Shown here: positions 1 to 46,790 of the stretch, piece by piece | Position numbering within the stretch: position 1 is the first letter of the stretch | Layout of the letters: each line of letters opens with the position of its first letter | NCBI GenBank assembly: GCA_964539455.1 | Contig: CAZIIP010000001.1 | Location: forward strand, 104,521 to 151,310 | Length of the DNA: 46,790 nt | Origin: an uncultured Rhodothermales bacterium | GTDB lineage: Bacteria > Bacteroidota > Rhodothermia > Rhodothermales > CAYLXM01 | Reading direction: 5' to 3' | Notes under the pieces: generated by a model | Databases searched by the model: none | Seen by the model: the letters and a program-made list of their open reading frames with translations, nothing else | What the model was told of the DNA's origin: nothing | Position numbers and translations under genes: made by a program

Positions 1-228
1 TAACCAGGCCGCCCTGCCTCTGCGGGGATCACATACCGCGATGGTGATTCTTTTCTGCCCTGTAACGAAATCCCGATTCGCGGCGTCTTATTTATGAAAC
101 CGGGTGAGAAGGGGTTTTGTGATGCAGGCCGGTTTCATCGTGATGATGGACGTGATGAGGAGGGCATTCGAGGTTTCGCGCCGATGAATGCTCTGTGTTG
201 TGGAACATGCGGAGGAAGAGGGAAGAAG

Positions 229-263
229 CAGGGCGTTCGGTGTTACCGGCGCCCTGTTTTTTT
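229..263 (+). terminator. Rho-independent terminator candidate (possibly serving both convergent transcripts)
   Basis: Stem CAGGGCG (229-235) pairs with CGCCCTG (250-256) around a 14-nt loop, followed directly by T7 (257-263). It lies just outside the stop of the minus-strand phosphoesterase gene (290). Confidence 0.6.
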
Positions 264-289
264 CCCGCATACGGTAATTTGCCGTTGTG

Positions 290-1711
290 TCACGGGGTTG
301 TTTCGGAGTGCCGGCGTTCGGGCTCTCCAGGATCAACGAGGGAGACGAAGTCGTTCGGGCCGCTCTCCGACTTAACCAGTTTGAACGCGTCATACAATTC
401 GCCCGTGACCGTTCGCGCCTCAAACCACAACGTGTCGGCCGCGATATCGATCACCTGAAACAACTGGGTGTTTTCTGCAGCGCGTTCCATTTCGGCGCCA
501 TACCCATCCCAGCGGTCTTCCTTGATTTCATACATCTTCGGTCCACTTACCGAATTGACGTAAACCGTACCCGAGACCGGACTGCGCACATTGCTGCCGG
601 TAGGCACATTCAGTACACGTCCGCGTGCATAGGTATGATCGTGGCCCTGAAACACAAGATCGACCTGATGCTTCTCGATGACCGGTCTCCAATGCTTTCG
701 CAGCTCCGGATTGTCCCTGCCTCCTGACGAGGAAAATACCGGATGGTGGAAGGTGGCAATGGTCCACGTGTTCGGATTGTCGGAAAGCACATTGTCGAGC
801 CATGCGGTCTGCTCTTCGATCATTGTATTCGAATTGAGCCCGACGATCCGGAGGCCCTGATAATCGATGAAGTAGTTCGTCTCTTTTAGTCCGGCAAGGC
901 CGTTTTCCGGCAACGTGAACTGCGGACGCCAGAGCGCGGAAAGACGACGTTCCTGATTCATTGCGCCATAGCCGCCATATTCGTGATTGCCCGGTACCGG
1001 TATGGAGGGAATCATCCCGAACAGCCAGTTACCCGCTTCAAACCATTCGCCCCACTCCGTATTCCGGTGCGCCCTGTTGACTAGATCGCCGGCATGAATC
1101 ATGAACCTGGCGTCGGAAGCTTGGGTAAATGCGGCACGTATACTTCGTGACCAAAGATTGTGGAGATCGTTTTGTGCATCCCCGAAGTAGATGAATGAAA
1201 AGGGATTCGGTTCGCGATCAGCCGTTCGCGCATGAAACCATTCCGACCACAACTCGCCGTCCCCTACCCGGTATGCGTACAGCGTACCGGGGCGCAGTCC
1301 TTTAAAGGTGACCGAATGGAAGTGTGCACGGACGTATTCTCCATCGACTTTACTAAGATCCACATGTTGCACGAGGGCTTTTACCGTATCGGCCCGGTCG
1401 GCCAGGTTCGGTGAAGCTTCGGCCCTGGTAACCATGGCAAATGCCTGGGCAACGGTCGTGTCGGTGCGCCACGTAACTGAGAGTGTCGTCGCAGGATCAT
1501 CACTCCATGTAAGTGCAATACGATCCGGCCTCCTGCCCGGCTCATCCCAGGGTTCAACAAACTCGGGCATGTCCTGATCGGGCTTTTCCAGCCACGCCAG
1601 TGCACCTTTCGACAGTGCGGCTGTCGCTATTCCGGAATCCGCCTTGCGTAGCCCGATCCATGCAACGAGAGCAAGAAGTAAAACAACGGGAACGATTTTT
1701 AAATATGTCAT
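290..1711 (-). CDS. Calcineurin-like metallophosphoesterase (purple-acid-phosphatase-like) with N-terminal membrane anchor/signal
   Basis: Metallophosphoesterase motifs GDAQND, GDLVNRAH, GNHEY and GHDHTYAR. The start is moved from 1885 to the internal ATG at 1711 (MTYLKIVPVVLLLALVAWIGL, a hydrophobic N-terminus). Confidence 0.8.
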   Translation of the reverse strand: MTYLKIVPVVLLLALVAWIGLRKADSGIATAALSKGALAWLEKPDQDMPEFVEPWDEPGRRPDRIALTWSDDPATTLSVTWRTDTTVAQAFAMVTRAEASPNLADRADTVKALVQHVDLSKVDGEYVRAHFHSVTFKGLRPGTLYAYRVGDGELWSEWFHARTADREPNPFSFIYFGDAQNDLHNLWSRSIRAAFTQASDARFMIHAGDLVNRAHRNTEWGEWFEAGNWLFGMIPSIPVPGNHEYGGYGAMNQERRLSALWRPQFTLPENGLAGLKETNYFIDYQGLRIVGLNSNTMIEEQTAWLDNVLSDNPNTWTIATFHHPVFSSSGGRDNPELRKHWRPVIEKHQVDLVFQGHDHTYARGRVLNVPTGSNVRSPVSGTVYVNSVSGPKMYEIKEDRWDGYGAEMERAAENTQLFQVIDIAADTLWFEARTVTGELYDAFKLVKSESGPNDFVSLVDPGEPERRHSETTP

Positions 1712-1883
1712 CGACAATTTGCGCCTGTTTGTCCATAGCTGCTCTTTGAAGCAGCTCCGGTCGGTCCGGTTCCACCTGTATTTATGAGTTAATAATCTCG
1801 CAACACCGGTGAAAGGTCTGACCGTGCTACTCGACTGGAACAATGACGTAATGCCTACCACGAAAAACTCTGTGATCCCTTGC

Positions 1884-1919
1884 AAAAAAGCCCGATCCCG
1901 TATTATTGCGGGATCGGGC
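1884..1919 (-). terminator. Strong Rho-independent terminator (minus strand)
   Basis: Perfect 11-bp stem GCCCGATCCCG (1890-1900) / CGGGATCGGGC (1909-1919) with an 8-nt loop. The A6 on the plus strand (1884-1889) is a T-tract on the minus strand. It lies 256 nt downstream of the uvrB stop. Confidence 0.7.
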
Positions 1920-2175
1920 CTGAGCCGAGAAAGAAGTGTCCTTCAGAGAAGTGTGATGTGAACAACACCAGGTCCGGTAGCAATGATACGCCGCTGCAGG
2001 ACCACCCTGCATCAAGGTAGTGTAGCCACGATGTAACGATGTTGTGACGAAAGGAAGCCGAGGCATGAAAGCGCCGCCTGAAAAATATGCAATGAAAAAA
2101 CCGGAGCAGATCGCATGACCCGCCGGCATGCCGACGTTTCAGCCGGGAACAATTACGGCGTTTCTTCCCGGCAAA

Positions 2176-4242
2176 TTACTCCTCGCCATCCAGCATGCCT
2201 TCGATTTCGTCGATCCGATCCCTGATAGAGGCCGCCTCCTCGAAGCGAAGTCCCTCGGCAGCCGCCAGCATTTCTTTGGTCAGCCGGTCTTTCAAATCCC
2301 GTTTTTCTTCATCGCTTAGACGCACCAGCACCGGATCTTCAATCGCCGCCTGATCGAAAGGCATATCCGCGCGAATGGGCCGCACCTCGTAGGCCTCCCT
2401 CTCGTCCGCCACCACAGTAGTCTGCCTTACTTCTTCGATCGATTTCCTGACGGTTTGCGGCGTAATCCCATGTTTTTCGTTGTACTCAGTCTGCATGGCG
2501 CGCCGGCGTTCGGTTTCGTCGATCAGCACCTGCATGGCATGTGTCACGTGATCCGCATAAAGGATGACGAGACCTCCCACATTTCGCGCCGCCCTTCCTG
2601 CCGTTTGAATCAGCGAGCGGTCGCTGCGCAGAAAGCCTTCTTTATCCGCGTCGATGATCGCGACAAGCGAAACTTCGGGCAGGTCGAGGCCCTCACGAAG
2701 GAGGTTGATACCGACCAATACGTCGAAGGCGCCGGTCCGGAGCTCCCGTAGGATTTCGACCCTTTCCAGCGCGTCGATCTCGGAGTGCAGGTACCGAACG
2801 CGGATGTCGAAGGTGCTCAAATAGGCGGCCAGTTCCTCCGCCATGCGTTTGGTGAGCACCGTCACCAGAACTCTTTCCGACTTTTCGATTCTTTTCTGAA
2901 TCTCCTCCAGCAGGTCGTCGATCTGGTTCTCCGACGGACGTACCTCAACTGCCGGGTCCAGCAATCCGGTCGGCCGGATGATCTGCTCTACAATGACACC
3001 CCCCGACTTGTCCAATTCATAATCTGCCGGCGTTGCGCTCACGTAGACCACCTGCGAATACTTCTCCTCGAACTCGGAGAACTTCAATGGCCGGTTGTCG
3101 AGCGCAGAAGGTAGTCGGAAACCGTGCTCGACAAGTTTTAGTTTTCTGGAACGGTCACCGTTGTACATGGCGCCGACCTGAGAGACGGAAATATGGCTTT
3201 CGTCCATGATCAGCAGAAAGTCGTCCGGGAAGTAGTCGATCAGACAAAACGGCGGTTCTCCCGGGTTTCGGCCGGTCAGATGCCGGGAATAGTTTTCAAT
3301 ACCGGAACAATAACCGACTTCCCGTATCATCTCGAGATCGAAACGGGTGCGTTGCTCCAGACGCTGGGCTTCCAGAAGCCGGCCGTCTTCCCGCAATACC
3401 GCAAGCCGCCAGTTCAATTCCTCCCTGATGGTCTCCAGCGCCCGATCGATTTGCGCCTGGGGGGTTACAAAAATTTTCGCCGGGTAAATGGTGATGAAAT
3501 CCTCCGTCCCCAGCGTCTCGCCCGAAACCGGGTGTATGCGGGTAATCTTTTCGACCTCGTCGCCCCAGAACGTCACACGGTACGCCTCCTCTTCGAAGTA
3601 GGCCGGGAATATGTCCACCACGTCTCCCCGCACGCGCACCGATCCTGGTTTGAAGTCGACATCGTTGCGCTCGTAGAAAATGCCGAGCAACTCTAGTAAC
3701 AGGTCGTTGCGCCGGATGGTGTCGCCGGCTTTTATCTGGCAGATTTGCGAGCGAAACTCTTCCGGCGAGCCAATCCCGTAGATGCATGAGACACTCGCCA
3801 CGATCACCACGTCGCGCACGCCGGAAACCAGCGCACTGGTTGCCCGCAAGCGCATGCGATCGATCTCGTCATTGATAGAGAGGTCCTTTTCGATGTAGGT
3901 GTCCGTCTGCGGGATGTACGCTTCCGGCTGGTAGTAGTCGTAGTACGAAATGAAGAACTCGACGTGGTTTCGGGGAAAGAACTGCTTGAACTCCCCGAAG
4001 AGCTGGGCTGCCAAGGTCTTGTTAGGGCTCATGATGAGCGTCGGCCGGTTTACGTTGGCTATCGTGTTGGCCATCGTGAACGTCTTGCCGGAGCCCGTAA
4101 CCCCCAACAGGGTCTGATGGCGGTCTCCCCGCAACAGCCCTTCGGTTAATTCCTCGATCGCCCGTGGTTGATCACCGGTTGGTTTGAAGTGGGAAGCGAT
4201 CTCGAACCGCCTCTTTTGAGACGCCCTGTGTGAAAACTCCAT
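2176..4242 (-). CDS. uvrB: Excinuclease ABC subunit B
   Basis: 688 aa. N-terminal [11 protein letters not shown], Walker [13 protein letters not shown] box, helicase C domain, and a C-terminal UVR motif ([15 protein letters not shown]). Confidence 0.97.
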
Positions 4243-4490
4243 CTCGTCGGTTTGCGTGCGTGCAGCGGTCTAACGAAAGCCCGGAAGCGTTGGTTGCGAC
4301 AGCTTTACCGGCAGGGACTCTTCCGCCCGGATGTCCGACGTATCCGCTCCCCCGTCTCCTCTACCGGTAAGCGAGCGGCCACGAATGATACAAGCGCCGA
4401 GAATCCACCTGGTATAGTGGGCTACTCAATCGAGGCATCTTCACGAATGAGTATCCACTCTTGTCCCCTCCCGGAGGTAGGCGGCACGTA

Positions 4491-4532
4491 GGATTGAAAA
4501 CCGGCTGTCGGCCTACCTCGGGGCCCTGCCGG
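4491..4532 (-). terminator. Weak compound hairpin downstream of parC
   Basis: CCGGC (4501-4505) pairs with GCCGG (4528-4532), with an inner GGCC/GGCC pairing. On the minus strand it is followed by TTTTC. An alternative 9-bp stem, GAGGTAGGC (4474-4482) / GCCTACCTC (4511-4519), overlaps it. Confidence 0.3.
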
Positions 4533-4583
4533 CGCTTCCGCAAGCAAAAAAGGGAGTCGAAAAACCGGTGGCAGAATCCACGG

Positions 4584-6917
4584 TCAATCCCCGTTGATGC
4601 GTACCTCGACCGGATGGAGCATGACCCGTTTTAGCGAACCCCGCTGGATGATGAGCCGGCCCTTGTTGCCGCGATTGGACGCCTCGAACTTTGTCGTACG
4701 GACGATTTCCGTGCGGCCACGGGTCGTTTCGACTTCCAGACCTTGACGGGCGGCACCGGACAATGTGAAGCCGATTAACCGGTCGGCCTTGTCCAGACGC
4801 ATGGCAATCACTCCTTTTCCGCTGCCTTTGAAGACGGGAATCTGTGAAACCGGGAATATGAGAGCCCTGCCCTCCCACGAGGCCAGACAGACATTTTCCG
4901 ATCCGCCTGCCATTTCAACTCTCAGGACTTCATCTCCCTTTGCGAGATTCATGTAAATGCGACCCGTGCGCTTCGACGGCTCTTCATAGGTCTCGAGCTG
5001 AAACCTGATCGCATTCCCTCTTCGAGACACCGCAGCACCGTAAGGTCCTTCCGGTACGTCGTCATTTTCGCCAAAGAGTTCCGGCTCGGGATCATCCTCC
5101 AGGACAGGTTTCGGCAGCGCGCGCTCGTCGAACGTAACCACCCCGACCACGCTTTCCTTGTCACGAAAGTCGAACAATTTCTGGACGGGTACACCGTGGC
5201 CGGTGGTGCTCGACAGCTCGTCAATCCGGATCGTGTAGCAACGACCGAAATTCGTGAAGACTCCGACGGATGAGGCTGTGGAGCCGCCAAGCACCCACCC
5301 GATTTCGTCCCCTTCCCGTACCCGTATAGATTGCAGATCGCTATAGGTCCGCTGGCGCTTGATCCATCCGTCACGCGAGACCATCACGTACACGTCCTCC
5401 CGAATGATGTAGTCCTCTGCCGTGTATTCGTGGTCTTCATCGGGTCCTGCAATAGCACTCCGCCGCTCGTCAGCTTCCGCTTTGCGGACTTCCTCCAGGT
5501 CGCTGCGCACGAGTTTCCACCGGGCTTCTTTTCCCTTCAGCAACTTTCTAATCTCGTTTGCGCGCTCTTCCTTCTGTGCCAACTCTTTGCGGATGTCATC
5601 GATCTCGAGGTGCGATAGTCTGTACAATTTGGTTTCAAGCACCGCATCGGCCTGAAGGTGGTCCAGCTCAAATCGGTGCATGAGCCGCTGGGCGGCGTCC
5701 GTCTTGTCCTGTGAGGCACGGATGATCTTGATGGCTTCGTCGAGGCCGTCGAAAACGATCGCAAAACCACGGAGGATGTGAATGCGCTTTTCGAGTTGTT
5801 CGAGTTCGTGCTCCAGACGCCGGGTGACGACTTCAAATCGGAACTGCAGAAATGCCTGAAGTGCCTGCCTCAGATCCACCTTTTCAGGTACGGCGACGTC
5901 AGGTCGATCGGTAGGTACCAGCGTCGTCATATTGACATGAAAACGCATCCGGAGGGGCGTGCGCTTGAACAGGTACGCCATGGCTTTTTCCGGATCTGTG
6001 CCCCGCTTCATCTCCAGTACGACCCGAATCTCCTCCGTCGACTCGTCCCGCACGTCCAGCAACTGCGGTATCCGCTCGGACCTGATCTCGTCGGCGATCT
6101 TTTCGATCAGGTCGCTTTTGTTGATTCCGTGCGGAATGGAGTGGATGATAATGCCCCTCTTTCCACTGTCCAATCGTCCCAAACGGTATTCCCCGCGCAT
6201 AATCACCGGGCCCTCGCCGTTTTCATAAATCTGGAGCAACTCTTCCGGCGTGTTGAGAATGCGGGCGCCGGTCGGGAAGTCGGGACCCTTCACGTGTTGC
6301 ATCAGATCGGCGACGCTCGTGCCGGGATTGTCGATCAACTCCAGACACGCATCGGTTACTTCACCGAGATTGTGCGGCGGGATATTTGTGGCCATTCCTA
6401 CGGCGATTCCGGTAGCGCCATTGACGAGCAAATTGGGGATCTGCGCCGGTAGGACGATCGGCTCGTCGAAACTGCCGTCGAAATTGGGCCGAAAATCGAC
6501 CGTTTCCTGGCGGATTTCCGTTAGGAACCGCACGGCCAGTGCCTGCAACTTGGCTTCCGTATACCGCATGGCAGCGGGCGGATCGCCGTCGATCGATCCG
6601 AAGTTGCCATGCCCGTCGATCAGCGGATAACGAAGCGAGAAATCCTGCGCCATTCGCACCATGGCGTCATAGATCGCCGAATCGCCATGCGGATGGTACT
6701 TCCCCATCACTTCTCCCACCACGCTGGCACTTTTTCGGTACCGGCCATCCGGCGTCAGCCGCAAGTTGGCGAACATGGCATACAGGATCCGGCGCTGCAC
6801 GGGTTTGAGGCCGTCGCGAATATCCGGAAGTGCGCGCGAAGAAATGACGGAAAGCGCATAGTTGAGGTACCGCGAACGGGTGACGTCGTTGAGGGATACG
6901 GCGTCGATAATCGGCAT
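4584..6917 (-). CDS. parC: DNA topoisomerase IV subunit A (GyrA/ParC family)
   Basis: 777 aa. Type IIA breakage-reunion domain ([31 protein letters not shown]). I saw no GyrA-box (QxRGGxG) in the C-terminal domain, whereas the 851-aa paralog at 19727 has AQGRGGRG. Confidence 0.85.
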
Positions 6918-7204
6918 GGAGGTCCTGGTGACGTGACTATTCTAGATCCGTGCCCAAGATAACACCATCATGGGTGTAGTGGTATGGCGGTATGAACGTT
7001 TGGAAGTTCCCGCCCCATCGAAATCTGTGGGGAGAAAGGAGGCAAGGTGATCGCCCGATCGTTCGACACGGGACCCGGTTCCAGGTATTGTGTCATCAAG
7101 GATCCGGCAGGCGCGGTTGCGGCTTTATTTGAAGAGGCGTAACGGCAGATACTCCCTCAAGGGGACGAGCCAAGCGGTCGGCTGTGGCGTGAATGAAAGC
7201 TTTA

Positions 7205-7858
7205 TTAAACAAGGGATGACGGACAGAGTGCCGCAAGGACGCATTTATGGCATTGGGGCCGTCGGGCTATGCATACCTGTCGGCCGTGAAAGATGAACAG
7301 ATGGGACAGCATCGTCCATTGATCCTTCTCATACAGCGCCATCAGATCCTGTTCGATTTTGTTCGGGTTCTTCTGGCGCGTAAGCTTCAGCAGGGTAGAC
7401 AGACGCTTGACATGGGTGTCAACCACTACCCCCTCGTCGATACCGAAAGCACTGCCAAGTACCACATTGGCGGTTTTCCTTCCCACACCGGGAAGCTTCA
7501 CCAGCTTGTCCATCTCGGCGGGAATCTCGCCGCCGTGCTCGTCGACCACTGCCCTGGCCATTCCGATTAGATTGGCGGCCTTGTTTCGAAAGAAGCCCGT
7601 ACTCCTGATGATCTCCTCCAGCGTATCCTGCTCGGCCTCGGCAAGCGCGGCCGGATCCGGATAGCGGGCAAAAACCTCCGGGGTGACCACATTTACACGC
7701 GCGTCCGTGCATTGCGCCGATAGAATGGTGGCCACTATCAACTGGTATGCGTCACGGTGTTCCAGCGCACACGCTGCCAACGGGTATACCTCTAGCAGGC
7801 GTTCGAAGATCTCGGCGGCGCGCGTCTTCTTCTGTTTGGTTGGACGTGGCTTTCGCAT
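7205..7858 (-). CDS. nth: Endonuclease III (DNA glycosylase/AP lyase)
   Basis: HhH-GPD fold with LPGVGRKTANVVL and a C-terminal [4Fe-4S] motif CIARRPQCHKCVLAALC. The start is uncertain: ATGs at 7918, 7900 and 7858. I chose MRKPRPTKQKK at 7858. Confidence 0.9.
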   Translation of the reverse strand: MRKPRPTKQKKTRAAEIFERLLEVYPLAACALEHRDAYQLIVATILSAQCTDARVNVVTPEVFARYPDPAALAEAEQDTLEEIIRSTGFFRNKAANLIGMARAVVDEHGGEIPAEMDKLVKLPGVGRKTANVVLGSAFGIDEGVVVDTHVKRLSTLLKLTRQKNPNKIEQDLMALYEKDQWTMLSHLFIFHGRQVCIARRPQCHKCVLAALCPSSLV

Positions 7859-8077
7859 GCGAGGGTCCGTTTTTGTTCGCTGTGCGGCGCAGACCGGCAT
7901 CCTGCCGGTTTGGCCCACATGTTAACTCCTCCGACGGTTTTTCGCTTCCGTGACGGTGTGGCGTTGGTGCACGCCGTTTGTAAGCGGCCGTTTCGATGTC
8001 TAGATTTCGATTTCATGGACTCCTGTTACCGCCATCCTGCCGCTTTTCAATCGACCGGACAACAAGAACCCGACACC

Positions 8078-9949
8078 ATGCGCACACCAACCGTCTCTGT
8101 CCTTTTTCTGACACTCCTGCTTTCGGCCTGTCAACCGACCTCAGAACTCCCGCCTCCCAATATTCTCTGGATTACGAGTGAAGACAACGGTCCGGAGCTT
8201 GGGGTCTACAGCGACACGTACGCGGATACCCCCAACCTGGACGCGCTGGCGTCCGAGGGGATGATCTACCGCCATGCATGGTCGAACGCACCGGTATGTG
8301 CACCGGCACGCACTACCATTATCTCGGGGATGTATCCTCCGAGCCTGGGTGCCCAGCACATGCGCAGCATGGTCCCGATGCCGGAGGGCAAGAGAATGTA
8401 TCCCGAGTACCTGCGCGAGGCGGGATACTATTGCACGAACAACCGAAAAGAAGATTACAATCTGGAGAAGCCGGAAGGTGTCTGGGATGAATCCAGCGAC
8501 ACTGCACATTGGCGAAACCGCCCTGATTCCACGCAGCCGTTTTTCGCCATTTTCAATTTTACAACGACCCACGAGAGCCAGATCAGGCAGCGTCCACACG
8601 AACCTGTACACGATCCTTCCCTGGTCTCAATTCCCGAGTATCATCCCGACCGACCGGAGGTGCGGCAGGACTGGGCGCAGTATCATGACAAGATGACCGA
8701 GATGGATGCCCAGGCCGGTGAGGTACTCAGACAGCTCGAGGAAGACGGCCTTTCCGAACATACGATCGTCTTCTACTATGGTGACCATGGACCCGGGATG
8801 CCCCGTTCGAAGCGCTGGACGTACAATTCCGGTCTGCATGTACCGCTCATCGTCTTTATCCCGGAAACGTATCGCGAATTTGCACCGGACGGCTGGCAAC
8901 AGGGAGGGGCTTCGGATCGCATGGTAGGATTTGTAGATCTGGCGCCCACGGCCTTGAGTCTCGCCGGAATCGATCCCCCCGCCTACATGCATGGTGACGC
9001 CTTCCTCGGCACGTACGCTGAAGCTCCCCGCGAATTCAACTACGGTTTCCGGGGCCGGATGGACGAGCGTTACGACATGGTACGTGCCGTGCGTGACGAG
9101 CGTTACGTTTACATGCGGAACTACAATCCGCACAAAATATACGGTCAGTACGTGGCTTATATGTTTCAGACACCTACCACGCAGGTGTGGCACGACCTGT
9201 ACGTTGCCGGCGAGCTGGAGCCTCCGAAAACCTACTTCTGGGAGGCGAAGCCTTCGGAAGAGTTCTATGATCTGCAAAACGATCCGGACGAGACGATCAA
9301 TCTTGCCGACTCGCCCGATCATGCGGAAATCATCGAACGGTTCCGCCGGGCCGAACGGGAGTGGACGGCCGGCATCCGGGATCTCGGCTTTCTGCCGGAA
9401 TATGAGATCCACGCGCGATCGAACGGCATCGCTCCGTACGACATGGGACGCGAAGATGACCGGTTTCCGGCCGAAAGGATCATGTCGGCCGCCCGCTCGG
9501 CCGGCGATATCGAAAACACCACTCCAGGGACTCTCGAAACACTGACGGAGGATGAAGACTCCGCTGTTCGTTACTGGGGTGTCCTGGGCTTCTTGATGCG
9601 AGGCGAGGAGGCAATTGCCGGTAATGCGGCTCGTCTCATGGAGATAATGGAGAAGGATCCCGCACCTGCCGTCAGGATTGCGGCGGCGGAAGCGCTCGGG
9701 AGGTTCGGTCCGGAAGGCGGGTTAGATTCAGTGCTGGAAGTCCTGTTGACGTATGCGGATGCCGAGCAACATGGTCTGTATCTGGCCATGCAGGCGCTTA
9801 ATGCTATTGACCATATGGACACGCGTGCCGCCTCCGCAAAAGATGCCGTTTCCGCCCTCCCCGACCGGGATCCGGATGCCCATGGAAGGATGGGGAACTA
9901 CGTACTGCGTCTGAAGGAGAAAATTCTGATGGACCTCGGGGGCGTGTGA
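8078..9949 (+). CDS. Sulfatase (formylglycine-dependent) lipoprotein with C-terminal HEAT-like repeats
   Basis: Lipobox LLLSAC after the internal start at 8078. Sulfatase signature SNAPVCAPARTTIISGMYP (C-x-P-x-R). The C-terminal ~150 aa contain HEAT-like repeats (AVRYWGVLGF, PAVRIAAAEALGRFG). Confidence 0.9.
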   Translation: MRTPTVSVLFLTLLLSACQPTSELPPPNILWITSEDNGPELGVYSDTYADTPNLDALASEGMIYRHAWSNAPVCAPARTTIISGMYPPSLGAQHMRSMVPMPEGKRMYPEYLREAGYYCTNNRKEDYNLEKPEGVWDESSDTAHWRNRPDSTQPFFAIFNFTTTHESQIRQRPHEPVHDPSLVSIPEYHPDRPEVRQDWAQYHDKMTEMDAQAGEVLRQLEEDGLSEHTIVFYYGDHGPGMPRSKRWTYNSGLHVPLIVFIPETYREFAPDGWQQGGASDRMVGFVDLAPTALSLAGIDPPAYMHGDAFLGTYAEAPREFNYGFRGRMDERYDMVRAVRDERYVYMRNYNPHKIYGQYVAYMFQTPTTQVWHDLYVAGELEPPKTYFWEAKPSEEFYDLQNDPDETINLADSPDHAEIIERFRRAEREWTAGIRDLGFLPEYEIHARSNGIAPYDMGREDDRFPAERIMSAARSAGDIENTTPGTLETLTEDEDSAVRYWGVLGFLMRGEEAIAGNAARLMEIMEKDPAPAVRIAAAEALGRFGPEGGLDSVLEVLLTYADAEQHGLYLAMQALNAIDHMDTRAASAKDAVSALPDRDPDAHGRMGNYVLRLKEKILMDLGGV

Positions 9950-9971
9950 TGAGGTAAAGAGAAGCTAAAAG

Positions 9972-10073
9972 TTTGTCGGACTTGAAAAATAGTCCCATTG
10001 TCTTTATTGAACTTAAGTGCAATTAGCGTCGTGGCAGATTTGTTGTAAATAAAGAACTTACGCCGCAATTCCG
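9972..10073. repeat. Intergenic 102-nt repeat, copy A
   Basis: Ungapped alignment to 30050-30151 gives 84/102 identical positions by my count, in the same orientation. The first 21 nt (TTTGTCGGACTTGAAAAATAG) are identical, and both copies share the palindromic core ACTTAAGT (10011-10018). Confidence 0.75.
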
Positions 10074-10243
10074 CCTCCCAGGGTCGTGGCATACCGCTCG
10101 TCTGTTGGCGCGTGAATGAAAATTTTGGGTTCCCTTGTGTAAGGACAGCCCCTACAGGTGTTTTCCATGCTTTGCCGTCATCCGGAAAGTAGCCTGATGG
10201 GGATCTTACACTCTATTTTTGTCACGATCAACCCAGACCCAGC

Positions 10244-10753
10244 ATGCTCCAAACGGCCAAAGCCCAGCCGCCGTCGGATGACAAACGGTGGCGCATTGTC
10301 GAGGCGACCATGCGGCGCAACGGCTACCGCCGTAGTGCGCTGATAGAAACGCTGCACACCGTCCAGGAGACATTTGGATTTCTCGACGAGGAATCGCTAA
10401 CCTTCGTAGCGGGTTCGCTTCGGCTGCCCCTCAGCATGGTATACGGCGTTGCCACCTTTTACCATCTCTTCAGCCTCAAGCCCGCCGGCGCGCACTCCTG
10501 TGTGGTTTGCACCGGAACGGCCTGCTACATCAAGGGGGCCAACGAGATTATCAAGCAAGTAGGGGAGGCATACGACGTCAAGCCTGGTGAGACTTCTCCC
10601 GACGGCAAGGTGTCATTGATGACCGCCCGGTGCGTCGGTTCATGCGGCCTGGCTCCCGTTACCGTGCTTGACGGAGAGGTGATGGGCAAACAGGATGCGG
10701 CGAACACGCTCAATAAGATCGACACCTGGGCCTCTAACGGGACATCGGAATAA
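10244..10753 (+). CDS. hoxE: Bidirectional [NiFe]-hydrogenase diaphorase subunit HoxE (NuoE-like 2Fe-2S)
   Basis: 169 aa, thioredoxin-like [2Fe-2S] ferredoxin with Cys pattern CVVCTGTAC...CVGSCGLAP. It is the first gene of the hoxEFUYHW order. Confidence 0.9.
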   Translation: MLQTAKAQPPSDDKRWRIVEATMRRNGYRRSALIETLHTVQETFGFLDEESLTFVAGSLRLPLSMVYGVATFYHLFSLKPAGAHSCVVCTGTACYIKGANEIIKQVGEAYDVKPGETSPDGKVSLMTARCVGSCGLAPVTVLDGEVMGKQDAANTLNKIDTWASNGTSE

Positions 10754-10799
10754 GCGCATTTAAGAAGGCCCCGCGGTGTGAAAACCCGGTAGTTTTGCC

Positions 10800-12455
10800 A
10801 TGATCCACGAACGTTTTCAGGAAGTCATAGACAAAGAACGCGACCGAACCGCTGCGTATAGCCGCACCGTTCGGGTCTGCCTCGCGGCGAGCTGCAAGTC
10901 ATCCCGGAGTGACCAAGTGCTCAAGGCGATCAAGGACAAGGTCAAGTCTGGTGATGAGGCCAAAACCTGCGAGGTAAAAGGGGTCGGATGCCTTGGGCTT
11001 TGCTCCCGTGGTCCCCTCGTGGCGATCGACAATATGGACGGGGACCAATCAATCAAGACCCTCTATCAGGATGTCACGCCGGAGCGGGCACCGGAGTTGG
11101 TGACGGATGGCGGAAAGGCGGCAAAGGATCTTGTTTGTCCCTCGGACCTGCCCTTCTTTGCCAAGCAGAAAAAGATCGTTCTCAAAAACAGCGGGCTCAT
11201 CGATCCGGAGCGGATCGAGGAATACATCGCCGCAGGTGGTTATCAGGCGCTGTACAACATTGTCACGGACATCGACCCGTCGCAGGTCGTCGATGAAATC
11301 GTCCGGAGTGGCCTGCGTGGCCGGGGTGGTGGTGGTTATCCTACGGGATTGAAATGGACAACCGTTGCAAAGTCGGAGGCCGTCAAGACCAAGTATGTGA
11401 TCTGCAATGCCGATGAGGGTGACCCCGGAGCCTTCATGGATCGCAGTGTCTTAGAGAGTGATCCGCACCGGGTGCTCGAGGGGATGGCCCTTGCCGGTTT
11501 TGCCGTCGGTGCTACAAAAGGCTATATCTACGTTCGAGGGGAGTATCCGCTTGCCATTGCACGTCTGAAGAAAGCCATTAACCAGGCAAAGCGCTTCGGT
11601 GTGCTGGGCACCGGCATATGCGGTACCACGGTCGATTTTATGGTCGAAATTCGCCTCGGTGCCGGCGCATTCGTATGCGGAGAGGAAACCGCGCTGATCG
11701 CATCGATCGAAGGCCGGCGGGGTCAACCGCGTCCACGTCCCCCCTACCCGGCTGAATTCGGCCTCTGGGGTGAGCCGACACTCATCAACAACGTCGAAAC
11801 CTTCGCCAACATCGTTCCCATTCTGCAGAACGGTGCAGACTGGTTTTCCCGGATCGGAACCGATAAGAGCAAGGGAACGAAGGTGTTCGCGCTGGCCGGT
11901 AATGTTGAAAATACGGGCCTGATCGAAGTCCCGATGGGCATGACACTGTCTGAAATCGTCAACGATATCGCCGGCGGCGTTCCAGGTGGCAGACCGATCA
12001 AGGCGGTTCAGACGGGTGGCCCCTCCGGTGGATGCATCCCGACCGAGCATTTCGAAGCCGGCGTGGGCTACAATTCGCTGCAGGAGCTTGGATCCATCAT
12101 GGGATCCGGCGGCATGATTGTCATGGACGACACCAACAGCATGGTCGACGTGGCCCGCTATTTCATGGAATTCTGCATGTCCGAATCGTGCGGAAGATGC
12201 GTTCCCTGTCGCGTCGGCACCGTTCAGATGCACGAGCTGCTCGACCGCATCTATGAAGGAGAGGCCTCTTCCAAAGACCTCGCCTTGCTTGAAGAACTTT
12301 GTACGGTCGTCAGCAGCATGAGCCTTTGCGGGCTCGGTATGACCGCTCCCAATCCGGTGCGCAGCACGCTGCGCTACTTCAGAAATGAATACCTCGACCG
12401 TCTGGTCGATCACAACGGTTCCGCAGAACCCGAAACCGTGCAAGAAGCGTCATGA
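10800..12455 (+). CDS. hoxF: Hydrogenase diaphorase subunit HoxF (NuoF-like, FMN/NAD(P)H-binding)
   Basis: 551 aa. [24 protein letters not shown], and the 4Fe-4S motif [10 protein letters not shown], plus an N-terminal extra thioredoxin-like 2Fe-2S domain. Confidence 0.95.
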
Positions 12456-13186
12456 TGATGAAAGGGCGCACATCGCGCATTAAAACCCTCAAAATTGACG
12501 GCCAGGATATCGGAGCCAGAGAGGATGAAACCATTCTCGAACTGGCACGCCAGAACGGCATCGATATCCCGACCCTCTGCTACCTCGACGGTGTATCATC
12601 GATCGGCGGATGCCGGCTGTGCATGGTCGAGATCAAAGGTTCGAACAAGCTGCATCCGGCATGCATGACCTACGTCTCCGAAGGGATTGAGGTCGTCACG
12701 CAGTCCGAGCGGCTGGCCCATCACCGGCGCTCTGTGCTCGAATTGCTGTTTTCGGAGCGCAACCACGTATGCGCGGTCTGCGTTTCAAACGGACATTGCG
12801 AACTTCAGCGTTTGGCAACGGATCTCGGCATGACCCACGTCAGCGTCCCGTACAGGCACCCCCGGTTGCCGGTCGACGCAAGCCATCCGAGCTTCGGTCT
12901 CGACCACAATCGCTGTATTCTCTGCACGCGTTGCGTGCGCGTATGTGACGAAATTGAAGGCGCCCACACCTGGGACGTAATGGGTCGCGGTGTAGATGCG
13001 CGCATCGTGGCGGATCTGCACGACCTGTGGGGCAAATCTGAAAGCTGCACCAGTTGCGGCAAGTGTGTCCGGGTGTGCCCTACCGGCGCCCTTTACGAAA
13101 AACGCAGCTCGGTCGCCGAGATGCGCAAGAAGAAGGACTTCCTCCCGTACCTGCAATTAATGCGGGACGAGTCCGACGAGGTCTGA
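12452..13186 (+). CDS. hoxU: Hydrogenase diaphorase subunit HoxU (NuoG N-terminal-like Fe-S protein)
   Basis: 244 aa. 2Fe-2S motif ([18 protein letters not shown]) and two ferredoxin-type 4Fe-4S motifs ([23 protein letters not shown]). Its start overlaps the hoxF stop by 4 nt (12452-12455). Confidence 0.93.
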
Positions 13187-13234
13187 TGGACGGGCGTAAA
13201 CTGATTTTCAACCAATAGCAAGACCGGTTGCCCC

Positions 13235-13768
13235 ATGAGCAAGGTACGACTCGCAACGGCTTGGCTGGACGGATGCTCCGGATGCCATATGTCGTTTCTC
13301 GATCTGGATGAACGGCTGATCGACATTGCCGATATGATCGATGTTGTATATAGCCCCATTGTCGATTTGAAAGACTTCCCCGAGAACGTCGACGTGACAC
13401 TTGTGGAAGGTGCCGTGAGCAACGAGGACGATCTTCAGAAAATCGAGAAGATCCGCGCCCGCACGAAACTCCTAATTTCACTGGGAGATTGTGCCGTGAC
13501 ATCCAACGTCCCGGGTATGCGAAATTACTACAGGATCGAGGACCTCGAAAATCGGGCCTACGTCGAAAACTCAGACATCAACAAAACGGCACCCGACCAG
13601 GTGGTGCCACCTTTGTTGAAGCGTTCAAAACCGATCCACCACGTAGTGGACGTCGACATTTTTCTCCCCGGCTGTCCGCCGCCCGCCGACGCCATCCATC
13701 ATGTATTGTCCGAACTGCTCAACGGACGTACGCCGGATGTAAGGGGCATCTCGCGTTTCGGCGCCTGA
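13235..13768 (+). CDS. hoxY: [NiFe]-hydrogenase small subunit HoxY
   Basis: 177 aa with proximal-cluster cysteines (LDGCSGCHMSFLD, LGDCAV, PGCPP). The size is typical of the group-3 delta subunit. Confidence 0.93.
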   Translation: MSKVRLATAWLDGCSGCHMSFLDLDERLIDIADMIDVVYSPIVDLKDFPENVDVTLVEGAVSNEDDLQKIEKIRARTKLLISLGDCAVTSNVPGMRNYYRIEDLENRAYVENSDINKTAPDQVVPPLLKRSKPIHHVVDVDIFLPGCPPPADAIHHVLSELLNGRTPDVRGISRFGA

Positions 13769-13813
13769 TCCGCTCCCCTGTTTTCAGATCCACCCTGTCG
13801 CGACTGAATAGAG

Positions 13814-15235
13814 ATGAGTAAAACGATCACGATAGACCCGATTACCCGTATCGAGGGACATAGCAAGATCACGATTCAACTGGATGACAAGGGCGTCGTC
13901 CGGGATGCGCGCTTTCACGTGACGCAGTTTCGTGGATTCGAGAAGTTCACGGAAGGCCGCTCTTTCCGCGAAATGCCTTCGCTCACGGCGCGGATTTGTG
14001 GGATCTGCCCGGTCAGTCACCTGATCTCATCATCCAAGGCATGTGACGCCCTACTGGCCGTTGCAATTCCCGAAACGGCTGCCAACCTCCGCAGGATGCT
14101 GAATCTGGCGCAGGTCGCCCAGTCGCACGCGTTGAGTTTCTTCCACCTTTCCGCGCCGGATTTTGTGCTCGGATTCGATTCGGATCCGGCCAAGCGCAAC
14201 ATTCTGGGCATGCTCAAAAAGCATCCCGACCTGGCACGAGACGGGATTATGCTGCGCAAGTTCGGGCAGGAGATTATCCGGATTCTTGGTGGAAAGAAAA
14301 TTCACCCCGCCTGGACCGTACCAGGAGGCGTCAGTTCGCCGCTTTCCGAGGAGGACCATGCTTCCATCAAGGCAGGTATTCCGGAAGCGCTGGAGCAGGC
14401 CCGCAGGACGCTGGACTGGTACAAGAACGTTTTTGGCTCCTTTGAAGACGAGATCCGCACCTTCGCCAACTTCCCGTCCATGTTCATGGGTCAGGTAACC
14501 CCGGAAGGTGAACTCGCACTCTACGACGGCAAGCTTCGGATTGTCGATGCCGTTGGTGAGATCGTGGCCGATCAGCTGGACCCGTCCGACTACCGGGATT
14601 ACATAGGCGAGGCGGTCGAACCCGATTCGTACCTCAAATCTCCGTACTACCGTCCGAAAGGGTATCCGGAAGGCATCTATCGTGTCGGGCCTCTTGCCAG
14701 AATGAACATCGTGTCGCGTGTCGGCACCCCGCTGGCGGATGAGGAATGGGCGGAATTCAGGATGCTGCAGCGCGGTGCGGTACTTAGCTCGTTCCAATAC
14801 CATTATGCTCGCCTTATCGAGTTGCTCCACTGCATCGAAAAAATCGATGAGTTGCTGGATGATCCGAACATTCTGAACACCCATGTCAGGGCATGGGCCG
14901 AGCCCAACCGGCTGGAAGGCGTTGGATGCTCCGAGGCGCCACGCGGTACACTCTTTCACCACTACAAGATTGACCAGAACGGCCTGATCAAGTGGATGAA
15001 CCTGATTATCGCCACCGGACATAACAACCTGGCGATGAATAAAGGGGTGTTGCAGGTGGCGAAGCAGTTCGTCAAAGGGAAGAAGATCAAGGAAGGCATG
15101 CTGAACCGTGTTGAAGCAGTAATCCGGACATTCGATCCCTGCCTGAGTTGTTCGACGCACGCGTACGGACAGATGCCGCTGCATGTGCAACTGATAAGTG
15201 AGGATGGAGAAGTGGTGGACGAGACCTGTTCATAG
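13814..15235 (+). CDS. hoxH: [NiFe]-hydrogenase large subunit HoxH
   Basis: 473 aa. N-terminal Ni-binding motif [10 protein letters not shown] and C-terminal DPCLSCSTH, followed by a 24-aa extension ([24 protein letters not shown]) of the kind removed by a maturation protease. Confidence 0.96.
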
Positions 15236-15251
15236 CGAGTCGGAGTGAACG

Positions 15252-15707
15252 ATGAGACCGCTTGTCATCGCATACGGAAATTCCCTTCGGGGGGACGACG
15301 GTGTATCCTTCGCAGTGTTGGACCGAACGTCGCAACGTGTAGAAACGTCCTTTATGTCGATGCGTGAGCCTCAGCTCGATCTGGAGTTCTCCGAGGCCAT
15401 CAGCGAAAGCAGTCTCGTCGTGTTTATCGACGCATCTGTGGTCGGAGAGCCGGGAGACGTAGCGATGCAGTGGATCGAACCGAGGGTGGATGAGATCGCC
15501 CGAAGTCACGACTGTACGCCCGGAGCCCTCCTTGCATATACCAAAGCGGTTCACGGCAGGGCGCCGCGCGCTGCCCTGGTTACGGTCGTCGGCAGCTCTT
15601 TCGACTTCTGCGAGACCCTCTCTGTGGCTGCGCAATCCGGCGTCTCGGGCGCCGCCCGGATCGTAGCCGAATTGGTGGAAGAATGGCAGGAGGAGTTTGC
15701 TGGCTAG
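15252..15707 (+). CDS. hoxW: Hydrogenase maturation endopeptidase HoxW
   Basis: 151 aa, HycI/HoxW-like (VIAYGNSLRGDDGVSF, VFIDA). It sits immediately downstream of hoxH. Confidence 0.85.
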   Translation: MRPLVIAYGNSLRGDDGVSFAVLDRTSQRVETSFMSMREPQLDLEFSEAISESSLVVFIDASVVGEPGDVAMQWIEPRVDEIARSHDCTPGALLAYTKAVHGRAPRAALVTVVGSSFDFCETLSVAAQSGVSGAARIVAELVEEWQEEFAG

Positions 15708-16777
15708 GCCATTTTGGCGACGGCGGCGGAAAGCTGTTCGATGACCTTTCTGGCTATCCTTCGCCCAACCAGTCTGAAAAGCGGCGAAAGCGCGTTTCTC
15801 GGGAACCGCTTCGGATGATAGTGCAATTCGAGTCGCACACGGCTGCCGCCATTGTCTTCGTCGATCAGCCAGAATAGCGCAAATCGATCCACAAGCGGAT
15901 TTTCCCGGACCACCTCGCCGTAGACGAGCCGGTCTCCTTCGAAATCCGCGGTCGTGGTTTCGAAATCGATCGTCTGCCCCTGCACGAGGCACCGGTGGCG
16001 GGTGCCTACCCTGGTCACCCGATCTTCCTCGAATTCGAATTCATCGATCCCCTCCGTCCAGATTGGTCGGAGATCGAGACGGGACACCAGTTCGTACATC
16101 GCTGCAGGCGACACGGGAACCCGCGTCTCCTCTATCAGCGGCCGGTTCGTGCGCTCGAACAGGCTGGGCGGTGCAGGATCCGGTACCTCGGCGTGAAGCG
16201 CCTCGAGTGATACGAACCGGTAAGCGACCTCCCCCACGTCTTGGTAGGCCGATTTTCCTTCGCTCAGTGTCACCCATTCAGGGAGCGTGACGGCGCCTTG
16301 ATCCCTTTCTGCCGAAAAAAACGGCTCCGTCAAGAGCAGGTACTCGCGACCATCCACTGAATTTTTAAGAAGTTTGTGCGCGAGAATGGTGTCGACGCCG
16401 TGCGGCTTTTTGAAGTTTTTAATCCGGATAAAATCAACGGGGCCCCTGTGTGCGATGAATTTGAGTGTCAGTTTGCTTGCCGTCGTACATGCACCGCACT
16501 GACAGAGCCGCCGTACTTCATACTCCTTCAAATGCGCGTGGAACCGCAAGAAGGTCTCCCGCGACTGGGTGATCAACTCATCGACTGCCGGTACACCGTC
16601 CTCACTGTAAAACAACACGGCGTCCCCTTCTATTTCGCCTACCGTAAGGCCCAGTTGGTCAGCGTCGATAATCAACTCGAGCAGTTCCGCGATGATGTGG
16701 CGGCTATGGGTAACCTCCGTTTCGTTGACAAATCGCGTAAATCCGCTGATATCGGGAATAAGAAGTAGTGATTCCAT
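15704..16777 (-). CDS. DUF2652-like (nucleotidyl-cyclase-like fold) protein with SRPBCC/START-like C-terminal half
   Basis: 357 aa. The N-terminus MESLLLIPDISGFTRFVNETE...GDAVLFY matches my memory of the DUF2652 signature. The C-terminal domain call is tentative. Its stop overlaps the hoxW stop in a CTAG tetranucleotide. Confidence 0.6.
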   Translation of the reverse strand: MESLLLIPDISGFTRFVNETEVTHSRHIIAELLELIIDADQLGLTVGEIEGDAVLFYSEDGVPAVDELITQSRETFLRFHAHLKEYEVRRLCQCGACTTASKLTLKFIAHRGPVDFIRIKNFKKPHGVDTILAHKLLKNSVDGREYLLLTEPFFSAERDQGAVTLPEWVTLSEGKSAYQDVGEVAYRFVSLEALHAEVPDPAPPSLFERTNRPLIEETRVPVSPAAMYELVSRLDLRPIWTEGIDEFEFEEDRVTRVGTRHRCLVQGQTIDFETTTADFEGDRLVYGEVVRENPLVDRFALFWLIDEDNGGSRVRLELHYHPKRFPRNALSPLFRLVGRRIARKVIEQLSAAVAKMA

Positions 16778-17071
16778 TGGATCGGTATGCCGACAAAGAA
16801 TACACAGTTATGTGAAGATCCGCGAACGAAAACGTTACACGCTTTCGTTGCAGAAACAGCGGTCCGCAGCTTGTTTGCTGCATTCACGAAAAAATGGTGC
16901 TCGAAGCATGGATCAACTTTGCAATCTAACATGTTTTACACATATTTTTCCGCTGGAATGTACTGGACGCGTACTCGGGGCTTGAATCTTCCGCCATCGG
17001 CCACCTGCCCTGTCAATCCCGCTATTCCGGATGCTCGCGACAAACGTTCACGCTAAGATTGGAGGTGCTGA

Positions 17072-17755
17072 ATGAATCCTTATGTCACGCAGGCACTATT
17101 TGATTTTCTGTCCGAACTAAAAGAAAACAACAACAGGGACTGGTTTAAGGCCAATAAAAGGCGGTACGAGCAGGACGTCAAGGATCCGCTGTTACAGTTC
17201 ACGGCTGACTTTGCGCCGGCTCTTGCAGAAATCAGCCCGGAGTTTCTGGCCATTCCGAAGGCAAGCGGTGGGTCGCTGTTCCGAATCTATCGCGACATCC
17301 GGTTTTCAAAGGACAAGACACCGTATAAAACCCATGCGGCGCTTCAGTTTCGTCACAGCTCCGGTAAAGATGCGCATGCCCCCGGATTCTACATTCACAT
17401 CGAACCGAATAATGTGTTTGTCGGCGGCGGGGTCTGGCGCCCTGACAGTAAGTCGCTGCGTTTAATACGCAACGCTATCGCGGAAAATCCGGATTCATGG
17501 GAAGAAATTCTATCTGCAGTGCCGTTCGCCTCGACCTTTAATCAGGCGGGAGACCGGCTGAAGCGGGCGCCAAAGGGGTTCGATCCGGAGCATCCGATGA
17601 TTGAAGAACTGAAGCGCAAGGATATTTTTGGCTATTCGAAACTGGACAAGGAGGAATATCTTGGGCCGGCGTTTCTGCCGGTGGTCGCCGAACGGCTGAA
17701 ACAGATGCGAGCGTACATGGAGTTTCTGACTACGAGCATCGGACAACCATTTTAG
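17072..17755 (+). CDS. TIGR02453/DUF2461 family protein
   Basis: 227 aa with the hallmark segments FLSELKENNNRDWFKANKRRYE and RIYRDIRFSKDKTPYKTH. Confidence 0.8.
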   Translation: MNPYVTQALFDFLSELKENNNRDWFKANKRRYEQDVKDPLLQFTADFAPALAEISPEFLAIPKASGGSLFRIYRDIRFSKDKTPYKTHAALQFRHSSGKDAHAPGFYIHIEPNNVFVGGGVWRPDSKSLRLIRNAIAENPDSWEEILSAVPFASTFNQAGDRLKRAPKGFDPEHPMIEELKRKDIFGYSKLDKEEYLGPAFLPVVAERLKQMRAYMEFLTTSIGQPF

Positions 17756-17949
17756 TCGCGCACTATAGACCGCCGCGACGGCGATACGGCATAGTGCAGG
17801 CACTGGATTTCGCTCAGATGGTCACGCGGCCACCTGCCGACGAGTGTCTCAAAGTTGCGTTTGCGCTTGACTCCGCTATCACACGATGCCGGAGTCTTCA
17901 GCGGAGTTTGTACCTTGTGACCGCACTTATTTGAGCCTAAGAACGGACC

Positions 17950-18813
17950 ATGGCCTGGTCTTGCCACTTCGACATACGTTTTCTCGGGCCGGCAACCGAA
18001 ACCGGATCGATGCGGATCAGCGATCTTGCTCCGGCTATGCTGTCGCTCAACGATCTGTTCACACGTGCTCACGAGCTTGTGAACGCCTATCCTTCTTCCC
18101 TGTCCCTGAACATTCAGGATGTAAAAAGCGGCAGCCATGTATCTCTTGCACTGGTAGAGAACCTCGATCCGGCCCTGGTAAATCTATTCACGCCCGACGG
18201 AAAGCGAATCCTTCAGGACCTCATCGATTTGATCATCGGACCGGACGGGCTCATGGGCTTCATCGATCTGGTCGCTTTGCGGCCGTTTTCGCGAGAGCGG
18301 GAAAACAACGAGGGAACGTGCGTAATTTTCGAAGACGGTGAATCGGTTGTCGTTGACCGTCGCATTCCCCATTTGTACAACAATCACCGCATCCGCCAGT
18401 ATGCCTACGGCACGCTCCAGCCGCTGGAACGGGATGGAATCACGCGTATGGCAGCCAAGGGCATCAAATTCGACAAGGATCGGCTGGCATATTTTGATCC
18501 TCCGGATATCGAAAGAAACAGCCCGGAAATCGACGTCTCGAACGTCGTACTTGCGCCCGAGACCGTTCATTTTGGCGGACAGAAACGCTGGCGCTTCAAT
18601 AATGGGGAGAACGCCCTGAACGTCACGATGTCGGACACTTCCTTTCTGGAGCGTGTAGCCGCCGGCTCACTTTCCATCTCGTCTCTCGACCGGTTTCTTG
18701 TGCGCTTGCGAACCACCCGATGGAAAAGTGAGTGGGGCGTGAAAGAGGAGTTCGTCATCGACAAGGTGCTCGAACACCGCTCTCCCGGCGCGGACGCTAC
18801 CCTGTTCGACTAG
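17950..18813 (+). CDS. Hypothetical protein (no family recognised)
   Basis: 287-aa ORF. An in-frame TAA at 17938-17940 limits the N-terminus, and 18010 (MRISDLAP) is an alternative start. Composition is protein-like but I recognised no motif. Confidence 0.5.
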   Translation: MAWSCHFDIRFLGPATETGSMRISDLAPAMLSLNDLFTRAHELVNAYPSSLSLNIQDVKSGSHVSLALVENLDPALVNLFTPDGKRILQDLIDLIIGPDGLMGFIDLVALRPFSRERENNEGTCVIFEDGESVVVDRRIPHLYNNHRIRQYAYGTLQPLERDGITRMAAKGIKFDKDRLAYFDPPDIERNSPEIDVSNVVLAPETVHFGGQKRWRFNNGENALNVTMSDTSFLERVAAGSLSISSLDRFLVRLRTTRWKSEWGVKEEFVIDKVLEHRSPGADATLFD

Positions 18814-18825
18814 GGCTTGTTTACG

Positions 18826-19596
18826 CTATCGATCGAACCGCGCCATCACCGGTGCGTGGTCCGAAGGCTTGCTTCCTTTGCGCTCGTCGCGGTCTACCCA
18901 TGCCGCTGAGCACCCCTCTCCAAGTTCAGGTGTGGCAAGAATGTGGTCGATTCTAACTCCGTCACCTTTGGGAAATGCCAACCGCCGGTAGTCCCACCAC
19001 GAAAACGGCCCGGGCGGATCATTCTTCAACCGTACGACATCAACCAGTCCCCGCTGCAATAATCCGTCAAACCTCTCGCGCACCTCCTCATGTGTAAGAA
19101 CCGTGTTCTGCCATCGCTCGGGGAACGCAATGTCCTCGTCCCGTGGCGCAATGTTGTAATCGCCGCAGACGATCAGGGGGAGACCGGATTGCTCTGGACG
19201 ATCTAGATAGCCCTTAAGCCGCTGCAGCCATTCGAGCTTATACGCATAGGCATCCGACTCCACCGTCTTGCCGTTGGGTACGTATATGCAAACCAGACGA
19301 ACCCCGCCAATGGTTGCGGAGATCAGCCGTGCTTGCATATCGTAGGGTCCATCCGGCCAACCCGATTCCACATCTTCCGGCTTCTCGCGTGAGACGATGG
19401 CTACGCCGTTGTACGTCTTCTGTCCATAAACCGCACAGTAATAACCGGCCTCATCGAGTGCCGCATAAGGAAATCTTTCCGTCTCCGCTTTGAGTTCCTG
19501 CAAGCAAACGACGTCCGGGTCATGTCGCTGCAGAAATGCCAGCAACCGTTCTTCTCTGGCGCGGATGGAATTGATGTTCCAGGTGGCGATCAACAT
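18826..19596 (-). CDS. xthA: Exodeoxyribonuclease III (AP endonuclease)
   Basis: 256 aa. MLIATWNINSIRAR, VCLQELK, and C-terminal SDHAPV. Confidence 0.95.
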   Translation of the reverse strand: MLIATWNINSIRAREERLLAFLQRHDPDVVCLQELKAETERFPYAALDEAGYYCAVYGQKTYNGVAIVSREKPEDVESGWPDGPYDMQARLISATIGGVRLVCIYVPNGKTVESDAYAYKLEWLQRLKGYLDRPEQSGLPLIVCGDYNIAPRDEDIAFPERWQNTVLTHEEVRERFDGLLQRGLVDVVRLKNDPPGPFSWWDYRRLAFPKGDGVRIDHILATPELGEGCSAAWVDRDERKGSKPSDHAPVMARFDR

Positions 19597-19726
19597 GTCG
19601 GACTCGGGCTTTATACAACCTTATAAGATAACCGGTTTTCCATGTCTGTCAGCGACAATTTTTGTATTTTTCCAAGATATATGAAGCGGATTCCCCCGCA
19701 TTTTTGCCACATCTGAGTCGTATTTC

Positions 19727-22282
19727 ATGGCTGAATTACCGGAGCAACGAATAATCCCCATCGACATATCCGATGAGATGCGGTCTGCATACATCGACTA
19801 TTCGATGTCGGTCATCGTCAGCCGTGCCTTGCCTGATGTGCGTGACGGTCTGAAGCCGGTACAACGCCGGGTATTGTACGGCATGAGTGACCTGGGTTTG
19901 ACGGCCGGCAGCTCGTTTCGCAAATGTGCCCGCGTTGTGGGAGATGTACTCGGCAAGTACCATCCTCACGGAGACTCCGCCGTGTACGACGCCATGGTTC
20001 GGATGGCGCAGGGTTTCAACCTGCGGTATCCGTTGGTAGACGGGCAGGGCAACTTCGGCTCGATTGACGGTGATTCCGCCGCGGCAATGCGGTATACGGA
20101 AGCCCGAATGGCACGGATTGCGCAGGAATTGCTGCGCGATATCAACAAAGAGACCGTCGATCAGGTGCCGAACTTCGACGAGTCGCTCGAGGAACCGATC
20201 GTCCTTCCTGCAGCGGTGCCGAACTTGTTGATGAACGGTGCAAGCGGTATCGCTGTCGGTATGGCCACGAACATACCGCCGCACAACCTGGGTGAAGTTA
20301 TCGACGGCGTACTGGCCTATATCGAGAACCCGGACCTCACAATTGAAGATCTGACCCAGTCGATTCCGGCTCCGGACTTCCCGACGGGTGGTACTATATA
20401 CGGGTATACGGGCATCCGGGAAGCATACCATACAGGACGCGGCCGCGTCGTGATGCGTGCCCGTATTCACGAAGAAGAGGTCCACGGCCGGCAGGCGCTG
20501 ATTATCACGGAAATTCCCTATCAGGTCAACAAGAGTAGTCTGATGGAGAAAATTGCGGGTTTGATCCGTGACAAGCGAATCGATGGTATCCACGATCTGC
20601 GGGACGAATCCGATCGAGACGGCATGCGGATCGTGGTCGAGCTGAAGCGGGATGCGATCCCGATGATCGTCCAGAACCAGCTGTACAAGTATTCACAGCT
20701 TCAGCAAACCTTCGGTGTGAACATGGTTGCGCTCGTGGACGGGCGACCGCGCCTTCTGAACCTGAAGGAGGTGATCGCGCACTATGTGAATCATCGCCAC
20801 AATGTGGTTACGCGCCGCACGACATTCGACCTCCGGAAGGCCGAGGAGCGCGCACACATACTCGCGGGCCTTGTCATTGCACTCGATCACCTCGACGCCG
20901 TCATATCGATCATCCGCTACTCGCCCGATGTTGAAACGGCGCAAAAGAACCTCGAAAACGGCGTCATACCATCTGAATTGTCTCCTGAAATGCGGCGGCG
21001 TTTCGAACTGCCGCTCGACGAGGGCTCGCTTTTCTCGCTATCGGAAATTCAGGCCAAGGCGATTCTCGATTTGCGCCTGGCCAGACTGACCGGCCTGGAA
21101 AGGGAGAAGATTGAAAAAGAATACCGGGACGTGCTTATCGAGATCGATCGTCTTAAGGAGATCCTTGCGCGCAGAGAGTTGCGGATGCAGATCATCCGGG
21201 ATGAACTGGTCGATATCAAAGAGCGGTACAACGACGACAGACGCACCAGGATCGATTACACCGGCGGCGACGAGATCAATCTTGAGGACCTTATAGAAGA
21301 TGAGTCCATGATTGTAACGATCAGCCACGAGGGGCTGATCAAGCGAACTCCTGTAGGCGAATACCGGGCCCAGGGCCGCGGCGGCAGGGGTCTCAGAGGT
21401 GCCAGCACGCGCGACGAGGACTATGTAGAGCAACTCTACCATTGTTCTGCGCATGATTATTTGCTCTTTTTTACGGACCGCGGAAAGTGCTACTGGCTTC
21501 GCGTCTTCCGCATTCCGGAGGGTGCGCGTACGGCCAAGGGGCGTTCCATACGCAACCTGATCCAGCTCCCGCAGGACGACTCCGTACGGACTGTCCTTGC
21601 CGTGAGCAAAAAAGATTTTGAAGATCCCGCATTTACAAACCGCCACTTCGTCGTGATGGCCTCCCAAAAAGGCCTGGTGAAAAAGACGGTACTCTCCGCT
21701 TTCAGCCGTCCGCGGGTAGACGGAATTATCGCAATTGCGGTAAACGATGACGACAAGTTGCTGCGCGCGGTACTTACCGACGGAAAGGCTGACATCATAC
21801 TGGCATCGTCGGAAGGTTTGGCGATTCGTTTTCACGAGACGGACGTGCGCGCCATGGGACGAAATACCCTCGGCGTGCGCGGTATGCGGCTACCGGAGTC
21901 GCATTATCTCATTGGGATGGTCGTGCAACACAAAGATGAGGAGTTTGACATACTGACAATCAGCAAGCACGGTGCAGGCAAACGTACGAGTATCTCCGAG
22001 TATCCGGTGCAGGCGCGGGGTGGTAAGGGTGTCATCACGCAAAAGACAACCGATCGGACGGGAAGTCTGGTGGGAATCCGCGGTGTGACCGAGGAAAACG
22101 ACCTGATGATTATCACCACCCATGGCATTATGATTCGCCTGTCCGTGTCAGGTATAAGTCGGTATGGGCGTAATACACAGGGTGTGCGCCTTATCAACCT
22201 CGGCAACGAGGATACCATCGCCGACGTTACGCTCGTCGCCACCGATGAAGAGGTAGAGGTGGAGAGAGAAATTCACGAGTAG
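19727..22282 (+). CDS. gyrA: DNA gyrase subunit A
   Basis: 851 aa. [30 protein letters not shown] (catalytic Tyr), GyrA-box AQGRGGRG, and a beta-pinwheel C-terminal domain. Confidence 0.97.
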
Positions 22283-22379
22283 GTGCTGTCACGAGTAAGT
22301 GGTGTCACGCACCTGGCGTTGCATCACATTTCCGCAGCTTATGCACCGACGAACAAGTCCCTCGACACTTTCCGGCGCA

Positions 22380-25073
22380 TCAATGCGCCTCGAGCCAGTT
22401 CGGACCGACGTGAATGTCGACTTCCACGGGTACGTTCAGCGCGAGGGCTTCGATCATTCCGGTTCGCACCAACTCCTCCACCTCATCCACTTCAGCCGGC
22501 GGCAGTTCAAGTACTAGTTCATCATGCACCTGCAACAATAGTTGGGCCTCCAGGTCGTTTGCCTCGATTTCCCGGTGAATGCGAATCATTGCAAGCTTGA
22601 TCATGTCGGCCTGGGATCCCTGAATGGGCATGTTCACCGCAATTCGTTCGGCCGCCATTCGTTCCATGCGATTCCTGGCCTTGATGCGCGGCAGATAGCG
22701 CCGTCGCCCGAGCAGGGTTTCCGCAAAGCCATTCTCACGCGCCCTCTCCACCTGTCTGGAAAGGAACGACCATACACCGGGATAGAGCTTGCGGTGGGCA
22801 TCAATCAGGGATTCGGCTTCTTCCCGTGGGATGCGGAGACGTTGCGCCAAACCGAAAGCCGAAATGCCGTACGGGATACCATAGTTGACCTCCTTCGCTT
22901 TGCTGCGCTGCTCCCGCGTGACATCTTCAGGGGCAATATCGAATAAACGTGCGGCCGTTTCGCTGTGGATGTCTCTTCCTCCTTTGAATGCGCCAATCAG
23001 TGCCTCGTCCTCACTCATCGAGGCGAGAATTCGCAGTTCGATTTGCACATAGTCCGCCGACATCATCTTCCAGCCCTGCCGGGGAATAAACACTTTTCGC
23101 AGTTGTCGGCCCTGCTCGCGACGGACCGGGATGTTTTGCAGATTCGGGTTGGAAGACGAGAGTCTTCCGGTAGCCGTAACCGTCTGATTCAGTTGCGTAT
23201 GAATACGGTTGGTTTGCGGATCGACCAATTCACCCAGCGCATCTACATACGTGCTCTTCAACTTCGCTGCGCGACGCCAATCGAGAATCAGCCCGGGCAA
23301 TTCATGCTCGGTGGCCAATTCCTGAAGCACCGACTCACGAGTGGAAGGCTTTCCTGTTCCGGTTTTTGCCCTCACCGGCAAGCCCAGTTCGTCATAGAGC
23401 ACGTCGGCCAGTTGTTGGGGTGAGCCGATATTGAACGCTCGTCCGGCGGCACTGTAAATTTTTTCTTCGAGGTCATGCAGTAAACCCTGTAACTCTCCGC
23501 CGATCTCTTCCAGCACGTCCAGATCGAGCGTCACACCTCGCTTCTCCATGTCCGCCAGCACCTGGATCAACGGCCATTCAATGGTCGTCGCTACTTTTTC
23601 GAGATTGTGTTTGTCCAACTCTCTGATAAGGGGCTCTGCCAGTCTGCCGGCAATCTGCACACGGAGACTTGCATCACGCGCCAGATCCTCCGTGGCTACC
23701 GACCGTACGTCTACCTTCCTTTCGTCCGGTGGGGCATCAATCGACACGGACAGGTAGGCGTCGGCCAACAAGTCGAGGTCATGGCGTTGTTCCGGAGCAA
23801 GCAAATAGTGGGCAACCGTAATATCGATCGGCCGTGGTCGTTCCGTGAGCCCGGCCTCTTCGAGCGCCAGCATATCTTCCTTGGCCCGCCTGCTCACCAT
23901 CTCTTTGTCCCGCACCCAGGGACCCAGAACGGACAGCGCCTTCTTTGTTGATGTTCCATCCGGCAAGGGAAGCGGTACATAGGCGATGTCGCCCTGCATG
24001 CCCCACAAAGCTATTCCTGCAAGTGACCGATGAAGATCGACGGCCGACAACACCGTTTCCACGGCGAAACGCCGGCCGGCGCTCCACTCCCCTGTCCATT
24101 TTTCGAGCGCGTCGGTGGATCGGACAATGCAGTGTGGAGCGTAATCATTCGGGTTATGCGCCTCGCTTTTGGTCTTGAGCGCTTTCTCAATTCCCCGATC
24201 TGACCATACACGCTCCAATAGTGTGCGAAATTCGAGCCGCCGGAACGTCTCCTCAAGCTGCAGCCAATCCGGATCCTCCCGGTGGGCCATATCCCAATCC
24301 AGGATTATATCCACATTGGTAACCAGTGTGACCAGCTCTTTGCTCAGGCGTGCATTGTCGGCCTCTTTCTGCAGTCCTTCCCGTGCGCGCTTTCCCGAAA
24401 CGGTGTCCGACTTTTCAATAAGGGTTTCGACGTCTCCGTACTCGCGCACGAGTTTCAAGGCGGTCTTTTCCCCAATTCCCGTCACACCAGGAACGTTATC
24501 GACCTTGTCACCCATGAGTGCCTGCACATCAATAAACTGCTTTGGTTTCAATTCGAAGCGCTCGACAAATGCTTTATCATCGATTCTTTCGAAGCCCTCA
24601 CCGTTTTTTCTGGACGGTTTGAGCATAGATATATGGTTGTCGAGTAACTGTAAAAAGTCTTTATCTGCCGACACGATCACCGCATCATTTCCACTTTGTG
24701 CAGCCTGTGTAGCCAGTGTGGCAATCACATCATCGGCTTCGAATCCCTGGACCTCCAGAATCGGAATGCCCAGCTCCTCCAGGATTTCCTTAATAAACGG
24801 CAAATTCTCCGTCAGGCCTTCGGGAGGCGGTTCGCGATGTGCCTTATAGTCGTCAAACAAATCGTCCCTGAAAGTAGCCGCCTCCTCCCCCATGACATCG
24901 AACACGCATACGATATGTTCGATGTCGAATTCCTTGATCAGCCGCAGAAGCGTAGTTGTAAATCCGAAAGACGCGGACGTGTTTTGACCAGACGAAGTGA
25001 TTCTCGGTCGGTTGATAAAAGCAAAATGTGCTCGGTACGCGAGAGCGAGCGCGTCGAGAATGTATACGGTCAT
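22380..25073 (-). CDS. polA: DNA polymerase I
   Basis: 5'-3' exonuclease N-terminus (YILDALALAYRAHFAF), a 3'-5' exonuclease region, and family A polymerase motifs (DYVQIELRILA, QVHDELVLE). The start is set at the internal ATG 25073 (MTVYILD); the ORF extends to 25148. Confidence 0.96.
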   Translation of the reverse strand: MTVYILDALALAYRAHFAFINRPRITSSGQNTSASFGFTTTLLRLIKEFDIEHIVCVFDVMGEEAATFRDDLFDDYKAHREPPPEGLTENLPFIKEILEELGIPILEVQGFEADDVIATLATQAAQSGNDAVIVSADKDFLQLLDNHISMLKPSRKNGEGFERIDDKAFVERFELKPKQFIDVQALMGDKVDNVPGVTGIGEKTALKLVREYGDVETLIEKSDTVSGKRAREGLQKEADNARLSKELVTLVTNVDIILDWDMAHREDPDWLQLEETFRRLEFRTLLERVWSDRGIEKALKTKSEAHNPNDYAPHCIVRSTDALEKWTGEWSAGRRFAVETVLSAVDLHRSLAGIALWGMQGDIAYVPLPLPDGTSTKKALSVLGPWVRDKEMVSRRAKEDMLALEEAGLTERPRPIDITVAHYLLAPEQRHDLDLLADAYLSVSIDAPPDERKVDVRSVATEDLARDASLRVQIAGRLAEPLIRELDKHNLEKVATTIEWPLIQVLADMEKRGVTLDLDVLEEIGGELQGLLHDLEEKIYSAAGRAFNIGSPQQLADVLYDELGLPVRAKTGTGKPSTRESVLQELATEHELPGLILDWRRAAKLKSTYVDALGELVDPQTNRIHTQLNQTVTATGRLSSSNPNLQNIPVRREQGRQLRKVFIPRQGWKMMSADYVQIELRILASMSEDEALIGAFKGGRDIHSETAARLFDIAPEDVTREQRSKAKEVNYGIPYGISAFGLAQRLRIPREEAESLIDAHRKLYPGVWSFLSRQVERARENGFAETLLGRRRYLPRIKARNRMERMAAERIAVNMPIQGSQADMIKLAMIRIHREIEANDLEAQLLLQVHDELVLELPPAEVDEVEELVRTGMIEALALNVPVEVDIHVGPNWLEAH

Positions 25074-25166
25074 TTTCAATGCGTCACGATTTGGCGTCAA
25101 GTAGTCTTGCAAACCGCCGCCAAGCGGTATGCAAATCCACTTGTTCAATCCGGAAACGGAAAACCA

Positions 25167-25583
25167 CTAGAGTTTGAGTGCATCTACAATAAATGCACTC
25201 GTGTTGTCGAAACCCGCCTGGAGTGATTTAATCTTAAGCTTCTTCTTCTGATCGGGCGTGAGATGCAACGTCAACCGAACAATTTCCTGACCCGTTGTTT
25301 TCAAATAACCGGTAGACGTCTTCTTGTGGCCCTTTGGCGTCCTCTTACGAGGCGTAGATCTCTTTTTGCCGGCCGGTCGTTTTTTGTCGCCCCCTATTGG
25401 TGGTTTTCCTTCGTTTCGCTCCTTTTGCTCTTTCATCGTCTCCGGAAGTGCTGTTTCACCGTCACCCGTCTCGTTTCCAACTGCATCGCCACCACCCGGG
25501 ACCCGACCGGATACAGGCACCATGGTACGACCGGTTGCGGCTTCCAGTGCTTCCCGTACGCTTGCTCGTCTTCTTTTAGCCAT
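25167..25583 (-). CDS. ParG-like ribbon-helix-helix centromere-binding protein with long basic disordered N-terminal tail
   Basis: 138 aa. The C-terminal VRLTLHLTPDQKKKLKIKSLQAGFDNTSAFIVDALKL has a beta-strand/helix/helix pattern. The N-terminal ~95 aa are Gly/Lys/Pro/Arg-rich. Its start overlaps the parA stop by 8 nt. Confidence 0.65.
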   Translation of the reverse strand: MAKRRRASVREALEAATGRTMVPVSGRVPGGGDAVGNETGDGETALPETMKEQKERNEGKPPIGGDKKRPAGKKRSTPRKRTPKGHKKTSTGYLKTTGQEIVRLTLHLTPDQKKKLKIKSLQAGFDNTSAFIVDALKL

Positions 25584-26382
25584 CTTTCTCTGCCAGCCTG
25601 ATTAGCTCTTCAGCGACCGCCTTGTAGTCGGCCGCACCGTTTCCGTCAGGATCATATTCCAAAATCGTCTCCCCCACCGCGGGTGCCTCTCGAAAACGAA
25701 TCGACTTCCTTACCGGATGCGTCACTCTGTCGCCGTATCGCCCCTCCAGCACGCTCATCACATCGCGTGTAATTAACGTTTGCGATTCGCACATAGTCGG
25801 CAATAGCGCCAGAATACCCGGAGCCAGCCCCCTTGATTGCAAGGCATCTACGGATTCCTGCAACCGACCAAGACCATCCACATCCAGCATGCCCATTGCT
25901 ACCGGCACCACGATCCCACCCTTCCATCCAAACGACTTTAATTCCGTTGCCAGAACGAATGCATTCAGTGCAAGCGCGCCGAGATTTGGCGGACAATCAA
26001 TAATGATCACGTCTCTCTCCAGTGCCAAAAACTCTTTACCCCTGTCACCCAATCGGTATAGCCCGCCACTTAGATCATTTGCAGCATCCCTCTCCGCCTC
26101 AGCCAAACGGGACGTAGAAGCCACAACTGTAATATTCTCCTTCCCTCTTCCTTGCAGCTCCTCTACTACCGATTCGACCCGCGCCTTCTTGTCCATGTAC
26201 AGGGCTGCCGTCCCTCCTTCGCGCACACCGTTCATCCCAAGACTCTTTCCGATATGACCCTGCGGATCGTTGTCCAGTAACAGCACGCGCCGGCCTTTCC
26301 TCGCAAGCGCAGCACCGATTGACACGCACGATGTCGTCTTGCCGACACCCCCTTTCTGATTGGCAAATACAAATACAAACAT
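25576..26382 (-). CDS. parA: ParA-family partition ATPase (small, type Ib-like)
   Basis: Deviant Walker A NQKGGVGKTT right after the internal start at 26382 (MFVFVFANQKGGVGKTT), and Walker B VIIIDCPP. I saw no N-terminal HTH domain. Confidence 0.9.
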   Translation of the reverse strand: MFVFVFANQKGGVGKTTSCVSIGAALARKGRRVLLLDNDPQGHIGKSLGMNGVREGGTAALYMDKKARVESVVEELQGRGKENITVVASTSRLAEAERDAANDLSGGLYRLGDRGKEFLALERDVIIIDCPPNLGALALNAFVLATELKSFGWKGGIVVPVAMGMLDVDGLGRLQESVDALQSRGLAPGILALLPTMCESQTLITRDVMSVLEGRYGDRVTHPVRKSIRFREAPAVGETILEYDPDGNGAADYKAVAEELIRLAEKDG

Positions 26383-26445
26383 GCCTTTTCTTTCGGTACA
26401 ACCTCCTCTATTAGGTGCACAGATACGATCGGTACTACCGCTATT

Positions 26446-26656
26446 TACCACCATACCGATTATACCACCTATACCGCATAATACGCAAATTGACGCTTAT
26501 CTCCTCTACCACTCATAACCTTACTATTCATTATACCACTCTTATACCTATAACTATATCTACCCATGATACACATATAACTACGATGGTTCATACGATT
26601 CATACTATGAATAATAGCTATACATACTGTATGATCGGTAGTAGTACCCATACCAC
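26446..26656. repeat. Centromere-like/operator repeat region upstream of parA
   Basis: TACCAC hexamer occurs 5 times in direct orientation (26446, 26463, 26507, 26533, 26651), along with multiple (T/C)ATACC units and short dyads (TTCATACTATGAA, CATACTGTATG). The plus strand is strongly G-poor: I count 6 G in the 130 nt 26441-26570. Confidence 0.55.
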
Positions 26657-27258
26657 TACGACCATTAGCACCGAATCTCAATATCACGTGATTGGTTCTC
26701 ATTTCCGATTTAACGGAAGCGACCCTTGACATGGGTGGGAGGCTGCCTTTATTGCTTGTCGTTTGTTAGATCGAATCTCATGCATCTCTGTGCCCTGTTG
26801 TTCGTTGACATTGTCGATTCGAAGCCACTCCGTTACTTCTACTTTCACGTGTCTATTTACCAGGCCGATGCAAGACGTCTACAGGCCTGGTATGCACACT
26901 AACACATTCATACATTTCTTTCAGTTTCGCGGTGACGAACCGAGCTTGAATGATCAATGCAATCGGCGTGTATCCGAATGGAAGAACGCAGCCGACAGAA
27001 CAATCAAAAATGTCGAATGCATTCGGACCGATAAAACTGAATGTATGGAAGGTTTCTGTATTTCCTTCTGAGTTCTGAGAGGGAGGTGCATCGTGGCATT
27101 TCCGTGGTATCATCATGCGGGGAGCATATCCTATACGGTGACGACCGTTTGCGTTCAAGGCGCGTACCAGGAGGGGATCAGCATTACAGCCGAAACAGAA
27201 AGGAGTAGCAAAACCGGTTGTTCAACAAGTGGAAAAGAAACGACGACGACGAATGAAG

Positions 27259-27842
27259 GAACAGATATGTGGGGTAGTGTTTGTGTTTTTGTTTAATCAT
27301 GTTTAAAACCGTTTGGCGATTTGGTACACATTAGAATTAATAGATTTGCATTGGGTAAAGGCATAACGGTTTGGGGTGGTGGGCAAGTGTTTGTGGGGTG
27401 AAAGGCATAGAAATATGGGAGCAAAAGCACGGGTATGTGGGGAAAAAGCAAGGAAATGTGGGGTGCTCGCTTTCTGGTGAGATTCTTTAAATGATGAAAG
27501 AAGCATAGAGATGTGGGTGAATGCCATGTCTGGTTGTGTATTAAAAGCATAGAGATATGGGTGACTAAGGAGGTGGCCAACACTTTGGGCATAGAAATAT
27601 GGGTCATGTGTGTGTTTCTTCATGTTATCTTCATAAACATAGGGATGTGGGGCAGGAATGATCAATTTTTGCGGTTGAAAGGTATAGGTGCGTGGGGATT
27701 GTGTGCATAAACGGCTTCTGTCTCCACATTGAAGCATAGATGCGTGGGGAATCGTTGATGTGATGGCATAGAAACGTGGGGAGCGCATTTCATTTCCGAG
27801 TACCGTGCTGCACCACAAACACAAAGGCATAGAGATGTGGGG
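27259..27842 (+). repeat. Iteron array (14 direct 16-mers, consensus GCATAGARATGTGGGG) = plasmid-type origin
   Basis: Copies start at 27259, 27361, 27383, 27405, 27427, 27448, 27503, 27547, 27589, 27637, 27682, 27734, 27766 and 27827, all in the same orientation. Start-to-start spacings are 22, 22, 22, 21, 55, 44, 42, 48, 45, 52, 32 and 61. The array ends 73 bp before the rep start. Confidence 0.85.
27278..27350. other. AT/T-rich stretch inside the iteron region (possible DNA unwinding element)
   Basis: GTGTTTGTGTTTTTGTTTAATCATGTTTAAAACCGTTTGG...ATTAGAATTAATAGATTTGCATT, lying between the first and second iterons. Confidence 0.35.
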
Positions 27843-27914
27843 TGTTACTCCTGTGCCTAACGGCATATATTCGCGGCGAGCCGATTGAAATGATTAACCC
27901 GCAATTATACGGGC

Positions 27915-29207
27915 ATGTCTCTGCTAGTCGAGAACAGGCGCGAGCTTAAGAAGCACGTCGGTGCGGTGCACACGCATGGAAAGCTGACGTTGCTTCAACG
28001 AAAGGTGGCGAATATTCTTATTCTCAATGCTTACAATGAATTACCTACAAAGGATGAGTACCAGATAAGGATCAGGGATCTGGCAGAGATCGCGGGATTC
28101 GACAGCAAGAACATCAAGGTACTCAAGGATTCTTTGCGTGGACTCATGCGCATTGTTATAGAGTGGAATGTACTTGATGAGGCAGGAAAGGAGGAGTGGG
28201 GTGCCAGTCCTATGCTTGCCCAGGCGGTTATAAAGAAGGGCAGTTCACATTTCACCTATTCGATAAGTCCTGTGCTCAGACGGAGGTTATACTCCCCAGA
28301 AATCTATGCCCGAATCAACCTGAGCATCCAGCGACGATTCAGAAGCGGTTATGCGCTGGCACTGTATGAGAACTGTGTTCGTTTTCGCAATGTGGGTACT
28401 ACCGGATGGATAGATCTTGAGACGTGGAGGAAACTGCTCGGCGTAGAAGCCGAGCAATACGCAGCATTCAAGTCGTTTTCGCAGTGGGTGTTAAAGCCGG
28501 CCATCAAGGAGGTCAGCAAGCACTCCGATATCAAGGTTACGGTCGAATACAGGCGTAGGAAGCGCCGTGTGGTGGCCATGCGCTTTAAAATCTTGGACAA
28601 TCCGGCATTCGACGGGATTGATCGGAATGCTCTGCCGATCGCACAGAAGAAGAAGAAAGGCAACGGATCGGCCACGCTGGACATGTTTCAGCAGAGCAAT
28701 CCGCTTGCCCGCCGGCTTGGTACGTTTGGCTTGTCTGCCGTCCAGGTCAAGAGTGTGCTGGACGAGCACGATGAGTCGTACGTAAAGGAGAAACTTGATT
28801 TTGTGGAAAGCGAACTCAAGTCGGGAAGACTCATCAGGAACGTGCCGGGATTTACGCTAAAGGCGCTTGAAAAGGATTACCGGCCTCGGCAGGGCAATGT
28901 CTCGGTTGGAAAGAAAATCAAGGAAGGAGATGGTCGGGCGGCCCTCGACGCCAAGCGAATGAAACGGGCGGAGGAACGGTCACAAAGGCTGGAAGCGTTA
29001 TATGCCGGATTATCCGAGTGGGAGCGATCGAGAGTAGATGAGCGCGTGATCGCCAGGCTGCGCGAGGAAATCGGCGGTGTGGCCTGGAATGCCTATCGCA
29101 GAGCGAGTGAGGCAGGGGAGGGGGAGGATCAGATGCCTGTGATCGTCAGGGGCACTTTGCGCAGTCTCAGACTGGAAGTGGTCGAGCAAATGGAGACGGC
29201 GGTTTAA
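27915..29207 (+). CDS. Replication initiator protein (Rep_3/RepB-like, iteron-binding)
   Basis: 430 aa. The N-terminal two winged-helix-like segments are typical of Rep_3 initiators (LTLLQRKVANILILNAY...IRIRDLAEIAGF...LKDSLRGLM; FKSFSQWVLKPAIKEVSKHSDIKVTVEYRRRKRRVVAMRFKI). It sits immediately downstream of the iterons. Confidence 0.8.
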   Translation: MSLLVENRRELKKHVGAVHTHGKLTLLQRKVANILILNAYNELPTKDEYQIRIRDLAEIAGFDSKNIKVLKDSLRGLMRIVIEWNVLDEAGKEEWGASPMLAQAVIKKGSSHFTYSISPVLRRRLYSPEIYARINLSIQRRFRSGYALALYENCVRFRNVGTTGWIDLETWRKLLGVEAEQYAAFKSFSQWVLKPAIKEVSKHSDIKVTVEYRRRKRRVVAMRFKILDNPAFDGIDRNALPIAQKKKKGNGSATLDMFQQSNPLARRLGTFGLSAVQVKSVLDEHDESYVKEKLDFVESELKSGRLIRNVPGFTLKALEKDYRPRQGNVSVGKKIKEGDGRAALDAKRMKRAEERSQRLEALYAGLSEWERSRVDERVIARLREEIGGVAWNAYRRASEAGEGEDQMPVIVRGTLRSLRLEVVEQMETAV

Positions 29208-29209
29208 GC

Positions 29210-29253
29210 GGCAGGGCAAGTTGCCGGCCCGCACCGGCGGTGCAGTGCCTGCC
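29210..29253. terminator. GC-rich compound hairpin between convergent rep and CBM9-like genes
   Basis: Outer arms GGCAGG (29210-29215) / CCTGCC (29248-29253) and inner hairpin GCCGG-CCCGCA-CCGGC (29223-29238). There is no U-tract. Confidence 0.35.
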
Positions 29254-30011
29254 TATTCAAACACGAGTACGCCGAATTTCCTGAACTCATGATACGACGA
29301 ACCGGTACGTGACCAATCCCATCGCGACACCGATTCGCCGTCGTAATCGTTCCGATAGAAATTGGCACGCCAGCGCGAGCCTGGAGTGGGCGGTACATTC
29401 TGGAGAGGCCGAAGCAATTCGTACGGTATAAATATTTCCATAAACCACCCGTCGATGGCAGCTTCCGATTCTGGTTCGCCGCCACGAATGACCACCTTTT
29501 TTCGGGTTTTTCGAGCGCCTTCGTACTCCCAGGGAATCCACCCCAGGTATGTGTCATCAAAATTCGGGATGATCAGCGGCAGCTCGAAGCCGAGGGGGGA
29601 GATTTCGTACTCGAAATATATCGTGTACCGCTCATCCGGCCAGAGGAAGGCCTCGAACACGTCCTCTTCCCAAAGGTGAAGATAATCGTCCTGGTAGGTG
29701 GCATTGAGAAGGCTATCGGTAGCCTCAACGAGTATATAGAGGCCGGTATCCGAATAAAGAAGCCGAAGGGTCGTTTCGTATGAAACGGTATTGCCGTCGC
29801 GGGGACGCAGGTAAAACGGCTCCGCAAGTTGCCATGGGGACCGGTGGCCACCTCCCATAATCTCAAAATCATCGGTCGGGAGCACGGAAACCACAGGCAA
29901 AGATGTGGCATCCGCGCCTGGCGCGGTCTGTCCCAAGACACGCATTGGTGCGGCAGCAATCAATCCGACTAACAGCGTACAGGTGGTGACGAGAGGCAGT
30001 CGGTTCGACAT
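29253..30011 (-). CDS. Carbohydrate-binding family 9-like secreted protein
   Basis: The start is set at MSNRLPLVTTCTLLVGLIAAAPMRVLGQ (signal peptide, ATG 30011; 30026 is an alternative). CBM9-like segments include EDVFEAFLWPDERYTIYFEYEISPLG, DGWFMEIFIPYELL and WRANFYRNDYDG. Confidence 0.75.
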   Translation of the reverse strand: MSNRLPLVTTCTLLVGLIAAAPMRVLGQTAPGADATSLPVVSVLPTDDFEIMGGGHRSPWQLAEPFYLRPRDGNTVSYETTLRLLYSDTGLYILVEATDSLLNATYQDDYLHLWEEDVFEAFLWPDERYTIYFEYEISPLGFELPLIIPNFDDTYLGWIPWEYEGARKTRKKVVIRGGEPESEAAIDGWFMEIFIPYELLRPLQNVPPTPGSRWRANFYRNDYDGESVSRWDWSRTGSSYHEFRKFGVLVFE

Positions 30012-30049
30012 GGCGGATAACGGCATATGCAGGTATTGACTTCTGGTGG

Positions 30050-30151
30050 TTTGTCGGACTTGAAAAATAGGCCCACTGTTATTATTACACTTAAGTGCGA
30101 TTACCGTAGTGACAGATAGGTTGTAAATAACAAACTTATGCCGAAAGCCCG
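30050..30151. repeat. Intergenic 102-nt repeat, copy B
   Basis: 84/102 identical to 9972-10073 without gaps. Palindrome CACTTAAGTG at 30088-30097. It fills the gap between the ggt stop (30160) and the CBM9-like start (30011). Confidence 0.75.
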
Positions 30152-30159
30152 ACCGTTTT

Positions 30160-31869
30160 CTAGTATCCCGCGGCCCGGGCGTCGAAGCTTCTCGAATCAG
30201 CGGCTCCGTAAAGGATGCCGGAGTCCTGATCGATGTAGATACCCATGGCCTGGCCTTGCATATTACGGTACCGGACCGAGTGTCCCATGATCTCATACAA
30301 TCTGCGCGTGTCGGGAGAGAAGCCCCATCGCTCCATATAGGTGGCATCCGGCAGCCAACCATGGTGCATGCGGGGTGCCTCGACAGCCTGTCCGACATTC
30401 ATCCCGAAATCGATCACATTCAGGACGGTTTGCAGCACTGTATTGATGATGGTACGCCCACCCGGGCTGCCAATGACAAGAAGCGGTTTGCCGTCGCGTG
30501 CCACGATCGTAGGCGTCATGCTCGAGAGCATTCGTTTTTCCGGCTTGACCAGGTTTGGCCGGGTGCCTATCAATCCTGTAGAGGTCGTCAGGCCGGGCAC
30601 CGGATTGAAATCACCCATTTCATTATTCAACAGAAAACCGGTACCGGGCGCGACCAGACGCGAGCCGTAGCCGTACTCGAGGGTATACGTCATGGAAACG
30701 GCGTTGCCGTCCTCGTCTACAATCGAGAAATGCGTGGTCTCTTCGCTCTCCGCGGGCAAGAAGACGGCATTGAACGCCGCGGAATCGCTTGTAGATGCGC
30801 GGTACCAGTCTATTGACAACCTCAACGAGTCGGCGTACAACTTCGAAGTCAGCCGTTCGACGGGCATGTGCGGATTGAAGTCGGGATCTCCCAGGTATCG
30901 GGCGCGGTCGGCATAGGAACGACGCATTGCCTCGGTTAGCAGATGTAAATAAAGCGCCGAATTGTGCCCGGTAGCGGCCAGATCGTACCCTTCCAGAATA
31001 TTGAGCATCTCGACAAGGACCACGCCTCCTGAAGATGGTGGAGACATGGCGTATATGTCGTGGCCACGATAGGTGCCGTGGACGGGCTCGAGCTCCTGCG
31101 CCTGGTAGGCGGCAAAATCTTCCTCGGTTATGAGGCCCCCGTTGTCACGCATGAAAGCCGCCACCAGTCGCGCGGTTTCACCACGATAAAAGCCGTCTCG
31201 GCCGCCGTCGCGAATGCGGCGCAGCGTTTCCGCGAGATCGGGTTGGCGCCAGACCTGTCCCGGTTTATACGGCGTTTCTCCATCTTTCAGGAAAGCCTCT
31301 CTTGTGCCTCTGTACAACGGATCGTTTGAACCGGCCAAACTTCGGGCAAAGGATAACATGTTCCACGAAAAAGGAAATCCCTCCGCTGCAAGGTCGATAG
31401 CCGGCTGAACCAGCTCGGCCCACGGAAGAGAGCCCAAACGCTGATGCGCCATCCATAGGCCGGCGATCGTTCCGGGGACGCCAACCGACAGTACTCCCTG
31501 GTGATTGGATCGGTCGAGGAGGTTGCCTGCATCATCGAGGAACATCCGCTCGTGTGCCGAAAGGGGTGCTTTTTCGCGGAAATTGAAGGCCGTAACCTCT
31601 CCATCGATGCCGTGATAGATTAAAAATCCACCACCTCCGATGTTACCGGCGGAAGGGTAGGTAACCGCGAGCGCAAACGCGGTCGCAATGGCAGCGTCAA
31701 CGGCATTTCCGCCTTTTTCGAGAACTTCCAAACCCGCTCCGGATCCCAGGTAATGCGCACTCACTACCATGCCGGACCTCGCGGGTGCCGGCGTTCTTCC
31801 GGTCTGCGCAGGTGAATCAATGGAAACAAGAAGAAGCGAAACCGAAATCAGAAGGATCCTTGCATGCAT
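30160..31869 (-). CDS. ggt: Gamma-glutamyltranspeptidase
   Basis: 569 aa with a signal peptide. GGT family, with the autoprocessing nucleophile Thr in EETTHFSIVDEDGNAVS and the GG motif SPGGRTIINT. Confidence 0.95.
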   Translation of the reverse strand: MHARILLISVSLLLVSIDSPAQTGRTPAPARSGMVVSAHYLGSGAGLEVLEKGGNAVDAAIATAFALAVTYPSAGNIGGGGFLIYHGIDGEVTAFNFREKAPLSAHERMFLDDAGNLLDRSNHQGVLSVGVPGTIAGLWMAHQRLGSLPWAELVQPAIDLAAEGFPFSWNMLSFARSLAGSNDPLYRGTREAFLKDGETPYKPGQVWRQPDLAETLRRIRDGGRDGFYRGETARLVAAFMRDNGGLITEEDFAAYQAQELEPVHGTYRGHDIYAMSPPSSGGVVLVEMLNILEGYDLAATGHNSALYLHLLTEAMRRSYADRARYLGDPDFNPHMPVERLTSKLYADSLRLSIDWYRASTSDSAAFNAVFLPAESEETTHFSIVDEDGNAVSMTYTLEYGYGSRLVAPGTGFLLNNEMGDFNPVPGLTTSTGLIGTRPNLVKPEKRMLSSMTPTIVARDGKPLLVIGSPGGRTIINTVLQTVLNVIDFGMNVGQAVEAPRMHHGWLPDATYMERWGFSPDTRRLYEIMGHSVRYRNMQGQAMGIYIDQDSGILYGAADSRSFDARAAGY

Positions 31870-31955
31870 ACAGGTTTGCGAAATCGGGGTGATTGACTAC
31901 GGACGAACGCAAAGATAGGCCGATTCGCTGAACATGCCCCGACCGGAGCTAAAAA

Positions 31956-31971
31956 GCATAGATATATGGGG
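31956..31971 (+). repeat. Orphan iteron copy
   Basis: GCATAGATATATGGGG matches the 16-mer iteron consensus at 14-15 positions, in the same orientation as the array. It lies in the ggt/nuclease intergenic region, 4.1 kb from the array. Confidence 0.6.
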
Positions 31972-32034
31972 TAAAGATGGAGGATTTACCGATCCGGCAG
32001 CATTGTGTGGGCCGGGGCCTTTTCACACCAGGCT

Positions 32035-32616
32035 CTAATTGAAGACCTCGGGATGGAGACCCCAAACGCCTGCTGCAGTTTGCCGGGCGGTTTTCTCGGC
32101 CCGTACGAGTCTTGATTTGATTTCCCGATCGAAAGGGTAGCGTGTCAGCGTTTCTGCATATCCGTCGGCTACCATCTGGAGGTTTATAAACGTGTTTTCA
32201 TCTTCATCGGGAGCATACAGAAAAGCAAGCAGCCGTCCGTATCGGTCGCGATGGTTTACCGACGCATTTGCAGGATCAAATACGAGCAGCACCGGGGTGC
32301 CGGGTGGCAGGAGCGAGGAGGCGTATGCGGCGGCAAGACGTCCCATTTCAATTTCTACGGCGACCTGCTCGGCGCTTTTGTTTTCCCGGCGCAATGCGAT
32401 GGCTCCGGCGGAGCCTTCGGGTGCATCGATCCCGATGGCGCGCACCTGTTCTTCGCTGCCCTCATAGGATACGAGAAAACTGTCGCCGTCGATCACACGC
32501 AGCAAAACGGCATTTCTTTGCCGGGGTAGGCTGTTACATCCGGTGATCGCCGTCAGTGCGACCAGCAGAACGGTTACTCGCAGCCCGTATCGATCTCCAG
32601 CGGCGAATCCCGGCAT
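32035..32616 (-). CDS. Thermonuclease (SNase-like) family lipoprotein
   Basis: Lipobox LTAITGC after the internal start at 32616. SNase-like VIDGDSFLV...VRAIGIDAPE...DRYGRLLAFLY. Confidence 0.85.
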   Translation of the reverse strand: MPGFAAGDRYGLRVTVLLVALTAITGCNSLPRQRNAVLLRVIDGDSFLVSYEGSEEQVRAIGIDAPEGSAGAIALRRENKSAEQVAVEIEMGRLAAAYASSLLPPGTPVLLVFDPANASVNHRDRYGRLLAFLYAPDEDENTFINLQMVADGYAETLTRYPFDREIKSRLVRAEKTARQTAAGVWGLHPEVFN

Positions 32617-32626
32617 GGAAACCGGC

Positions 32627-33091
32627 TTAATCAAGCGCTTCGAATCGTTCCATGACTTCCCGGCCGTGATCCTTTGTATTTGGCTTTCCGATAATGTCAA
32701 CGATCATTCCCGACTCGTCGATGAGAAAGGTCTGTCGCTTCGTTCCCAAGTATTCTTTTCCAAATCTCTTTTTCAGTCCCCATGTACCGAAGGCTTCGTG
32801 AATCTTCTTGTCGGGATCTGAAATGAGCGGGAAGGGAAGGGTGTACTTCTCTGAAAACTTCCGATGGCTGTCCAGTGAGTCACCCGAAATACCGACAATG
32901 GAGATGCCGGCCGATTTCAATTCACCATAGCTGTCACGCAGGCTGCACGCCTGCTTGGTGCATCCCGGGGTATTGTCTTTCGGATAGAAGTAAACGGCAA
33001 GTTTCTTGCCTGCGAAGTCTGAAAGGCCGAGGTGGCCGTCGAGAGTCGGTCCGGAAAAGGGCGGTGCCGGATCGCCAACAGATACTGACAT
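32627..33091 (-). CDS. bcp: Thioredoxin-dependent thiol peroxidase (peroxiredoxin Bcp)
   Basis: YFYPKDNTPGCTKQACSLRD active-site motif. Start at the internal ATG 33091 (MSVSVGDPAPPF). Confidence 0.92.
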   Translation of the reverse strand: MSVSVGDPAPPFSGPTLDGHLGLSDFAGKKLAVYFYPKDNTPGCTKQACSLRDSYGELKSAGISIVGISGDSLDSHRKFSEKYTLPFPLISDPDKKIHEAFGTWGLKKRFGKEYLGTKRQTFLIDESGMIVDIIGKPNTKDHGREVMERFEALD

Positions 33092-33183
33092 GGTACGGTT
33101 GTTTGAACGATATGAACGATTGTGATTTATAGACCCCGAATGTACGGAGGTTCCGTTCATTGTGTTCGCTGTTCTTCAAGTCA

Positions 33184-34416
33184 TCACCAGTCGACGACGG
33201 AGCCGTCGTAGGCATCGTAGGTTTCGGGATTGCGCCAGTCGTGACCGATCTTGTCGGCAAGTGCTTCCTCGTCCAGTTCGATTCCCAGGCCGGGTGCCGT
33301 TGGAAGCGGGATATAGCCGTTTTCCACGGTGAAGGGTGTTTTTAGATAGCCCTCTCCAAGAGAAACCTGTTCTTGGCACAGAAAGTTGGGGATGGAAGCG
33401 GCCAGTTGGATACCGGAGGCAAGGGAGATGGGGCCCATTGGATTATGGGGGGCAATCGCGGCGTAGTAGGCCTCGGCCATACCTGCAATGAGGCGCACCT
33501 CGGTCAGACCGCCTGCGTGGCACAGGTCGGGCTGAAGAATGCCGGCCGCGCCTTTTTCCAGCACCTCTCGAAACCCCCATTTGGTGAACAGGCGTTCACC
33601 GGTAGCGATCGGTATATGGGTGCTTCGCGCTATATCGGCGAGCACGTCCACGTTTTCCGGGGCAACGGGTTCTTCGACGAAGAGCGGGTGATATGGCTCC
33701 AGGCCCTTGATGAGGACCTTGGCGGTTTGGGGGGAGATTTCACCATGGAAGTCGATCCCGATGTCATTTTCGGGACCTATCGTATCCCGCAATTCGGCAA
33801 ATGCGGCGACGGCATGGTCGACGAAAGCCTTGCTTTCCACGATTCGGGCCGGTTTCTCCATGGCGACACCGGTCTTGAAGGTGGTGAACCCCTCCGAGAT
33901 CGCCTGTCGTATCGCCCCGGGTGTTCGTGCATGTGCATACACCCGGATTCGGTCGCGTGTCGGTCCGCCGAACAGCTCATACACCGGGACACCCAGGGCT
34001 TTTCCCTTGATGTCCCATAACGCCTGGTCGATTCCGCTAAGGGCGCTCGTGAGAATGGGTCCGCCCTTGTAGAATGCATGCCGGTAGATGGCCTGCCAGT
34101 GGTGCACAACCCGGCGCGGGTCTTTGCCTGTGAGATAGGGTGCGATTTCTTCGATAGCCGTAGCAATGGTATGGGCCCGGCCTTCCAGCAGCGGCTCTCC
34201 GAGTCCGACGATGCCGGCATCGGTATGGACTTTCAGGAAAATCCACCGCGGTTTAACCAGGAAGGTCTCGAGACGCGTGATGCGCAGGGATTCCCGTGGA
34301 GCGATCGGCGGGTATCTCCGATTCGCCGGTTCTCCAGCGACGGTACGGGGAGCGAGGCCCGCAAGCGCAGCGGCCTGGGCGGTTTTCTTGAGTAATGAGC
34401 GACGGTTGATAGACAT
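33184..34416 (-). CDS. Enolase-superfamily dehydratase (D-galactonate dehydratase-like) with twin-arginine signal peptide
   Basis: MSINRRSLLKKTAQAAALAGLAPRTVAG (Tat-type) after the internal start at 34416. MR/MLE-family body (ITRLETFLVKPRWIFLKVHTDAGIVGLGE..., GIDQALWDIKGKALGVPVYELFGG). Confidence 0.8.
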   Translation of the reverse strand: MSINRRSLLKKTAQAAALAGLAPRTVAGEPANRRYPPIAPRESLRITRLETFLVKPRWIFLKVHTDAGIVGLGEPLLEGRAHTIATAIEEIAPYLTGKDPRRVVHHWQAIYRHAFYKGGPILTSALSGIDQALWDIKGKALGVPVYELFGGPTRDRIRVYAHARTPGAIRQAISEGFTTFKTGVAMEKPARIVESKAFVDHAVAAFAELRDTIGPENDIGIDFHGEISPQTAKVLIKGLEPYHPLFVEEPVAPENVDVLADIARSTHIPIATGERLFTKWGFREVLEKGAAGILQPDLCHAGGLTEVRLIAGMAEAYYAAIAPHNPMGPISLASGIQLAASIPNFLCQEQVSLGEGYLKTPFTVENGYIPLPTAPGLGIELDEEALADKIGHDWRNPETYDAYDGSVVDW

Positions 34417-34615
34417 GTTGTGCGGCTTGTTGCGTGAAGGAGTCGGGGGCGGCGAACAACGCGTCGGGTCCGGCCCGGTACATGATAATGCTTTCGGACG
34501 AGCCGGCAAGCCGGATTTGCCGATGCCTCCGATTTACCGCCTGACCTGAACACGCATGGAGCAGGGGAGAGAGTATGCAACAGTCAAAGAGAATCTATTG
34601 GAACACAATCAGGCA

Positions 34616-34649
34616 ACACATATATTAAACACATGTGTGAAATATGTGT
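34616..34649 (+). promoter_or_regulatory. Composite operator candidate upstream of imuB
   Basis: ACACAT at 34616 and 34629, and ATGTGT at 34633 and 34644 (11-bp period). The central pair forms the palindrome ACACATGTGT and the outer arms ACACATAT/ATATGTGT are complementary. Positions 34633-34647 are identical to 43505-43519. Confidence 0.6.
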
Positions 34650-34664
34650 ATCGCCTGGTTTAAT

Positions 34665-35795
34665 ATGATTGCCTGTCTTCACATAAGGGATTATCCGGCA
34701 TGGGTCATGCGGTATCGTTATCCGGATGCTGCGCTTGCGGTATTTCACCGGGGGCGTATTCTGGCCAGGAATCGGAAGGCACGGCGGAAGGTGCAAGTGG
34801 GAGAGTTGGTCGAGCGTGCACGTTCGGCGCATCCGGAGGTGCAGTTTCTGGGGCGGGACACGCATGAGGAGGAGATTCGCTGGGAGTATGTACTCGAGAA
34901 GATCAACCGGTATACGCCGCTGGTTGAATCTGCAGTGCCCGGCACGGCCTATTTCCAGCCGCTTGAGGGTCGGGTGCCGGCGCCGCCGGCACGGGAGTTG
35001 TCGGTGCGGGTTGGTGCCGGACCGTCTCGTGCAGTGGCCCGCATTGCGGCCGCCCGTACCCACGACGGGCATTTTCTCGAGATCGCCCCGCGAGGCGTGC
35101 GAACGTTTTTGCGGGCATCGCCCGTTTCGACACTCTGTGACCTGGGATTTCCGGAAGAGATGGTCGAGCGGCTGACCCTTTTCGGGCTGGACAATCTGGA
35201 GCGTATCAGGCAACTGACGCGACGACATCTGACTGCCCAGTTCGGTGCGGATGGTGAGGCGCTGCATGATTTACTGGATTTGCAGAAGACCGACCCGCCC
35301 ATTGCCGTCTACCGCCCGTCTCCAGCGATTTTATGTTTTGTGGATTTCGAGAACGACGTCATCGAGCCGGCGGATATTCTTCCCGCCCTGCAGCATCTGG
35401 TAAGTGAGGCGAGGGACGCGCTCGAGGGACTGGTGACCTCCCGCATCACCCTCGAAACAACGGGCAAAAGCGAAGGGGCAAACCGGATATGCTCGGCAGT
35501 ACTTAAATCCGGCACCTCCGATGCGGGGATCCTCTTTCGCGCGGCGGAACGAAGGCTGAAGAAAAACTGGCCACAGGCGGCGATTTCCCGGATTCGTCTC
35601 ATTCTGGGTGCACTGGGTTATGCCAGGCACCACCAGGGCGCCCTGTTCTTCCAGCGGCCGGACGTCCAGACGGCTGTTCGCCGTGTCCACCGCCGGTATC
35701 CCAATGCTCTGCTGCGTGTCGTGCCGGCAGAGCGGCGGTTGCCGCTCGAGGAGGCCGACGGGTTGTCGTTTGTGCCATACCGCTCCGCCTCATGA
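34665..35795 (+). CDS. imuB: ImuB-like Y-family polymerase homolog (catalytically inactive type)
   Basis: Start MIACLHIRDYPAW (34665; the ORF opens at 34644). Y-family-like fold without the DMDAFF acidic motif seen in dinB. It is followed by dnaE2 in the same orientation. Confidence 0.75.
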   Translation: MIACLHIRDYPAWVMRYRYPDAALAVFHRGRILARNRKARRKVQVGELVERARSAHPEVQFLGRDTHEEEIRWEYVLEKINRYTPLVESAVPGTAYFQPLEGRVPAPPARELSVRVGAGPSRAVARIAAARTHDGHFLEIAPRGVRTFLRASPVSTLCDLGFPEEMVERLTLFGLDNLERIRQLTRRHLTAQFGADGEALHDLLDLQKTDPPIAVYRPSPAILCFVDFENDVIEPADILPALQHLVSEARDALEGLVTSRITLETTGKSEGANRICSAVLKSGTSDAGILFRAAERRLKKNWPQAAISRIRLILGALGYARHHQGALFFQRPDVQTAVRRVHRRYPNALLRVVPAERRLPLEEADGLSFVPYRSAS

Positions 35796-36025
35796 AACGC
35801 ATTGATGAACCGATACGGGTACAGACGAGCGGCAAACGCATCGAAGCCGTCTACTGGCACGGCCGCCGCATTGCGGTGCACGAGCAGACGAATGCGTGGA
35901 TTGTCCGCAGCCGGTGGTGGGGAAGTGAAGAGAAACGGATTTATCGGACGCTGCAGACGGATAAAGGCCATATGGAGGTGTACCAGGTCGGTGATTTGTG
36001 GCGATTGAGCCGCCTGGCGGATTAA
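35792..36025 (+). CDS. Small Trp/Arg-rich protein embedded between imuB and dnaE2
   Basis: 77 aa. Its ATG overlaps the imuB stop (ATGA at 35792-35795) and its stop lies 2 nt before the dnaE2 ATG (36028). Sequence: IEAVYWHGRRIAVHEQTNAWIVRSRWWGSEEKRIYRTLQTDKGHMEVYQV. Confidence 0.6.
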   Translation: MKRIDEPIRVQTSGKRIEAVYWHGRRIAVHEQTNAWIVRSRWWGSEEKRIYRTLQTDKGHMEVYQVGDLWRLSRLAD

Positions 36026-36027
36026 AA

Positions 36028-39000
36028 ATGTTCACTCATCTACACGTACGAAGCTGGTTTTCGTTTTTGCGGGGTGCGTCGCCTCCCGACCAACTGGTCG
36101 AGCAGGCCGCCGCCCTGGGGATGCGTGCGCTGGCGATTACCGATATCAAGGGCATGTACGGCGTGGTGCGCCACCAGCTTGCGTGCAAGGAGCATGGACT
36201 GAAGCCGGTATTCGGCGCCGAGGTGGTGGTCGGGGGTCGGCCCCTCGTACTGCTGGCAAAAACGCGGACAGGGTATGCAAACATTTGCCGCCTTTTAACC
36301 CAGGGATTTCAGCGGACGGAGACGCCCGAGTCGGACGTACGGGTTGAAGAACTGGCTGCGGTGGGCGAGGACGTTATCTGTTTGACGGGAGGTGCGGAAG
36401 GGCTGCTGTGGGATGCGGTGCATCGCAAGGCGTATCCGAAGGCACGAAACTGGGTCGATCATCTGCGGGGAATTTTCGGTCGAAACCTGTACGTTGAGCT
36501 GACGAACCAGCTTCGTCCGGACGACCGGCGGATGGTTACGCGCATGGCGCGCTTTGCGTCCGAGTGCCGTCTGCAGGTGGTGGCGACGGGAGATGTCCGC
36601 TATGCCACACCGGAAGGGTATGCCCTCTATGATCTGATGACGTGTATTCGCACCCACCAGACAATCTTTGAGGGCCATCCGGAGCGTCCGGTAAACGACC
36701 AGGCCTTTTTGCGTCCCGAGGCGGAGCTTCGCCGGTTGATTCCGCATCCTGAAGCGTTTCGCAACGCGGAGCGGATCGAAGCATCCTGCTGCGTGGATCT
36801 CTTGCCCGAGTACATCACCCCACCCGGGGCACGCCTGCCGGCGGGCGTTTTGCCCGAGACACATTTGCGAAAACTGTGCGACGAGGGGTTAAAGACCCGC
36901 TACGCAGCCGGGGAGCGCAAACGGGCACGGGCGCAGATGGAAAGAGAGTTGAAAGTGATCTGCGGACTGGAATTGGAGGAGTTCTTTTTGGTCGTTCGCG
37001 AAGTGGTAGATGAGGCCGCCAGAAGAAACATCCGGTGTGCCGGTCGGGGATCGGCCGCCAACAGCATCGTGGCCTATCTGCTGGGCATCACCCATGTCGA
37101 TCCGATTGCTCACCGGCTTCTCTTCGAGCGCTTTCTGCATCAGGGACGAAAAGGGACGCCGGATATCGACATCGATTTCGATTCGGACCGGCGCCTGGAG
37201 ATCGTCGAGTGGATAGAGGACCGGTTCGGCGTCGAGCAGACGGCCATGTCGGCGACGCTGCAGACCTACCAGTTGCGGTCCGCCCTTCGGGATGTCGCAA
37301 AAGCCCTGGGTTATCCGGAGCAGGTGCTGCGGGCCTTCAGTACAGCTGTGCCGCATCGGCCCGCTACCCGGATCGACGAATACAGGGAGCAGGTCATCAG
37401 CATTCTCGGTGGAGAAACCCCGCTGGCCAGGGCGCTGGTCGAAGGTGTGTGGGCACTCGCCGGATGTCCACGGCACCTCGGACAGCACTCGGGGGGCATG
37501 GTGCTGTCACGCGCACACCTCCATGCGTTTACACCGGTGCAGACCTCGGCGAACGGTGTAAAGATGGTCCAGTTTGACAAACGCGACATCGAGCGGCTGG
37601 GACTGGTCAAACTCGATGTGCTGGGACTTCGTATGCTGGCGGCACTGAGCTTCGCCGAGGAGTTGATCCAGCGCACCCATCCCGAGCCGTTTAATCTCGA
37701 TAAGGTACCGCTGGACGACCGGCCGACGTTCGATATGATCCGGGCAGGGGAGACGATCGGGCTGTTTCAGATCGAATCACAGGGCCAGTTGCATTTGCTG
37801 GCGATGAACCAGCCCGAGACGTTTCAGGATTTGATCGCGGAGATCGCGCTGTTTCGTCCGGGGCCCGTTCAGGGCGGCATGGTTCGTCCCTTCGTGCGGA
37901 GAAGAAAAGGGCAGGAGCGGGTGCAGTTTCAGGATCCGTCGCTGGAACCGATTCTGAAGGACACCTATGGGATTATCCTGTTTCAGGAACAGGTGCTGGA
38001 GGTCGCTCACAAATTCGCCGGCATGAGCCTGCAGGAAGCGGACGATTTCAGGGCGCTGATGTCGAAGTTTCGGGATCCGGGTCAAATGGAATCGATGCGC
38101 ACGGTGTTCGTCAACGGCGCCATGCGGCGCGGTGTATCGGAGAAGGTAGCCCAGGAAGTGTTCGAAAAGGTCTCGAAGTTCGTCGGCTACGGCTTTTGCC
38201 GAAGCCATGCCGCAGCATTCGCCAAAACCGTCTTCCAGTCCGCTTATCTGAAGAAGCACTTTCCTGCCGCCTACATGGCGGCGGTTATGCAGCACATGCC
38301 CGGCATGTATCCGGTCATGACCCTCGAACAGGAGGCAAAACGGCTGGGTGTGCAGGTGTTGTCGCCCGACGTCAACCACAGCGGGATCCTGTATGATCTA
38401 GAGCACCGGGGATATGGCGTGTATGCGATTCGCAAGCCGCTGACGTCGATCAAGGCGGTTTCATTGGAATCGGCGCGGACCATCTTTTTGGAGCGCCTGA
38501 AGGGGCCGTTCAAAGATGTCGAGGACTTTTACCGGCGCTGTGCGGTGGACAAGGATGCCATGGAAAACATCGCCCGGTCGGGTGCGCTGGACGAACTGAC
38601 ACACGGCAGCAGGAAGGCGCTCTGGGAAGTGGGCGTTCTGCACCGAAGACTGGGCACAGCCGGCCGAATAGATCCGCAACAGCACCTTTTCAGCATGCAG
38701 GCACTAGAAGCGGTCGATCTGCCTGCGCTGGCGGAGCTGGGAATCGACGAGCGGCTGAGCTGGGACTATCAGACGCATGGTGCGGCGCGACATCATCCCA
38801 TGACCGTTGTCCGGCGCCAGCTGAATGAACTGGAAGTCCGTCCGGTCAGCGTCTGTTACCAGTACGCACAACCCGCACTGCGTGGCAAGGCGCCCGTGAT
38901 CCAGACGGCCGGCATCGTCATCCTGCGCCAGCGACCGCCGACGGCAAAGGGATTCATGTTCATCACCCTGGAAGACGAGACGGGTTTTATTCAGTGTGTC

Positions 39001-39216
39001 GTCAATCCGCAGGCACAGGATCTTTACGGTCACATGCTCAACAGCGCCGCCCTGATCGTTCAGGGCGAACTGCAGTCCGAGAAAAACTGGCGCGGCATCA
39101 TCCTGCAGCAGGCCTGGCGACTGGATGCCGTTTTTGGCGGATACAAAGGACATGCAAGCTACAGTGGCGGTAGAGACAGGCACGTTGTGTCGACTGCCGA
39201 CGCAGTCAATTCATGA
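36028..39216 (+). CDS. dnaE2: Error-prone DNA polymerase III alpha homolog DnaE2 (ImuC)
   Basis: About 1062 aa from MFTHLHVRSWFSFLRGAS (PHP domain). Pol III alpha core motifs and an OB-fold C-terminus. It lies in a cassette with imuB. Confidence 0.92.
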   Translation: MFTHLHVRSWFSFLRGASPPDQLVEQAAALGMRALAITDIKGMYGVVRHQLACKEHGLKPVFGAEVVVGGRPLVLLAKTRTGYANICRLLTQGFQRTETPESDVRVEELAAVGEDVICLTGGAEGLLWDAVHRKAYPKARNWVDHLRGIFGRNLYVELTNQLRPDDRRMVTRMARFASECRLQVVATGDVRYATPEGYALYDLMTCIRTHQTIFEGHPERPVNDQAFLRPEAELRRLIPHPEAFRNAERIEASCCVDLLPEYITPPGARLPAGVLPETHLRKLCDEGLKTRYAAGERKRARAQMERELKVICGLELEEFFLVVREVVDEAARRNIRCAGRGSAANSIVAYLLGITHVDPIAHRLLFERFLHQGRKGTPDIDIDFDSDRRLEIVEWIEDRFGVEQTAMSATLQTYQLRSALRDVAKALGYPEQVLRAFSTAVPHRPATRIDEYREQVISILGGETPLARALVEGVWALAGCPRHLGQHSGGMVLSRAHLHAFTPVQTSANGVKMVQFDKRDIERLGLVKLDVLGLRMLAALSFAEELIQRTHPEPFNLDKVPLDDRPTFDMIRAGETIGLFQIESQGQLHLLAMNQPETFQDLIAEIALFRPGPVQGGMVRPFVRRRKGQERVQFQDPSLEPILKDTYGIILFQEQVLEVAHKFAGMSLQEADDFRALMSKFRDPGQMESMRTVFVNGAMRRGVSEKVAQEVFEKVSKFVGYGFCRSHAAAFAKTVFQSAYLKKHFPAAYMAAVMQHMPGMYPVMTLEQEAKRLGVQVLSPDVNHSGILYDLEHRGYGVYAIRKPLTSIKAVSLESARTIFLERLKGPFKDVEDFYRRCAVDKDAMENIARSGALDELTHGSRKALWEVGVLHRRLGTAGRIDPQQHLFSMQALEAVDLPALAELGIDERLSWDYQTHGAARHHPMTVVRRQLNELEVRPVSVCYQYAQPALRGKAPVIQTAGIVILRQRPPTAKGFMFITLEDETGFIQCVVNPQAQDLYGHMLNSAALIVQGELQSEKNWRGIILQQAWRLDAVFGGYKGHASYSGGRDRHVVSTADAVNS

Positions 39217-39516
39217 ACCATGAATTGAACCCGCACTACCCGCTTCAACGATCGACTCACCCGCAACCACAAAGATCTTGTCTCCCGGCGCAGGGGTGAA
39301 GCGTCTGTTTCCGGTAAACGTTCCGAAAGCGGGGAAAATGGCGCGCCGCTCTCCCATCACGAAACAGGGGAGACGAAGACGCTGCTGCGCGCCTCCGGAG
39401 AATGAGATGCCGGCGTGGATATGACCGGAGATGACGTAGCCCGGTGGGAGATTGTCTGTATCAACAGCCGAACACTGCCTTTTCTGAAAAGTGCCGCGTT
39501 GCTCACTGTACGTCAT
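39211..39516 (-). pseudogene. C-terminal remnant of a PdeM-like (ligase-associated) metallophosphoesterase
   Basis: SGHIHAGISFSGGAQQRLRLPCFVMGERRAIFPAFGTFTGN matches my recollection of the C-terminal part of PdeM-type phosphoesterases. The N-terminal metal-binding motifs (DxH, GDxxH, GNHD) are absent. The only ATG (39516) overlaps the last codons of the Prim-Pol gene. Confidence 0.4.
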
Positions 39517-41014
39517 TTCCGGGGAAAAGCGGCATCTGGTCCTCCGATGTTGAAGCGCCCTCCCCGTCCGGTTCACTTCCGGATGTAAGGGCGGAGCCCT
39601 GTGCATCCTGAAACAGGCCGGGCTGATCGAAGCGGTATTCGAATCCGTGCCGTTGCAGTACGATCAATGATTTTCGCGGAGTCTCATCAAACCGGCTCTT
39701 GGTCAGCAGTACGCGTTCCCGCGTATGGTCACCAACCTGCTCCAGATGCACCTTAATGTCGACAAATGGATCGAGGGGTGTATCCGGAATGCGCCCTTGT
39801 GAGGTATTGTCGGAAGGGAGATCCCACACGGCAAAGAGGCCGACGCCTCGCAAAATGGCTTTCAGCAGAGGCTGCATGACGTAGTCCGCATCTACCTGCC
39901 GGGAGCCGTCCATCACCTCGCGTCCGGCGAAAGCATTCAGCCGGTCGATAACAATCAGGCGTGCCTTTACGGTAGTGCAGCGATCCACTGCGGCCGCGAT
40001 CAGCTTTGGCCAGGACACATCCAGTGACTCCTGATAGTGAAGCACGTGAAGCCTGTTGAGAAACAGATGGTTGTAGCCGCGGGCCAGAATGGCCCTGCCC
40101 AGGGACGCCGGCGATTCCGACGTGAGAAGCACGACACTTCCCTGAACGGATCTGCGCGTCAGGAATTCGGAGCCCTCCAGCACTGAGCGGATGAGATGAA
40201 GCGCGAAGGTGGTTCTCCCGCTGCCTTTTTCCGTTCCGTGCAGCAAGGTAATTGCCTGGGTAGCCGCCCAGGGTTCATTGATCCATATGCTCGAATTGTC
40301 CGCCGCCACGTCGAATCCCGTGCGGAACGGCAAATCCGGCATTTCCTCGCCCATTTCTGTCTGGGCTTTGTTCTCCGTGCGGGTACGAACGCGCAAATTG
40401 CATCTTCGGAGAATCCATCCGGGGACGGGCGCAACGGAGGTCTGCCGGATGGTCGCACCTGGGTCCCACGAGCTCTCTTCCCAGCGATCCCCGTACAGGT
40501 GAACGGACGGTGGTGCGAAAACCACTTCTCCTTCTCCCAGAAGCGTAATGCCGGGTGCGATAGGTGTCGAACCGGCCGGCATTGCTGATGGATCGGCCGA
40601 AAACAGGTGGACAAGCCGGTCGGAGGACGCCAGGATGGTTGGCGTCTTCGGAAGCATCCCGTGCATGATCTCGAGTTCGTTGGCGCTCGCCAAACCGTCT
40701 CGTCCGTCTATCAGCAGCGCGACCAGGCGTGCATCGGCGCCCAGCGCCATACCAATGCGTGCATGGGGGTGGGTTTGCCACCAGCGCTCTATGTGATCGC
40801 GGTTGGAGGTGGCCCTGTCGATTCCAAAGTATTGACAGCGTGTGGAGGGCTGCCGGCAGTCGGCATTCGAGAGTTCACAAATGCATTCTCCGGCACGTCT
40901 CCTGCCTCTGCGGACGGACGGCAGCGGCAGGACAGGATATCCGAGTTCCGCAATTTCCAGTGCCGCCCGTCTCAGTCGCTCTCCAACTCTGTCGGTTCGT
41001 CCGTTTTCAGCCAT
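39503..41014 (-). CDS. Bifunctional Prim-Pol (archaeo-eukaryotic primase-like) / RecA-like AAA_25 ATPase fusion
   Basis: 503 aa. The N-terminal Prim-Pol-like region has ELGYPVLPLP, ERWW, IGMALG, LLIDGRDG, LVHLF and VVFAPPSVH. The C-terminal P-loop domain has LLHGTEKGSGRTTFALHLI and Walker B RLIVIDRLNAF. Confidence 0.75.
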   Translation of the reverse strand: MAENGRTDRVGERLRRAALEIAELGYPVLPLPSVRRGRRRAGECICELSNADCRQPSTRCQYFGIDRATSNRDHIERWWQTHPHARIGMALGADARLVALLIDGRDGLASANELEIMHGMLPKTPTILASSDRLVHLFSADPSAMPAGSTPIAPGITLLGEGEVVFAPPSVHLYGDRWEESSWDPGATIRQTSVAPVPGWILRRCNLRVRTRTENKAQTEMGEEMPDLPFRTGFDVAADNSSIWINEPWAATQAITLLHGTEKGSGRTTFALHLIRSVLEGSEFLTRRSVQGSVVLLTSESPASLGRAILARGYNHLFLNRLHVLHYQESLDVSWPKLIAAAVDRCTTVKARLIVIDRLNAFAGREVMDGSRQVDADYVMQPLLKAILRGVGLFAVWDLPSDNTSQGRIPDTPLDPFVDIKVHLEQVGDHTRERVLLTKSRFDETPRKSLIVLQRHGFEYRFDQPGLFQDAQGSALTSGSEPDGEGASTSEDQMPLFPGNDVQ

Positions 41015-41221
41015 GCCGCTCGTCTCGTTTTCGTTTCCGGCTCATCCGGCAACGTTTTCGAGGTGCATTTGCATGCGCATGATCCATTGCTCGGGTGACT
41101 TCAAACTTAAGCCTTCCCGTAGCCTTTCCGCCAGCAATGGGAAACAAAAAGGTGCCGGCTGCAGCCGTTCCACAAGCAAATCGTCTGCTCCCGGTATGCA
41201 AAACCATTCACGCTGACGCGC

Positions 41222-41593
41222 TCAATAGTTCACGCCCGTGTTTTCTTCCGGCGCGTTGTCGTGTGTATCATCCGACGTCTTGGGCATGAGGCTGTTGCTG
41301 ACAGCGTAGTAGCATGCGATGTAGTAGATCTCCATCTCGCCGCGCGTTTCCACCCGCTCGATGTGGACGATATTGAAGCGGGCGTCGGGAAAACGTTCCC
41401 CGAGGACCTTCGTCAGATCGTCTCGAACACGTCCCGGTGTCCGCGGCACTACCGACTGCTCGATTGAACATCGAAAGCTGCCCTCGATGCGCAGAATGGA
41501 GAGGCCGCGAAGGTCGAGCCACTCCCGTAGCGGGGTCTCTTGGTCGACGAACTGAAACGGCCATTCCTGAAACTCGACGATCTGCTTTGCCAT
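41222..41593 (-). CDS. Hypothetical protein (123 aa) between dnaA and the Prim-Pol gene
   Basis: The start is set at MAKQIVEFQEW (41593). It follows the dnaA terminator. I recognised no family. Confidence 0.45.
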   Translation of the reverse strand: MAKQIVEFQEWPFQFVDQETPLREWLDLRGLSILRIEGSFRCSIEQSVVPRTPGRVRDDLTKVLGERFPDARFNIVHIERVETRGEMEIYYIACYYAVSNSLMPKTSDDTHDNAPEENTGVNY

Positions 41594-41638
41594 CGTTCCT
41601 CGTTGAGATATTGGCGGTTGGGAGAGGGAAGGTCGGGG

Positions 41639-41666
41639 AAAATACAAAAAGCGCCCGAGAGGACGC
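41639..41666 (-). terminator. Rho-independent terminator after dnaA
   Basis: On the minus strand, GCGTCC-TCTC-GGGCGC (one G-U pair) is followed by TTTTTGTATTTT. It begins 35 nt after the dnaA stop. Confidence 0.6.
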
Positions 41667-41700
41667 CTTTGCAACCTGCAGCATCAAACCTGTGGACCGC

Positions 41701-43176
41701 CTACATGGCGCCGAGTTTCTGCAAGAGTTCCTCCACGAGATCATCGAGATCATCGTCGACATCCCGGAGGTTTTCGATCGATTGGACGCCGTGCATGACC
41801 GAAGAGTGGTCGCGCCCGTCAAAGAATGCGGCGATCTTCGTATAGGTATCATATGACACGACCCGGGCCAGATACATGGCGATATGGCGGGCCTGCACGT
41901 GTGGTCGCTTGCGGCTGCGGCCACGCATCACATCGACAGGCACCTGGGTCTGCTCGCTGACCAAACGCGCGATGTCCTTCAAATGAATGGCCCCGAGTGC
42001 TTCGCCCGTAACTTCCGCAATCAGTGTGCCAATAGCAGGTACTTCAAATCCGAATTTGCTCTCCGCCAGCAGCCGGTTGAGAATGCCTTCGATCTGCCTG
42101 ACGCTTCCCCGTGTGCGCGCAATCGTGTCGATCGTCTCGGCGTCCAGATCGAGATCCAACTCGGAAGCCCGCTGTTCTACAATTTGCCGGCGTGTGTCAA
42201 ATCCGGGAGGCGACAGTTCAGCCATTACACCTCCTTGAAATCTGGAGACCAGGGATGTGTTGAGTCCCGGAATCCTGGTTGGTTGTTGGTCGAAGGAGAG
42301 TACAACTTGCTTGTTCTCGTATATCAGGCTGTTGAAAACGACAGCGAACTGGTCCTGGATTTTCTGCGTGCGCCCCAGAAACTGAACGTCGTCGACGATG
42401 AGCAGGTCCAGATGCGCGAAAGACTTTACGAAAGAATGCGCTGACTTTCCTTTAAGAGAACTAACAAATGATGAAGCAAACCTCTCGGTAGTGAGGTACC
42501 GGACCGATCTGTTTTGGCTGTAGGCCATCTGCCCGATGGCCTGCAACAGATGCGTTTTACCGACACCCGAAGTTCCGTAAATAATGAGCGGATTGAACGT
42601 GTGCGCGTCGCGTGCACTTACCAGCATCTTGCCTATGCCGGCAGCAACCTGGTTGCAACGGCCTTCAACGAAACGCTCGAACGAATACTGACGCTGAAGA
42701 CCGATCTCCGCCTGTGCCTGAATGCGCGAAGCGGTCTTGGCAACGGCCACCTCCCGTCCGTTACTTGTGCCGTTCTCCCTGGAAAGTCCGACCGACCGTA
42801 ATTCATGGTTAATCGGACGCGTTCGGGCGGCAACCGCACCATCGCCGGTATTCGTGGTCCTTTCCTCCTCAACAAATCCGATGCGTACCGGGTGGCCCAG
42901 CACAGAAGCCGAGGCGGATGCAATATCCACACGGCGCTTCAAATAATCGCGGTGAAACCGGTTGGGGACGACCAGTTTGAAGACCTCGTGATCGAGCGAA
43001 CGCGCTATAACCGGCTCAATCCAGGTATTGAACTCCACTTCAGTGAGCTGGTCCTTGAGGACCTTCTTGCACTCCCGCCAGGCTTGTTCAGGGTTGAGAG
43101 ACAGGTTGTTTGTAGCAGGTGCGGGAACGGTCATTAAGGTTGGTGCTAAAGGGCGTTTCGCAAGGGCAATTTCCAA
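41701..43176 (-). CDS. dnaA: Chromosomal replication initiator protein DnaA
   Basis: 491 aa. AAA+ Walker A GTSGVGKTHLL, and a domain IV DNA-binding signature (RQIAMYLARVV-like HIAMYLARVVS, DHSSVMHGVQSI). Confidence 0.96.
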   Translation of the reverse strand: MEIALAKRPLAPTLMTVPAPATNNLSLNPEQAWRECKKVLKDQLTEVEFNTWIEPVIARSLDHEVFKLVVPNRFHRDYLKRRVDIASASASVLGHPVRIGFVEEERTTNTGDGAVAARTRPINHELRSVGLSRENGTSNGREVAVAKTASRIQAQAEIGLQRQYSFERFVEGRCNQVAAGIGKMLVSARDAHTFNPLIIYGTSGVGKTHLLQAIGQMAYSQNRSVRYLTTERFASSFVSSLKGKSAHSFVKSFAHLDLLIVDDVQFLGRTQKIQDQFAVVFNSLIYENKQVVLSFDQQPTRIPGLNTSLVSRFQGGVMAELSPPGFDTRRQIVEQRASELDLDLDAETIDTIARTRGSVRQIEGILNRLLAESKFGFEVPAIGTLIAEVTGEALGAIHLKDIARLVSEQTQVPVDVMRGRSRKRPHVQARHIAMYLARVVSYDTYTKIAAFFDGRDHSSVMHGVQSIENLRDVDDDLDDLVEELLQKLGAM

Positions 43177-43234
43177 TATCTATTTCGGCGTTCAGATTAG
43201 AAACTCTGGTCGATTCGAGGCAACCTAAATCTGA

Positions 43235-43404
43235 GACTAGTTGTTCACAGAACCACTAGTCCGTCAACAGGCTTATCCACGACCCGCCCAACAGGTTAAA
43301 TTGCCATGTTTCGGTAGCGTTAAAGGAATGTTGCCGAAACGTAACCAACCGGTGCAATACCATAAGAGTTTGATAATATGTCTTTTAACAGTATGCTATC
43401 CACA
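43235..43404. promoter_or_regulatory. DnaA-box cluster / dnaA promoter or oriC-like region
   Basis: TTATCCACG (43273-43281) and CTATCCACA (43396-43404) each have one mismatch to TTATCCACA. TTGTTCACA (43241-43249) lies in the loop of the hairpin GACTAGT/ACTAGTC (43235-43261). A second hairpin, GTTTCGG...CCGAAAC, spans about 43308-43340. An AT-rich stretch covers 43361-43395. Confidence 0.45.
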
Positions 43405-43504
43405 ACTTCCACAGTGTTGACAACGGAGATACCCACGTACAGGGGTTTCCCAACAATTTGTAAACACTCCCCCGGCCCCGAGCGTTAAGAGTGTCTTTTT
43501 CAAT

Positions 43505-43519
43505 ATGTGTGAAATATGT
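43505..43519 (+). promoter_or_regulatory. Operator candidate upstream of dinB (15-mer identical to the imuB site)
   Basis: ATGTGTGAAATATGT ends 12 nt before the dinB ATG. The identical 15-mer ends 17 nt before the imuB ATG, in the same orientation relative to the gene. Confidence 0.6.
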
Positions 43520-43530
43520 AATTTGACGAC

Positions 43531-44586
43531 ATGGAGCGCCGCATCATCCATGTTGACATGGACGCATTCTTCGCGTCCGTCGAGCAAAGGGACCGGGGTC
43601 TTCGGGGCAGCCCGGTGGCGGTCGGAGGTGTGCGGGGCAGGGGAGTGGTCGCGGCGGCGAGTTATGAGGCGCGTGTGTTTGGAATTCATTCGGCGATGTC
43701 GATGCGGGAGGCTCTTCGTAGCTGCCCGGATCTGATTGTCGTACCCACGCGGCATGAGCACTATCGCGAAGAGTCGGAGCGGATTCGGGCGATCATGCAC
43801 ACGTTCACCGATGTTGTTCAACCACTCTCTATTGACGAGGCGTATCTGGATGTGACCGGTTGTCTTGATGCGTATGGCACCGCGACCGAAGTGGCGATCA
43901 ATCTCAAACGCCGCATACGCGAGGAGACCGATCTGACGGCGTCGGCCGGGGTAGGTCCTAACAAAACGGCGGCCAAGATTGCCTCGGCGTATCGTAAGCC
44001 GGACGGATTGACGGTTGTGCATCCCTCGAGGCTCGAGGAGTTCTATGCGCAGTTGGATATCGAGAAATTCCCGGGAATCGGCGCTGCCACGGCCAAGCGG
44101 ATGCATGCATTGAGCATCCGGACGGGTGCGGATCTCAGAAAGCAGTCGCGTGTCCTTTTAAGACAGAAATTCGGGAAATCGGGAGAGTGGTTTTACCGGA
44201 TGATTCGAGGAGATGACGATCGTCCCGTCTCGGTCAACCGAAAGCGGAAATCCGTGTCGGTGGAGCGAACCTATTTCGACGGACTACGAACGCGCGAAGC
44301 GGTAGAGGAAGCCTTGGCCTCGATCGCCGGACGGGTCATCCGCCGACTGAAGAAAGCGGGCGTCACGGGACGAACGGTAGTGTTGAAGGTCCGTTTTTCG
44401 GACTTCAGCCAGTTTACACGCAGTCTAACGCTGGACCATGCGTGCAACGGAACCGATGAATTGATCCGTGTGGTGATGCACCTGGCCCGCCAAATCGACA
44501 ATGGGCGTCCCGTCAGGCTCCTTGGCGTAGGAGTCTCCAACCTTGTGCCCTCCGATGTGGCACAGACGGAATTATCGCTCGAATGA
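43531..44586 (+). CDS. dinB: DNA polymerase IV
   Basis: 351 aa. IIHVDMDAFFASVEQRD and SIDEAYLDVT catalytic motifs, with a little-finger domain. Confidence 0.95.
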   Translation: MERRIIHVDMDAFFASVEQRDRGLRGSPVAVGGVRGRGVVAAASYEARVFGIHSAMSMREALRSCPDLIVVPTRHEHYREESERIRAIMHTFTDVVQPLSIDEAYLDVTGCLDAYGTATEVAINLKRRIREETDLTASAGVGPNKTAAKIASAYRKPDGLTVVHPSRLEEFYAQLDIEKFPGIGAATAKRMHALSIRTGADLRKQSRVLLRQKFGKSGEWFYRMIRGDDDRPVSVNRKRKSVSVERTYFDGLRTREAVEEALASIAGRVIRRLKKAGVTGRTVVLKVRFSDFSQFTRSLTLDHACNGTDELIRVVMHLARQIDNGRPVRLLGVGVSNLVPSDVAQTELSLE

Positions 44587-44610
44587 AGCGATGCCTCTTG
44601 CGGTTTGCCG

Positions 44611-45636
44611 CTACAACAAGCCTTTTCGCTCGGCTACATCGAAAAACCGTCTGGCAATTTCCGCCGTCAATGCCGGTGCATTTCCCCAGGCGCGGTTGTT
44701 GACCAGTATGTTCAACACCTGACCGGCTTCGATGGCTTTGAATATCAGTGCATTTGAATCGTCGATCATGCGGTTGGCCGATGCATGGTCGACCAGTTCG
44801 GGGGCCGGTTTGTCGAACGGATGGGCATGCGCGTAGGCCCTGGCATACGGCATACGCAAGGGGGTAAGCAGCCGCACCACACCTTGTCCATCCGTTGCAG
44901 GGAATCCCTCAACGTGTTCCCATTGGCGTTTCAGCGGCGGGAGCCAGGTCCAGTGGCTGTAAACGAAGCCGAGTCCACGATCTTTTAACCACGCAACATA
45001 TTCCGGCGTGATGAGGTGAGGAGATCGTAGTTCAAGATGCATCTGCGGGCTGTCCGGTAGTTGCCTGAAAAAGGAGTCCAGCGTGGCGATGTTTTCCTCG
45101 TTGGAGGGGCTGTCGGATTTTCGCTGATATTCCTGCTCGAATATTACACCGGCCAGGCGATTTCCCAGGATATCCCGGCAAGGCTTGAGGAAGCGCTCGA
45201 TGAAACCATCGAAATGCAGATACGAGTCGTTTTCTTCGTAGCTCTGTGTCGTACGAATTCTGCGTGCGGCATAGGCCTGTGGGGCCTTTAGAAAAAAGCG
45301 GGCGGAGTCCGGACTGTGTTCGGCGTATCGCCGGAGAACGAAATAGTTATTGGTCGGCTCGCCTTCACGGTTCAGGAGCGTGCGGTAGAAGGTGAAGTCG
45401 ATTTCCAGGCAACCAAAGTGTTCGAAGTAATCGGCGACGGACGTGACGGGGACCGTTTCTTCACGGTACGACTTGCCGCCCAGTTTCCTTGATCTCGAAT
45501 TGATTTTATAAGTGTTTTCCGGATAGATTTGGCCGATCCAGCCGGCATATCTGTCGCTTGTGGTGCCAAACCGGAGGCAAGGATGGACATGGCGAAAATC
45601 GTATTTCTCCAGGTCGGGCATGGTGCGCCTTTTCAC
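44611..45636 (-). CDS. DUF72 (YecE-like, TIM-barrel) family protein
   Basis: 341 aa. The segments LRFGTTSDRYAGWIGQIYP and FEHFGCLEIDFTFY are typical of DUF72. Its ATG directly abuts the lexA-like stop codon (45637-45639). Confidence 0.7.
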   Translation of the reverse strand: MKRRTMPDLEKYDFRHVHPCLRFGTTSDRYAGWIGQIYPENTYKINSRSRKLGGKSYREETVPVTSVADYFEHFGCLEIDFTFYRTLLNREGEPTNNYFVLRRYAEHSPDSARFFLKAPQAYAARRIRTTQSYEENDSYLHFDGFIERFLKPCRDILGNRLAGVIFEQEYQRKSDSPSNEENIATLDSFFRQLPDSPQMHLELRSPHLITPEYVAWLKDRGLGFVYSHWTWLPPLKRQWEHVEGFPATDGQGVVRLLTPLRMPYARAYAHAHPFDKPAPELVDHASANRMIDDSNALIFKAIEAGQVLNILVNNRAWGNAPALTAEIARRFFDVAERKGLL

Positions 45637-46269
45637 TTAACGAATGGCGCGAATGACGGCCCTAACCATGCCGACGACCTCGAGATCCTTACTCTGATCG
45701 GCAAGCTCGATGCGGTAGCCGGGCTGATCGGCCGTGAGTCGAATCAGGTTGTTGGATCGTACAAGTCGGCGTACGATCATCATACCGCTTGTAAGTGCGA
45801 CGGCAATGGCATTGCCGGGAATTTTCGCAAGCTGCCGTTCTTCCGTGACAACGAGATCACCCGACCGGATGCCGGCGGTTCCCATGCCGTCATCACCCGC
45901 AACGACGACCAGGCAATTGTCGGCATCTACGCGTCCCAGGATCGAGCGATCGATCGCCAGCACACCGGAGGCGCCGGCCCGCAGTCCGGCGCGGTCGAGT
46001 CCGGCTGCAGAAGAAACAAACGGAAGATGTGCCGGGAGTTCGTGGGCATGCTCGCTTTCGATCAGATGGATAGAACGCGCTCTGCCCTTCTGCCTGCGAA
46101 GGTATCCCTTTCGCTGCATCGCATCCAGTTGTTTGACCACGCCGTTGGTCGAGCTAATACCGACGGCCGCACCAATCTCTTTTACGGACGGCGCACAGCC
46201 GTGCGCATGGACAAATCCGCTGATCGCATCAAATATCTCCTGTTGCCTGTCTGTAAGCGGAACGCGCAT
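45637..46269 (-). CDS. lexA: LexA-family repressor homolog with substituted Ser/Lys catalytic dyad
   Basis: 210 aa from MRVPLTDRQQEIFDAI (ATG 46269). LexA winged-helix N-domain (APSVKEIGAAVGISSTNGVVKQLDAMQRKGYLRR) and an Ala-Gly site (SSAAGL). The S24 domain reads VAGDDGMGTAGIRSGDLVV and MIVRRL where canonical LexA has GDSM/GMSM and VKRL. I checked both segments against the DNA. Confidence 0.8.
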   Translation of the reverse strand: MRVPLTDRQQEIFDAISGFVHAHGCAPSVKEIGAAVGISSTNGVVKQLDAMQRKGYLRRQKGRARSIHLIESEHAHELPAHLPFVSSAAGLDRAGLRAGASGVLAIDRSILGRVDADNCLVVVAGDDGMGTAGIRSGDLVVTEERQLAKIPGNAIAVALTSGMMIVRRLVRSNNLIRLTADQPGYRIELADQSKDLEVVGMVRAVIRAIR

Positions 46270-46477
46270 GGAATGAATCAGGAAAACCGCACGGAAGGCG
46301 GATTGGTCGACACAAAAACATACCGGATTCGCCGTCGCAATGCCACCCGGAACGTCGCGGTAGAATCCCGGTGTGAAAAGAAAATTCCGGTTGATCGCGA
46401 TCCCGGTAATACGGACTTTGCATCTACTCCGGCACGCCGGTATCGATCCGGTACAATTGCAGCCAGCAGGACCGACC

Positions 46478-46790
46478 ATGTCGCTTATTCTACCCTTCAA
46501 GTCGAAAAAACTGGCCCGCGTCAAGACGAGCAGACGCCAGAAGCTCGAAGAATACGGACAGTTGAATCTGTTTGCCGGCGCGCCTGCAAAAGTCTATCAA
46601 CTGCCCTCCCATCTGCCCGCTTTCCTAACGGCGACCCTGCTGCATGAAAGGGGTGCTCCGGGTGCCCATGCTGCGTACGAACGAGCCATCCAGGAAGGAG
46701 ACCACGTAGACGACGCCTATGTAAATCTCGGCGTAATGGCCTATGAAGCCGATCGCGTCGATGAGGCCTTCACGTGTTTTCGTGAATGCC
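46478..46790 (+). CDS. TPR-like protein, 5' partial (runs off the window)
   Basis: Reading frame open from ATG 46478 to the window end (104 codons). It contains a TPR-like segment, AYVNLGVMAYEADRVDEAFTCFRE, and is divergent from lexA. It is not in the supplied ORF track because it has no stop in the window. Confidence 0.5.
   Translation, partial: MSLILPFKSKKLARVKTSRRQKLEEYGQLNLFAGAPAKVYQLPSHLPAFLTATLLHERGAPGAHAAYERAIQEGDHVDDAYVNLGVMAYEADRVDEAFTCFREC

Follow-up and report, generated by a model that had tools for sequence, protein, structure and literature searches.

A complete plasmid-style replication-and-partition unit is sited among housekeeping genes in the 46.8-kb stretch of DNA analyzed here (the window), and the replicon that carries it also bears gyrA, polA and dnaA. 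The unit combines a Rep_3/RepB-type iteron origin with a type Ib-like ParA/RHH partition cassette; every element was found at the coordinates given in a preliminary description, which had recognized the plasmid order of the parts. On balance, we favor the view that an anciently captured, domesticated plasmid basic replicon has become fixed in a large replicon of an uncultured, Rhodothermales-related clade, where it works as an origin and as a locus for segregation.

The Initiator and the Iteron Origin

The rep gene (27915..29207, + strand) encodes a 430-aa iteron-type initiator with WH1 and WH2 at residues 11-226 and a conserved C-terminal extension of ~200 aa. Its earlier assignment to Rep_3 is borne out by Pfam, where Rep3_N is matched at E 6.9e-20 (72 bits; cutoff 22) and Rep3_C at E 8.6e-17. 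Rep is 68-81% identical to its clade relatives and at most 51% identical to homologues outside the clade; its plasmid relatives in PLSDB are 'RepB family' initiators (36-40% identity), and elsewhere the family is carried by a conjugative plasmid and by megaplasmid-like contigs.

As counted in the preliminary description, 14 direct iterons precede rep (consensus GCATAGrnrTGTGGGG; 27259-27842, all on the + strand), and the consensus is matched 17 times in the window against 1.0 expected. The ACGACGACGACGAA box and the distal iteron 1 that follows it (27259-27274) form a segment (27240..27274, + strand) that is invariant between the window and L081. L081 and L088, two contigs used for comparison throughout, stem from separate samples and from lineages that have diverged. 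Next to this segment lies an AT-rich candidate DNA-unwinding element (TTTTGTTTAA..GTTTAAAA, 27280..27355), a block conserved in L081 that contains the most AT-rich intergenic 60-mer (27288-27347, 73% AT). Five tandem iterons (27361..27463, + strand; spacing 22, 22, 22 and 21 bp) are followed by eight more direct iterons (27503..27842, + strand) that are 32-61 bp apart, the last one 73 bp upstream of rep. Between the iterons at 27682 and 27734, a TCCACA motif (27720-27728) resembles a DnaA box, with two mismatches to TTATCCACA. When the window, L081 and L088 are aligned, the iteron cores GCAyAG...TGGGG keep their positions and, like TCCACA, show no variation, in contrast to the spacers. With the AT-rich block invariant as well, conservation of the non-coding origin is footprint-like.

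Iteron cores also occur outside the array, the core motif being found six times in the window against 0.03 expected. An inverted core within rep (28294..28309, − strand) encodes SPEIYA; the identical 16 nt stand at the identical offset in the L088 rep gene, none of the 48 other homologues encoding PEIYA uses this DNA, and the motif needs the rare Pro codon CCA. An outlying intergenic iteron with iteron-like flanks (GCATAGATATATGGGG, 31956..31971, + strand) lies ~2.7 kb right of rep. A further core, in the DUF72 gene neighboring dnaA (45269..45284, + strand), is present at the equivalent position in L089 and L090, with the rare Pro codon CCA in all three.

The Partition Cassette

The 268-aa ParA (25576..26382, − strand) carries the deviant Walker A motif KGGVGKTT; small and lacking an N-terminal HTH, it is of type Ib size. 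Its earlier identification holds: Pfam AAA_31 (6.5e-26) and CbiA (2.2e-17) are matched, and the PDB sequence matches are to ParA/Soj. A 138-aa candidate centromere-binding protein (ParG-like; 25167..25583, − strand) overlaps the parA stop by 8 nt and has a conserved basic N-terminus (MAKRRRAS), a low-complexity linker and a C-terminus that models as a ribbon-helix-helix (RHH), in keeping with the RHH-like end first described. In an AF2 model made with a 15-sequence alignment, residues 100-138 form a strand-helix-helix with pLDDT 89-97. The best PDB matches of the model are all RHH domains, with NikR, MazE, AtaR, ParD and VapB at the top of the Foldseek matches (rmsd 1.2-2.3 Å, E values of at least 0.5); Pfam gave no hit for the protein, only sub-threshold NikA-like and TacA1 matches. 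The family is small, with 15 representatives among 1.84 billion proteins, and the L081 orthologue is 43% identical. From the stop of the RHH gene to the likely polA ATG at 25073, set via alignment to P0121, there are 93 nt, close to the ~95 bp estimated before.

Upstream of parA lies a centromere/operator-like region (26383..26720), an (A)TACC array that includes the conserved TACTACCGCTATT. This is the G-poor repeat region of the preliminary description: across 26383-26730, G makes up only 12%, and there are 11 copies of TACC (2.4 expected) and 13 of ATAC (2.6 expected), neither count being reached in any of 2000 shuffles. The motifs are spaced by multiples of ~9 bp. L081 shares these motifs, their strand bias and a spacing of 9/18/27 bp, though the sequence is not alignable. 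A variable spacer without conserved coding potential (26721..27239) leads from the centromere-like repeats to the origin; it measures ~0.5 kb in the window vs. ~1.1 kb in L081, and blastn and tblastx against L081 found nothing significant in it. GC is 0.44-0.48 across 26-28.5 kb vs. ~0.56 in the flanks, as had been suspected for a block from about 26400 to 28500, and the dip is restricted to the non-coding origin and centromere region.

GC Skew and the dnaA Neighborhood

The Rep origin is most likely the main fork-divergence site on the replicon and not a silent passenger: the sign of the GC skew at third codon positions (GC3) flips precisely in the parA|rep gap, from which we infer that the origin fires. 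On the + strand, most genes to the left of the module have a negative skew and 11 of 11 genes to its right a positive one, with a sign independent of gene strand. The change point is best placed between parA and rep (−0.063 vs. +0.140), with a gene-order permutation p of 0.03 that becomes 0.02 when module genes are excluded. A regression gives a side effect of 0.096±0.021 (p=1e-4) and no significant effect of strand; fourfold-degenerate sites also differ between left and right (Mann-Whitney p=3.5e-4). The analysis covers 46.8 kb only, at a permutation p of ~0.02-0.03, and the skew change is asymmetric, being weak on the left with two exceptions, e.g., DUF2461 (+0.21). A local rearrangement boundary could mimic the change at parA|rep, and the genes show no preferential co-orientation with the proposed fork directions. 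In the dnaA segment of L089 the skew is opposite relative to gene direction, and thus reflects replicon position, not the genes themselves. The earlier proposal that the module could act as a second, Rep-dependent origin is probably too weak, since the skew switches at parA|rep and not at the DnaA-box region beside dnaA.

The stated distance of ~15 kb from dnaA agrees with the 15.3-15.6 kb between the DnaA-box cluster and the iteron array. The dnaA gene (41701..43176, − strand) is intact and divergent, and its proximity is no proof of a canonical oriC because DnaA here is atypical and fast-evolving: it scores 353 bits on TIGR00362 (cutoff 343.9), where ordinary DnaAs reach 498-547, and its identity to DnaAs from outside the clade is 29-39%. 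It retains the Walker A/B, arginine-finger and DNA-binding motifs. The upstream region (43177..43530) has an AT-rich stretch and at least four DnaA boxes, conserved in L089 and L090 (three lineages with the window), and this cluster could be a canonical oriC. The gene adjoins a plasmid-like Prim-Pol/AAA_25 gene, not dnaN.

A possible though distinctly less favored explanation, raised already in the preliminary description, is a chromid, i.e., a secondary replicon of plasmid descent with acquired core genes, on which Rep/Par would be the native origin, the main chromosome having its canonical dnaA/oriC elsewhere. Its mechanism overlaps that of a domesticated origin and differs solely in the replicon involved. 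By working definition, a chromid combines plasmid-type rep and par with core genes (PMC12456017, PMC6090056), as this replicon does. The aberrant DnaA could then be a paralogue, and the plasmid-like neighbor of dnaA, a polA neighborhood unlike the ancestral Rhodothermales arrangement, Rep relatives that run plasmids of 100-470 kb and a contig of only 151 kb are all consistent with this reading. The genes gyrA, polA, uvrB and dnaA are normally single-copy markers. Their presence with parC and nth within 47 kb is, however, more typical of an origin-proximal chromosome region, and GyrA is fully canonical (1200 bits vs. a cutoff of 902). A survey in which Rep_3 replicons co-occur less with universal single-copy genes than other replicons do (PMC10645730) also argues against a chromid.

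An improbable reading is that of a silent or relic integrated replicon, with Rep autorepressed or the origin handcuffed and a DnaA-dependent oriC firing at the DnaA-box cluster (43.2-43.5 kb) or at a site outside the window. The boxes and AT-rich stretch shared by three lineages and the motifs kept by DnaA would suit it, and in natural single-chromosome Vibrio cholerae strains one of two origins can be silent (PMC6284228). A relic would decay, however, and here the three proteins of the module (Rep, ParA and RHH) as well as its iteron cores and AT block are conserved at ~36% PolA divergence; moreover, the skew switch lies at the module, and neither the window nor L090 shows a flip upstream of dnaA.

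Conservation and Age of the Module

The gene order gyrA-polA-RHH-parA-repeats-iterons-rep-CBM9 is shared between the window and independent metagenome contigs of two other lineages. L081 repeats the left junction (polA...parA-ori-rep), its order being gyrA-polA-(radical SAM)-RHH-parA-TACC repeats-iterons-rep, and L088 the right one (rep-CBM9), with iterons-rep-CBM9; gyrA-polA is present in L082, a contig that shares its sample with L088. The module proteins diverge at about the PolA/GyrA rate: identity is 67.5% for ParA and its syntenic counterpart in L081 and 69-82% for Rep across lineages, compared with 64% for PolA and 68-76% for GyrA. The Reps P0002 and P0003 are 79% identical to each other and 68-71% to that of the window, and the PolAs of L081 and L082 are 70% identical vs. 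64% to the window. Closer kinship among the relatives in both proteins fits co-divergence, provided that P0003 belongs to the L081 lineage.

Because the junctions recur in independent lineages and divergence runs near the PolA/GyrA rate, the module is old, vertically inherited and selectively maintained. The mode of insertion had been called unexplained; in a module of this age and inheritance, a missing integrase or att site is expected. Neither a tRNA, Rfam match, integrase or transposase nor any plasmid gene beyond the module was found in the window, in agreement with the preliminary description. Other Rhodothermales have a polA neighborhood without the module and Rep has kin on plasmids, so capture from a plasmid family in the ancestor of the clade is probable. 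An assembly chimera or a recent, genome-specific plasmid insertion has next to no probability: the local GC, the plasmid-type Rep and plasmid databases with no close DNA match except a 70-bp conserved stretch would allow it, but the GC dip is limited to non-coding DNA, insertion and other plasmid genes are lacking, and the junctions recur in independent assemblies of diverged lineages, which refutes the chimeric contig considered earlier.

Proposed Mechanism

For a domesticated origin, the known workings of these families suggest that Rep monomers would bind the 14 iterons, and that Rep on the five tandem iterons (21-22 bp) would melt the adjoining 73% AT element. Host helicase loading would come next, possibly aided by DnaA at the conserved TCCACA, and forks would then run in both directions. 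The small RHH protein would bind the 9-bp-phased TACC array, a putative centromere and operator in one, and the basic N-terminal tail of the protein would drive the ParA ATPase to segregate the origin region. Against a working origin, Rep could persist in a non-replicative role, e.g., as a repressor.

Comparison With Known Systems

In Rhodobacterales and Burkholderiaceae, RepB/Rep_3 iteron replicons with an adjacent par operon are carried by chromids and by large plasmids of low copy number (PMC9025767). The module resembles this family, whose replicons span 100-470 kb, in its WH1+WH2 initiator, in the direct iterons and AT-rich element upstream of rep and in the par cassette beside rep; in the family members L003, L021, L055 and L078, parA lies on the opposite strand to rep, 1.4-2 kb upstream. 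It differs in a Rep that is 36-40% identical to PLSDB Reps and at most 51% outside the clade, in its reduction to a 4-kb minimum between polA and the CBM9 gene, in its vertical inheritance with housekeeping genes and in pairing ParA with a small RHH protein instead of an HTH ParB.

Type Ib partition systems, e.g., ParF/ParG-parH of TP228, ParA/ParB of pB171 par2 and delta/omega of pSM19035, comprise a small deviant-Walker-A ParA, a centromere of short iterated motifs upstream of parA and, encoded downstream, a small RHH protein that dimerizes, binds DNA and has a flexible, basic N-terminal tail. The cassette shares the small deviant-Walker-A ParA, the downstream small RHH protein with a basic N-terminus (putatively dimeric and DNA-binding) and the short iterated motifs upstream of parA, a putative centromere and operator. 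By contrast, its 138-aa protein lacks sequence-level ParG or omega membership, and its repeat, a putative binding site, is TACC with 9-bp phasing on a G-poor strand.

Vibrio chromosome 2 has an RctB/iteron origin with ParAB2, and single-chromosome V. cholerae carries both ori1 and ori2 (PMC6090056, PMC6284228). Similarly to chromosome 2, an iteron origin of plasmid descent, equipped with a par system, appears domesticated to replicate a replicon with essential genes; similarly to the single-chromosome strains, a Rep-type origin and DnaA machinery share one molecule. The outlying iterons may be comparable to the Vibrio 39-mers and crtS as extra initiator sites. Methylation or crtS-type control, unlike in Vibrio, has no evidence here; the initiator is Rep_3 rather than RctB, the phylum is Rhodothermota, and the Rep origin lies ~15 kb from dnaA with the skew switch at the Rep origin.

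When DnaA/oriC fails in E. coli, the chromosome can be driven from the origin of an F or R1 plasmid that has integrated, a phenomenon called integrative suppression. The analogy would be that of a plasmid origin embedded in the chromosome and able to take over replication (ectopic origins are reviewed in PMC7174701). Integrative suppression, however, is known from laboratory mutants, whereas the arrangement described here occurs in nature, is minimal and has been conserved between lineages that diverged.

A Probable Rep_3 Iteron Origin Beside polA

The 4.04-kb module (25167-29207) that adjoins polA is probably the working origin and segregation locus of a replicon that also carries gyrA, uvrB and dnaA: an anciently domesticated Rep_3 iteron origin joined to a type Ib-like partition cassette. 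The rep gene (27915-29207, + strand) encodes a 430-aa initiator in which the Rep_3 family profiles (PF01051/PF21205) recognize both winged-helix domains, WH1 and WH2, with Pfam scores far over the gathering thresholds (72.3 bits for Rep3_N, cutoff 22.4; 61.6 bits for Rep3_C, cutoff 21.1). The family assignment proposed in the preliminary description thus holds, as do its counts and coordinates for the module. No PDB sequence matched Rep at E≤0.01. Past WH2, residues about 230-430 form a conserved C-terminal extension of ~200 aa, which has no Pfam domain match and contains the motifs NVPGFTLKALEKDYRP and MPVIVRGTLRSLRLE; in the Rep alignments (A1 and A3), conservation of the first motif region extends through the wider Rep family, and that of the last is seen within the clade.

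The 1.5 kb of non-coding DNA that separates the parA and rep genes can be divided into four segments. Immediately upstream of parA, a segment poor in G (12%) holds a TACC/ATAC array and is followed by a variable spacer (26.7-27.25 kb) which, compared with the clade relative L081, displays neither conserved coding nor DNA similarity. Upstream of the tandem iterons lie a conserved ACGACGACGACGAA box, then one iteron, then an AT-rich 60-mer (27288-27347); the latter, flanked by iteron 1 on one side and the tandem array on the other, is the most AT-rich 60-mer of the region (73% AT), is conserved in L081 and is a candidate unwinding element. The 14 iterons (27259-27842; consensus GCATAGrnrTGTGGGG) are all on the same strand, five in tandem at 21-22 bp phasing and eight further ones dispersed; the consensus is matched 17 times in the window vs 1.0 expected. 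DnaA boxes in the origin are near-matches only (TTATGCACA at 27702 and GTCTCCACA at 27720), and boxes with one mismatch or fewer are not enriched across the window. Scans for sigma-70 promoters, which are uninformative for this phylum, remained under chance level. Judged from sequence, the iterons, the AT-rich element and the WH1/WH2 initiator are all features expected of a Rep_3 iteron-type theta replicon.

Iteron cores are also found outside the array. The window contains six copies of the core GCATAG-N5-TGGGG vs 0.03 expected, and three of these copies are outliers: one inside rep (28294-28309, - strand), one in the GGT/SNase intergenic region (31956-31971, + strand), and one inside the DUF72 gene beside dnaA (45269-45284, + strand). 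Both intragenic cores recur at equivalent positions in related contigs, in rep of L088 (710-725) and in DUF72 of L089 (439-454) and L090 (2857-2872). All five intragenic copies use CCA, a rare Pro codon (9% of Pro codons), and of the 48 other Rep homologues in which PEIYA is encoded, not one has the core DNA. Their fixed positions, shared codon and absence elsewhere suggest selection at the DNA level, a hint that the outlying cores may be extra Rep-binding sites for titration, handcuffing or coordination.

The Partition Cassette

parA (25576-26382, - strand) encodes a 268-aa protein with the KGGVGKTT motif and no N-terminal DNA-binding domain; as anticipated from its deviant Walker A motif, it matches AAA_31 (6.5e-26) and CbiA (2.2e-17) in Pfam, and ParA/Soj in the PDB. 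Downstream, a 138-aa ORF (25167-25583, - strand) overlaps the parA stop by 8 nt. Its own stop lies 93 nt from the polA start, close to the ~95 bp first estimated, with the true polA ATG set at 25073 by alignment to the protein P0121. In L081, a radical SAM gene (3632-4696, opposite strand), absent in the window, separates the two genes, and the junction is therefore not strictly invariant.

The 138-aa protein, proposed to be a ribbon-helix-helix (RHH) partner of ParA, comes from a very small family, with 15 representatives in a set of 1.84 billion proteins. It has no Pfam or NCBIfam hit, its profile matches to NikA-like proteins and TacA1 are sub-threshold, and PDB sequence searches with the protein or its profile returned nothing useful. 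The family alignment reveals a basic N-terminus with a conserved MAKRxRA and, after a linker that varies, a C-terminus conserved as KTSTGY..G..VRLTLHLTP.QK..LK...L.AGFDN.SAYVV..L.L. AlphaFold2, informative only when supplied with the 15-sequence alignment (the single-sequence model has a pLDDT of 59), predicts a strand-helix-helix at residues 100-138 with pLDDT 89-97. The best-aligned Foldseek matches in the PDB are RHH domains (NikR, MazE-mt1, AtaR, PrpA/ParD, VapB and ParD2), superimposed with an rmsd of 1.2-2.3 Å over 34-37 residues at a probability of up to 0.96 and E-values of at least 0.5, which are high because the domain is so small. Given this model and these matches, set against the high E-values and sub-threshold profiles, the C-terminus is predicted with moderate confidence to adopt the RHH fold.

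The stretch upstream of parA has 11 copies of TACC where 2.4 are expected and 13 of ATAC where 2.6 are expected, at distances that are multiples of ~9 bp. The TACC/ATACC enrichment is significant and the motif is kept in L081; the array is a candidate centromere, to which the RHH protein would bind.

Plasmid Ancestry of the Rep Family

The closest plasmid matches to Rep in PLSDB (36-40% identity) are "RepB family" initiators carried by plasmids of 100-470 kb, and a scan of species-representative genomes found the Rep family in Rhodothermales and Rubricoccaceae MAGs, in Competibacteraceae, and on Burkholderia/Paraburkholderia plasmids. The homologue P0010 (47% identity) has T4SS and relaxase genes as neighbors, while another, P0025, is found on a 183-kb contig with metabolic genes. 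Several homologues have parA on the opposite strand, 1.4-2 kb upstream of rep. Since Rep homologues are plasmid initiators with parA so placed, the module has the layout typical of its family and is of plasmid origin, in line with the captured-plasmid source proposed in the preliminary description. At the nucleotide level, a blastn comparison to PLSDB recovered a 70-bp conserved coding stretch and nothing further, and scans of metagenome contigs with Rep, as a single sequence or as a clade alignment, gave no match.

The L042 locus, from a Rubricoccaceae MAG, has imuB-dnaE2-PrimPol-parA-small ORF-rep in one contiguous run (1664-11254). There are hints that the Rep family is recurrently linked with mutasome/Prim-Pol genes.

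Strand Composition

Over the 46.8 kb of the 151-kb contig that were analyzed, in which the left arm is weakly skewed, GC3 skew on the + strand is mostly negative to the left of the module and positive in 11 of 11 genes to its right, on either strand; regression assigns 0.096±0.021 to the side (p=1e-4) and no significant effect to the strand. Fourfold-degenerate sites agree (Mann-Whitney p=3.5e-4), and TA skew at these sites has no side effect. In a change-point scan over gene boundaries, the largest contrast falls at parA|rep (-0.063 vs +0.140; gene-order permutation p=0.03) and, once the module genes are left out, at the adjacent boundary (p=0.02). The most negative GC3 skew of the left arm belongs to a hoxEFUYH-like operon for a bidirectional NAD-linked [NiFe] hydrogenase (10244-15235, + strand).

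Forks diverging both ways from an origin would give such a change, from minus to plus; gene orientation does not follow the proposed forks. The skew sign corresponds in L081 genes left of the origin. The dnaA-PrimPol-dnaE2 segment of L089 has the opposite sign relative to gene direction, and the skew is thus a matter of position, not a property of the genes. No DnaA-box cluster is present at the skew switch (26.4-27.9 kb), and where such a cluster does lie, at 43.2-43.5 kb, the skew does not flip in either the window or L090; the canonical oriC combination, a DnaA-box cluster with an unwinding element at a skew switch, was not found.

dnaA and the Nature of the Replicon

dnaA (41701-43176, - strand) is intact and atypical. 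Its product scores 353 bits on TIGR00362 (cutoff 343.9), as compared to 332-360 for clade relatives and 498-547 for ordinary DnaAs, one of which is from a Rhodothermales MAG. DnaA is 56-75% identical to clade relatives and 29-39% to every other DnaA, whereas the window PolA shares 53% identity with PolA of Rhodothermales; DnaA has retained its Walker A/B, arginine-finger and domain IV motifs. dnaN is not downstream of this dnaA. The region upstream of dnaA (window 43177-43530; L089 1122-1798; L090 3540-4119) contains an AT-rich stretch and four or more DnaA boxes, conserved in three lineages, among them an inverted pair, TTGTCCACA/TGTGGAGAA, and TGTGGATAAG. This conservation points to a DnaA-dependent element, which could be an autoregulated promoter or oriC. 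The distance from dnaA to rep is 14.5 kb, and the idea of a second origin near dnaA is qualified by the atypical DnaA, the conserved DnaA boxes upstream of its gene and the unchanged skew sign at dnaA.

The order DUF72-dnaA-small ORF-PrimPol/AAA_25-dnaE2 is conserved in the clade. The Prim-Pol + AAA_25 protein, a plasmid/ICE-type primase-helicase (window 39503-41014, - strand; L089 6074-7612), is encoded in synteny with dnaA and dnaE2 clade-wide; in L089, a gene for an Lhr-type helicase lies between the Prim-Pol gene and the small ORF downstream of dnaA. dinB, encoding a Y-family polymerase (43531-44586, + strand), sits between DUF72 and dnaA in the window and is missing there in L089 and L090, and in L090 lexA is just upstream of DUF72. 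An error-prone polymerase cassette occupies 34584-39216 (imuB, dnaE2 and perhaps an imuA-like gene). Replication and repair genes are unusually dense over these 47 kb: uvrB, a gene for a parC-like topoisomerase IV A subunit, nth, gyrA and polA (2176-25148), and further right imuB, dnaE2, dnaA and dinB.

One tentative reading is that the main chromosome of the clade is replicated and segregated from the domesticated Rep_3 origin with ParA/RHH, a natural and stable replacement or override of oriC. DnaA would then be left with an accessory or regulatory function, in keeping with its exceptional divergence, and the iteron-like sites in rep, the intergenic region and the gene beside dnaA may serve Rep titration or coordination. 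A chromid, a secondary replicon to which the plasmid-type origin is native, is less likely but plausible: the contig, 151 kb in length, combines plasmid-type replication and partition genes with core genes, namely gyrA (TIGR01063, 1159 bits), dnaA (TIGR00362, 353 bits), polA, uvrB and the parC-like gene, its DnaA is aberrant and adjoined by a plasmid-like Prim-Pol, and the polA context is rearranged; yet the density of housekeeping genes that are normally single-copy and a fully canonical GyrA favor a main chromosome.

Conservation Across Lineages

The window PolA is 50-54% identical to many Rhodothermales PolA proteins and 64% identical to two metagenomic ones. L081 (sample SRR14492170) has the order gyrA-polA-(radical SAM)-RHH-parA-TACC repeats-spacer-iterons-rep, with 67.5% identity to the window in ParA, 43% in RHH, 82% in the Rep N-terminus and 68% in the GyrA C-terminus. 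From a second sample (SRR15144438), the clade relative L082 carries gyrA and polA (76 and 64% identical to the window), and L088 carries the iterons and rep (69%), after which comes a CBM9 gene (62%) in convergent orientation, ordered as in the window. The PolA proteins of L081 and L082 are 70% identical; the three lineages are distinct. The Rep proteins of the clade relatives, P0002 and P0003, share 79% identity, against 68-71% with the window, a pattern that is consistent with co-divergence, P0003 being a possible representative of the L081 lineage. In other Rhodothermales, the polA neighborhood is HAD-hyp-polA-desaturase-CrcB, and neither Rep nor ParA is found beside polA.

The module has diverged about as fast as essential genes. 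In the origin, the iteron cores (GCAyAG...TGGGG, conserved in L081 and L088), TCCACA between two iterons (invariant in three lineages), TCTTCA..TCTTCA and the AT-rich block are held constant while iteron centers and spacers vary, a footprint pattern that resembles selection on a working origin, unlike a decaying relic. A silent relic, in which the module is kept and does not fire, is accordingly improbable, being disfavored by both this conservation and the skew. No other plasmid genes surround the module, only the bare replicon being left, and, as the preliminary description had observed, no integrase or transposase was found (among scanned ORFs of at least 150 aa); a tRNA gene as attachment site is rejected because the window has no tRNA genes or Rfam families. 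The chimeric contig once offered as an alternative, like a recent insertion, is refuted, since the gene orders of L081 and L082/L088 independently reproduce both junctions.

Comparison With Known Replicons

A replicon with dnaA, gyrA, polA and uvrB has its switch in strand composition at a Rep_3 origin that has been fixed through deep divergence. If the origin fires, this would be a natural takeover of a chromosome by a plasmid origin or an unusually core-gene-rich Rep_3 chromid; either reading bears on origin replacement, on the tolerance of multi-origin or hybrid replicons, and on the handling by MAG pipelines of contigs with both Rep and DnaA. The 4-kb candidate replicon/partition cassette could also be used to construct vectors for Rhodothermales.

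The main chromosome of a bacterium is assumed to initiate from DnaA/oriC, plasmid-type initiators being a hallmark of secondary replicons. In published surveys and classification tools, DnaA marks chromosomes while plasmid Rep and Par mark chromids (PMC12456017), and universal single-copy genes are rare on Rep_3 replicons (PMC10645730); the locus runs counter to both rules of thumb. No description of the clade or the arrangement was found in the literature searched, and a limited search found no Rep_3 chromid described in this phylum.

Iteron replicons and type Ib partition systems are already known, as are plasmid origins in chromosomes and chromids, e.g., Vibrio chromosome 2, fused-chromosome V. 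cholerae and integrative suppression (PMC6090056, PMC6284228, PMC7174701). In its architecture the partition cassette resembles type Ib systems, but by sequence it belongs to neither the ParG nor the omega family. What is new is a minimal Rep_3 replicon fixed beside polA, with dnaA on the same replicon and a skew switch at the Rep origin, together with the phylum and the small RHH family.

Follow-up and report, generated by a model that had tools for sequence, protein, structure and literature searches.

The iteron array and its neighboring genes

The window analyzed here is a 46.8-kb stretch of DNA from an uncultured microbial-mat bacterium, in which an array of direct repeats (iterons) lies between 2 divergent genes, rep (27915–29207, + strand) and parA (25576–26454, − strand), forming a predicted origin module carried by a large replicon. 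The rep gene encodes a 430-aa initiator of the Rep3 family, which matches the Pfam models Rep3_N (6.9e-20) and Rep3_C (8.6e-17), exceeding the gathering score in each case, and comprises WH1 (residues 18–155), WH2 (168–228), and an extra helical C-terminal region (251–429). Its AF2 model (mean pLDDT 77) matched RepE, pi, and domains 2–3 of RctB in Foldseek searches, and the product of 27915–29207 is a Rep3 initiator with a predicted RepE-like WH1–WH2 fold. The parA product, a partition ATPase, matches Pfam AAA_31/CbiA, its match to the NCBIfam model ParA_partition being below the cut-off. The 138-aa ORF downstream of parA (25167–25583, − strand), for which neither Pfam nor NCBIfam returned a match, is a candidate small ParB-type adaptor by virtue of its position. 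The same parAB-rep arrangement is found in Gemmobacter fulvus p1.

With up to 3 mismatches allowed, GCATAGARATGTGGGG matched the whole window 14 times against 0.46 expected, and 10 of these matches fall within 27259–27842 on the + strand. None of 100 shuffles reached 14 matches, so that the repeats exceed what local composition predicts, a check set by the initial annotation of this DNA. An iterated 22-nt PWM recovered 13 strong + strand copies of (A)AARGCATAGRNATRTGGGG between 27259 and 27842, scoring 20.9–30.9 bits (iterons 1, 2, and 4 to 14 below). The initial annotation had counted 14 copies of a 16-bp unit. The repeats themselves stand, but the unit exceeds 16 bp (approximately 20 bp), because the 5′ AAAG/AAAA flank is conserved, and the copies are not equally good: the 14th (iteron 3, 27383–27398, GCAAGTGTTTGTGGGG), with 6 mismatches and <8 bits, is counted only because it stands in exact 22-bp register and keeps GCA...TGTGGGG.

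All iterons are on the + strand. Iteron 1 (27259–27274, GAACAGATATGTGGGG, 24.8 bits) is a lone distal copy located 102 bp before a tandem block, which consists of iteron 2 (27361–27376, GCATAACGGTTTGGGG, 20.9 bits), the degenerate iteron 3, and iterons 4, 5, and 6 (27405–27420, 27427–27442, and 27448–27463, with 25.4, 25.5, and 25.8 bits, respectively). The dispersed set comprises iterons 7 (27503–27518, 28.1 bits), 8 (27547–27562, 29.3 bits), 9 (27589–27604, 21.6 bits), 10 (27637–27652, 24.6 bits), 11 (27682–27697, 21.4 bits), 12 (27734–27749, 24.2 bits), 13 (27766–27781, 23.9 bits), and 14 (27827–27842, 30.9 bits); the latter, a perfect consensus copy at −88 to the rep ATG, is a predicted autoregulatory site. 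With iteron 3 included, the start-to-start spacings are 102, 22, 22, 22, 21, 55, 44, 42, 48, 45, 52, 32, and 61 bp, and those quoted initially were all correct. The array ends 73 bp before the rep ATG and starts approximately 800 bp from parA. One more consensus iteron, isolated 4.1 kb from the array and upstream of ggt (31956–31971, + strand), outscores every other PWM match of the window (31.2 bits); a remote + strand iteron within 6 kb of rep was found in only 2 of the 73 relatives surveyed (L060 and L083).

The helical phasing proposed initially applies to the five-copy tandem block but not to the eight looser copies (P about 0.15–0.27). Over periods of 10–11.5 bp, the best Rayleigh R of the latter was 0.71 (Monte Carlo P = 0.15), and 5 of their 8 spacings lie within 2 bp of a multiple of 11 (chance P = 0.27); their placement on one face of the helix is thus within chance. 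Similarly, the contrast between degenerate and near-perfect copies shrinks to a modest difference (mean of 3.6 versus 2.0 mismatches, by hand count). The array is no assembly artifact; it is covered from end to end by an independently assembled 26.7-kb contig (run X1), which differs by 1 substitution, at a variable iteron position, and the contig of a second run covers 26916–27667 with zero differences.

A+T-rich and regulatory elements upstream of rep

Bracketed by iteron 1 and the tandem block is a predicted A+T-rich DNA unwinding element (DUE; 27278–27359), designated by its composition, duplex stability, and conserved position. The A+T-rich stretch noticed initially is real, with 68–72% A+T in 27260–27359 against approximately 44% across the window. 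By nearest-neighbor stability, 27280–27359 ranks second among the least stable 80-bp duplexes of the 46.8 kb (top 0.23%), the least stable DNA of the locus being 26520–26645, upstream of parA and not in the proposed DUE. The + strand of the element carries GTTTR repeats (27279–27316), namely GTTT at 27279 and 27285, GTTTAA at 27291 and 27301, and GTTTGG at 27311, the last 3 of which are exactly 10 bp apart; from the last repeat to the first tandem iteron the distance is 50 bp, within the family range of 43–56 bp. The distal edge of the predicted origin is marked by a CGACGACGACGA trinucleotide tract (27241–27252, + strand); among 39 related origins, 22 have a (CGA)n or (CGT)n tract ahead of their GTTTA repeats.

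No perfect DnaA box was found in the window, where candidates have 1 or 2 mismatches. A weak DnaA-box-like 9-mer distal to the DUE (27228–27236, − strand; AGTGGAAAA on the + strand), matching TGTGGATAA at 7 of 9 positions, is a low-confidence candidate; perfect boxes occupy the equivalent distal position in several relatives. A second candidate (27702–27710, − strand, TTATGCACA), with 1 mismatch and located at −213, is conserved in L004, one of 2 replicons at 68–69% Rep identity (L003 and L004), and faces a TCCACA hexamer (27723–27728, + strand), the DnaA-box core, which is invariant in the alignment of the window, L003, and L004. Across the family, perfect DnaA boxes upstream of rep are approximately 43-fold enriched, mostly at −167 to −333, and occur in 19 of 81 loci.

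Two further non-iteron elements were pinpointed by the same alignment. The first, TCTTCATGTTATCTTCAT (27617–27634, + strand), with 2 TCTTCAT copies 11 bp apart, forms an invariant block amid diverged neighboring spacers. The second, CTGTGCCTAACGGCATAT (27851–27873, + strand), overlaps the −10/−7-like TATATTCG (27866–27873), is kept in both L003 and L004, and represents a putative rep promoter. A sigma-70 promoter scan of the array returned 1 match versus 4.2 expected. In the window, no inverted iteron or half-iteron operator was found in the interval from the last iterons to rep, whereas L003 and L004 have an inverted iteron at the rep promoter. Such operators are not universal among iteron plasmids, autoregulation in P1 involving direct iterons. 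An inverted iteron-like site within rep (28294–28309) is explained by the codons of the invariant SPEIYA motif.

Layout shared with related replicons

We surveyed about 80 related replicons from Rhodothermales, Competibacteraceae, and Rhodobacterales. They share a common layout, in which strand-specific GTTTA(A/G) repeats every 10–11 bp in an A+T-rich segment are followed by a 22-bp tandem block and by rep-proximal iterons, often with DnaA boxes, the iterons ending approximately 100 bp before rep; the window fits this layout point for point. The initial division of the array into a 22-bp origin set and looser copies agrees with this family-wide pattern. Tandem blocks with 20–24 bp periods are present in 41 of 74 loci, and in 35 of these 41 the rep-distal flank is the more A+T-rich one (0.64 versus 0.53; background 0.40). 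The density of GTTTA in the family is 28.5 per kb versus 1.0 in the background (approximately 29-fold), with no enrichment of the reverse complement, and 87 of 107 repeat spacings are 9–11 bp. The A+T-rich distal flank and the conserved strand-specific repeat, which is present in the window as well, both argue for the proposed DUE. Furthermore, the last iteron is located 60–150 bp upstream of rep in 45 of 59 related loci, and a lone distal iteron lies 103–109 bp out in 6 of the replicons (L007, L008, L009, L011, L012, and L013).

At closer range, L003 and L004 keep iterons of the dispersed set, including iterons 9, 10, and 11, and the conserved spacings 52, 32, and 61 leading to iterons 12, 13, and 14, respectively, with diverged spacers in between. 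The nearest Rep relatives (68–81% identity) are on contigs of 1.1–2 kb, on which the comparison stops short of the tandem block, the DUE, and the remote iteron. Relatives at 40–49% identity have other iteron sequences in the same layout. Similarity of the iteron PWMs tracks WH1–WH2 identity (Spearman 0.49, Mantel P about 0.0005), a correlation that comes in part from shared ancestry, and in relatives the array accompanies rep, not par.

Other searches added no further relatives. An exact-protein look-up with the window Rep and the Rubricoccus homolog P0043 found no contig, a protein-pattern scan of a metagenome collection found no relative, and a megablast of 25000–29300 against PLSDB gave no match. 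A DNA scan for iteron pairs at 32-bp spacing yielded one match (L167), a false positive caused by a simple GGCATAGGG repeat. A literature search revealed no account of the origins in this Rep clade. The survey provides a reusable origin signature, i.e., a (CGN)n tract, 3–6 strand-specific GTTTA(A/G) repeats at 10–11 bp, a spacer of approximately 45–55 bp, tandem iterons, a gap, often with DnaA boxes, and rep-proximal iterons, which could serve origin annotation in megaplasmids and chromids of Rhodobacterales, Competibacteraceae, and Rhodothermales.

Predicted origin function and nature of the replicon

Collectively, these features indicate that vegetative (theta-type) replication of a large Rep3-type replicon very probably starts at, and is controlled from, this array. 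An initiator with WH1 and WH2, several same-strand direct repeats (typically 17–22 bp) beside rep, and a core block of iterons approximately 22 bp, or two helical turns, apart, the hallmarks of iteron-type Rep_3 (PF01051) theta replication, are all found here, as is, in silico, an A+T-rich DUE with repeated motifs adjoining the core iterons. The Rep-dependent iteron origin suggested initially gains support from the adjacent Rep3 gene, the linkage of array and rep, the footprint in close relatives, the co-variation of Rep and iterons, and the layout, and the adjacent Rep most likely binds the repeats. The looser copies may be copy-control or autoregulatory iterons. As an origin, the array itself changes little, being a well-formed, classic textbook design extended to large replicons of Rhodothermota-like bacteria.

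If the replicon works like RK2, F, P1, and pPS10, Rep monomers would bind the approximately 20-bp iterons through WH1 and WH2. Cooperative filling of the five 22-bp copies (27361–27463) and of the lone copy at 27259 would distort and melt 27278–27359, whereupon the + strand GTTTR repeats, one helical turn apart, would most likely be held as ssDNA by Rep itself ("loop-back"). Experiments on TrfA and RepE provide a precedent: each binds the repeated elements of its DUE on one strand, and RepE can engage iteron dsDNA and DUE ssDNA at the same time (PMC4081077, PMC10602881), its contacts in the DUE being with repeated 8-mers of the T-rich strand (PMC10602881). The origins surveyed here constitute a natural test set for this model. 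DnaA, supplied by the host or by the dnaA gene located 14 kb away on this contig, could assist via the degenerate boxes around 27702–27728 and possibly 27228, followed by helicase loading. The eight dispersed copies (27503–27842) would not fire the origin but would titrate Rep and handcuff with the origin iterons of sister copies, thereby keeping copy number low, and through the last iteron, 22 bp upstream of the −10/−7-like element, Rep may repress its own promoter. Segregation would be supplied by the divergent parA and the 138-aa ORF. Rep binding, melting, handcuffing, and autorepression are all projected here from characterized replicons.

The predicted origin resembles oriV of RK2/RP4, in which five core iterons at 22 bp likewise lie beside an A+T-rich DUE, composed in RK2 of four 13-mers with one strand bound by TrfA (PMC4081077, PMC10602881). 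It differs in that the TrfA gene is distant from oriV and its product contains a third DNA-binding domain, whereas the window rep is adjacent, with both iteron sets upstream of it; the DUE unit is the 10–11-nt GTTTA(A/G) rather than a 13-mer, and the iterons number 13–14 versus nine. RK2 also has DnaA boxes, together with extra iterons beyond its minimal origin that serve copy control. With mini-F ori2/RepE and P1 oriR/RepA, the window shares a WH1–WH2 Rep, RepE being the best structural match, the combination of an origin set and a copy-control set of iterons (incC in F, incA in P1), and the association with par systems on low-copy replicons. However, the control iterons of F and P1 are downstream of rep, F autoregulates via an inverted-repeat operator bound by Rep dimers, of which none is seen in the window, and the window Rep, which has an extra C-terminal region of approximately 200 aa, is only marginally similar to RepE in sequence (E = 0.04).

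The RepB-type (Rep_3) megaplasmids of Rhodobacterales, Burkholderia, and Pseudomonas belong to the same Rep clade (35–43% identity) and carry a divergent parAB-rep module on replicons of 25–470 kb; in the Rhodobacterales loci surveyed, iterons, DUE, and DnaA boxes are laid out as in the window. The window differs from them in host phylum (a Rhodothermota/Bacteroidota-like lineage), in iteron sequence, and in having about twice as many iterons, with dispersed copies filling the usual gap. Chromosome 2 of Vibrio cholerae provides another parallel, its ori2 being a plasmid-derived iteron origin on a large replicon with housekeeping-type genes, where a minimal origin lies beside a control region of extra initiator sites and a remote initiator site is present (PMC6090056). 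Domains 2–3 of its initiator RctB share the Rep fold, but RctB is a four-domain protein acting on 12-mer and 39-mer sites under Dam/SeqA control, none of which is seen in the window.

The initial annotation regarded the array as long for a small replicon, a size at odds with the 151-kb contig listed in the cluster of the Rep protein. Around the predicted origin cluster replication and repair genes, namely gyrA, parC, polA, uvrB, nth, xth, dinB, imuB-dnaE2, a PrimPol-helicase gene, and, 14 kb from the origin, dnaA; gyrA, the parC-type gene, uvrB, and polA pass equivalog cut-offs, and dnaA does so marginally. These chromosome-type flanking genes would fit a chromosome into which a plasmid replicon, now a relic or silent, has integrated. 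Its Rep sites would then be real, but the molecule would replicate from a DnaA-dependent oriC such as one close to dnaA (approximately 43.2–43.5 kb), where the dnaA-dinB spacer contains degenerate DnaA boxes; the search for conjugation and typical plasmid accessory genes, which found none in the 46.8 kb, also fits. We nevertheless consider such integration improbable. The rep and parA genes are intact, as are all origin elements, and within the subclade the iterons show purifying selection. The dnaA spacer holds neither a perfect box nor an oriC-typical box cluster, and a comparison with Rhodothermales chromosomal polA loci revealed no synteny of the core-type genes. The GC skew switches sign at approximately 27 kb, with its minimum at the array rather than at dnaA, a switch that is largely local, reflecting G-rich iterons and the C-rich par leader, and weak outside 24–29 kb. 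Furthermore, members of this Rep clade typically drive large replicons (25–550 kb) with metabolic genes, including complete plasmids of 425–472 kb.

Still less probable is that the array, or its dispersed half, is a partition centromere for the ParB-type adaptor of the parA operon. Type Ib par loci have direct-repeat arrays upstream of parA, the array does sit between parA and rep, and the 138-aa ORF belongs to no recognizable family. However, a type Ib centromere lies immediately upstream of parA and travels with par, whereas this array abuts rep, co-varies in sequence with Rep, and has counterparts beside rep genes with no par gene within 10 kb (e.g., in L005). The separate A+T-rich, repeat-bearing region directly upstream of parA (26455–26730) is a better centromere candidate, although a search of the parA leader (26410–26760) for a crisp centromere array revealed only modest word enrichment. 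Finally, chance or low-complexity repeats, a CRISPR-like array, and a coding repeat can practically be dismissed: a 187-aa minus-strand ORF (27303–27866) can be drawn across the array and the dispersed copies have CRISPR-like spacings of 42–61 bp, but the shuffles never reached the observed count, the ORF has no Pfam match and is a mechanical product of a G-rich direct-repeat array, the units are approximately 20 bp with a degenerate center and irregular spacing (21 to 102 bp) instead of near-identical 23–50 bp repeats with uniform unique spacers, no cas gene is among the window ORFs scanned, and Rfam gave no match beyond one sub-threshold chance hit.

With the array taken as the origin of a large Rep3-type replicon, its combination of Rep3, iterons, and parA constitutes the plasmid-type replication and partition system characteristic of chromids, and the unusual gene content raises the question of whether the replicon serves its microbial-mat host as an essential chromid or as a UV/repair megaplasmid. 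The clustered repair genes, the DnaE2/ImuB cassette, and the marginal DnaA score suggest that gyrA, parC, polA, uvrB, and dnaA may be accessory copies; when used as a genome-scan query, the window DnaA returned unrelated matches only (24–34% identity), the peptides chosen being idiosyncratic and uninformative on canonical DnaA status. A bolder and rather unlikely reading is that an essential chromid of a deep-branching Rhodothermota/Bacteroidota lineage has its origin in the array and carries the cell's working gyrA, parC, polA, uvrB, and even dnaA, with GTTTA(A/G) as a clade-specific, phylum-spanning recognition code for ssDNA binding by Rep that is independent of iteron specificity. If so, iteron-type secondary chromosomes would extend beyond the Proteobacteria, and in this one a Rep-driven replicon would encode the chromosomal initiator.

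An iteron array upstream of a Rep3 initiator gene

Sequence comparisons strongly support the prediction of an iteron origin with a DNA unwinding element (DUE) and 2 functional classes of iterons upstream of the rep gene. At up to 3 mismatches, GCATAGARATGTGGGG matches the window 14 times versus 0.46 expected, a count equalled in none of 100 dinucleotide-preserving shuffles; 10 of these 14 matches fall inside the array at 27259-27842, every one on the + strand, and unbiased repeat detection returned the same repeat families. The array was also recovered in independent assemblies of 3 runs of the microbial-mat metagenome, with one independent 26.7-kb contig spanning the whole array and differing by one substitution, which falls in a variable position of an iteron, and a second being identical to the window over 26916-27667. 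Given that the shuffles never reach the observed count and the independent assemblies agree, the array is real and a chance origin was rejected. CRISPR and coding-repeat readings were likewise rejected.

An iterated 22-nt position weight matrix (PWM) identified 13 copies on the + strand, scoring 20.9-30.9 bits and starting at 27259, 27361, 27405, 27427, 27448, 27503, 27547, 27589, 27637, 27682, 27734, 27766, and 27827. The initial annotation had listed 14 copies of 16 bp; the additional one, at 27383, has 6 mismatches, scores below 8 bits and counts only for its exact 22-bp register, and because the conserved 5' AAAG/AAAA flank belongs to the repeat unit, the iteron is about 20 bp long rather than 16. 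The reported spacings were all exact when recomputed start to start (102, 22, 22, 22, 21, 55, 44, 42, 48, 45, 52, 32, and 61 bp). Helical phasing is confined to the tandem block of 5 iterons (27361-27463), where it arises by construction. For the 8 dispersed copies (27503-27842), the suggestion that most of the bound initiator would lie on one face of the helix is unsupported, because their best Rayleigh statistic (0.71, periods 10-11.5 bp) is matched by 15% of random placements and the chance probability of 5 of 8 spacings being no more than 2 bp away from a multiple of 11 is 0.27.

Across 74 surveyed loci, the median iteron copy number is 6.5, and a tandem block (at least 3 iterons at 20-24 bp) is present in 41, and some other loci have spacings of 31-33 bp. 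The window array, with 11 copies by the automatic method of the survey (13-14 by the full PWM), is among the 5 longest. In 47 of 59 arrays, the tandem block and 1 to 4 rep-proximal copies are set apart by 80 bp or more (median 132), and in 45 of 59 the distance from the last iteron to rep is 60-150 bp (median −105; −88 in the window); the subclade of the window is unusual only in that the gap is filled by extra copies at 42-61 bp. The spacing of 31-33 bp, or 3 helical turns, occurs in Competibacteraceae loci (L018, L024, L026, L028, L030, L041, and others), L022 and L027 carry a second iteron block at 36-39 bp, and L029 has a separate 14-bp tandem repeat approximately 900 bp upstream of rep. 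Loci L021, L037, L044, and L048, in which the expected tandem-iteron stretch is a run of N, were left out of the origin survey.

The top PWM score of the window (31.2 bits) belongs to an isolated consensus iteron, aaaaGCATAGATATATGGGGta, at 31956-31971 (+), in a 165-bp intergenic gap ahead of ggt and 4.1 kb away from the array. Among 73 surveyed relatives, remote + strand iterons within 6 kb of rep were found only in L060 and L083. The isolated copy may take part in titration or handcuffing, may belong to a promoter under Rep control, or may be a relic.

The Rep initiator and its relatives

The rep gene (27915-29207) encodes a Rep3-family initiator (Rep3_N/WH1, 6.9e-20; Rep3_C/WH2, 8.6e-17), with matches to the NCBIfam RepM and RepE models being well under the cut-offs. 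Its AlphaFold2 model (mean pLDDT 77) comprises WH1 (residues 18-155), WH2 (168-228), and an extra helical region (251-429), and the top Foldseek matches were RepE (both as dimer and as monomer), pi of R6K, and domains 2-3 of RctB; by sequence alone, the RepE match is marginal (E = 0.04). The C-terminal helical extension, approximately 180-200 aa (window 28665-29207), is conserved, with invariant residues including L268, G272, E298, G304, A317, and D321. Unlike the window Rep, RepE, pi, and RepA of pPS10 are devoid of it, and all Foldseek matches passing E ≤ 0.001 were RepE-, pi- or RctB-type initiators, which have no comparable region. The extension may serve in oligomerisation or in contact with the helicase.

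The Rep clade includes 517 database proteins (E ≤ 0.001), 417 loci among species-representative genomes, and 695 PLSDB plasmids, every one of the latter below 60% identity to the window Rep. The hosts include Rhodothermales, Rubricoccaceae, Competibacteraceae, Rhodobacterales, Burkholderia, and others, and the replicons are typically 25-550 kb in size; Gemmobacter fulvus p1 (425 kb) has a parB-parA / rep arrangement equal to that of the window. Two related loci, L003 and L004 (68-69% Rep identity), share with the window the GCATAG-N5-TGGGG iteron and the identical rep-proximal spacings of 52, 32, and 61, while the spacers between iterons have diverged, which footprints the iterons phylogenetically and is evidence of a constraint on their spacing. 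Relatives at 40-49% Rep identity have other iteron sequences (e.g., AGGTACCRGTYTACRGGGC, ACGTGGACATCTATGGGG, and AATGTCCCCGTTTATGGGA) and retain the outer AAAGG...GGG frame and the common layout. In a comparison of 52 loci, the similarity of the iteron PWMs rises with WH1-WH2 identity (Spearman 0.49, Mantel P about 0.0005), a correlation to which shared ancestry contributes.

Between the penultimate and last direct iterons, L003 (approximately 205-225) and L004 (approximately 385-405) carry an inverted full iteron, CCCCACAnnnCTATGCC, possibly a dimer operator; no inverted iteron is present at the corresponding site in the window, where the sequence is unrelated. An inverted iteron-like sequence, GCATAGATTTCTGGGG, lies within rep (28294-28309, − strand) and at equal offset in L003 and L004. 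Its conservation is explained by the overlapping codons of the family-invariant motif S-P-E-I-Y-A (window and L003); it could conceivably serve as a Rep site.

A predicted unwinding element with strand-specific repeats

Composition, stability, and family-conserved position agree with the initial annotation in pointing to the A/T-rich stretch as the expected unwinding site, and the DUE is predicted at 27278-27359. The region 27260-27359 is 68-72% A+T. When 80-bp duplexes across the 46.8 kb are ranked by stability, 27280-27359 comes second from the bottom, about 3.8 SD off the mean. The sole less stable stretch in the window is in the parA leader (26520-26645); 27280-27359 is preferred as the DUE because the family keeps the A+T-rich flank rep-distal, this flank of the tandem block being the more A+T-rich one in 35 of 41 loci (64% versus 53%; background 40%).

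Across the family, the rep-distal flank carries 3 to 6 copies of a conserved strand-specific repeat, YGTTTA(A/G)RR. GTTTA density there is 28.5 per kb versus 1.0 per kb elsewhere, the reverse complement is not enriched, and 87 of 107 repeat spacings are 9-11 bp (mode 10). The first tandem iteron follows the last repeat at a distance of 43-56 bp, and 22 of 39 loci have a (CGA)n or (CGT)n tract ahead of the repeats. The window carries every one of these elements: the CGACGACGACGA tract (27241-27252), counterpart of (CGA)n/(CGT)n; GTTT at 27279 and 27285; GTTTAA, GTTTAA, and GTTTGG at 27291, 27301, and 27311, in exact 10-bp steps; and 50 bp between the last GTTTR repeat and the start of the tandem block. 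The lone iteron at 27259 sits 102 bp ahead of this block and has counterparts at 103-109 bp in L007, L008, L009, L011, L012, and L013; thus, in the subclade of the window, the DUE is bracketed by iterons. The DUE repeat sequence is constant across 3 bacterial lineages while iteron sequences vary, and GTTTA is also the iteron centre in most relatives but not in the window, whose DUE still has GTTTA.

There is direct experimental precedent for such repeats: TrfA and RepE each recognise a single, specific strand of repeated DUE elements, all of which are required, and RepE takes iteron dsDNA and T-rich DUE ssDNA together (PMC4081077, PMC10602881). The design of the origin is a textbook one; modest value is added by the fact that we found no publication on a GTTTA-repeat DUE or, for Rhodothermota, on how origins of this Rep clade are built.

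Proposed initiation mechanism and replicon context

Judging from the fold, adjacency, footprint, and co-variation, Rep monomers would bind the iterons, and the layout, stability, and family conservation suggest that the five 22-bp copies and the lone copy across the DUE would open 27278-27359. By analogy with TrfA and RepE, Rep would hold the GTTTR-bearing strand, and DnaA might lend some assistance. The 8 dispersed copies may titrate Rep and handcuff sister origins, with the last of them repressing the rep promoter, as in the analogous RK2, F incC, P1 incA, and V. cholerae ori2-inc (PMC6090056). Segregation would be carried out by parA and an adjacent 138-aa ORF. Conserved with L003 and L004 are 2 non-iteron blocks, namely, 2 copies of TCTTCAT 11 bp apart (27617-27634) and CTGTGCCTAACGGCATAT (27851-27868), which overlaps the −10/−7-like TATATTCG (27866-27873); the latter pair is taken as the putative rep promoter and lies 22 bp beyond the last iteron, which is a perfect copy.

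In the family, the density of perfect TTATCCACA DnaA boxes is 0.37 per kb over the 900 bp preceding rep versus 0.008 per kb elsewhere. Such boxes were found in 19 of 81 loci, and most of them lie either between −167 and −333 or distal to the DUE. The window has no perfect box upstream of rep, only a one-mismatch box at 27702-27710 (−213), conserved in L004 and faced by a conserved TCCACA (27723-27728); a weak candidate lies at 27228-27236. The dnaA-dinB spacer (43177-43530) contains degenerate DnaA boxes (TTATCCACG at 43273, CTATCCACA at 43396, TTGTTCACA at 43241, and others) and 2 A+T-rich patches. No GC-skew switch was detected at this spacer, which looks more like dnaA autoregulation than oriC.

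The array is unlikely to be a par centromere, since it adjoins rep, equivalent arrays occur without par genes (e.g., in the related locus L005), and parA (25576-26454), which is upstream of rep and divergent from it, is directly preceded by an A+T-rich segment of its own. This segment, 26455-26730, is the likely par operator or centromere. Nowhere in the window is the DNA less stable; the + strand of the segment is strongly depleted in G, and GTGGTA/TACCAC (5 of the 14 in the window), TATACC (4 copies), and ATCGGTA (3 copies) are enriched. No crisp repeat array could be defined in it, and an 87-aa ORF that spans it matches no known family. In run X1 of the mat metagenome, a strain variant carries a 13-bp insertion (GCATCTCTGGGCA) at 26781, a near-duplicate of the adjoining sequence, which would frameshift the 102-aa ORF at 26763-27071 and argues that this ORF is non-coding. 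The 138-aa ORF beside parA has no family match and is followed by full-length polA.

The module is unlikely to be a silent integrated replicon, considering that each of its parts is intact and conserved, that the skew minimum lies at the array, and that the Rep clade typically drives large replicons. GC content dips to 46-47%, and GC skew goes from −0.27 to +0.32 at approximately 27 kb; much of this switch has a local cause, namely, the G-rich iterons together with the C-rich par leader.

The replicon served by the putative iteron origin had been described as small, which is contradicted by the cluster of the Rep protein listing a 151-kb contig. Its source is an uncultured microbial-mat bacterium with PolA only 45-51% identical to those of Rhodothermales MAGs. 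Replication and repair genes are unusually dense around the origin, at 2176-25148 and 34644-44586, and include uvrB, parC-type, nth-like, xth-like, gyrA, polA, an ImuB-like and DnaE2-like pair, a PrimPol-helicase (PrimPol+AAA_25), full-length dnaA, and dinB. GyrA, ParC-type, UvrB, and PolA pass the equivalog cut-offs, DnaA barely (353 versus 343.9). The clustering of the genes and the marginal DnaA score point tentatively to accessory copies on a repair megaplasmid rather than sole copies on a chromid. In L052, a locus of the same Rep clade (58-7242 of a 70-kb contig of a Rubricoccaceae MAG), PrimPol, ParA, and a DnaE2-type polymerase 62% identical to that of the window all lie within 6 kb of rep; thus, the link between origin type and error-prone polymerase recurs. 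The window also encodes an NAD(P)-linked bidirectional [NiFe] hydrogenase operon (10244-15235; Nuo51/HoxF-like, HoxU-like, and NiFeSe large subunit), ggt, a sulfatase, a purple acid phosphatase, and an enolase-superfamily enzyme.

Follow-up and report, generated by a model that had tools for sequence, protein, structure and literature searches.

A PrimPol/RecA-fold protein with degenerate catalytic sites beside translesion synthesis genes in a Rhodothermales bacterium

Genes and features of the locus

The DNA considered here, referred to below as the window, is a stretch of 46,790 nucleotides from an uncultured Rhodothermales bacterium. The features that concern us are listed in order of position, with the basis of each assignment.

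34644-35795, plus strand: imuB-like gene (Pfam)
35998-39216, plus strand: dnaE2, convergent with the PrimPol/RecA module (Pfam)
39211-39516, minus strand: remnant of pdeM, encoding an MPE-type nuclease (partial match to TIGR04123)
39503-41014, minus strand: PrimPol/RecA gene, 503 aa (Pfam matches, AF2 model, four close homologs)
39524-39538, minus strand: QMPLF, residues 493-497, in the disordered tail (likeness to the β-clamp-binding motif)
39611-39625, minus strand: QPGLF, residues 464-468, a second site resembling the clamp motif (motif likeness)
39620-40333, minus strand: RecA-like ATPase fold akin to RepA, DnaB and KaiC, residues 228-465 (structure match and column counts)
40208-40237, minus strand: P-loop GTEKGSGRTT, residues 260-269 (alignment; same DNA in Logan contigs)
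40382-40987, minus strand: AEP (Prim-Pol) fold, residues 10-211 (structure match, motif columns and invariant Cys)
41042-41179, minus strand: ORF45, about 45 aa, starting at TTG or GTG (conservation in locus L015)
41222-41593, minus strand: ORF123, a conserved protein (four homologs)
41647-41670, minus strand: terminator-like hairpin of ten pairs followed by a T run (sequence)
41701-43176, minus strand: DnaA2, a divergent DnaA paralog (match to TIGR00362; 477 aa from 43134 in the gene caller's version)

The 503-aa protein comprises a degenerate Prim-Pol domain, a degenerate RecA fold like those of RepA and DnaB, and a disordered C-terminal tail. The original prediction had proposed a Prim-Pol/AAA_25 fusion of this length, and in the domain search that it called for both Pfam profiles pass their cut-offs: Prim-Pol (PF09250) at residues 18-200 (E 2.1e-20, 74.2 bits versus 22.8) and AAA_25 (PF13481) at residues 233-367 (E 2.8e-10, 40.6 bits versus 27). 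Both folds are intact in the AF2 model, which has a mean pLDDT of 86.6. Structural alignment matches the AEP fold to pRN1 ORF904 (3m1m; Z 12.7, rmsd 3.5 over 170 residues) and the RecA-like fold to KaiC (Z 20.9), RSF1010 RepA (1g8y; Z 20.4, rmsd 2.9 over 211 residues) and DnaB (Z 19.9).

Searches covering 5.8 billion proteins returned only three or four close homologs apiece for the 503-aa protein, ORF123 and DnaA2. Those of the 503-aa protein number four, at 50-55% identity, while sequence relatives at E ≤ 0.001 number 12,271. Together, the window protein and its four homologs form a clade of five lineages in which the ORF is intact and of equal length, mean column identity is 66%, and about 150 positions are invariant. 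Among these are C44, C46, C53 and C60, the Zn-knuckle-like four-Cys cluster of the Prim-Pol domain. In the tree, the stem of the clade measures 2.08 substitutions per site.

The 123-aa ORF upstream, of which the original prediction made mention, is a real gene, with four homologs at 51-76% identity and a mean column identity of 75%. Its AF2 model has a pLDDT of 76.2, and no PDB fold matches it at E ≤ 0.001. A 66-aa ORF (41007-41207) that had also been proposed is replaced here by ORF45: the frame of the longer ORF is not among the open plus-strand frames listed where the related locus L015 begins, and it is the ORF45 frame that is conserved, with 19 of its 28 C-terminal residues matched in L015:2-88. 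No Pfam family matches ORF45. The terminator predicted to follow the DnaA-like gene corresponds to an intrinsic-terminator-like hairpin at 41670-41647, just downstream of it.

DnaA2 scores 353 bits against TIGR00362 (cut-off 343.9) and retains an intact Walker A, Walker B and box VII. It is 32-37% identical to the DnaAs of relatives and has only three close homologs, at 56-75%. The true dnaA, which is followed by dnaN, lies on contig C73; its product scores 524 bits and is 59-70% identical to relatives' DnaA. The gene in the window had earlier been taken for the chromosomal initiator, and a domesticated primase acting near the chromosomal origin was offered as one option; neither view holds with a paralog at this site and the dnaA-dnaN pair on C73. 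That the window's dnaA-like gene is not the chromosomal initiator bears also on the earlier reading of the nearby Rep3 origin.

Downstream, the truncation of pdeM is borne out. The remnant scores 60.9 bits against TIGR04123 (cut-off 150), spans only profile positions 141-206 of 207, and lacks, by DNA alignment with L015/L016, roughly 440 nt from the 5' portion of the relative's gene. The block had been described as ending at this remnant; we discount both an element boundary and an insertion scar, since the relative has a conserved partner gene at this place: the L015/L016 locus encodes a complete PdeM whose gene overlaps the stop codon of the PrimPol/RecA homolog by 4 nt. The full-length protein scores 198.5 bits against TIGR04123 and matches the MPE structure 6nvo with E 7.5e-37; it is probably co-translated with the ATPase-fold gene that it overlaps. 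In L016, the gene beyond pdeM encodes a four-helix-bundle protein rather than dnaE2.

Catalytic residues of the two domains

The acidic triad of the AEP domain maps in the window protein to L101 and D103 (motif I) and T157 (motif III). Across the clade of five, the first acid of motif I reads L, I, I, L and I, compared to D or E in 63 of 71 aligned domains; the second reads D, Q, Q, Q and D; and the motif III acid reads T, S, F, W and L, compared to D or E in 55 of the 71. All three positions are acidic in 54 of the 71 aligned domains. The motif II His (H136) is kept in four clade members and is Tyr in the fifth. A profile search of the 503-aa protein gave no PriCT match at E ≤ 0.01, while PriCT_1 was found in all four canonical long-form relatives tested (P0009, P0010, P0022 and P0033). 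From these residues, a working primase appears unlikely. The original prediction had included a domesticated, working primase, an option hard to maintain: no clade member has an acid at the first motif I position or at the motif III position, three of the five carry Gln at the remaining one, and PriCT-1 is missing.

In the RecA-like domain, the position of the Walker A Lys is occupied by R267. The substitution that had been noticed in GTEKGSGRTT thus stands, with Lys in 139 of 144 aligned relatives and the clade as the exception: Arg in four members (three of the four close homologs among them) and Cys in one, against Lys in 139 of 139 relatives outside the clade. A sequencing error, offered earlier as an alternative, is excluded because the Lys is replaced in all four close homologs and Logan contigs of two further samples (runs X2 and X3) carry exactly the same P-loop DNA. 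The extra P-loop residue, which had been considered atypical, is the family norm, being present in 111 of 139 non-clade relatives, and K263 corresponds to the inner Lys conserved in the family.

Further positions have changed throughout the clade. The catalytic Glu column after strand 2 (LTE[QE] in the family) is occupied by S299, with Ser in five of five members versus Glu in 131 of 139 relatives; E300 adjoins this position. The sensor motif (R-H-x-R-K in the family) has become W397-D398-L-P-S, and its His column, which we take by analogy with RepA and DnaB to be the γ-phosphate sensor, contains Asp in all five members and His in 119 of 139 relatives. The Walker B Asp (D357) is invariant in the clade and present in 137 of the 139.

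Because catalytic residues of both domains are lost and PriCT-1 is absent, we read the 503-aa protein, on its sequence, as a double pseudoenzyme, and we infer that it has lost priming, polymerase and ATPase activity; D103, kept in two of the five clade members, and the motif II His, kept in four, count against this view. RecA mutants of the K72R type bind but do not hydrolyse, and the Lys-to-Arg change can be likened to these. One alternative is that the protein is still an active helicase and/or primase with a non-canonical site, in which R267 or K263 would stand in for the Walker Lys and E300 for the catalytic Glu. E300 might substitute for the lost Glu beside it, and some chemistry on nucleotides by K263 or R267 is conceivable; K263, T268, D357, E300, R434 and R441 are conserved in the clade (E300 is Asp and R441 is Gln in one member each), and a longer P-loop with an inner Lys is a trait of presumably active relatives. 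However, the clade member with Cys at the Walker position has also lost R441, the sensor His motif is replaced in five of five members, and the AEP domain combines non-acidic residues at the first motif I and motif III positions throughout the clade with the absence of PriCT-1. In PolpTN2, replacement of the motif I Asp residues by Leu abolished activity (PMC5862659), which likewise speaks against an active enzyme. We regard such activity as very unlikely.

Ancestry, neighbourhood and possible role

The origin of the gene in a mobile-element replication protein, as originally predicted, is supported by its relatives. Canonical members of the family are PrimPol-helicases with a Prim-Pol, PriCT_1 and AAA_25 arrangement, to which two of the four tested add an HTH-type match, and the Atlas look-alike clusters of the protein are mostly viral. 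At the locus itself, no tRNA was found, no integrase appeared among the ORFs scanned, and no flanking att-like repeat exceeded chance-level matches, in agreement with the earlier observation that all three are absent. The comparison of composition and codon usage that had been suggested places the GC, GC3 and codon-usage distance of the gene within the range of the window's genes. The gene therefore looks domesticated rather than recently acquired, one of the two options originally put forward.

The co-inherited set runs DnaA2, ORF123, ORF45, the PrimPol/RecA gene and PdeM, and it is surrounded by SOS and translesion genes: imuB-dnaE2, dinB and lexA. One homolog each of the 503-aa protein, ORF123 and DnaA2 was assigned to one and the same Logan contig (11,629 bp), an assignment that depends on equal contig sizes. 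Within the order, both-domain short forms (Prim-Pol/AAA_25 proteins of 460-550 aa) adjoin imuB-dnaE2 in three other genomes, G045, G197 and G636. Across the genome of the window (G000) and these three, the short form is convergent with dnaE2 in all but G636, where the two share a strand, and it never lies upstream of imuB. In G190 the short form adjoins genes for a DnaA-like protein, PdeM and LexA; a DnaA-like gene accompanies it in G000 and G636 as well. The arrangement is sparse in the order: in a 200-genome sample, an adjacent short form occurs in only 2 of 51 other genomes with DnaE2 and is absent from 49. None was seen beside dnaE2 in ten other loci of the order, and the G628 short form has no dnaE2 within the 18 kb stretch examined.

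One reading of these data is that the gene is left over from the replication module of a plasmid or phage integrated long ago, and is now decaying neutrally with no present function. The loss of catalytic residues from both domains, the long stem branch of the clade, the truncation of pdeM in this genome, the largely viral or mobile character of the wider family, and the Rep3/ParA genes (12 kb off here, beside the short form in G197) are all in keeping with decay. Neutral drift over such a distance, however, would bring stops and frameshifts, whereas the ORF is intact and of the same length in five lineages 50-55% identical, with some 150 invariant positions. Both domains also fold with high confidence, the adjoining small genes are co-conserved, the composition is host-like, and the sequence is identical in three samples. 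We consider decay unlikely.

A second reading would make the protein a structural part of the Rep3/iteron replicon machinery, in an IncQ-like layout with DnaA2 as co-initiator, kept as a ring or loader after the host DnaB and DnaG took over catalysis. Plasmid-type Rep3 and ParA genes do lie within the window; in G197, Rep3 (40% identical) and ParA directly adjoin the short form and imuB-dnaE2; the RSF1010 RepA helicase is among the solved folds closest to the C-terminal domain; and a DnaA-like gene occurs with the short form in G000, G190 and G636. Against this, tblastn with the window's Rep3 found no Rep3 near the short forms of G045, G636 and G628 in the stretches examined, and 12 kb containing metabolic genes separate the gene from the Rep3 origin of the window. 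To judge from its residues, a helicase that has lost its Walker Lys, its catalytic Glu and its sensor His would be unable to translocate, and the protein is also without the C-terminal winged-helix/HTH-type domain present in two of four canonical relatives. A role in the replicon is, in our estimate, improbable.

The preferred reading, to which we give roughly even chances, is that a primase-helicase of mobile-element origin was domesticated, lost its catalytic function and now serves as a scaffold in an SOS/translesion neighbourhood. The catalytic residues are gone, yet the gene is conserved together with DnaA-like and repair genes; for this reason its product is now probably a non-enzymatic helper of DNA repair or replication. 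According to this scaffold model, the protein would still bind DNA, and perhaps nucleotide, and would act as an adaptor that recognises DNA structure at damaged or stalled forks. The C-terminal QMPLF tail would hold it at the sliding clamp, where it might recruit or regulate partners: the MPE-type ssDNA nuclease in relatives and possibly ImuB-DnaE2. Since pdeM is broken in this genome, the proposed nuclease partnership cannot operate here; the nuclease gene has decayed, and the PrimPol/RecA gene remains intact.

QMPLF and QPGLF both resemble the β-clamp-binding motif. Within QMPLF, Q493, P495 and L496 do not vary across the clade. Complex prediction for the tail peptide with the genome's own DnaN gave 0.53, compared to 0.00 for the best control, a weak pass with a low-confidence peptide; partner pLDDT was at least 38 and contact agreement between runs at least 35%. 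Among 157 solved complexes, 116 attain the mark for a pass, as do 2 among 215 mismatched pairs; passes at 0.60 or under comprise just 18 of the 157 solved complexes plus both of the passing mismatches. As clamp-peptide complexes have already been solved, the DnaN result may reflect memory. These predictions suggest that the protein is possibly tethered to the sliding clamp.

A more specific proposal is that the short-form PrimPol/RecA protein is an unrecognised accessory subunit of ImuB-DnaE2 in a Rhodothermales-related lineage, standing in for the missing ImuA. It would dock at the clamp through its Qxx(L)F tail, its dead primase domain would sense primer-template junctions or gaps, and together with the DnaA-like paralog and the MPE nuclease it would constitute an SOS-linked fork-repair module derived from a plasmid replisome. 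No ImuA (NF033429) reached its cut-off in this genome or upstream of imuB in ten loci of the order. We hold this proposal to be distinctly unlikely as a whole.

Comparison with known systems

Plasmids, phages and integrative elements are known to use PrimPol-helicase fusions as their replication enzymes. Compared to those of the pRN1 ORF904 type, the window protein has the two folds in the same order and shares the longer P-loop with inner Lys and the Cys-rich AEP knuckle. It differs in being without PriCT-1 and a C-terminal winged-helix/HTH, in its degenerate AEP triad, in its replaced Walker Lys, catalytic Glu and sensor His, and in that its gene sits on no recognisable mobile element. Bacterial PrimPol-helicase families have been surveyed by Kazlauskas et al. 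2018 (PMC5862659). What sets the present case apart is a PrimPol-helicase fusion that was retained long after most key catalytic residues of both domains had gone. If the scaffold reading is true, it would show clearly, in a bacterium, how a replication enzyme can become a pseudoenzyme adaptor, and the protein would be a candidate for the third component that ImuA-less mutasomes lack.

The nearest likeness is to the short forms (P0013, P0015, P0032 and others, and in the order those of G045, G197, G636, G628 and G190), of which no published description was found in the literature searched. The window's clade and the short forms fall within one polytomy of the tree. They have in common a compact architecture without PriCT-1, degenerate AEP motifs, loss of the RHxRK sensor motif, a P-L-F-type motif past the last strand and, with three other genomes, a place beside imuB-dnaE2. 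Short forms keep GK[ST], and most also keep the catalytic Glu, whereas the window's clade has lost both; the clade has in addition the QMPLF tail and linkage to ORF123, ORF45 and PdeM.

ImuA/ImuA' is the RecA-like accessory of the ImuA-ImuB-DnaE2 translesion 'mutasome'. The window protein likewise has a RecA fold with a doubtful ATPase, and its gene adjoins imuB-dnaE2. In contrast to ImuA (NF033429), it matches no NCBIfam family at E ≤ 0.01, is about twice the size, contains an AEP domain, and is encoded downstream of dnaE2 rather than upstream of imuB.

In Pseudomonas putida, an MPE nuclease belongs to a repair operon with Lhr-Core and ligase (PMC7826289; PDB 6nvo). The relative's downstream partner is similar in being an MPE homolog overlapped by an ATPase-fold gene, whereas the partner of the nuclease is the PrimPol/RecA protein and not an Lhr-Core helicase, and the window's own copy of the nuclease gene is truncated. 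No Lhr-Core-type helicase reached the model cut-off in this genome.

Finally, IncQ plasmid RSF1010 uses a triad of the iteron initiator RepC, the helicase RepA (1g8y) and the AEP primase RepB'. The RepB' and RepA families are mentioned in the survey cited above (PMC5862659). As in RSF1010, an iteron-type initiator (Rep3), a RepA-like fold and an AEP fold share one region in the window, and do so again in G197. Here, however, a single fused protein with degenerate catalytic sites holds both the primase and the helicase, Rep3 takes the place of RepC as initiator type, and the region carries housekeeping and SOS genes.

Fold and relatives of the 503-aa protein

The original prediction described a Prim-Pol domain fused to an AAA_25 ATPase, and domain searches bear this out, with both Pfam matches exceeding the gathering scores.

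The 503-aa gene and its domains
39503-41014, minus strand: ORF encoding the 503-aa protein (ORF call)
Residues 18-200: Prim-Pol domain (Pfam E 2.1e-20, above gathering score)
Residues 233-367: AAA_25 domain (Pfam E 2.8e-10, above gathering score)

In structure comparisons of the AF2 model (mean pLDDT 86.6), the N-terminal domain is similar to the pRN1 primase-polymerase (Z 12.7) and the C-terminal domain to KaiC, RSF1010 RepA and DnaB (Z 20-21). Both folds are intact and conserved in five lineages. The GC and codon composition of the gene is host-like. As had been noted from the sequence, there is no tRNA, no flanking repeat of note and, among the ORFs scanned, no integrase.

An exhaustive search returned 12,271 relatives (E <= 0.001), of which just two representatives of 50%-identity clusters are close; the next best match has an E value of 1e-43. 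A word-index search of 5.8 billion proteins identified four close homologs (50-55% identity). In the tree, these homologs and the window protein form a clade carried by a stem 2.08 substitutions per site long, in one polytomy with short forms, i.e. Prim-Pol/AAA_25 relatives of 460-550 aa that lack PriCT_1. Sequence searches of solved structures, whether with the profile of the clade or with the protein alone, gave nothing meaningful, and scans of the genome contig and viral contig collections with alignment A1 gave no matches. Membership in a defence system was considered and rejected on PADLOC, which had no match for the 503-aa protein, the 123-aa ORF (ORF123), the 66-aa frame or the PdeM nuclease remnant nearby; the adjacent DnaA-like protein, DnaA2, gave only weak generic AAA matches.

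Catalytic residues of the two domains

The P-loop, GTEKGSGRTT (residues 260-269), had been called atypical on two grounds, namely Arg in place of the Walker A Lys and one extra residue. In the alignment of 144 ATPase domains, every one of the 139 rows from outside the clade has K at the Walker Lys position, and the five clade members have R (four) or C (one), so the first point stands. The second does not, as G-x-x-K-x-x-G-K-[TS] occurs in 111 of the 139 non-clade relatives and the extra residue is thus the family norm. The inner Lys (K263 in the window protein) is K in 135/144 rows. A sequencing or assembly error is ruled out by the conserved change in the homologs and by Logan contigs of two further samples from the same study, in which the DNA around the Arg codon (40208-40237) is unchanged. 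These data indicate that the Walker substitution is real, old and clade-specific. It recalls the K72R-type mutants of RecA, which bind ATP without hydrolysing it.

Other positions of the ATPase domain have changed as well. The family's catalytic Glu (LTE[QE]), present in 131/139 relatives, is Ser in all five clade members; W-D-L-x-x stands in place of the R-H-x-R-K motif (H in 119/139); and the Thr that follows the Walker B Asp in 116/139 relatives is Arg. Walker B D357 itself is retained. In the Prim-Pol domain, the three metal-ligand positions, all acidic in 54 of the 71 domains aligned, are occupied in the clade by L or I at the first, D or Q at the second and T, S, F, W or L at the third. 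PolpTN2 is reported to be inactivated by Asp-to-Leu changes in motif I (PMC5862659). Four cysteines (C44, C46, C53 and C60) are invariant in the clade, where relatives have instead a C-x-C...C...H knuckle. PriCT_1, present in all four canonical long-form relatives tested, has no match in the 503-aa protein, nor does the C-terminal HTH-type domain seen in two of those four. AEP motifs are degenerate in the short forms too, with GK[ST] retained. Judged from these alignments, key catalytic residues of both domains have been lost.

We infer that the 503-aa protein would act as a non-catalytic DNA-binding adaptor. From residue 469 its pLDDT in the AF2 model is under 50, and this tail carries QPGLF plus QMPLF, the latter invariant in the clade; both resemble the clamp-binding consensus QL[SD]LF. 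A complex prediction for the tail with the genome's own DnaN scored 0.53, compared to 0.00 for the best control (with partner pLDDT no lower than 38 and agreement between runs in at least 35% of the contacts), in a range, 0.60 or under, where such predictions are wrong more often than right, except for a guess that was probable to begin with. One caveat here is that clamp-peptide complexes have been solved, and hence the pass may reflect likeness only. The predicted contact lends weak support to clamp binding. Within the tail-coding part of the gene, position 39566 is G in the window and A in the Logan contig from run X1, which may be the source sample; this is the sole difference in 2.6 kb.

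Neighbouring genes

Genes upstream of the 503-aa gene, and the second dnaA copy
41042-41179, minus strand: conserved small ORF of 45 aa; its last 28 residues share 19 identical positions with the start of the related locus L015
41222-41593, minus strand: ORF123; four homologs at 51-76% identity, many invariant positions
41701-43176, minus strand: DnaA2
Contig C73, locus L010, 290-1414 and 1483-3045, minus strand: chromosomal dnaA-dnaN pair of the same genome

ORF123, described as an orphan, is a real gene conserved in its four homologs. Its fold has no PDB match at E <= 0.001 (best E 6.7e-3, TM 0.33-0.43), and a scan of the metagenome contig collection with the ORF123 alignment gave no match. 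The proposed 66-aa ORF has to be replaced, since its frame is not conserved at L015, and the 41042-41179 frame is conserved instead. This 45-aa ORF is in frame with ORF123, 14 codons past the TGA stop of the latter (41179-41224, minus strand).

The PdeM remnant was taken as the end of the block. It is indeed truncated, with ~440 nt of the 5' part of pdeM absent relative to L015/L016 DNA, at a junction covered by one run only, possibly the window's own source. It is nonetheless not a boundary in L015/L016, where the 503-aa homolog is followed by a full-length PdeM gene (227 aa) that overlaps its stop by 4 nt. The full-length protein reaches 198.5 bits on TIGR04123 (cut-off 150), and its match to the MPE nuclease 6nvo has an E value of 7.5e-37. 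No other PdeM is encoded in the genome of the window, and no Lhr-Core-type helicase there reaches the model cut-off.

The window's dnaA had been read as the chromosomal initiator gene; it is a paralog. DnaA2 scores 353 bits on TIGR00362, slightly over the 343.9 cut-off, compared to 524 bits for the copy on C73, which is followed by dnaN (250 bits). Identity to DnaA of five relatives is 59-70% for the C73 copy and only 32-37% for the window copy. DnaA2 retains Walker A, Walker B and box VII and has only three close homologs (56-75%) before identity drops to 35%. The terminator described after this gene is there, as a terminator-like hairpin at 41670-41647. That the gene is a paralog bears on any reading in which the Rep3 origin serves a dnaA-carrying replicon. 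The window holds five DnaA boxes with at most one mismatch, against 6.9 expected. Three of the five sites (8/9 matches) fall within 480 bp (42923-43404) at the 5' end of DnaA2 and upstream, a cluster for which autoregulation is possible. Second DnaA-like genes also occur in other genomes of the order, 3.5 kb from ParA in G002 (locus L045, G002:C8, 3999-9781) and, in G005 (locus L043, G005:C14), on the contig that carries dnaE2, at a distance of 40 kb from that gene. None of the module's other genes was found near these two paralogs.

Recurrence in an SOS/translesion setting

The 503-aa gene and its neighbours are inherited together, and the gene occurs repeatedly in an SOS/translesion setting. 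An 11,629 bp Logan contig, which we infer to be one and the same for all three, carries a homolog of DnaA2, one of ORF123 and one of the 503-aa protein. A profile search found no close relative of the 503-aa protein in a 200-genome sample of the order. Profile searches of all 285 genomes of the order gave short forms with both domains in G045, G197, G628 and G636, and a further one, in G190, that is divided between two contigs; a 400-genome sample of the phylum gave two long-form matches only.

In G045 and G197, the short form adjoins and converges on imuB-dnaE2, as in the window, and in G197 ParA and a Rep3 40% identical to that of the window also adjoin it. The 10-kb G197 locus (L053, G197:C1, 4825-14415) has lexA-imuB-dnaE2, the convergent short form, ParA and Rep3, which is the gene set of the window. 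This renewed association fits a common, plasmid-derived ancestry of the entire region and suggests a single ancestral block of plasmid origin. In G636, lexA-imuB-dnaE2 is followed after a 1.1-kb gap by the short form on the same strand, with a DnaA-like gene 1.4 kb upstream of imuB, and a 4.6-kb contig of G190 carries the 3' part of the short form, a DnaA-like gene, LexA and PdeM. Around the G628 short form, the 18 kb fetched contain no dnaE2. Of the 200 other genomes sampled, 51 have DnaE2, and an adjacent short form is present in only two of these, which counts against a general link.

Ten imuB-dnaE2 loci (L053, L055, L058-L063, L066 and L067), with or without a short form, have no recognisable ImuA upstream of imuB. 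The cassette appears to be ImuA-less in this order, and no complementary pattern of ImuA and short form can be read. In L053 and L055 the place upstream of imuB is taken by LexA, and L066 likewise has a LexA homolog upstream. A crude search for palindromes shared upstream of lexA, imuB, dinB, ORF123 and DnaA2 revealed nothing shared. In L066 (G161:C113, 9422-13622), a DUF72 gene 48% identical to that of the window separates imuB from dnaE2 and is downstream of lexA; in the window (44611-46524), DUF72 directly follows lexA. DUF72 may be part of the lineage's SOS cassette. In L063 (G150:C3, 4173-5141), an integron integrase (TIGR02249, 415 bits) is directly upstream of imuB-dnaE2.

Outside subscription journals and supplementary files, the literature covered offers no account of a PrimPol-RepA fusion that is catalytically dead and linked to a DnaA paralog, an MPE nuclease or imuB-dnaE2. 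By descent, the 503-aa protein belongs to the mobile-element PrimPol-helicase fusions; in function, it probably does so no longer.

Follow-up and report, generated by a model that had tools for sequence, protein, structure and literature searches.

Two translesion-polymerase operons in the stretch of DNA analysed here (46,790 nucleotides, hereafter the window) carry at their promoters a shared 15-mer that probably forms the core of an SOS operator of LexA type, one of the class found in Balneolaeota, a sister lineage. The 15-mer, ATGTGTGAAATATGT, occurs in the window in two exact copies, both on the plus strand: at 34633-34647, upstream of imuB (ATG at 34665, 17 nt from the 15-mer), and at 43505-43519, upstream of dinB (ATG at 43531, 11 nt from the 15-mer). 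The preliminary description had reported this exact repeat and its common orientation at the two genes, and a search of the window confirmed both. The dinB and imuB copies differ from the first base beyond the 15-mer on either side; imperfect copies occur at 16929-16943 (minus strand, two mismatches) and 34620-34634 (minus strand, three mismatches). As far as sequence can tell, membership of the Balneolaeota class agrees with the architecture of the boxes, their matrix scores, the genes they precede, their place on the promoters and their conservation, and we infer that a LexA protein would bind the boxes and repress both operons, with induction by damage. The earlier proposal of a shared operator of a damage regulon is upheld as regards the apparently operator-like character of the site (its match to the Balneolaeota box and its conservation at both genes), but not as regards the regulator that was proposed. 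The operator class is already known; what is new is its occurrence in a poorly sampled uncultured lineage.

Repetition of a 15-mer is in itself common in a window of this kind, and this is what speaks for the reading that two AT-rich promoter regions share the sequence by coincidence: for 46.8 kb, with both strands counted, the expectation is about two repeated 15-mers, about nine pairs are seen, and at least one occurs in 96.5% of first-order Markov simulations. The chance expectation first given for the repeat, far below 0.001, was more than a thousandfold too low when the whole window is considered. The non-random part is the position of the copies: both lie within 30 nt of the start codons of two translesion-polymerase operons, functionally linked genes, and in the same orientation, for which a rough expectation is 1e-6. 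Coincidence is further opposed by the additional degenerate copies in the window (TATGT-N6-TATGT with at most one mismatch has five matches against 0.82 expected, a number reached in 1 of 100 shuffles, and four of the five are the two imuB boxes, the dinB box and the site at 16925-16944, all described below) and by the retention of the box in relatives with 55-72% protein identity while the adjoining intergenic sequence diverges. We consider coincidence effectively refuted by the conservation and matrix results, and hardly credible as an explanation of the repeat.

The Balneolaeota LexA box is a direct repeat with the consensus TTACACATATTTTWTACATA (Kilic et al., 2020, BMC Genomics 21 Suppl 5:466, PMC7739468). 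It was discovered through sites upstream of lexA genes, that is, through autoregulation. Its validation came from EMSA with Balneola vulgaris LexA, combined with mutagenesis in which either repeat or the length of the spacer was altered, the EMSA support being limited to B. vulgaris and R. halophilus promoters (PMC7739468). The reverse complement of the 15-mer, ACATATTTCACACAT, reads ACATA-N6-ACAT(A/G), repeated directly with a period of 11 bp around a T-rich spacer, the half-sites being ACATA-TTTCAC-ACATA at dinB and ACATA-TTTCAC-ACATG at imuB; on the coding strand the boxes read (C/T)ATGT-N6-TATGT. The original reading of the motif as a tandem ATGT-N7-ATGT with an 11-bp period was correct, and it corresponds to the validated Balneolaeota direct-repeat box. 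A weight matrix built from ten published Balneolaeota lexA-promoter sites only, with which both strands of the window were scanned, gave as its four best independent matches 34632-34651 (17.7 bits), 34614-34633 (17.1 bits), 16925-16944 (13.5 bits) and 43504-43523 (12.9 bits), all weaker than the training sites, which score 22-30 bits. Among 100 Markov simulations, matches of at least 12.5 bits numbered 0.69 on average and three at most, and none had four. Three of the four sites sit on translesion-polymerase promoters.

Two of these sites belong to imuB. Box 2, ATACACATATTTCACACATG (34632-34651, minus strand), is the top matrix match, contains the 15-mer and agrees with the Balneolaeota consensus at 16 of 20 positions; box 1, CAACACATATATTAAACACA (34614-34633, plus strand), is the second-best match and fits TATGT-N6-TATGT with one mismatch. 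The two lie head-to-head, in opposite orientation, with a 2-bp overlap. A sigma-70-like promoter for imuB-dnaE2 (34598-34626, plus strand; TTGGAA, 17 nt, TATATT; one found against 0.4 expected) has its -10 hexamer overlapped by box 1, and box 2, which starts 6 nt past the -10, accordingly spans roughly +1 to +20. The imuB-like gene (34665-35795, plus strand) encodes a divergent Y-family protein with weak IMS and IMS_C matches and lies directly upstream of dnaE2. It is followed by a 77-aa ORF (35792-36025, plus strand), which overlaps the imuB stop, is called in locus L166 and in the relatives L168-L170 and has a weak, sub-threshold match to DUF6504 (E = 0.004), and then by the dnaE2-type polymerase gene (36028-39216, plus strand), with PHP, DNA_pol3_alpha and related Pfam domains, for whose product the best NCBIfam family is 'error-prone DNA polymerase' (900 bits, below the cutoff of 939). 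An ImuB-like Y-family protein followed by a DnaE2-type polymerase is the order of the imuA-imuB-dnaE2 cassette, here with the 77-aa ORF in between; neither imuA nor imuA' is present upstream of imuB, where the neighbour is a divergent enolase-superfamily gene (33184-34509). Inside the latter gene, at 33584-33599 and about 1.07 kb upstream of imuB, lies a perfect palindrome, GTGAAC-AGGC-GTTCAC (GTGAACAGGCGTTCAC), of the kind predicted to be the operator of the degenerate LexA family discussed below, with an expectation of about 0.003 per window for its 12 specified bases.

The imuB box recurs in relatives. ImuB homologues with 55-56% identity have the same operon layout, and three of the loci (L167-L169) carry TTACACATATGATATACATA at the same place, with 18 of 20 positions of the Balneolaeota consensus and 22.1 bits. 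In these relatives 13-14 nt separate the box from the ATG, and on its other side a promoter-like TTGACT-18-TATACT ends 7-8 nt away from it; the TTGGAA-17-TATATT of the window has the same geometry. Pattern-based scans of 185,579 species genomes returned no ImuB relatives, nor did single-protein scans of metagenomic contigs; those described here were found through a protein database, on short metagenomic contigs.

At dinB there is a single box, AATTACATATTTCACACATA (43504-43523, minus strand), which contains the 15-mer, is the fourth independent matrix match and agrees with the Balneolaeota consensus at 14 of 20 positions, including all core positions. Its score of 12.9 bits reflects good half-sites and poor flanks, the 5' TT(A/G)C flank being weaker than in the Balneolaeota box. 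The box ends about 8-12 nt before the ATG, the start codon has no Shine-Dalgarno sequence, and a consensus scan found no sigma-70-like promoter beside the box; on our own reading, the dinB transcript would be leaderless, with TAATTT as the -10 hexamer. The gene (43531-44586, plus strand) encodes DNA polymerase IV, with Pfam domains IMS, IMS_C and IMS_HHH and 411 bits to NCBIfam NF002677 against a cutoff of 256. The gene identities on which the initial proposal was built hold for dinB, through this Pol IV equivalog, and for imuB, through its weak Y-family matches and the dnaE2 gene next to it.

A relative with a 72%-identical DinB and the same divergent dnaA/dinB layout (L162, L163) keeps the box as CAATATGTGcGAtATATGTAATTT, and both differences from the dinB box of the window fall in the spacer. 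Since the box is kept at both dinB and imuB in relatives in which the adjoining sequence has diverged, the same operator geometry has been retained. Two Rhodothermales dinB promoters that we examined (L171, L172) have neither an ACATA direct-repeat box nor a palindrome-type box; a further contig, that of P0018, looks proteobacterial and was uninformative. In B. vulgaris, the box of the probe that bears the locus tag 06965 extends over the ATG, with the TATGT-reading strand as the coding strand (PMC7739468). The coding sequence that follows this ATG, ...RKIIHID, can be read as the N-terminus of Pol IV, and the dinB box of the window matches the 06965 box in orientation and in proximity to the ATG. 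The dnaA/dinB intergenic region (43177-43530) also contains DnaA-box-like sites, TTATCCACG at 43273 and CTATCCACA at 43396, and shares several conserved blocks with that of the relative L162. After dnaA comes no dnaN; a small ORF and then a Prim-Pol/AAA_25 gene (39503-41014) take its place.

The remaining matrix site, TCTAACATGTTTTACACATA (16925-16944, plus strand; 13.5 bits, a two-mismatch match of the 15-mer), is intergenic, between a DUF2652/SRPBCC gene (15704-16777, minus strand) and a TIGR02453/DUF2461 gene (17072-17755, plus strand). To our knowledge neither is a member of the SOS regulon. No link of DUF2461, DUF2652 or DUF72 to LexA was found in the literature searched, and a consensus scan found no sigma-70-like promoter beside the site. 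That this third site adjoins non-repair genes is one reason to weigh the alternative that the boxes merely resemble a LexA box and serve some other transcription factor, or form a promoter element peculiar to the lineage, such as one used by an alternative sigma factor. Binding of the boxes by LexA is here predicted from sequence, and, because the boxes overlap core promoter positions, part of their conservation could be that of promoter sequence. We give this alternative very little credence: the match extends to the two half-sites, their 11-bp spacing and the T-rich spacer between them, the sites were recovered by a matrix trained on the validated sites of another lineage, the other three of the four sites lie on translesion-polymerase promoters, and imuB has a separate -35/-10 pair besides the box.

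Two further repeat-bearing features of the window may be recorded. A plasmid-type replicon module of low GC content (47% against 56%) occupies 25576-29207, between polA and a gamma-glutamyltranspeptidase gene; it encodes ParA (25576-26454, minus strand) and a Rep3 initiator (27915-29207, plus strand) and contains repeats related to GGCATAGAAATATGGG, which form two exact pairs, at 27404, 27503, 27588 and 27827. Far apart from each other, at 9971-9992 and 30049-30070, stand two identical 22-nt copies of GTTTGTCGGACTTGAAAAATAG in direct orientation, each just 3' of a long ORF.

On the preferred reading of the boxes as LexA-type operators, a dimeric repressor bound to them would occlude the core promoter and the transcription start. 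At imuB-dnaE2 it would do so through the head-to-head pair, of which box 1 covers the -10 hexamer and box 2 about +1 to +20, and at dinB through the one box, which ends about 10 nt before a start codon that lacks a Shine-Dalgarno sequence. In that case the two error-prone polymerase operons would be silent as long as no DNA damage inactivates the repressor; Pol IV and the ImuB-DnaE2 cassette are typical members of SOS regulons. The 47-kb window contains no recA, uvrA or canonical lexA. The most likely repressor would be a Balneolaeota-type LexA encoded outside the window, rather than the degenerate LexA-like gene within it, and the rest of the 151-kb contig may contain a canonical lexA. Against the LexA reading count the lack of a box at the only LexA homologue in view, the two Rhodothermales dinB promoters without one, a closest GyrA among those sampled that is of Rhodothermales and not of Balneolales, the low score of the dinB site and the neighbours of the third site.

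The preliminary description had named as possible binder an atypical LexA encoded 2 kb from dinB, an attribution that we find unsupported. This LexA-like gene (45637-46269, minus strand) lies about 1 kb from the end of dinB and is the only LexA-family gene in view. Its product has both an N-terminal LexA winged-helix domain (PF01726, LexA_DNA_bind, 2.4e-20) and a C-terminal S24 fold (PF00717, Peptidase_S24, 1.8e-9), and it scores 104.0 bits to TIGR00498, below the cutoff of 110.95 for the LexA equivalog. The S24 site is degenerate: in E. coli numbering, Ser119 is replaced by Gly (GDDGM for GDSM) and Lys156 by Arg (IVRRL; VRR for VKR), both replacements are also present in the clade members P0002-P0004, and the Ala-Gly cleavage site is not conserved, the aligned positions reading AAG, AGG, GGG and TDG in the four clade members. 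With the catalytic Ser and Lys replaced and the cleavage site unconserved, the protein should be unable to respond to RecA by self-cleavage. The Balneolaeota motif was discovered through autoregulation, and no ACATA box is found upstream of this gene, the only LexA homologue in view (best matrix score 5.2 bits in 46250-46500), nor upstream of the lexA-like gene in the relatives L164 and L165; between the lexA-like and TPR genes, a comparison of the window with these two relatives found no conserved motif.

The gene is apparently in one operon with a DUF72 gene (44611-45636), which lies immediately downstream, and the upstream context is conserved in its clade: first a divergent TPR gene, followed by one for a YgjP-like (PF01863) metallopeptidase (46270-46790 of the window; positions 1-2248 of L166). 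A relative, on the contig of P0002, shares these upstream genes, with a gene that lacks annotation where the window has DUF72. Pattern-based scans of the 185,579 species genomes yielded no relatives of the clade above 36% identity.

An exhaustive HMMER search placed the LexA-like protein in a larger family with the same substitutions. Ser to Gly and Lys to Arg are found together in about 43 of the best 150 cluster representatives and dominate the top 30, giving a family signature of (G/A)DDGM plus Arg for the catalytic Lys; a Rubricoccaceae MAG is among the members. Of 53 metagenomic loci of the family (L134 and L173-L200 among the family's loci), 30 were examined for upstream palindromes, and in about 26 of these 30 two GGTGAA-N6-TTCACC palindromes lie upstream of the gene, 31-55 bp apart. 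The palindromes are 53-141 nt before the start in most loci and further upstream in three. They look like classic LexA-type autoregulation through a Cheo-box-like motif and not a direct repeat. In the window GTGAA-N6-TTCAC is not enriched, and its sole perfect copy is inside a coding region.

Other elements accompany the degenerate lexA genes. Many of them (L180-L199) are preceded by one GCACA(CA)TAT element, which in about half lies 22-50 nt from the start; relative to the flanks its enrichment is 27-fold, and it is nearly always on the gene strand. Further upstream than this element is a ATGTGCACAT palindrome, and both contain the half-site of the Balneolaeota LexA box. Where neighbours are annotated (L134, L177, L184), the gene is divergent from mraZ-rsmH-ftsL; the GTGGG-type repeats at these loci we take to be MraZ boxes.

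These findings bear on the possibility that the boxes of the window are bound by the LexA-like protein itself, acting as SOS regulator of the lineage despite its lack of self-cleavage. Besides the position of the gene near dinB, what favours this possibility is that the clade of the protein is found in the same lineage as the dinB relatives with a box, even in the same sample (ERZ27256776: L163 and L165), and that the half-site in the GCACA(CA)TAT element and the ATGTGCACAT palindrome of degenerate-family promoter regions means that the same half-site travels with the family. Weighing against it are the replaced catalytic residues and unconserved cleavage site and the lack of a box upstream of the gene itself. 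The paired palindromes of the related loci also point to a different, Cheo-box-like specificity, and the recognition-helix region of the window protein, SSTNGVVKQL, resembles that of palindrome-bearing relatives (STNGVFKLL, SANAVVKHL). Given the degenerate residues, the promoter without a box and the family palindromes, we judge this gene an unlikely regulator of the boxes. A narrower version, in which the dead LexA-like protein represses at the ACATA-N6-ACATA boxes, is inactivated other than by self-cleavage and represents one specialised branch of the degenerate family, strikes us as a shade more doubtful still. If it were true, the lineage would control its mutagenic polymerases with a LexA unable to self-cleave, and the divergent TPR and YgjP-like metallopeptidase genes would be candidate inactivators, by analogy with IrrE/DdrO, a protease/repressor pair.

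The preferred reading, a Balneolaeota-class operator served by a LexA encoded outside the window, would extend the direct-repeat Balneolaeota box to an uncultured, higher-GC lineage without a close genome representative, and the matrix and the four anchor sites could be used to reconstruct the SOS regulon of this lineage from a full genome. It would also be an instance of the usual convergent outcome, in which error-prone polymerases are under tight SOS-type control though the operator sequence changes. The degenerate LexA family, of which we found no description in the literature searched, is a more novel lead than the operator: a family that lacks the Ser-Lys dyad yet has a conserved pair of promoter palindromes suggests a LexA-derived regulator that does not use RecA-stimulated self-cleavage.

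Several known systems can be set beside those of the window. In the FCB group, SOS networks centre on dinB/umuC, dnaE2 and imuA-imuB-dnaE2, and the non-canonical LexA operators of Bacteroidetes, GGA-N5-TCC and CTAA-N5-TTAG, are palindromes bound by CI-like S24 repressors (PMC8565304). We rejected these two motifs as candidates for the boxes described here, since they are palindromes of different sequence and neither occurs here; the window shows no enrichment of the Cheo-box GAAC-N4-GTTC, which is absent from its promoters. For the LexA-like gene, a precedent is the LexA-related protein of Synechocystis sp. PCC 6803, which is non-cleavable, its catalytic and cleavage residues being changed. 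Lineage and substitutions differ: unlike the Synechocystis protein, the family of the window protein has (G/A)DDGM and Arg, and its operator would be the paired GTGAA-N6-TTCAC palindrome. The Synechocystis protein is described as a LexA homologue that is not an SOS regulator (PMC1524924, PMC4759255).

Direct-repeat boxes offer a closer comparison. The LexA box of Alphaproteobacteria and Acidobacteria, GTTC-N7-GTTC, is likewise a direct repeat with an 11-bp period and not a palindrome, but its half-site is unrelated (GTTC against ACATA) and the phyla are others; recognition of direct repeats by LexA arose several times (PMC7739468). The host of the window boxes differs from the described Balneolaeota in being uncultured, with a GC content of 56%, and in a GyrA nearest, among those sampled, to Rhodothermales rather than to a described Balneolales genome: in a pattern-limited search that compared no Balneolales sequence, the best match was Roseithermus (Rhodothermales) at 68%, with other Bacteroidota at 54-59%. 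GyrA places the organism in the FCB group. The gene content differs as well, with an imuB/77-aa ORF/dnaE2 cassette here rather than umuDC and no box-bearing lexA seen in the window. The operators agree in several respects: the Balneolaeota box, like those of the window, consists of (C/T)ACA(T/C)A half-sites repeated directly every 11 bp and separated by a T-rich spacer, it occurs on the promoters of Pol IV and other translesion polymerases, often with more than one box per promoter, and at dinB it abuts the ATG with TATGT on the coding strand, as it does here.

Follow-up and report, generated by a model that had tools for sequence, protein, structure and literature searches.

A LexA-like protein with Gly and Arg in the Ser/Lys dyad columns: a probable non-self-cleaving branch of the LexA family

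The window, i.e., the whole stretch of 46,790 nucleotides from an uncultured Rhodothermales bacterium that was analysed here, harbors a lexA-like gene along with a DUF72 gene, a divergent TPR gene and the translesion polymerase genes imuB-dnaE2 and dinB (Table 1). The DUF72 gene is a probable operon partner of the lexA-like gene, and the same order of the two genes is seen on the contig of an ortholog with 77% identity. The DUF72 family has a TIM-barrel fold, is akin to UV-damage endonuclease and shows enrichment near translesion-polymerase operons (PMC11791011). On the other side, the TPR gene adjoins the lexA-like gene in all four members of its clade (the protein of the window and three orthologs; hereafter, the window clade) and is followed, beyond the end of the window, by genes for a YgjP-like HExxH hydrolase and an ExoX-like exonuclease (L001). 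The gene order is conserved, the TPR and YgjP-like genes lying to one side and the pair of lexA-like and DUF72 genes to the other, and DUF72, a YgjP/WLM-like hydrolase and an ExoX-like exonuclease are neighbors in all four contigs of the clade. The YgjP-like protein retains the HELAH motif; its identification as an ImmA/IrrE-type protein was considered and rejected, as it matches the YgjP-like family PF01863 with 145 bits, and WLM and SprT-like families weakly, with no ImmA/IrrE match. Nothing ties the repressor directly to either the TPR or the YgjP-like protein, which counts against the explanation preferred below.

Table 1. Coordinates of the features discussed in the text (positions in the window)
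Feature	Position	Strand	Remarks
imuB start, two overlapping TATGT-N6-TATGT boxes	34618..34647		imuB start
imuB, 77-aa ORF, dnaE2	34644..39216	+	mutagenesis cassette
TATGTGTGAAATATGT box	43504..43519	+	precedes the dinB ATG by 12 nt
dinB (Pol IV)	43531..44586	+	
DUF72 gene	44611..45621	-	lies 15 nt past the stop codon of the lexA-like gene; PF01904, 68.9 bits
lexA-like gene	45637..46269	-	210 aa; winged helix and S24-like domain without Ser/Lys dyad
S24-like C-terminal domain, residues 88-202	45664..46008	-	PF00717, 38.9 bits
Arg167 codon	45769..45771	-	occupies the Lys156 general-base column
Asp126-Asp127-Gly128	45886..45894	-	Gly128 in the Ser119 nucleophile column
Ala89-Gly90 dipeptide, supposed cleavage site	46000..46005	-	one residue out of register
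LexA-type DNA-binding domain, residues 4-65	46075..46260	-	PF01726, 73.4 bits
Intergenic region between the lexA-like and divergent TPR genes	46270..46477		208 bp; presumed two-way promoter/operator
Divergent TPR gene, 5' part	46478..46790	+	gene calls on L001 and Pfam

The 208-bp region between the lexA-like and TPR genes holds neither a Balneola-type box nor a Rhodothermales-type operator (both described below), and contains GGTGTGAAAAG at 46369-46379. The upstream regions in the window clade are of three distinct kinds (window, L242 and L243), in which no clear common words, motif or inverted repeats were found; no operator of the clade could be derived from them, which also counts against the preferred explanation. 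No extended similarity was found around the three GGTGTGAAAA(G/C) sites. As to a replication origin next to dnaA, the number of DnaA-box matches, 5, does not exceed the 6.9 expected, and a scan for sigma-70 promoters and terminators gave counts at or below the shuffled expectation, the models probably not being applicable to this lineage.

The lexA-like product (N-terminus MRVPLTDRQQEIF) contains both peptides on which the original prediction was based, viz., LVVVAGDDGMGTAGIRSGDLVV and GMMIVRRLV. In Pfam comparisons, which had been proposed along with that prediction, both of its domains score above the respective cut-offs: LexA_DNA_bind (PF01726) at residues 4-65 against a cut-off of 23.7 bits, and Peptidase_S24 (PF00717) at residues 88-202 against a cut-off of 23.3 bits. 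The DNA-binding domain, with ISSTNGVVKQLDAM as its recognition helix, superimposes on 1lea with a TM-score of 0.88 and an RMSD of 1.3 Å, and the claim that this domain is retained is borne out. The S24-like domain, predicted here to be devoid of protease activity, is similar to the C-terminal domains of LexA proteins (TM-scores of 0.76-0.87), while its PF00717 score compares with 111.6 bits for the canonical LexA of a related lineage. The AF2 model of the full-length protein has a mean pLDDT of 93.9, and Foldseek searches initiated with it found LexA structures as the best matches (E-value 1.7e-15). The protein thus resembles canonical LexA (E. coli type; TIGR00498; MEROPS S24) in its two-domain layout, its length, its closest structural matches and its framework motifs (LT.RQ, a VDP-like region, GI..GD and the C-terminal G..R). 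It differs in having Gly in place of the Ser nucleophile, Arg in place of Lys and no conserved Ala-Gly, in lacking an SOS box in its own promoter, and in scoring below the cut-off of the NCBIfam equivalog TIGR00498 (104 bits against 110.95).

Alignments of the protein to 1jhf, 1jhh and 7b5g using phmmer place Gly128, directly preceded by an insertion of one residue, under Ser119 of E. coli LexA, and Arg167 under Lys156 (IVRRL versus TVKRL). Gly128 and Arg167 again fall in the dyad columns of a MAFFT alignment of 163 LexA-family proteins, and the codons, read directly on the minus strand, are gatgacggc (Asp-Asp-Gly) and cgc (Arg), respectively. The replacement of the Ser, and of the general-base Lys by Arg, had both been proposed earlier and are found in either alignment. 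With neither residue of the dyad in place, the protein is, on the evidence of the sequence, very unlikely to undergo classical RecA-stimulated self-cleavage, in agreement with the original prediction. A further claim, that the Ala-Gly site is kept, stands only in part: the dipeptide is present, but it is G90-L91 and not A89-G90 that lies under A84-G85 of E. coli LexA in both the phmmer and MAFFT alignments, and the site reads AAG in the lexA-like protein but AGG, GGG and TDG in its three orthologs. There is no sign of selection keeping Ala89-Gly90 as a cleavage site.

The cyanobacterial precedent invoked for such a protein is real. In the LexA of Synechocystis sp. PCC 6803, Ser is replaced by Asp and Ala-Gly by Gly-Gly, a departure within the otherwise canonical LexA proteins of cyanobacteria (PMC3091678). 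The two proteins are alike in that DNA binding is kept, the residues for self-cleavage are missing and a role outside the classical SOS response is thought likely for the Synechocystis protein (PMC3091678, PMC4759255). However, the lexA-like protein has Gly for Ser, Arg for Lys and an added Asp-Asp, its gene neighborhood is different, and its type of change marks a whole family spread over several phyla.

The same substitutions are seen in the orthologs, a survey of which had also been suggested: all three close homologs (52-77% identity) have DDGMG and (I/V)RRL, and 58% of the positions are invariant among them. An exhaustive profile search identified, among the alignable best matches, 60 sequences with Arg and Gly/Ala at the dyad columns, and about 57 cluster representatives with "DDG(M/L)...R" constitute the grouping referred to here as the DD type. 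The lexA-like protein carries this signature, with DDG(M/L) for GDSM and Arg for Lys156. Among 41 family members, with a mean identity of 34%, only six columns are invariant, and these include Asp126 and Arg167; Gly128 is conserved in at least 90%, and Cys119 is invariant or nearly so. With the dyad and cleavage-site columns masked, neighbour-joining recovers the window clade within a group that consists of DD-type sequences only (bootstrap support, 173 of 200), the split holding 57 of the 60 DD-type and none of the canonical sequences. The single-sequence scores of the lexA-like protein, likewise, reach 116 bits with DD-type proteins as against 93 bits with canonical ones. The family is encoded in genomes of Rhodothermales/Salinibacter, Kryptoniota, Ignavibacteria and Kapabacteria; we found no published description of it. 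The window clade was not found in species-representative genomes, and a JGI metagenome scan for it returned only near-identical P0004 copies and unrelated proteins whose match was confined to the DNA-binding domain; the locus of the window is also present in the Logan sample SRR7048221. The original prediction had described the dyad residues as lost; they are indeed replaced, but this understates the case, as Asp126, Gly128 and Arg167 vary little or not at all throughout a family that is both large and old. Conservation of the replacements on this scale points to a changed function rather than decay.

We therefore assign the lexA-like protein, with high confidence, to the DD branch of the LexA family, as a member that does not cleave itself. 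The DD type would be a distinct old branch in which the GDSM...K catalytic signature gave way to a conserved DDG(M/L)...R and the Ala-Gly loop to another conserved sequence, with the S24 fold probably retained as a scaffold for dimerisation and regulation. The DD-type proteins of Rhodothermales/Salinibacter, Kryptoniota, Ignavibacteria and Kapabacteria share with the window clade the DDG(M/L)...R signature, the STNGV.K helix and, with the motifs masked, their ancestry, although they are only 27-38% identical to it. Their genomic context is also different. In 36 of 40 DD-type loci the gene is divergent from mraZ-rsmH-ftsL-ftsI-murE-mraY, i.e., the dcw cluster, whereas the lexA-like gene of the window is not beside mraZ/dcw and adjoins, as in the rest of its clade, the TPR/YgjP-like and DUF72 genes. 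Two GTGAAAAYRTTTTCAC palindromes, 32 nt apart, are present upstream of the DD-type gene in 15 of 23 Rhodothermales loci and nowhere else in those loci, because of which the family appears to behave like autoregulated repressors. These twin operators are absent from the window clade; the one match to GTGAAAAYRTTTTCAC in the window has three mismatches and lies inside a gene, as expected by chance. One metagenome-assembled genome (MAG) encodes both a DD-type and a canonical LexA (L185 and L209) with equal GC content, so that the two can coexist in one genome, a statement based on a single MAG, and MAGs can be chimeric.

The polymerase genes of the window carry boxes of a different kind. TATGT-N6-TATGT occurs five times in the window against 0.8 expected, and the imuB and dinB promoters have in common an identical 14-mer that extends to 15 nt. 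The LexA box of Balneolaeota, a lineage related to the window organism, has the same layout, a direct repeat validated by gel shift (Kilic et al. 2020, PMC7739468), and the dinB box matches 14 of 18 positions of a box in a Balneola lexA promoter. Balneola LexA (B. vulgaris) is canonical, with Ala-Gly, Ser and Lys all present and with SPNSVTQNIQAL as its recognition helix, different from that of the lexA-like protein; it is likely a model for a second LexA of the window organism and not for the lexA-like protein. A search for distant relatives of Balneola LexA in high-GC organisms listed close Balneolaceae proteins. In the lexA-like promoter (46256-46500) the best score of the box matrix is 5.2, as against 17.7-20.2 for the imuB, dinB and 16929 sites, the matrix being a rough one derived from four window sites whose registers are not perfectly aligned. 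The 8-mer GTGTGAAA, however, forms part of both the imuB and the dinB box and is present in the lexA-like promoter as well, occurs six times in the window against 1.4 expected, and contains GTGAAA, a part of the GTGAAAA half-site of the Rhodothermales DD-type operator; the lexA-like protein could still recognise the boxes, which is a further point against the preferred explanation.

The original prediction had linked the lexA-like protein, conditionally, to the neighbouring polymerases. This link is probably wrong: as imuB and dinB carry boxes of the type that goes with a dyad-bearing Balneola repressor, and as the lexA-like promoter lacks such a box, a separate, cleavable LexA is the likelier controller of the polymerases. 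A reading in which the lexA-like protein itself represses imuB-dnaE2 and dinB via the TATGT-N6-TATGT boxes, with induction free of self-cleavage (e.g., by an anti-repressor, an external protease or dilution), we consider unlikely. Its gene is situated about 1-11 kb from dinB and imuB-dnaE2 within a DNA-damage gene cluster, no second LexA or S24 gene was found in the window, and the occurrence of GTGTGAAA, together with the resemblance of the Rhodothermales DD-type recognition helix (STNGV.K) to that of the window protein, would fit such a role; yet LexA-type regulons do not usually lack, as here, a full box in the promoter of the repressor gene itself, the box layout is that bound by a repressor with the dyad and another helix, and DD-type and canonical LexA can coexist. 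A still smaller likelihood is assigned to regulation of processes other than damage, as in Synechocystis, the proximity to repair genes being incidental and the link, for most of the DD family, being to cell division via adjacency to mraZ/dcw. The dcw context of the other DD-type loci, the documented Synechocystis precedent and a motif resembling the one in its promoter (GGTGTGAAAAC), which precedes a hoxF-like hydrogenase gene by 14 nt, speak for it, but the window clade lies outside the dcw context and has damage-related neighbors in all four contigs, and the short motif matches are weak.

Two other readings concern the protein itself. Cleavage by the S24 domain, of itself or of another protein, by a different chemistry based on the conserved Asp-Asp and Arg or on the conserved Cys119, seems highly improbable. 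The invariance or near-invariance of Asp126, Arg167 and Cys119 does indicate selection on the site, and the loop corresponding to the cleavage region is modelled confidently (pLDDT about 95); against this, the scissile Ala-Gly is not conserved, and the Asp-Arg pair is more simply seen as a structural salt bridge filling the former active site. An S24 protein that is active in the absence of the Ser/Lys pair is not known to us. That the gene is a decaying pseudogene or functionless remnant, as its low S24 score and its TIGR00498 score just under the LexA cut-off might suggest, has next to no probability and is contradicted by the intact reading frame and the conservation among the orthologs and across several phyla; the confident structure model also argues against it.

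The explanation that we prefer, with slightly better than an even chance of being correct as a whole, is that the lexA-like protein is a local non-cleaving repressor of its own pair of damage-repair genes and that the polymerases are under a separate canonical LexA. The lexA-like protein would most likely bind the 208-bp region that its gene has in common with the divergent gene set, and thereby regulate both its own operon, made up of the lexA-like and DUF72 genes, and the divergent one (TPR, YgjP-like HExxH hydrolase and ExoX-like exonuclease). The control of imuB-dnaE2 and dinB, via the Balneola-type boxes, would most likely fall to another LexA, a canonical one whose gene lies outside the window. 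We infer the absence of cleavage from sequence, and likewise infer the regulon and the second LexA; the proposed regulon and two-repressor arrangement, taken as a part, fall a little short of an even chance. Repression would be released by a route other than RecA-stimulated self-cleavage, and we speculate that the TPR protein or the neighbouring metallohydrolase, acting as a partner, a separate protease or a change in the abundance of the repressor could be involved.

Repressors that are switched off by a dedicated metalloprotease include ImmR, with ImmA, of ICEBs1 and DdrO, with IrrE, of Deinococcus. The locus is similar to these systems in that a repressor that does not cleave itself and an HExxH hydrolase are encoded as neighbors in the context of DNA damage. 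It differs in that the adjoining protein is YgjP-like (PF01863) and not ImmA/IrrE-like (COG2856), and the repressor has the LexA fold and not the Xre fold; the partnership is putative. A wider, tentative and on balance rather doubtful proposal is that the old second LexA branch of Rhodothermota, Kryptoniota, Ignavibacteria, Kapabacteria and the window lineage, with its non-cleaving Asp-Asp...Arg site, runs a RecA-independent damage or division circuit beside a cleavable LexA and is switched by a partner or a protease, the TPR protein and the YgjP-like metallohydrolase being the candidate partners in the window clade.

DD-type proteins are likely to be annotated as "LexA repressor" or "S24 family peptidase", and JGI already has the ortholog with 77% identity under an entry of this style. 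Such names would lead regulon predictions to assume, wrongly, a RecA-dependent induction, whereas the product of the lexA-like gene is probably a repressor that is not switched off by DNA damage in the classical manner. The DD branch appears to represent a reuse of the LexA scaffold as a non-cleaving repressor, in which the protease residues were swapped for an invariant Asp/Arg pair; it is conserved in several phyla, often beside the cell-division cluster, and in at least one genome alongside a normal LexA. The signal that releases such a repressor, and whether the damage response is split between a cleavable and a non-cleavable LexA in some bacteria, are now directly testable. The wider proposal above, if true, would amount to a two-repressor design of the SOS response that has not been described previously.

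The lexA-like gene encodes a protein in which Pfam places the LexA DNA-binding domain (LexA_DNA_bind) at residues 4-65 (73.4 bits against a cut-off of 23.7) and Peptidase_S24 at residues 88-202 (38.9 bits against 23.3); an alternative longer frame with a TTG start is present, and its extension is not kept in the orthologs. In phmmer alignments with E. coli LexA structures, the Ser119 column is occupied by Gly128, with AGDDGMG of the window protein opposite SGM-SMK and hence a one-residue insertion, and the Lys156 column is occupied by Arg167 (IVRRL versus TVKRL). A MAFFT alignment of 163 LexA-family members places Gly128 and Arg167 in the same two columns. Thus, the central observation of the original prediction, the loss of both catalytic dyad residues, is correct. 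The prediction as a whole is supported in part only. Its statement that the Ala-Gly cleavage site is retained needs qualifying: an A89-G90 dipeptide is present, but in both alignments E. coli A84-G85 pairs with G90-L91, and the three orthologs read AGG, GGG and TDG at the A89-G90 spot, with Gly90 and Leu91 invariant. The DNA-binding domain is retained as proposed, judging from its Pfam score and its modelled structure. An AlphaFold2 model built from a 41-sequence alignment has a mean pLDDT of 93.9, with uncertainty confined to the inter-domain linker. Foldseek searches of the PDB returned full-length LexA as the best match (E 1.7e-15), with TM scores of 0.76-0.87 and RMSDs of 1.9-2.8 Å for LexA C-terminal domains, and a TM score of 0.88 and an RMSD of 1.3 Å for the LexA N-terminal domain (1lea). 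The LexA fold is intact in this model. By four measures the protein departs from canonical LexA, viz., the Ser, the Lys, the conserved Ala-Gly and the NCBIfam LexA equivalog score (104 bits, slightly below the cut-off of 110.95), and by both fold measures it agrees with it.

Only three close homologs of the window protein (77, 69 and 52% identity) were found among 5.8 billion clustered proteins, and all three possess DDGMG and (I/V)RRL. In an exhaustive HMMER search with the profile of these homologs, the window clade was represented by one 50%-identity cluster, beyond which scores fall from 406 to 150 bits. Below this drop are many representatives of the same pattern, in which GDSM is replaced by DDG(M/L), or more rarely by DDA or DDT, and Lys156 by Arg (hereafter, DD type); many of these proteins have S..PE.LR.RP at the Ala-Gly region. 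The alignable best matches include 60 sequences with Arg and Gly or Ala at the dyad columns and 59-60 canonical ones. The 41-member alignment (34% mean identity) has only six invariant columns, two of which are Asp126 and Arg167, and conservation is 90% or higher at Gly128 and Cys119; such constancy speaks for selection on the changed site in the DD-type family rather than for decay. Since a shared motif could bias the grouping, neighbour-joining trees were built with the dyad and cleavage-site columns masked. The split containing the window clade comprises 57 of the 60 DD-type sequences and no canonical one, and in 173 of 200 bootstraps the window clade is nested among DD-type sequences only. 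The window sequence alone scores at most 116 bits against DD-type proteins and at most 93 bits against the best canonical ones. Together, the masked-tree grouping and these scores indicate that the dyad loss was inherited from a common ancestor and is no private event of this genome. The window protein belongs to a family of LexA homologs that lack the dyad, on which no paper was found among open-access articles and bioRxiv.

Among species-representative genomes, DD-type genes occur in Rhodothermales, Salinibacter, Salinivenus and Rubricoccaceae, and further in Kryptoniota and Bacteroidota-labelled MAGs, Ignavibacteria and Kapabacteria. At 36 of 40 loci, the gene is divergent from the dcw cluster of division and cell-wall genes, mraZ-rsmH-ftsL-ftsI-murE-mraY (the loci concerned, L162-L204, L230 and L054, are from Rhodothermales, Kryptoniota and Kapabacteria genomes). 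In Rhodothermales, the intergenic region harbors the palindrome GTGAAAAYRTTTTCAC twice, 32 nt apart, directly upstream of the DD-type gene; at least two copies are present in 15 of 23 loci and none elsewhere in those loci. These twin palindromes have the look of an autoregulated dimeric repressor. The Rhodothermales loci also contain GTGGGGAA repeats near mraZ, a ATGTGCACAT palindrome and a conserved CACACATATG element. The gene order may link a predicted non-cleaving LexA with cell division. In the MAG JAJZNW01, a DD-type gene adjoining dcw (L185) coexists with the gene of a canonical LexA that has ITAG, GLSM and VKRF (L209), on contigs of equal GC content, which suggests that the DD type can be a second LexA-family protein, not a replacement. 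The canonical lexA promoters of these lineages have another palindrome, TAGTAGA-N6-TCTACTA at L209 and GGTAGT-N6-ACTACC at L078; the readout at a third promoter (L070), GGTAGT-N6-ACT, ends within the motif.

The setting of the window clade is distinct within the family. A TPR gene is divergent from the lexA-like gene on all four contigs of the clade, and a YgjP-like hydrolase gene comes next on both contigs that are long enough. The hydrolase of the window organism has an intact HELAH motif and weak WLM and SprT-like matches, and its gene is followed by that of an ExoX-like DEDD exonuclease. On the other side, a DUF72 gene lies 15 nt downstream of the lexA-like stop codon, and a gene is present at this position also on the contig of the 77% ortholog. 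DUF72 has been characterised as a TIM barrel akin to UV-damage endonuclease, with enrichment in the vicinity of lexA and of translesion-polymerase operons (PMC11791011). DNA damage is the common theme of this neighbourhood. The window lacks the Rhodothermales DD-type operator, and a comparison of the three distinct upstream sequences of the window clade yielded no operator.

Sites and gene clusters in the window
Feature	Position	Strand	Remark
lexA-like ORF	45637-46269	-	210 aa, N-terminus MRVPLTDRQQEIF
GGTGTGAAAAG	46369-46379		lexA-like/TPR intergenic region
GGTGTGAAAAG	32018-32028	-	~150 nt upstream of gamma-glutamyltranspeptidase gene
GGTGTGAAAAC	10775-10785		14 nt upstream of hoxF-like gene
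TATGT-N6-TATGT boxes, imuB promoter	34618-34647		includes second, inverted copy
TATGT-N6-TATGT box, dinB promoter	43504-43519		15-mer identical to that of imuB
TATGT-N6-TATGT box	16929-16944		upstream region of DUF2461 (TIGR02453) and DUF2652 genes
ATGTGTGAAATATG, copy 1	34633-34646		at imuB start
ATGTGTGAAATATG, copy 2	43505-43518		begins 26 nt upstream of dinB start codon
Mutagenesis cassette	34644-39216		imuB, 77-aa ORF without Pfam match (35792-36025), dnaE2
NiFe hydrogenase cluster	10244-15235		NuoF/HoxF-like gene, large subunit
Low-GC stretch	25576-29207		ParA-like ATPase and Rep3-type plasmid initiator genes
dnaA region	39503-43530		PrimPol-AAA_25 primase/helicase-like gene, 123-aa ORF without Pfam match, full-length dnaA
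GyrA/ParC-family gene	4584-6917		
GyrA/ParC-family gene	19727-22282		

The 14-mer ATGTGTGAAATATG, which can be extended to a 15-mer, has exactly two copies in the window, both free of mismatches (the chance level for a search allowing up to three mismatches is 2.8 matches). A search for TATGT-N6-TATGT that allowed one mismatch gave five matches, where 0.8 would be expected. The boxes at imuB and dinB share their architecture with the Balneolaeota LexA box TTACACATATTTTWTACATA, and by this layout TATGT-N6-TATGT is probably the SOS box of the organism. In gel shifts, purified Balneola vulgaris LexA bound the Balneolaeota box at promoters of SOS genes, among them the genes of polymerases IV and V (PMC7739468). 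A genome scan with the Balneolaeota box found many Balneolales loci, in one of which (L309) it lies immediately upstream of lexA and agrees with the dinB box of the window at 14 of 18 positions. Both L309 and B. vulgaris LexA have the full cleavage apparatus (IAAG, GFSM and LKK) and the recognition helix SPNSVTQNIQAL, versus STNGVVKQLDAM in the window protein. In an unclassified MAG, a umuD-like S24 gene is immediately preceded by a Balneola-type box (L319:5234-5706), which fits the idea of a box that marks SOS genes beyond Balneolales. The imuB box of the window contains the annotated start codon of imuB, and translation may in fact begin at an in-frame ATG at 34665; no imuA is recognisable in the cassette.

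The Balneola-type box is absent from the lexA-like promoter, where scores reach no more than 5.2, compared with 17.7-20.2 at the four real sites of the window from which the rough scoring matrix was made, and a second LexA or S24 gene is absent from the window. On the simplest reading, imuB-dnaE2 and dinB would be controlled by a canonical Balneola-like LexA whose gene lies outside the window. The main alternative, that the window protein recognises the polymerase boxes as well, appears rather unlikely to us. It draws on the 8-mer GTGTGAAA, which lies inside the imuB and dinB boxes, recurs in the lexA-like promoter as GGTGTGAAAAG and is present in six copies across the window (1.4 expected). 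Within the 8-mer is GTGAAA, a portion of the half-site (GTGAAAA) in the DD-type operator of Rhodothermales, and the STNGV.K recognition helix is common to the window protein and the Rhodothermales DD-type proteins, so such binding is conceivable. The GGTGTGAAAAG and GGTGTGAAAAC sites could be DD-type half-sites or chance matches; a comparison of the flanks of the three sites revealed no similarity. As for release of the repressor, the adjoining TPR protein and HExxH hydrolase offer a speculative parallel to repressor-protease pairs such as ImmR/ImmA and DdrO/IrrE, though the hydrolase is of another family (YgjP-like).

The window is chromosomal, with uvrB, two gyrA/parC-type genes, polA, nth and dnaA aboard, and its GyrA shares 68% identity with the Roseithermus (Rhodothermales) protein, which makes the organism a probable distant relative of Rhodothermota within the FCB group. 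With an Exo_endo_phos nuclease gene besides uvrB, nth and polA, it shows an unusual concentration of DNA-metabolism genes. The stretch with the plasmid initiator gene may be an integrated plasmid-like element adjoining polA (GC 0.47 at 26-28 kb versus ~0.56 elsewhere). The dnaA region may be a replication origin: two near-consensus DnaA boxes (43273, 43396) lie in the AT-rich region between dnaA and dinB, though such boxes are not enriched across the window. Synechocystis LexA regulates hox genes, which is a curiosity only beside the hydrogenase cluster.

In its mode of working, the window protein would be nearest to the non-cleavable LexA of Synechocystis (PMC3091678), with a further resemblance to phage-type repressors dependent on an external factor. 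The substitutions differ between the two LexA proteins, and those of the window protein define a multi-phylum family, whereas the Synechocystis change is a departure among otherwise canonical cyanobacterial LexA proteins (PMC3091678). The "non-canonical LexA" of Bacteroidetes, which keeps the dyad and has a CI-type N-terminal domain (PMC8565304), is a different thing. Dyad loss in a LexA homolog is already precedented; what would surprise a specialist is how widely the family extends, the invariance of its replacement residues, its linkage to dcw and the probable arrangement with two repressors, all of them easily testable.
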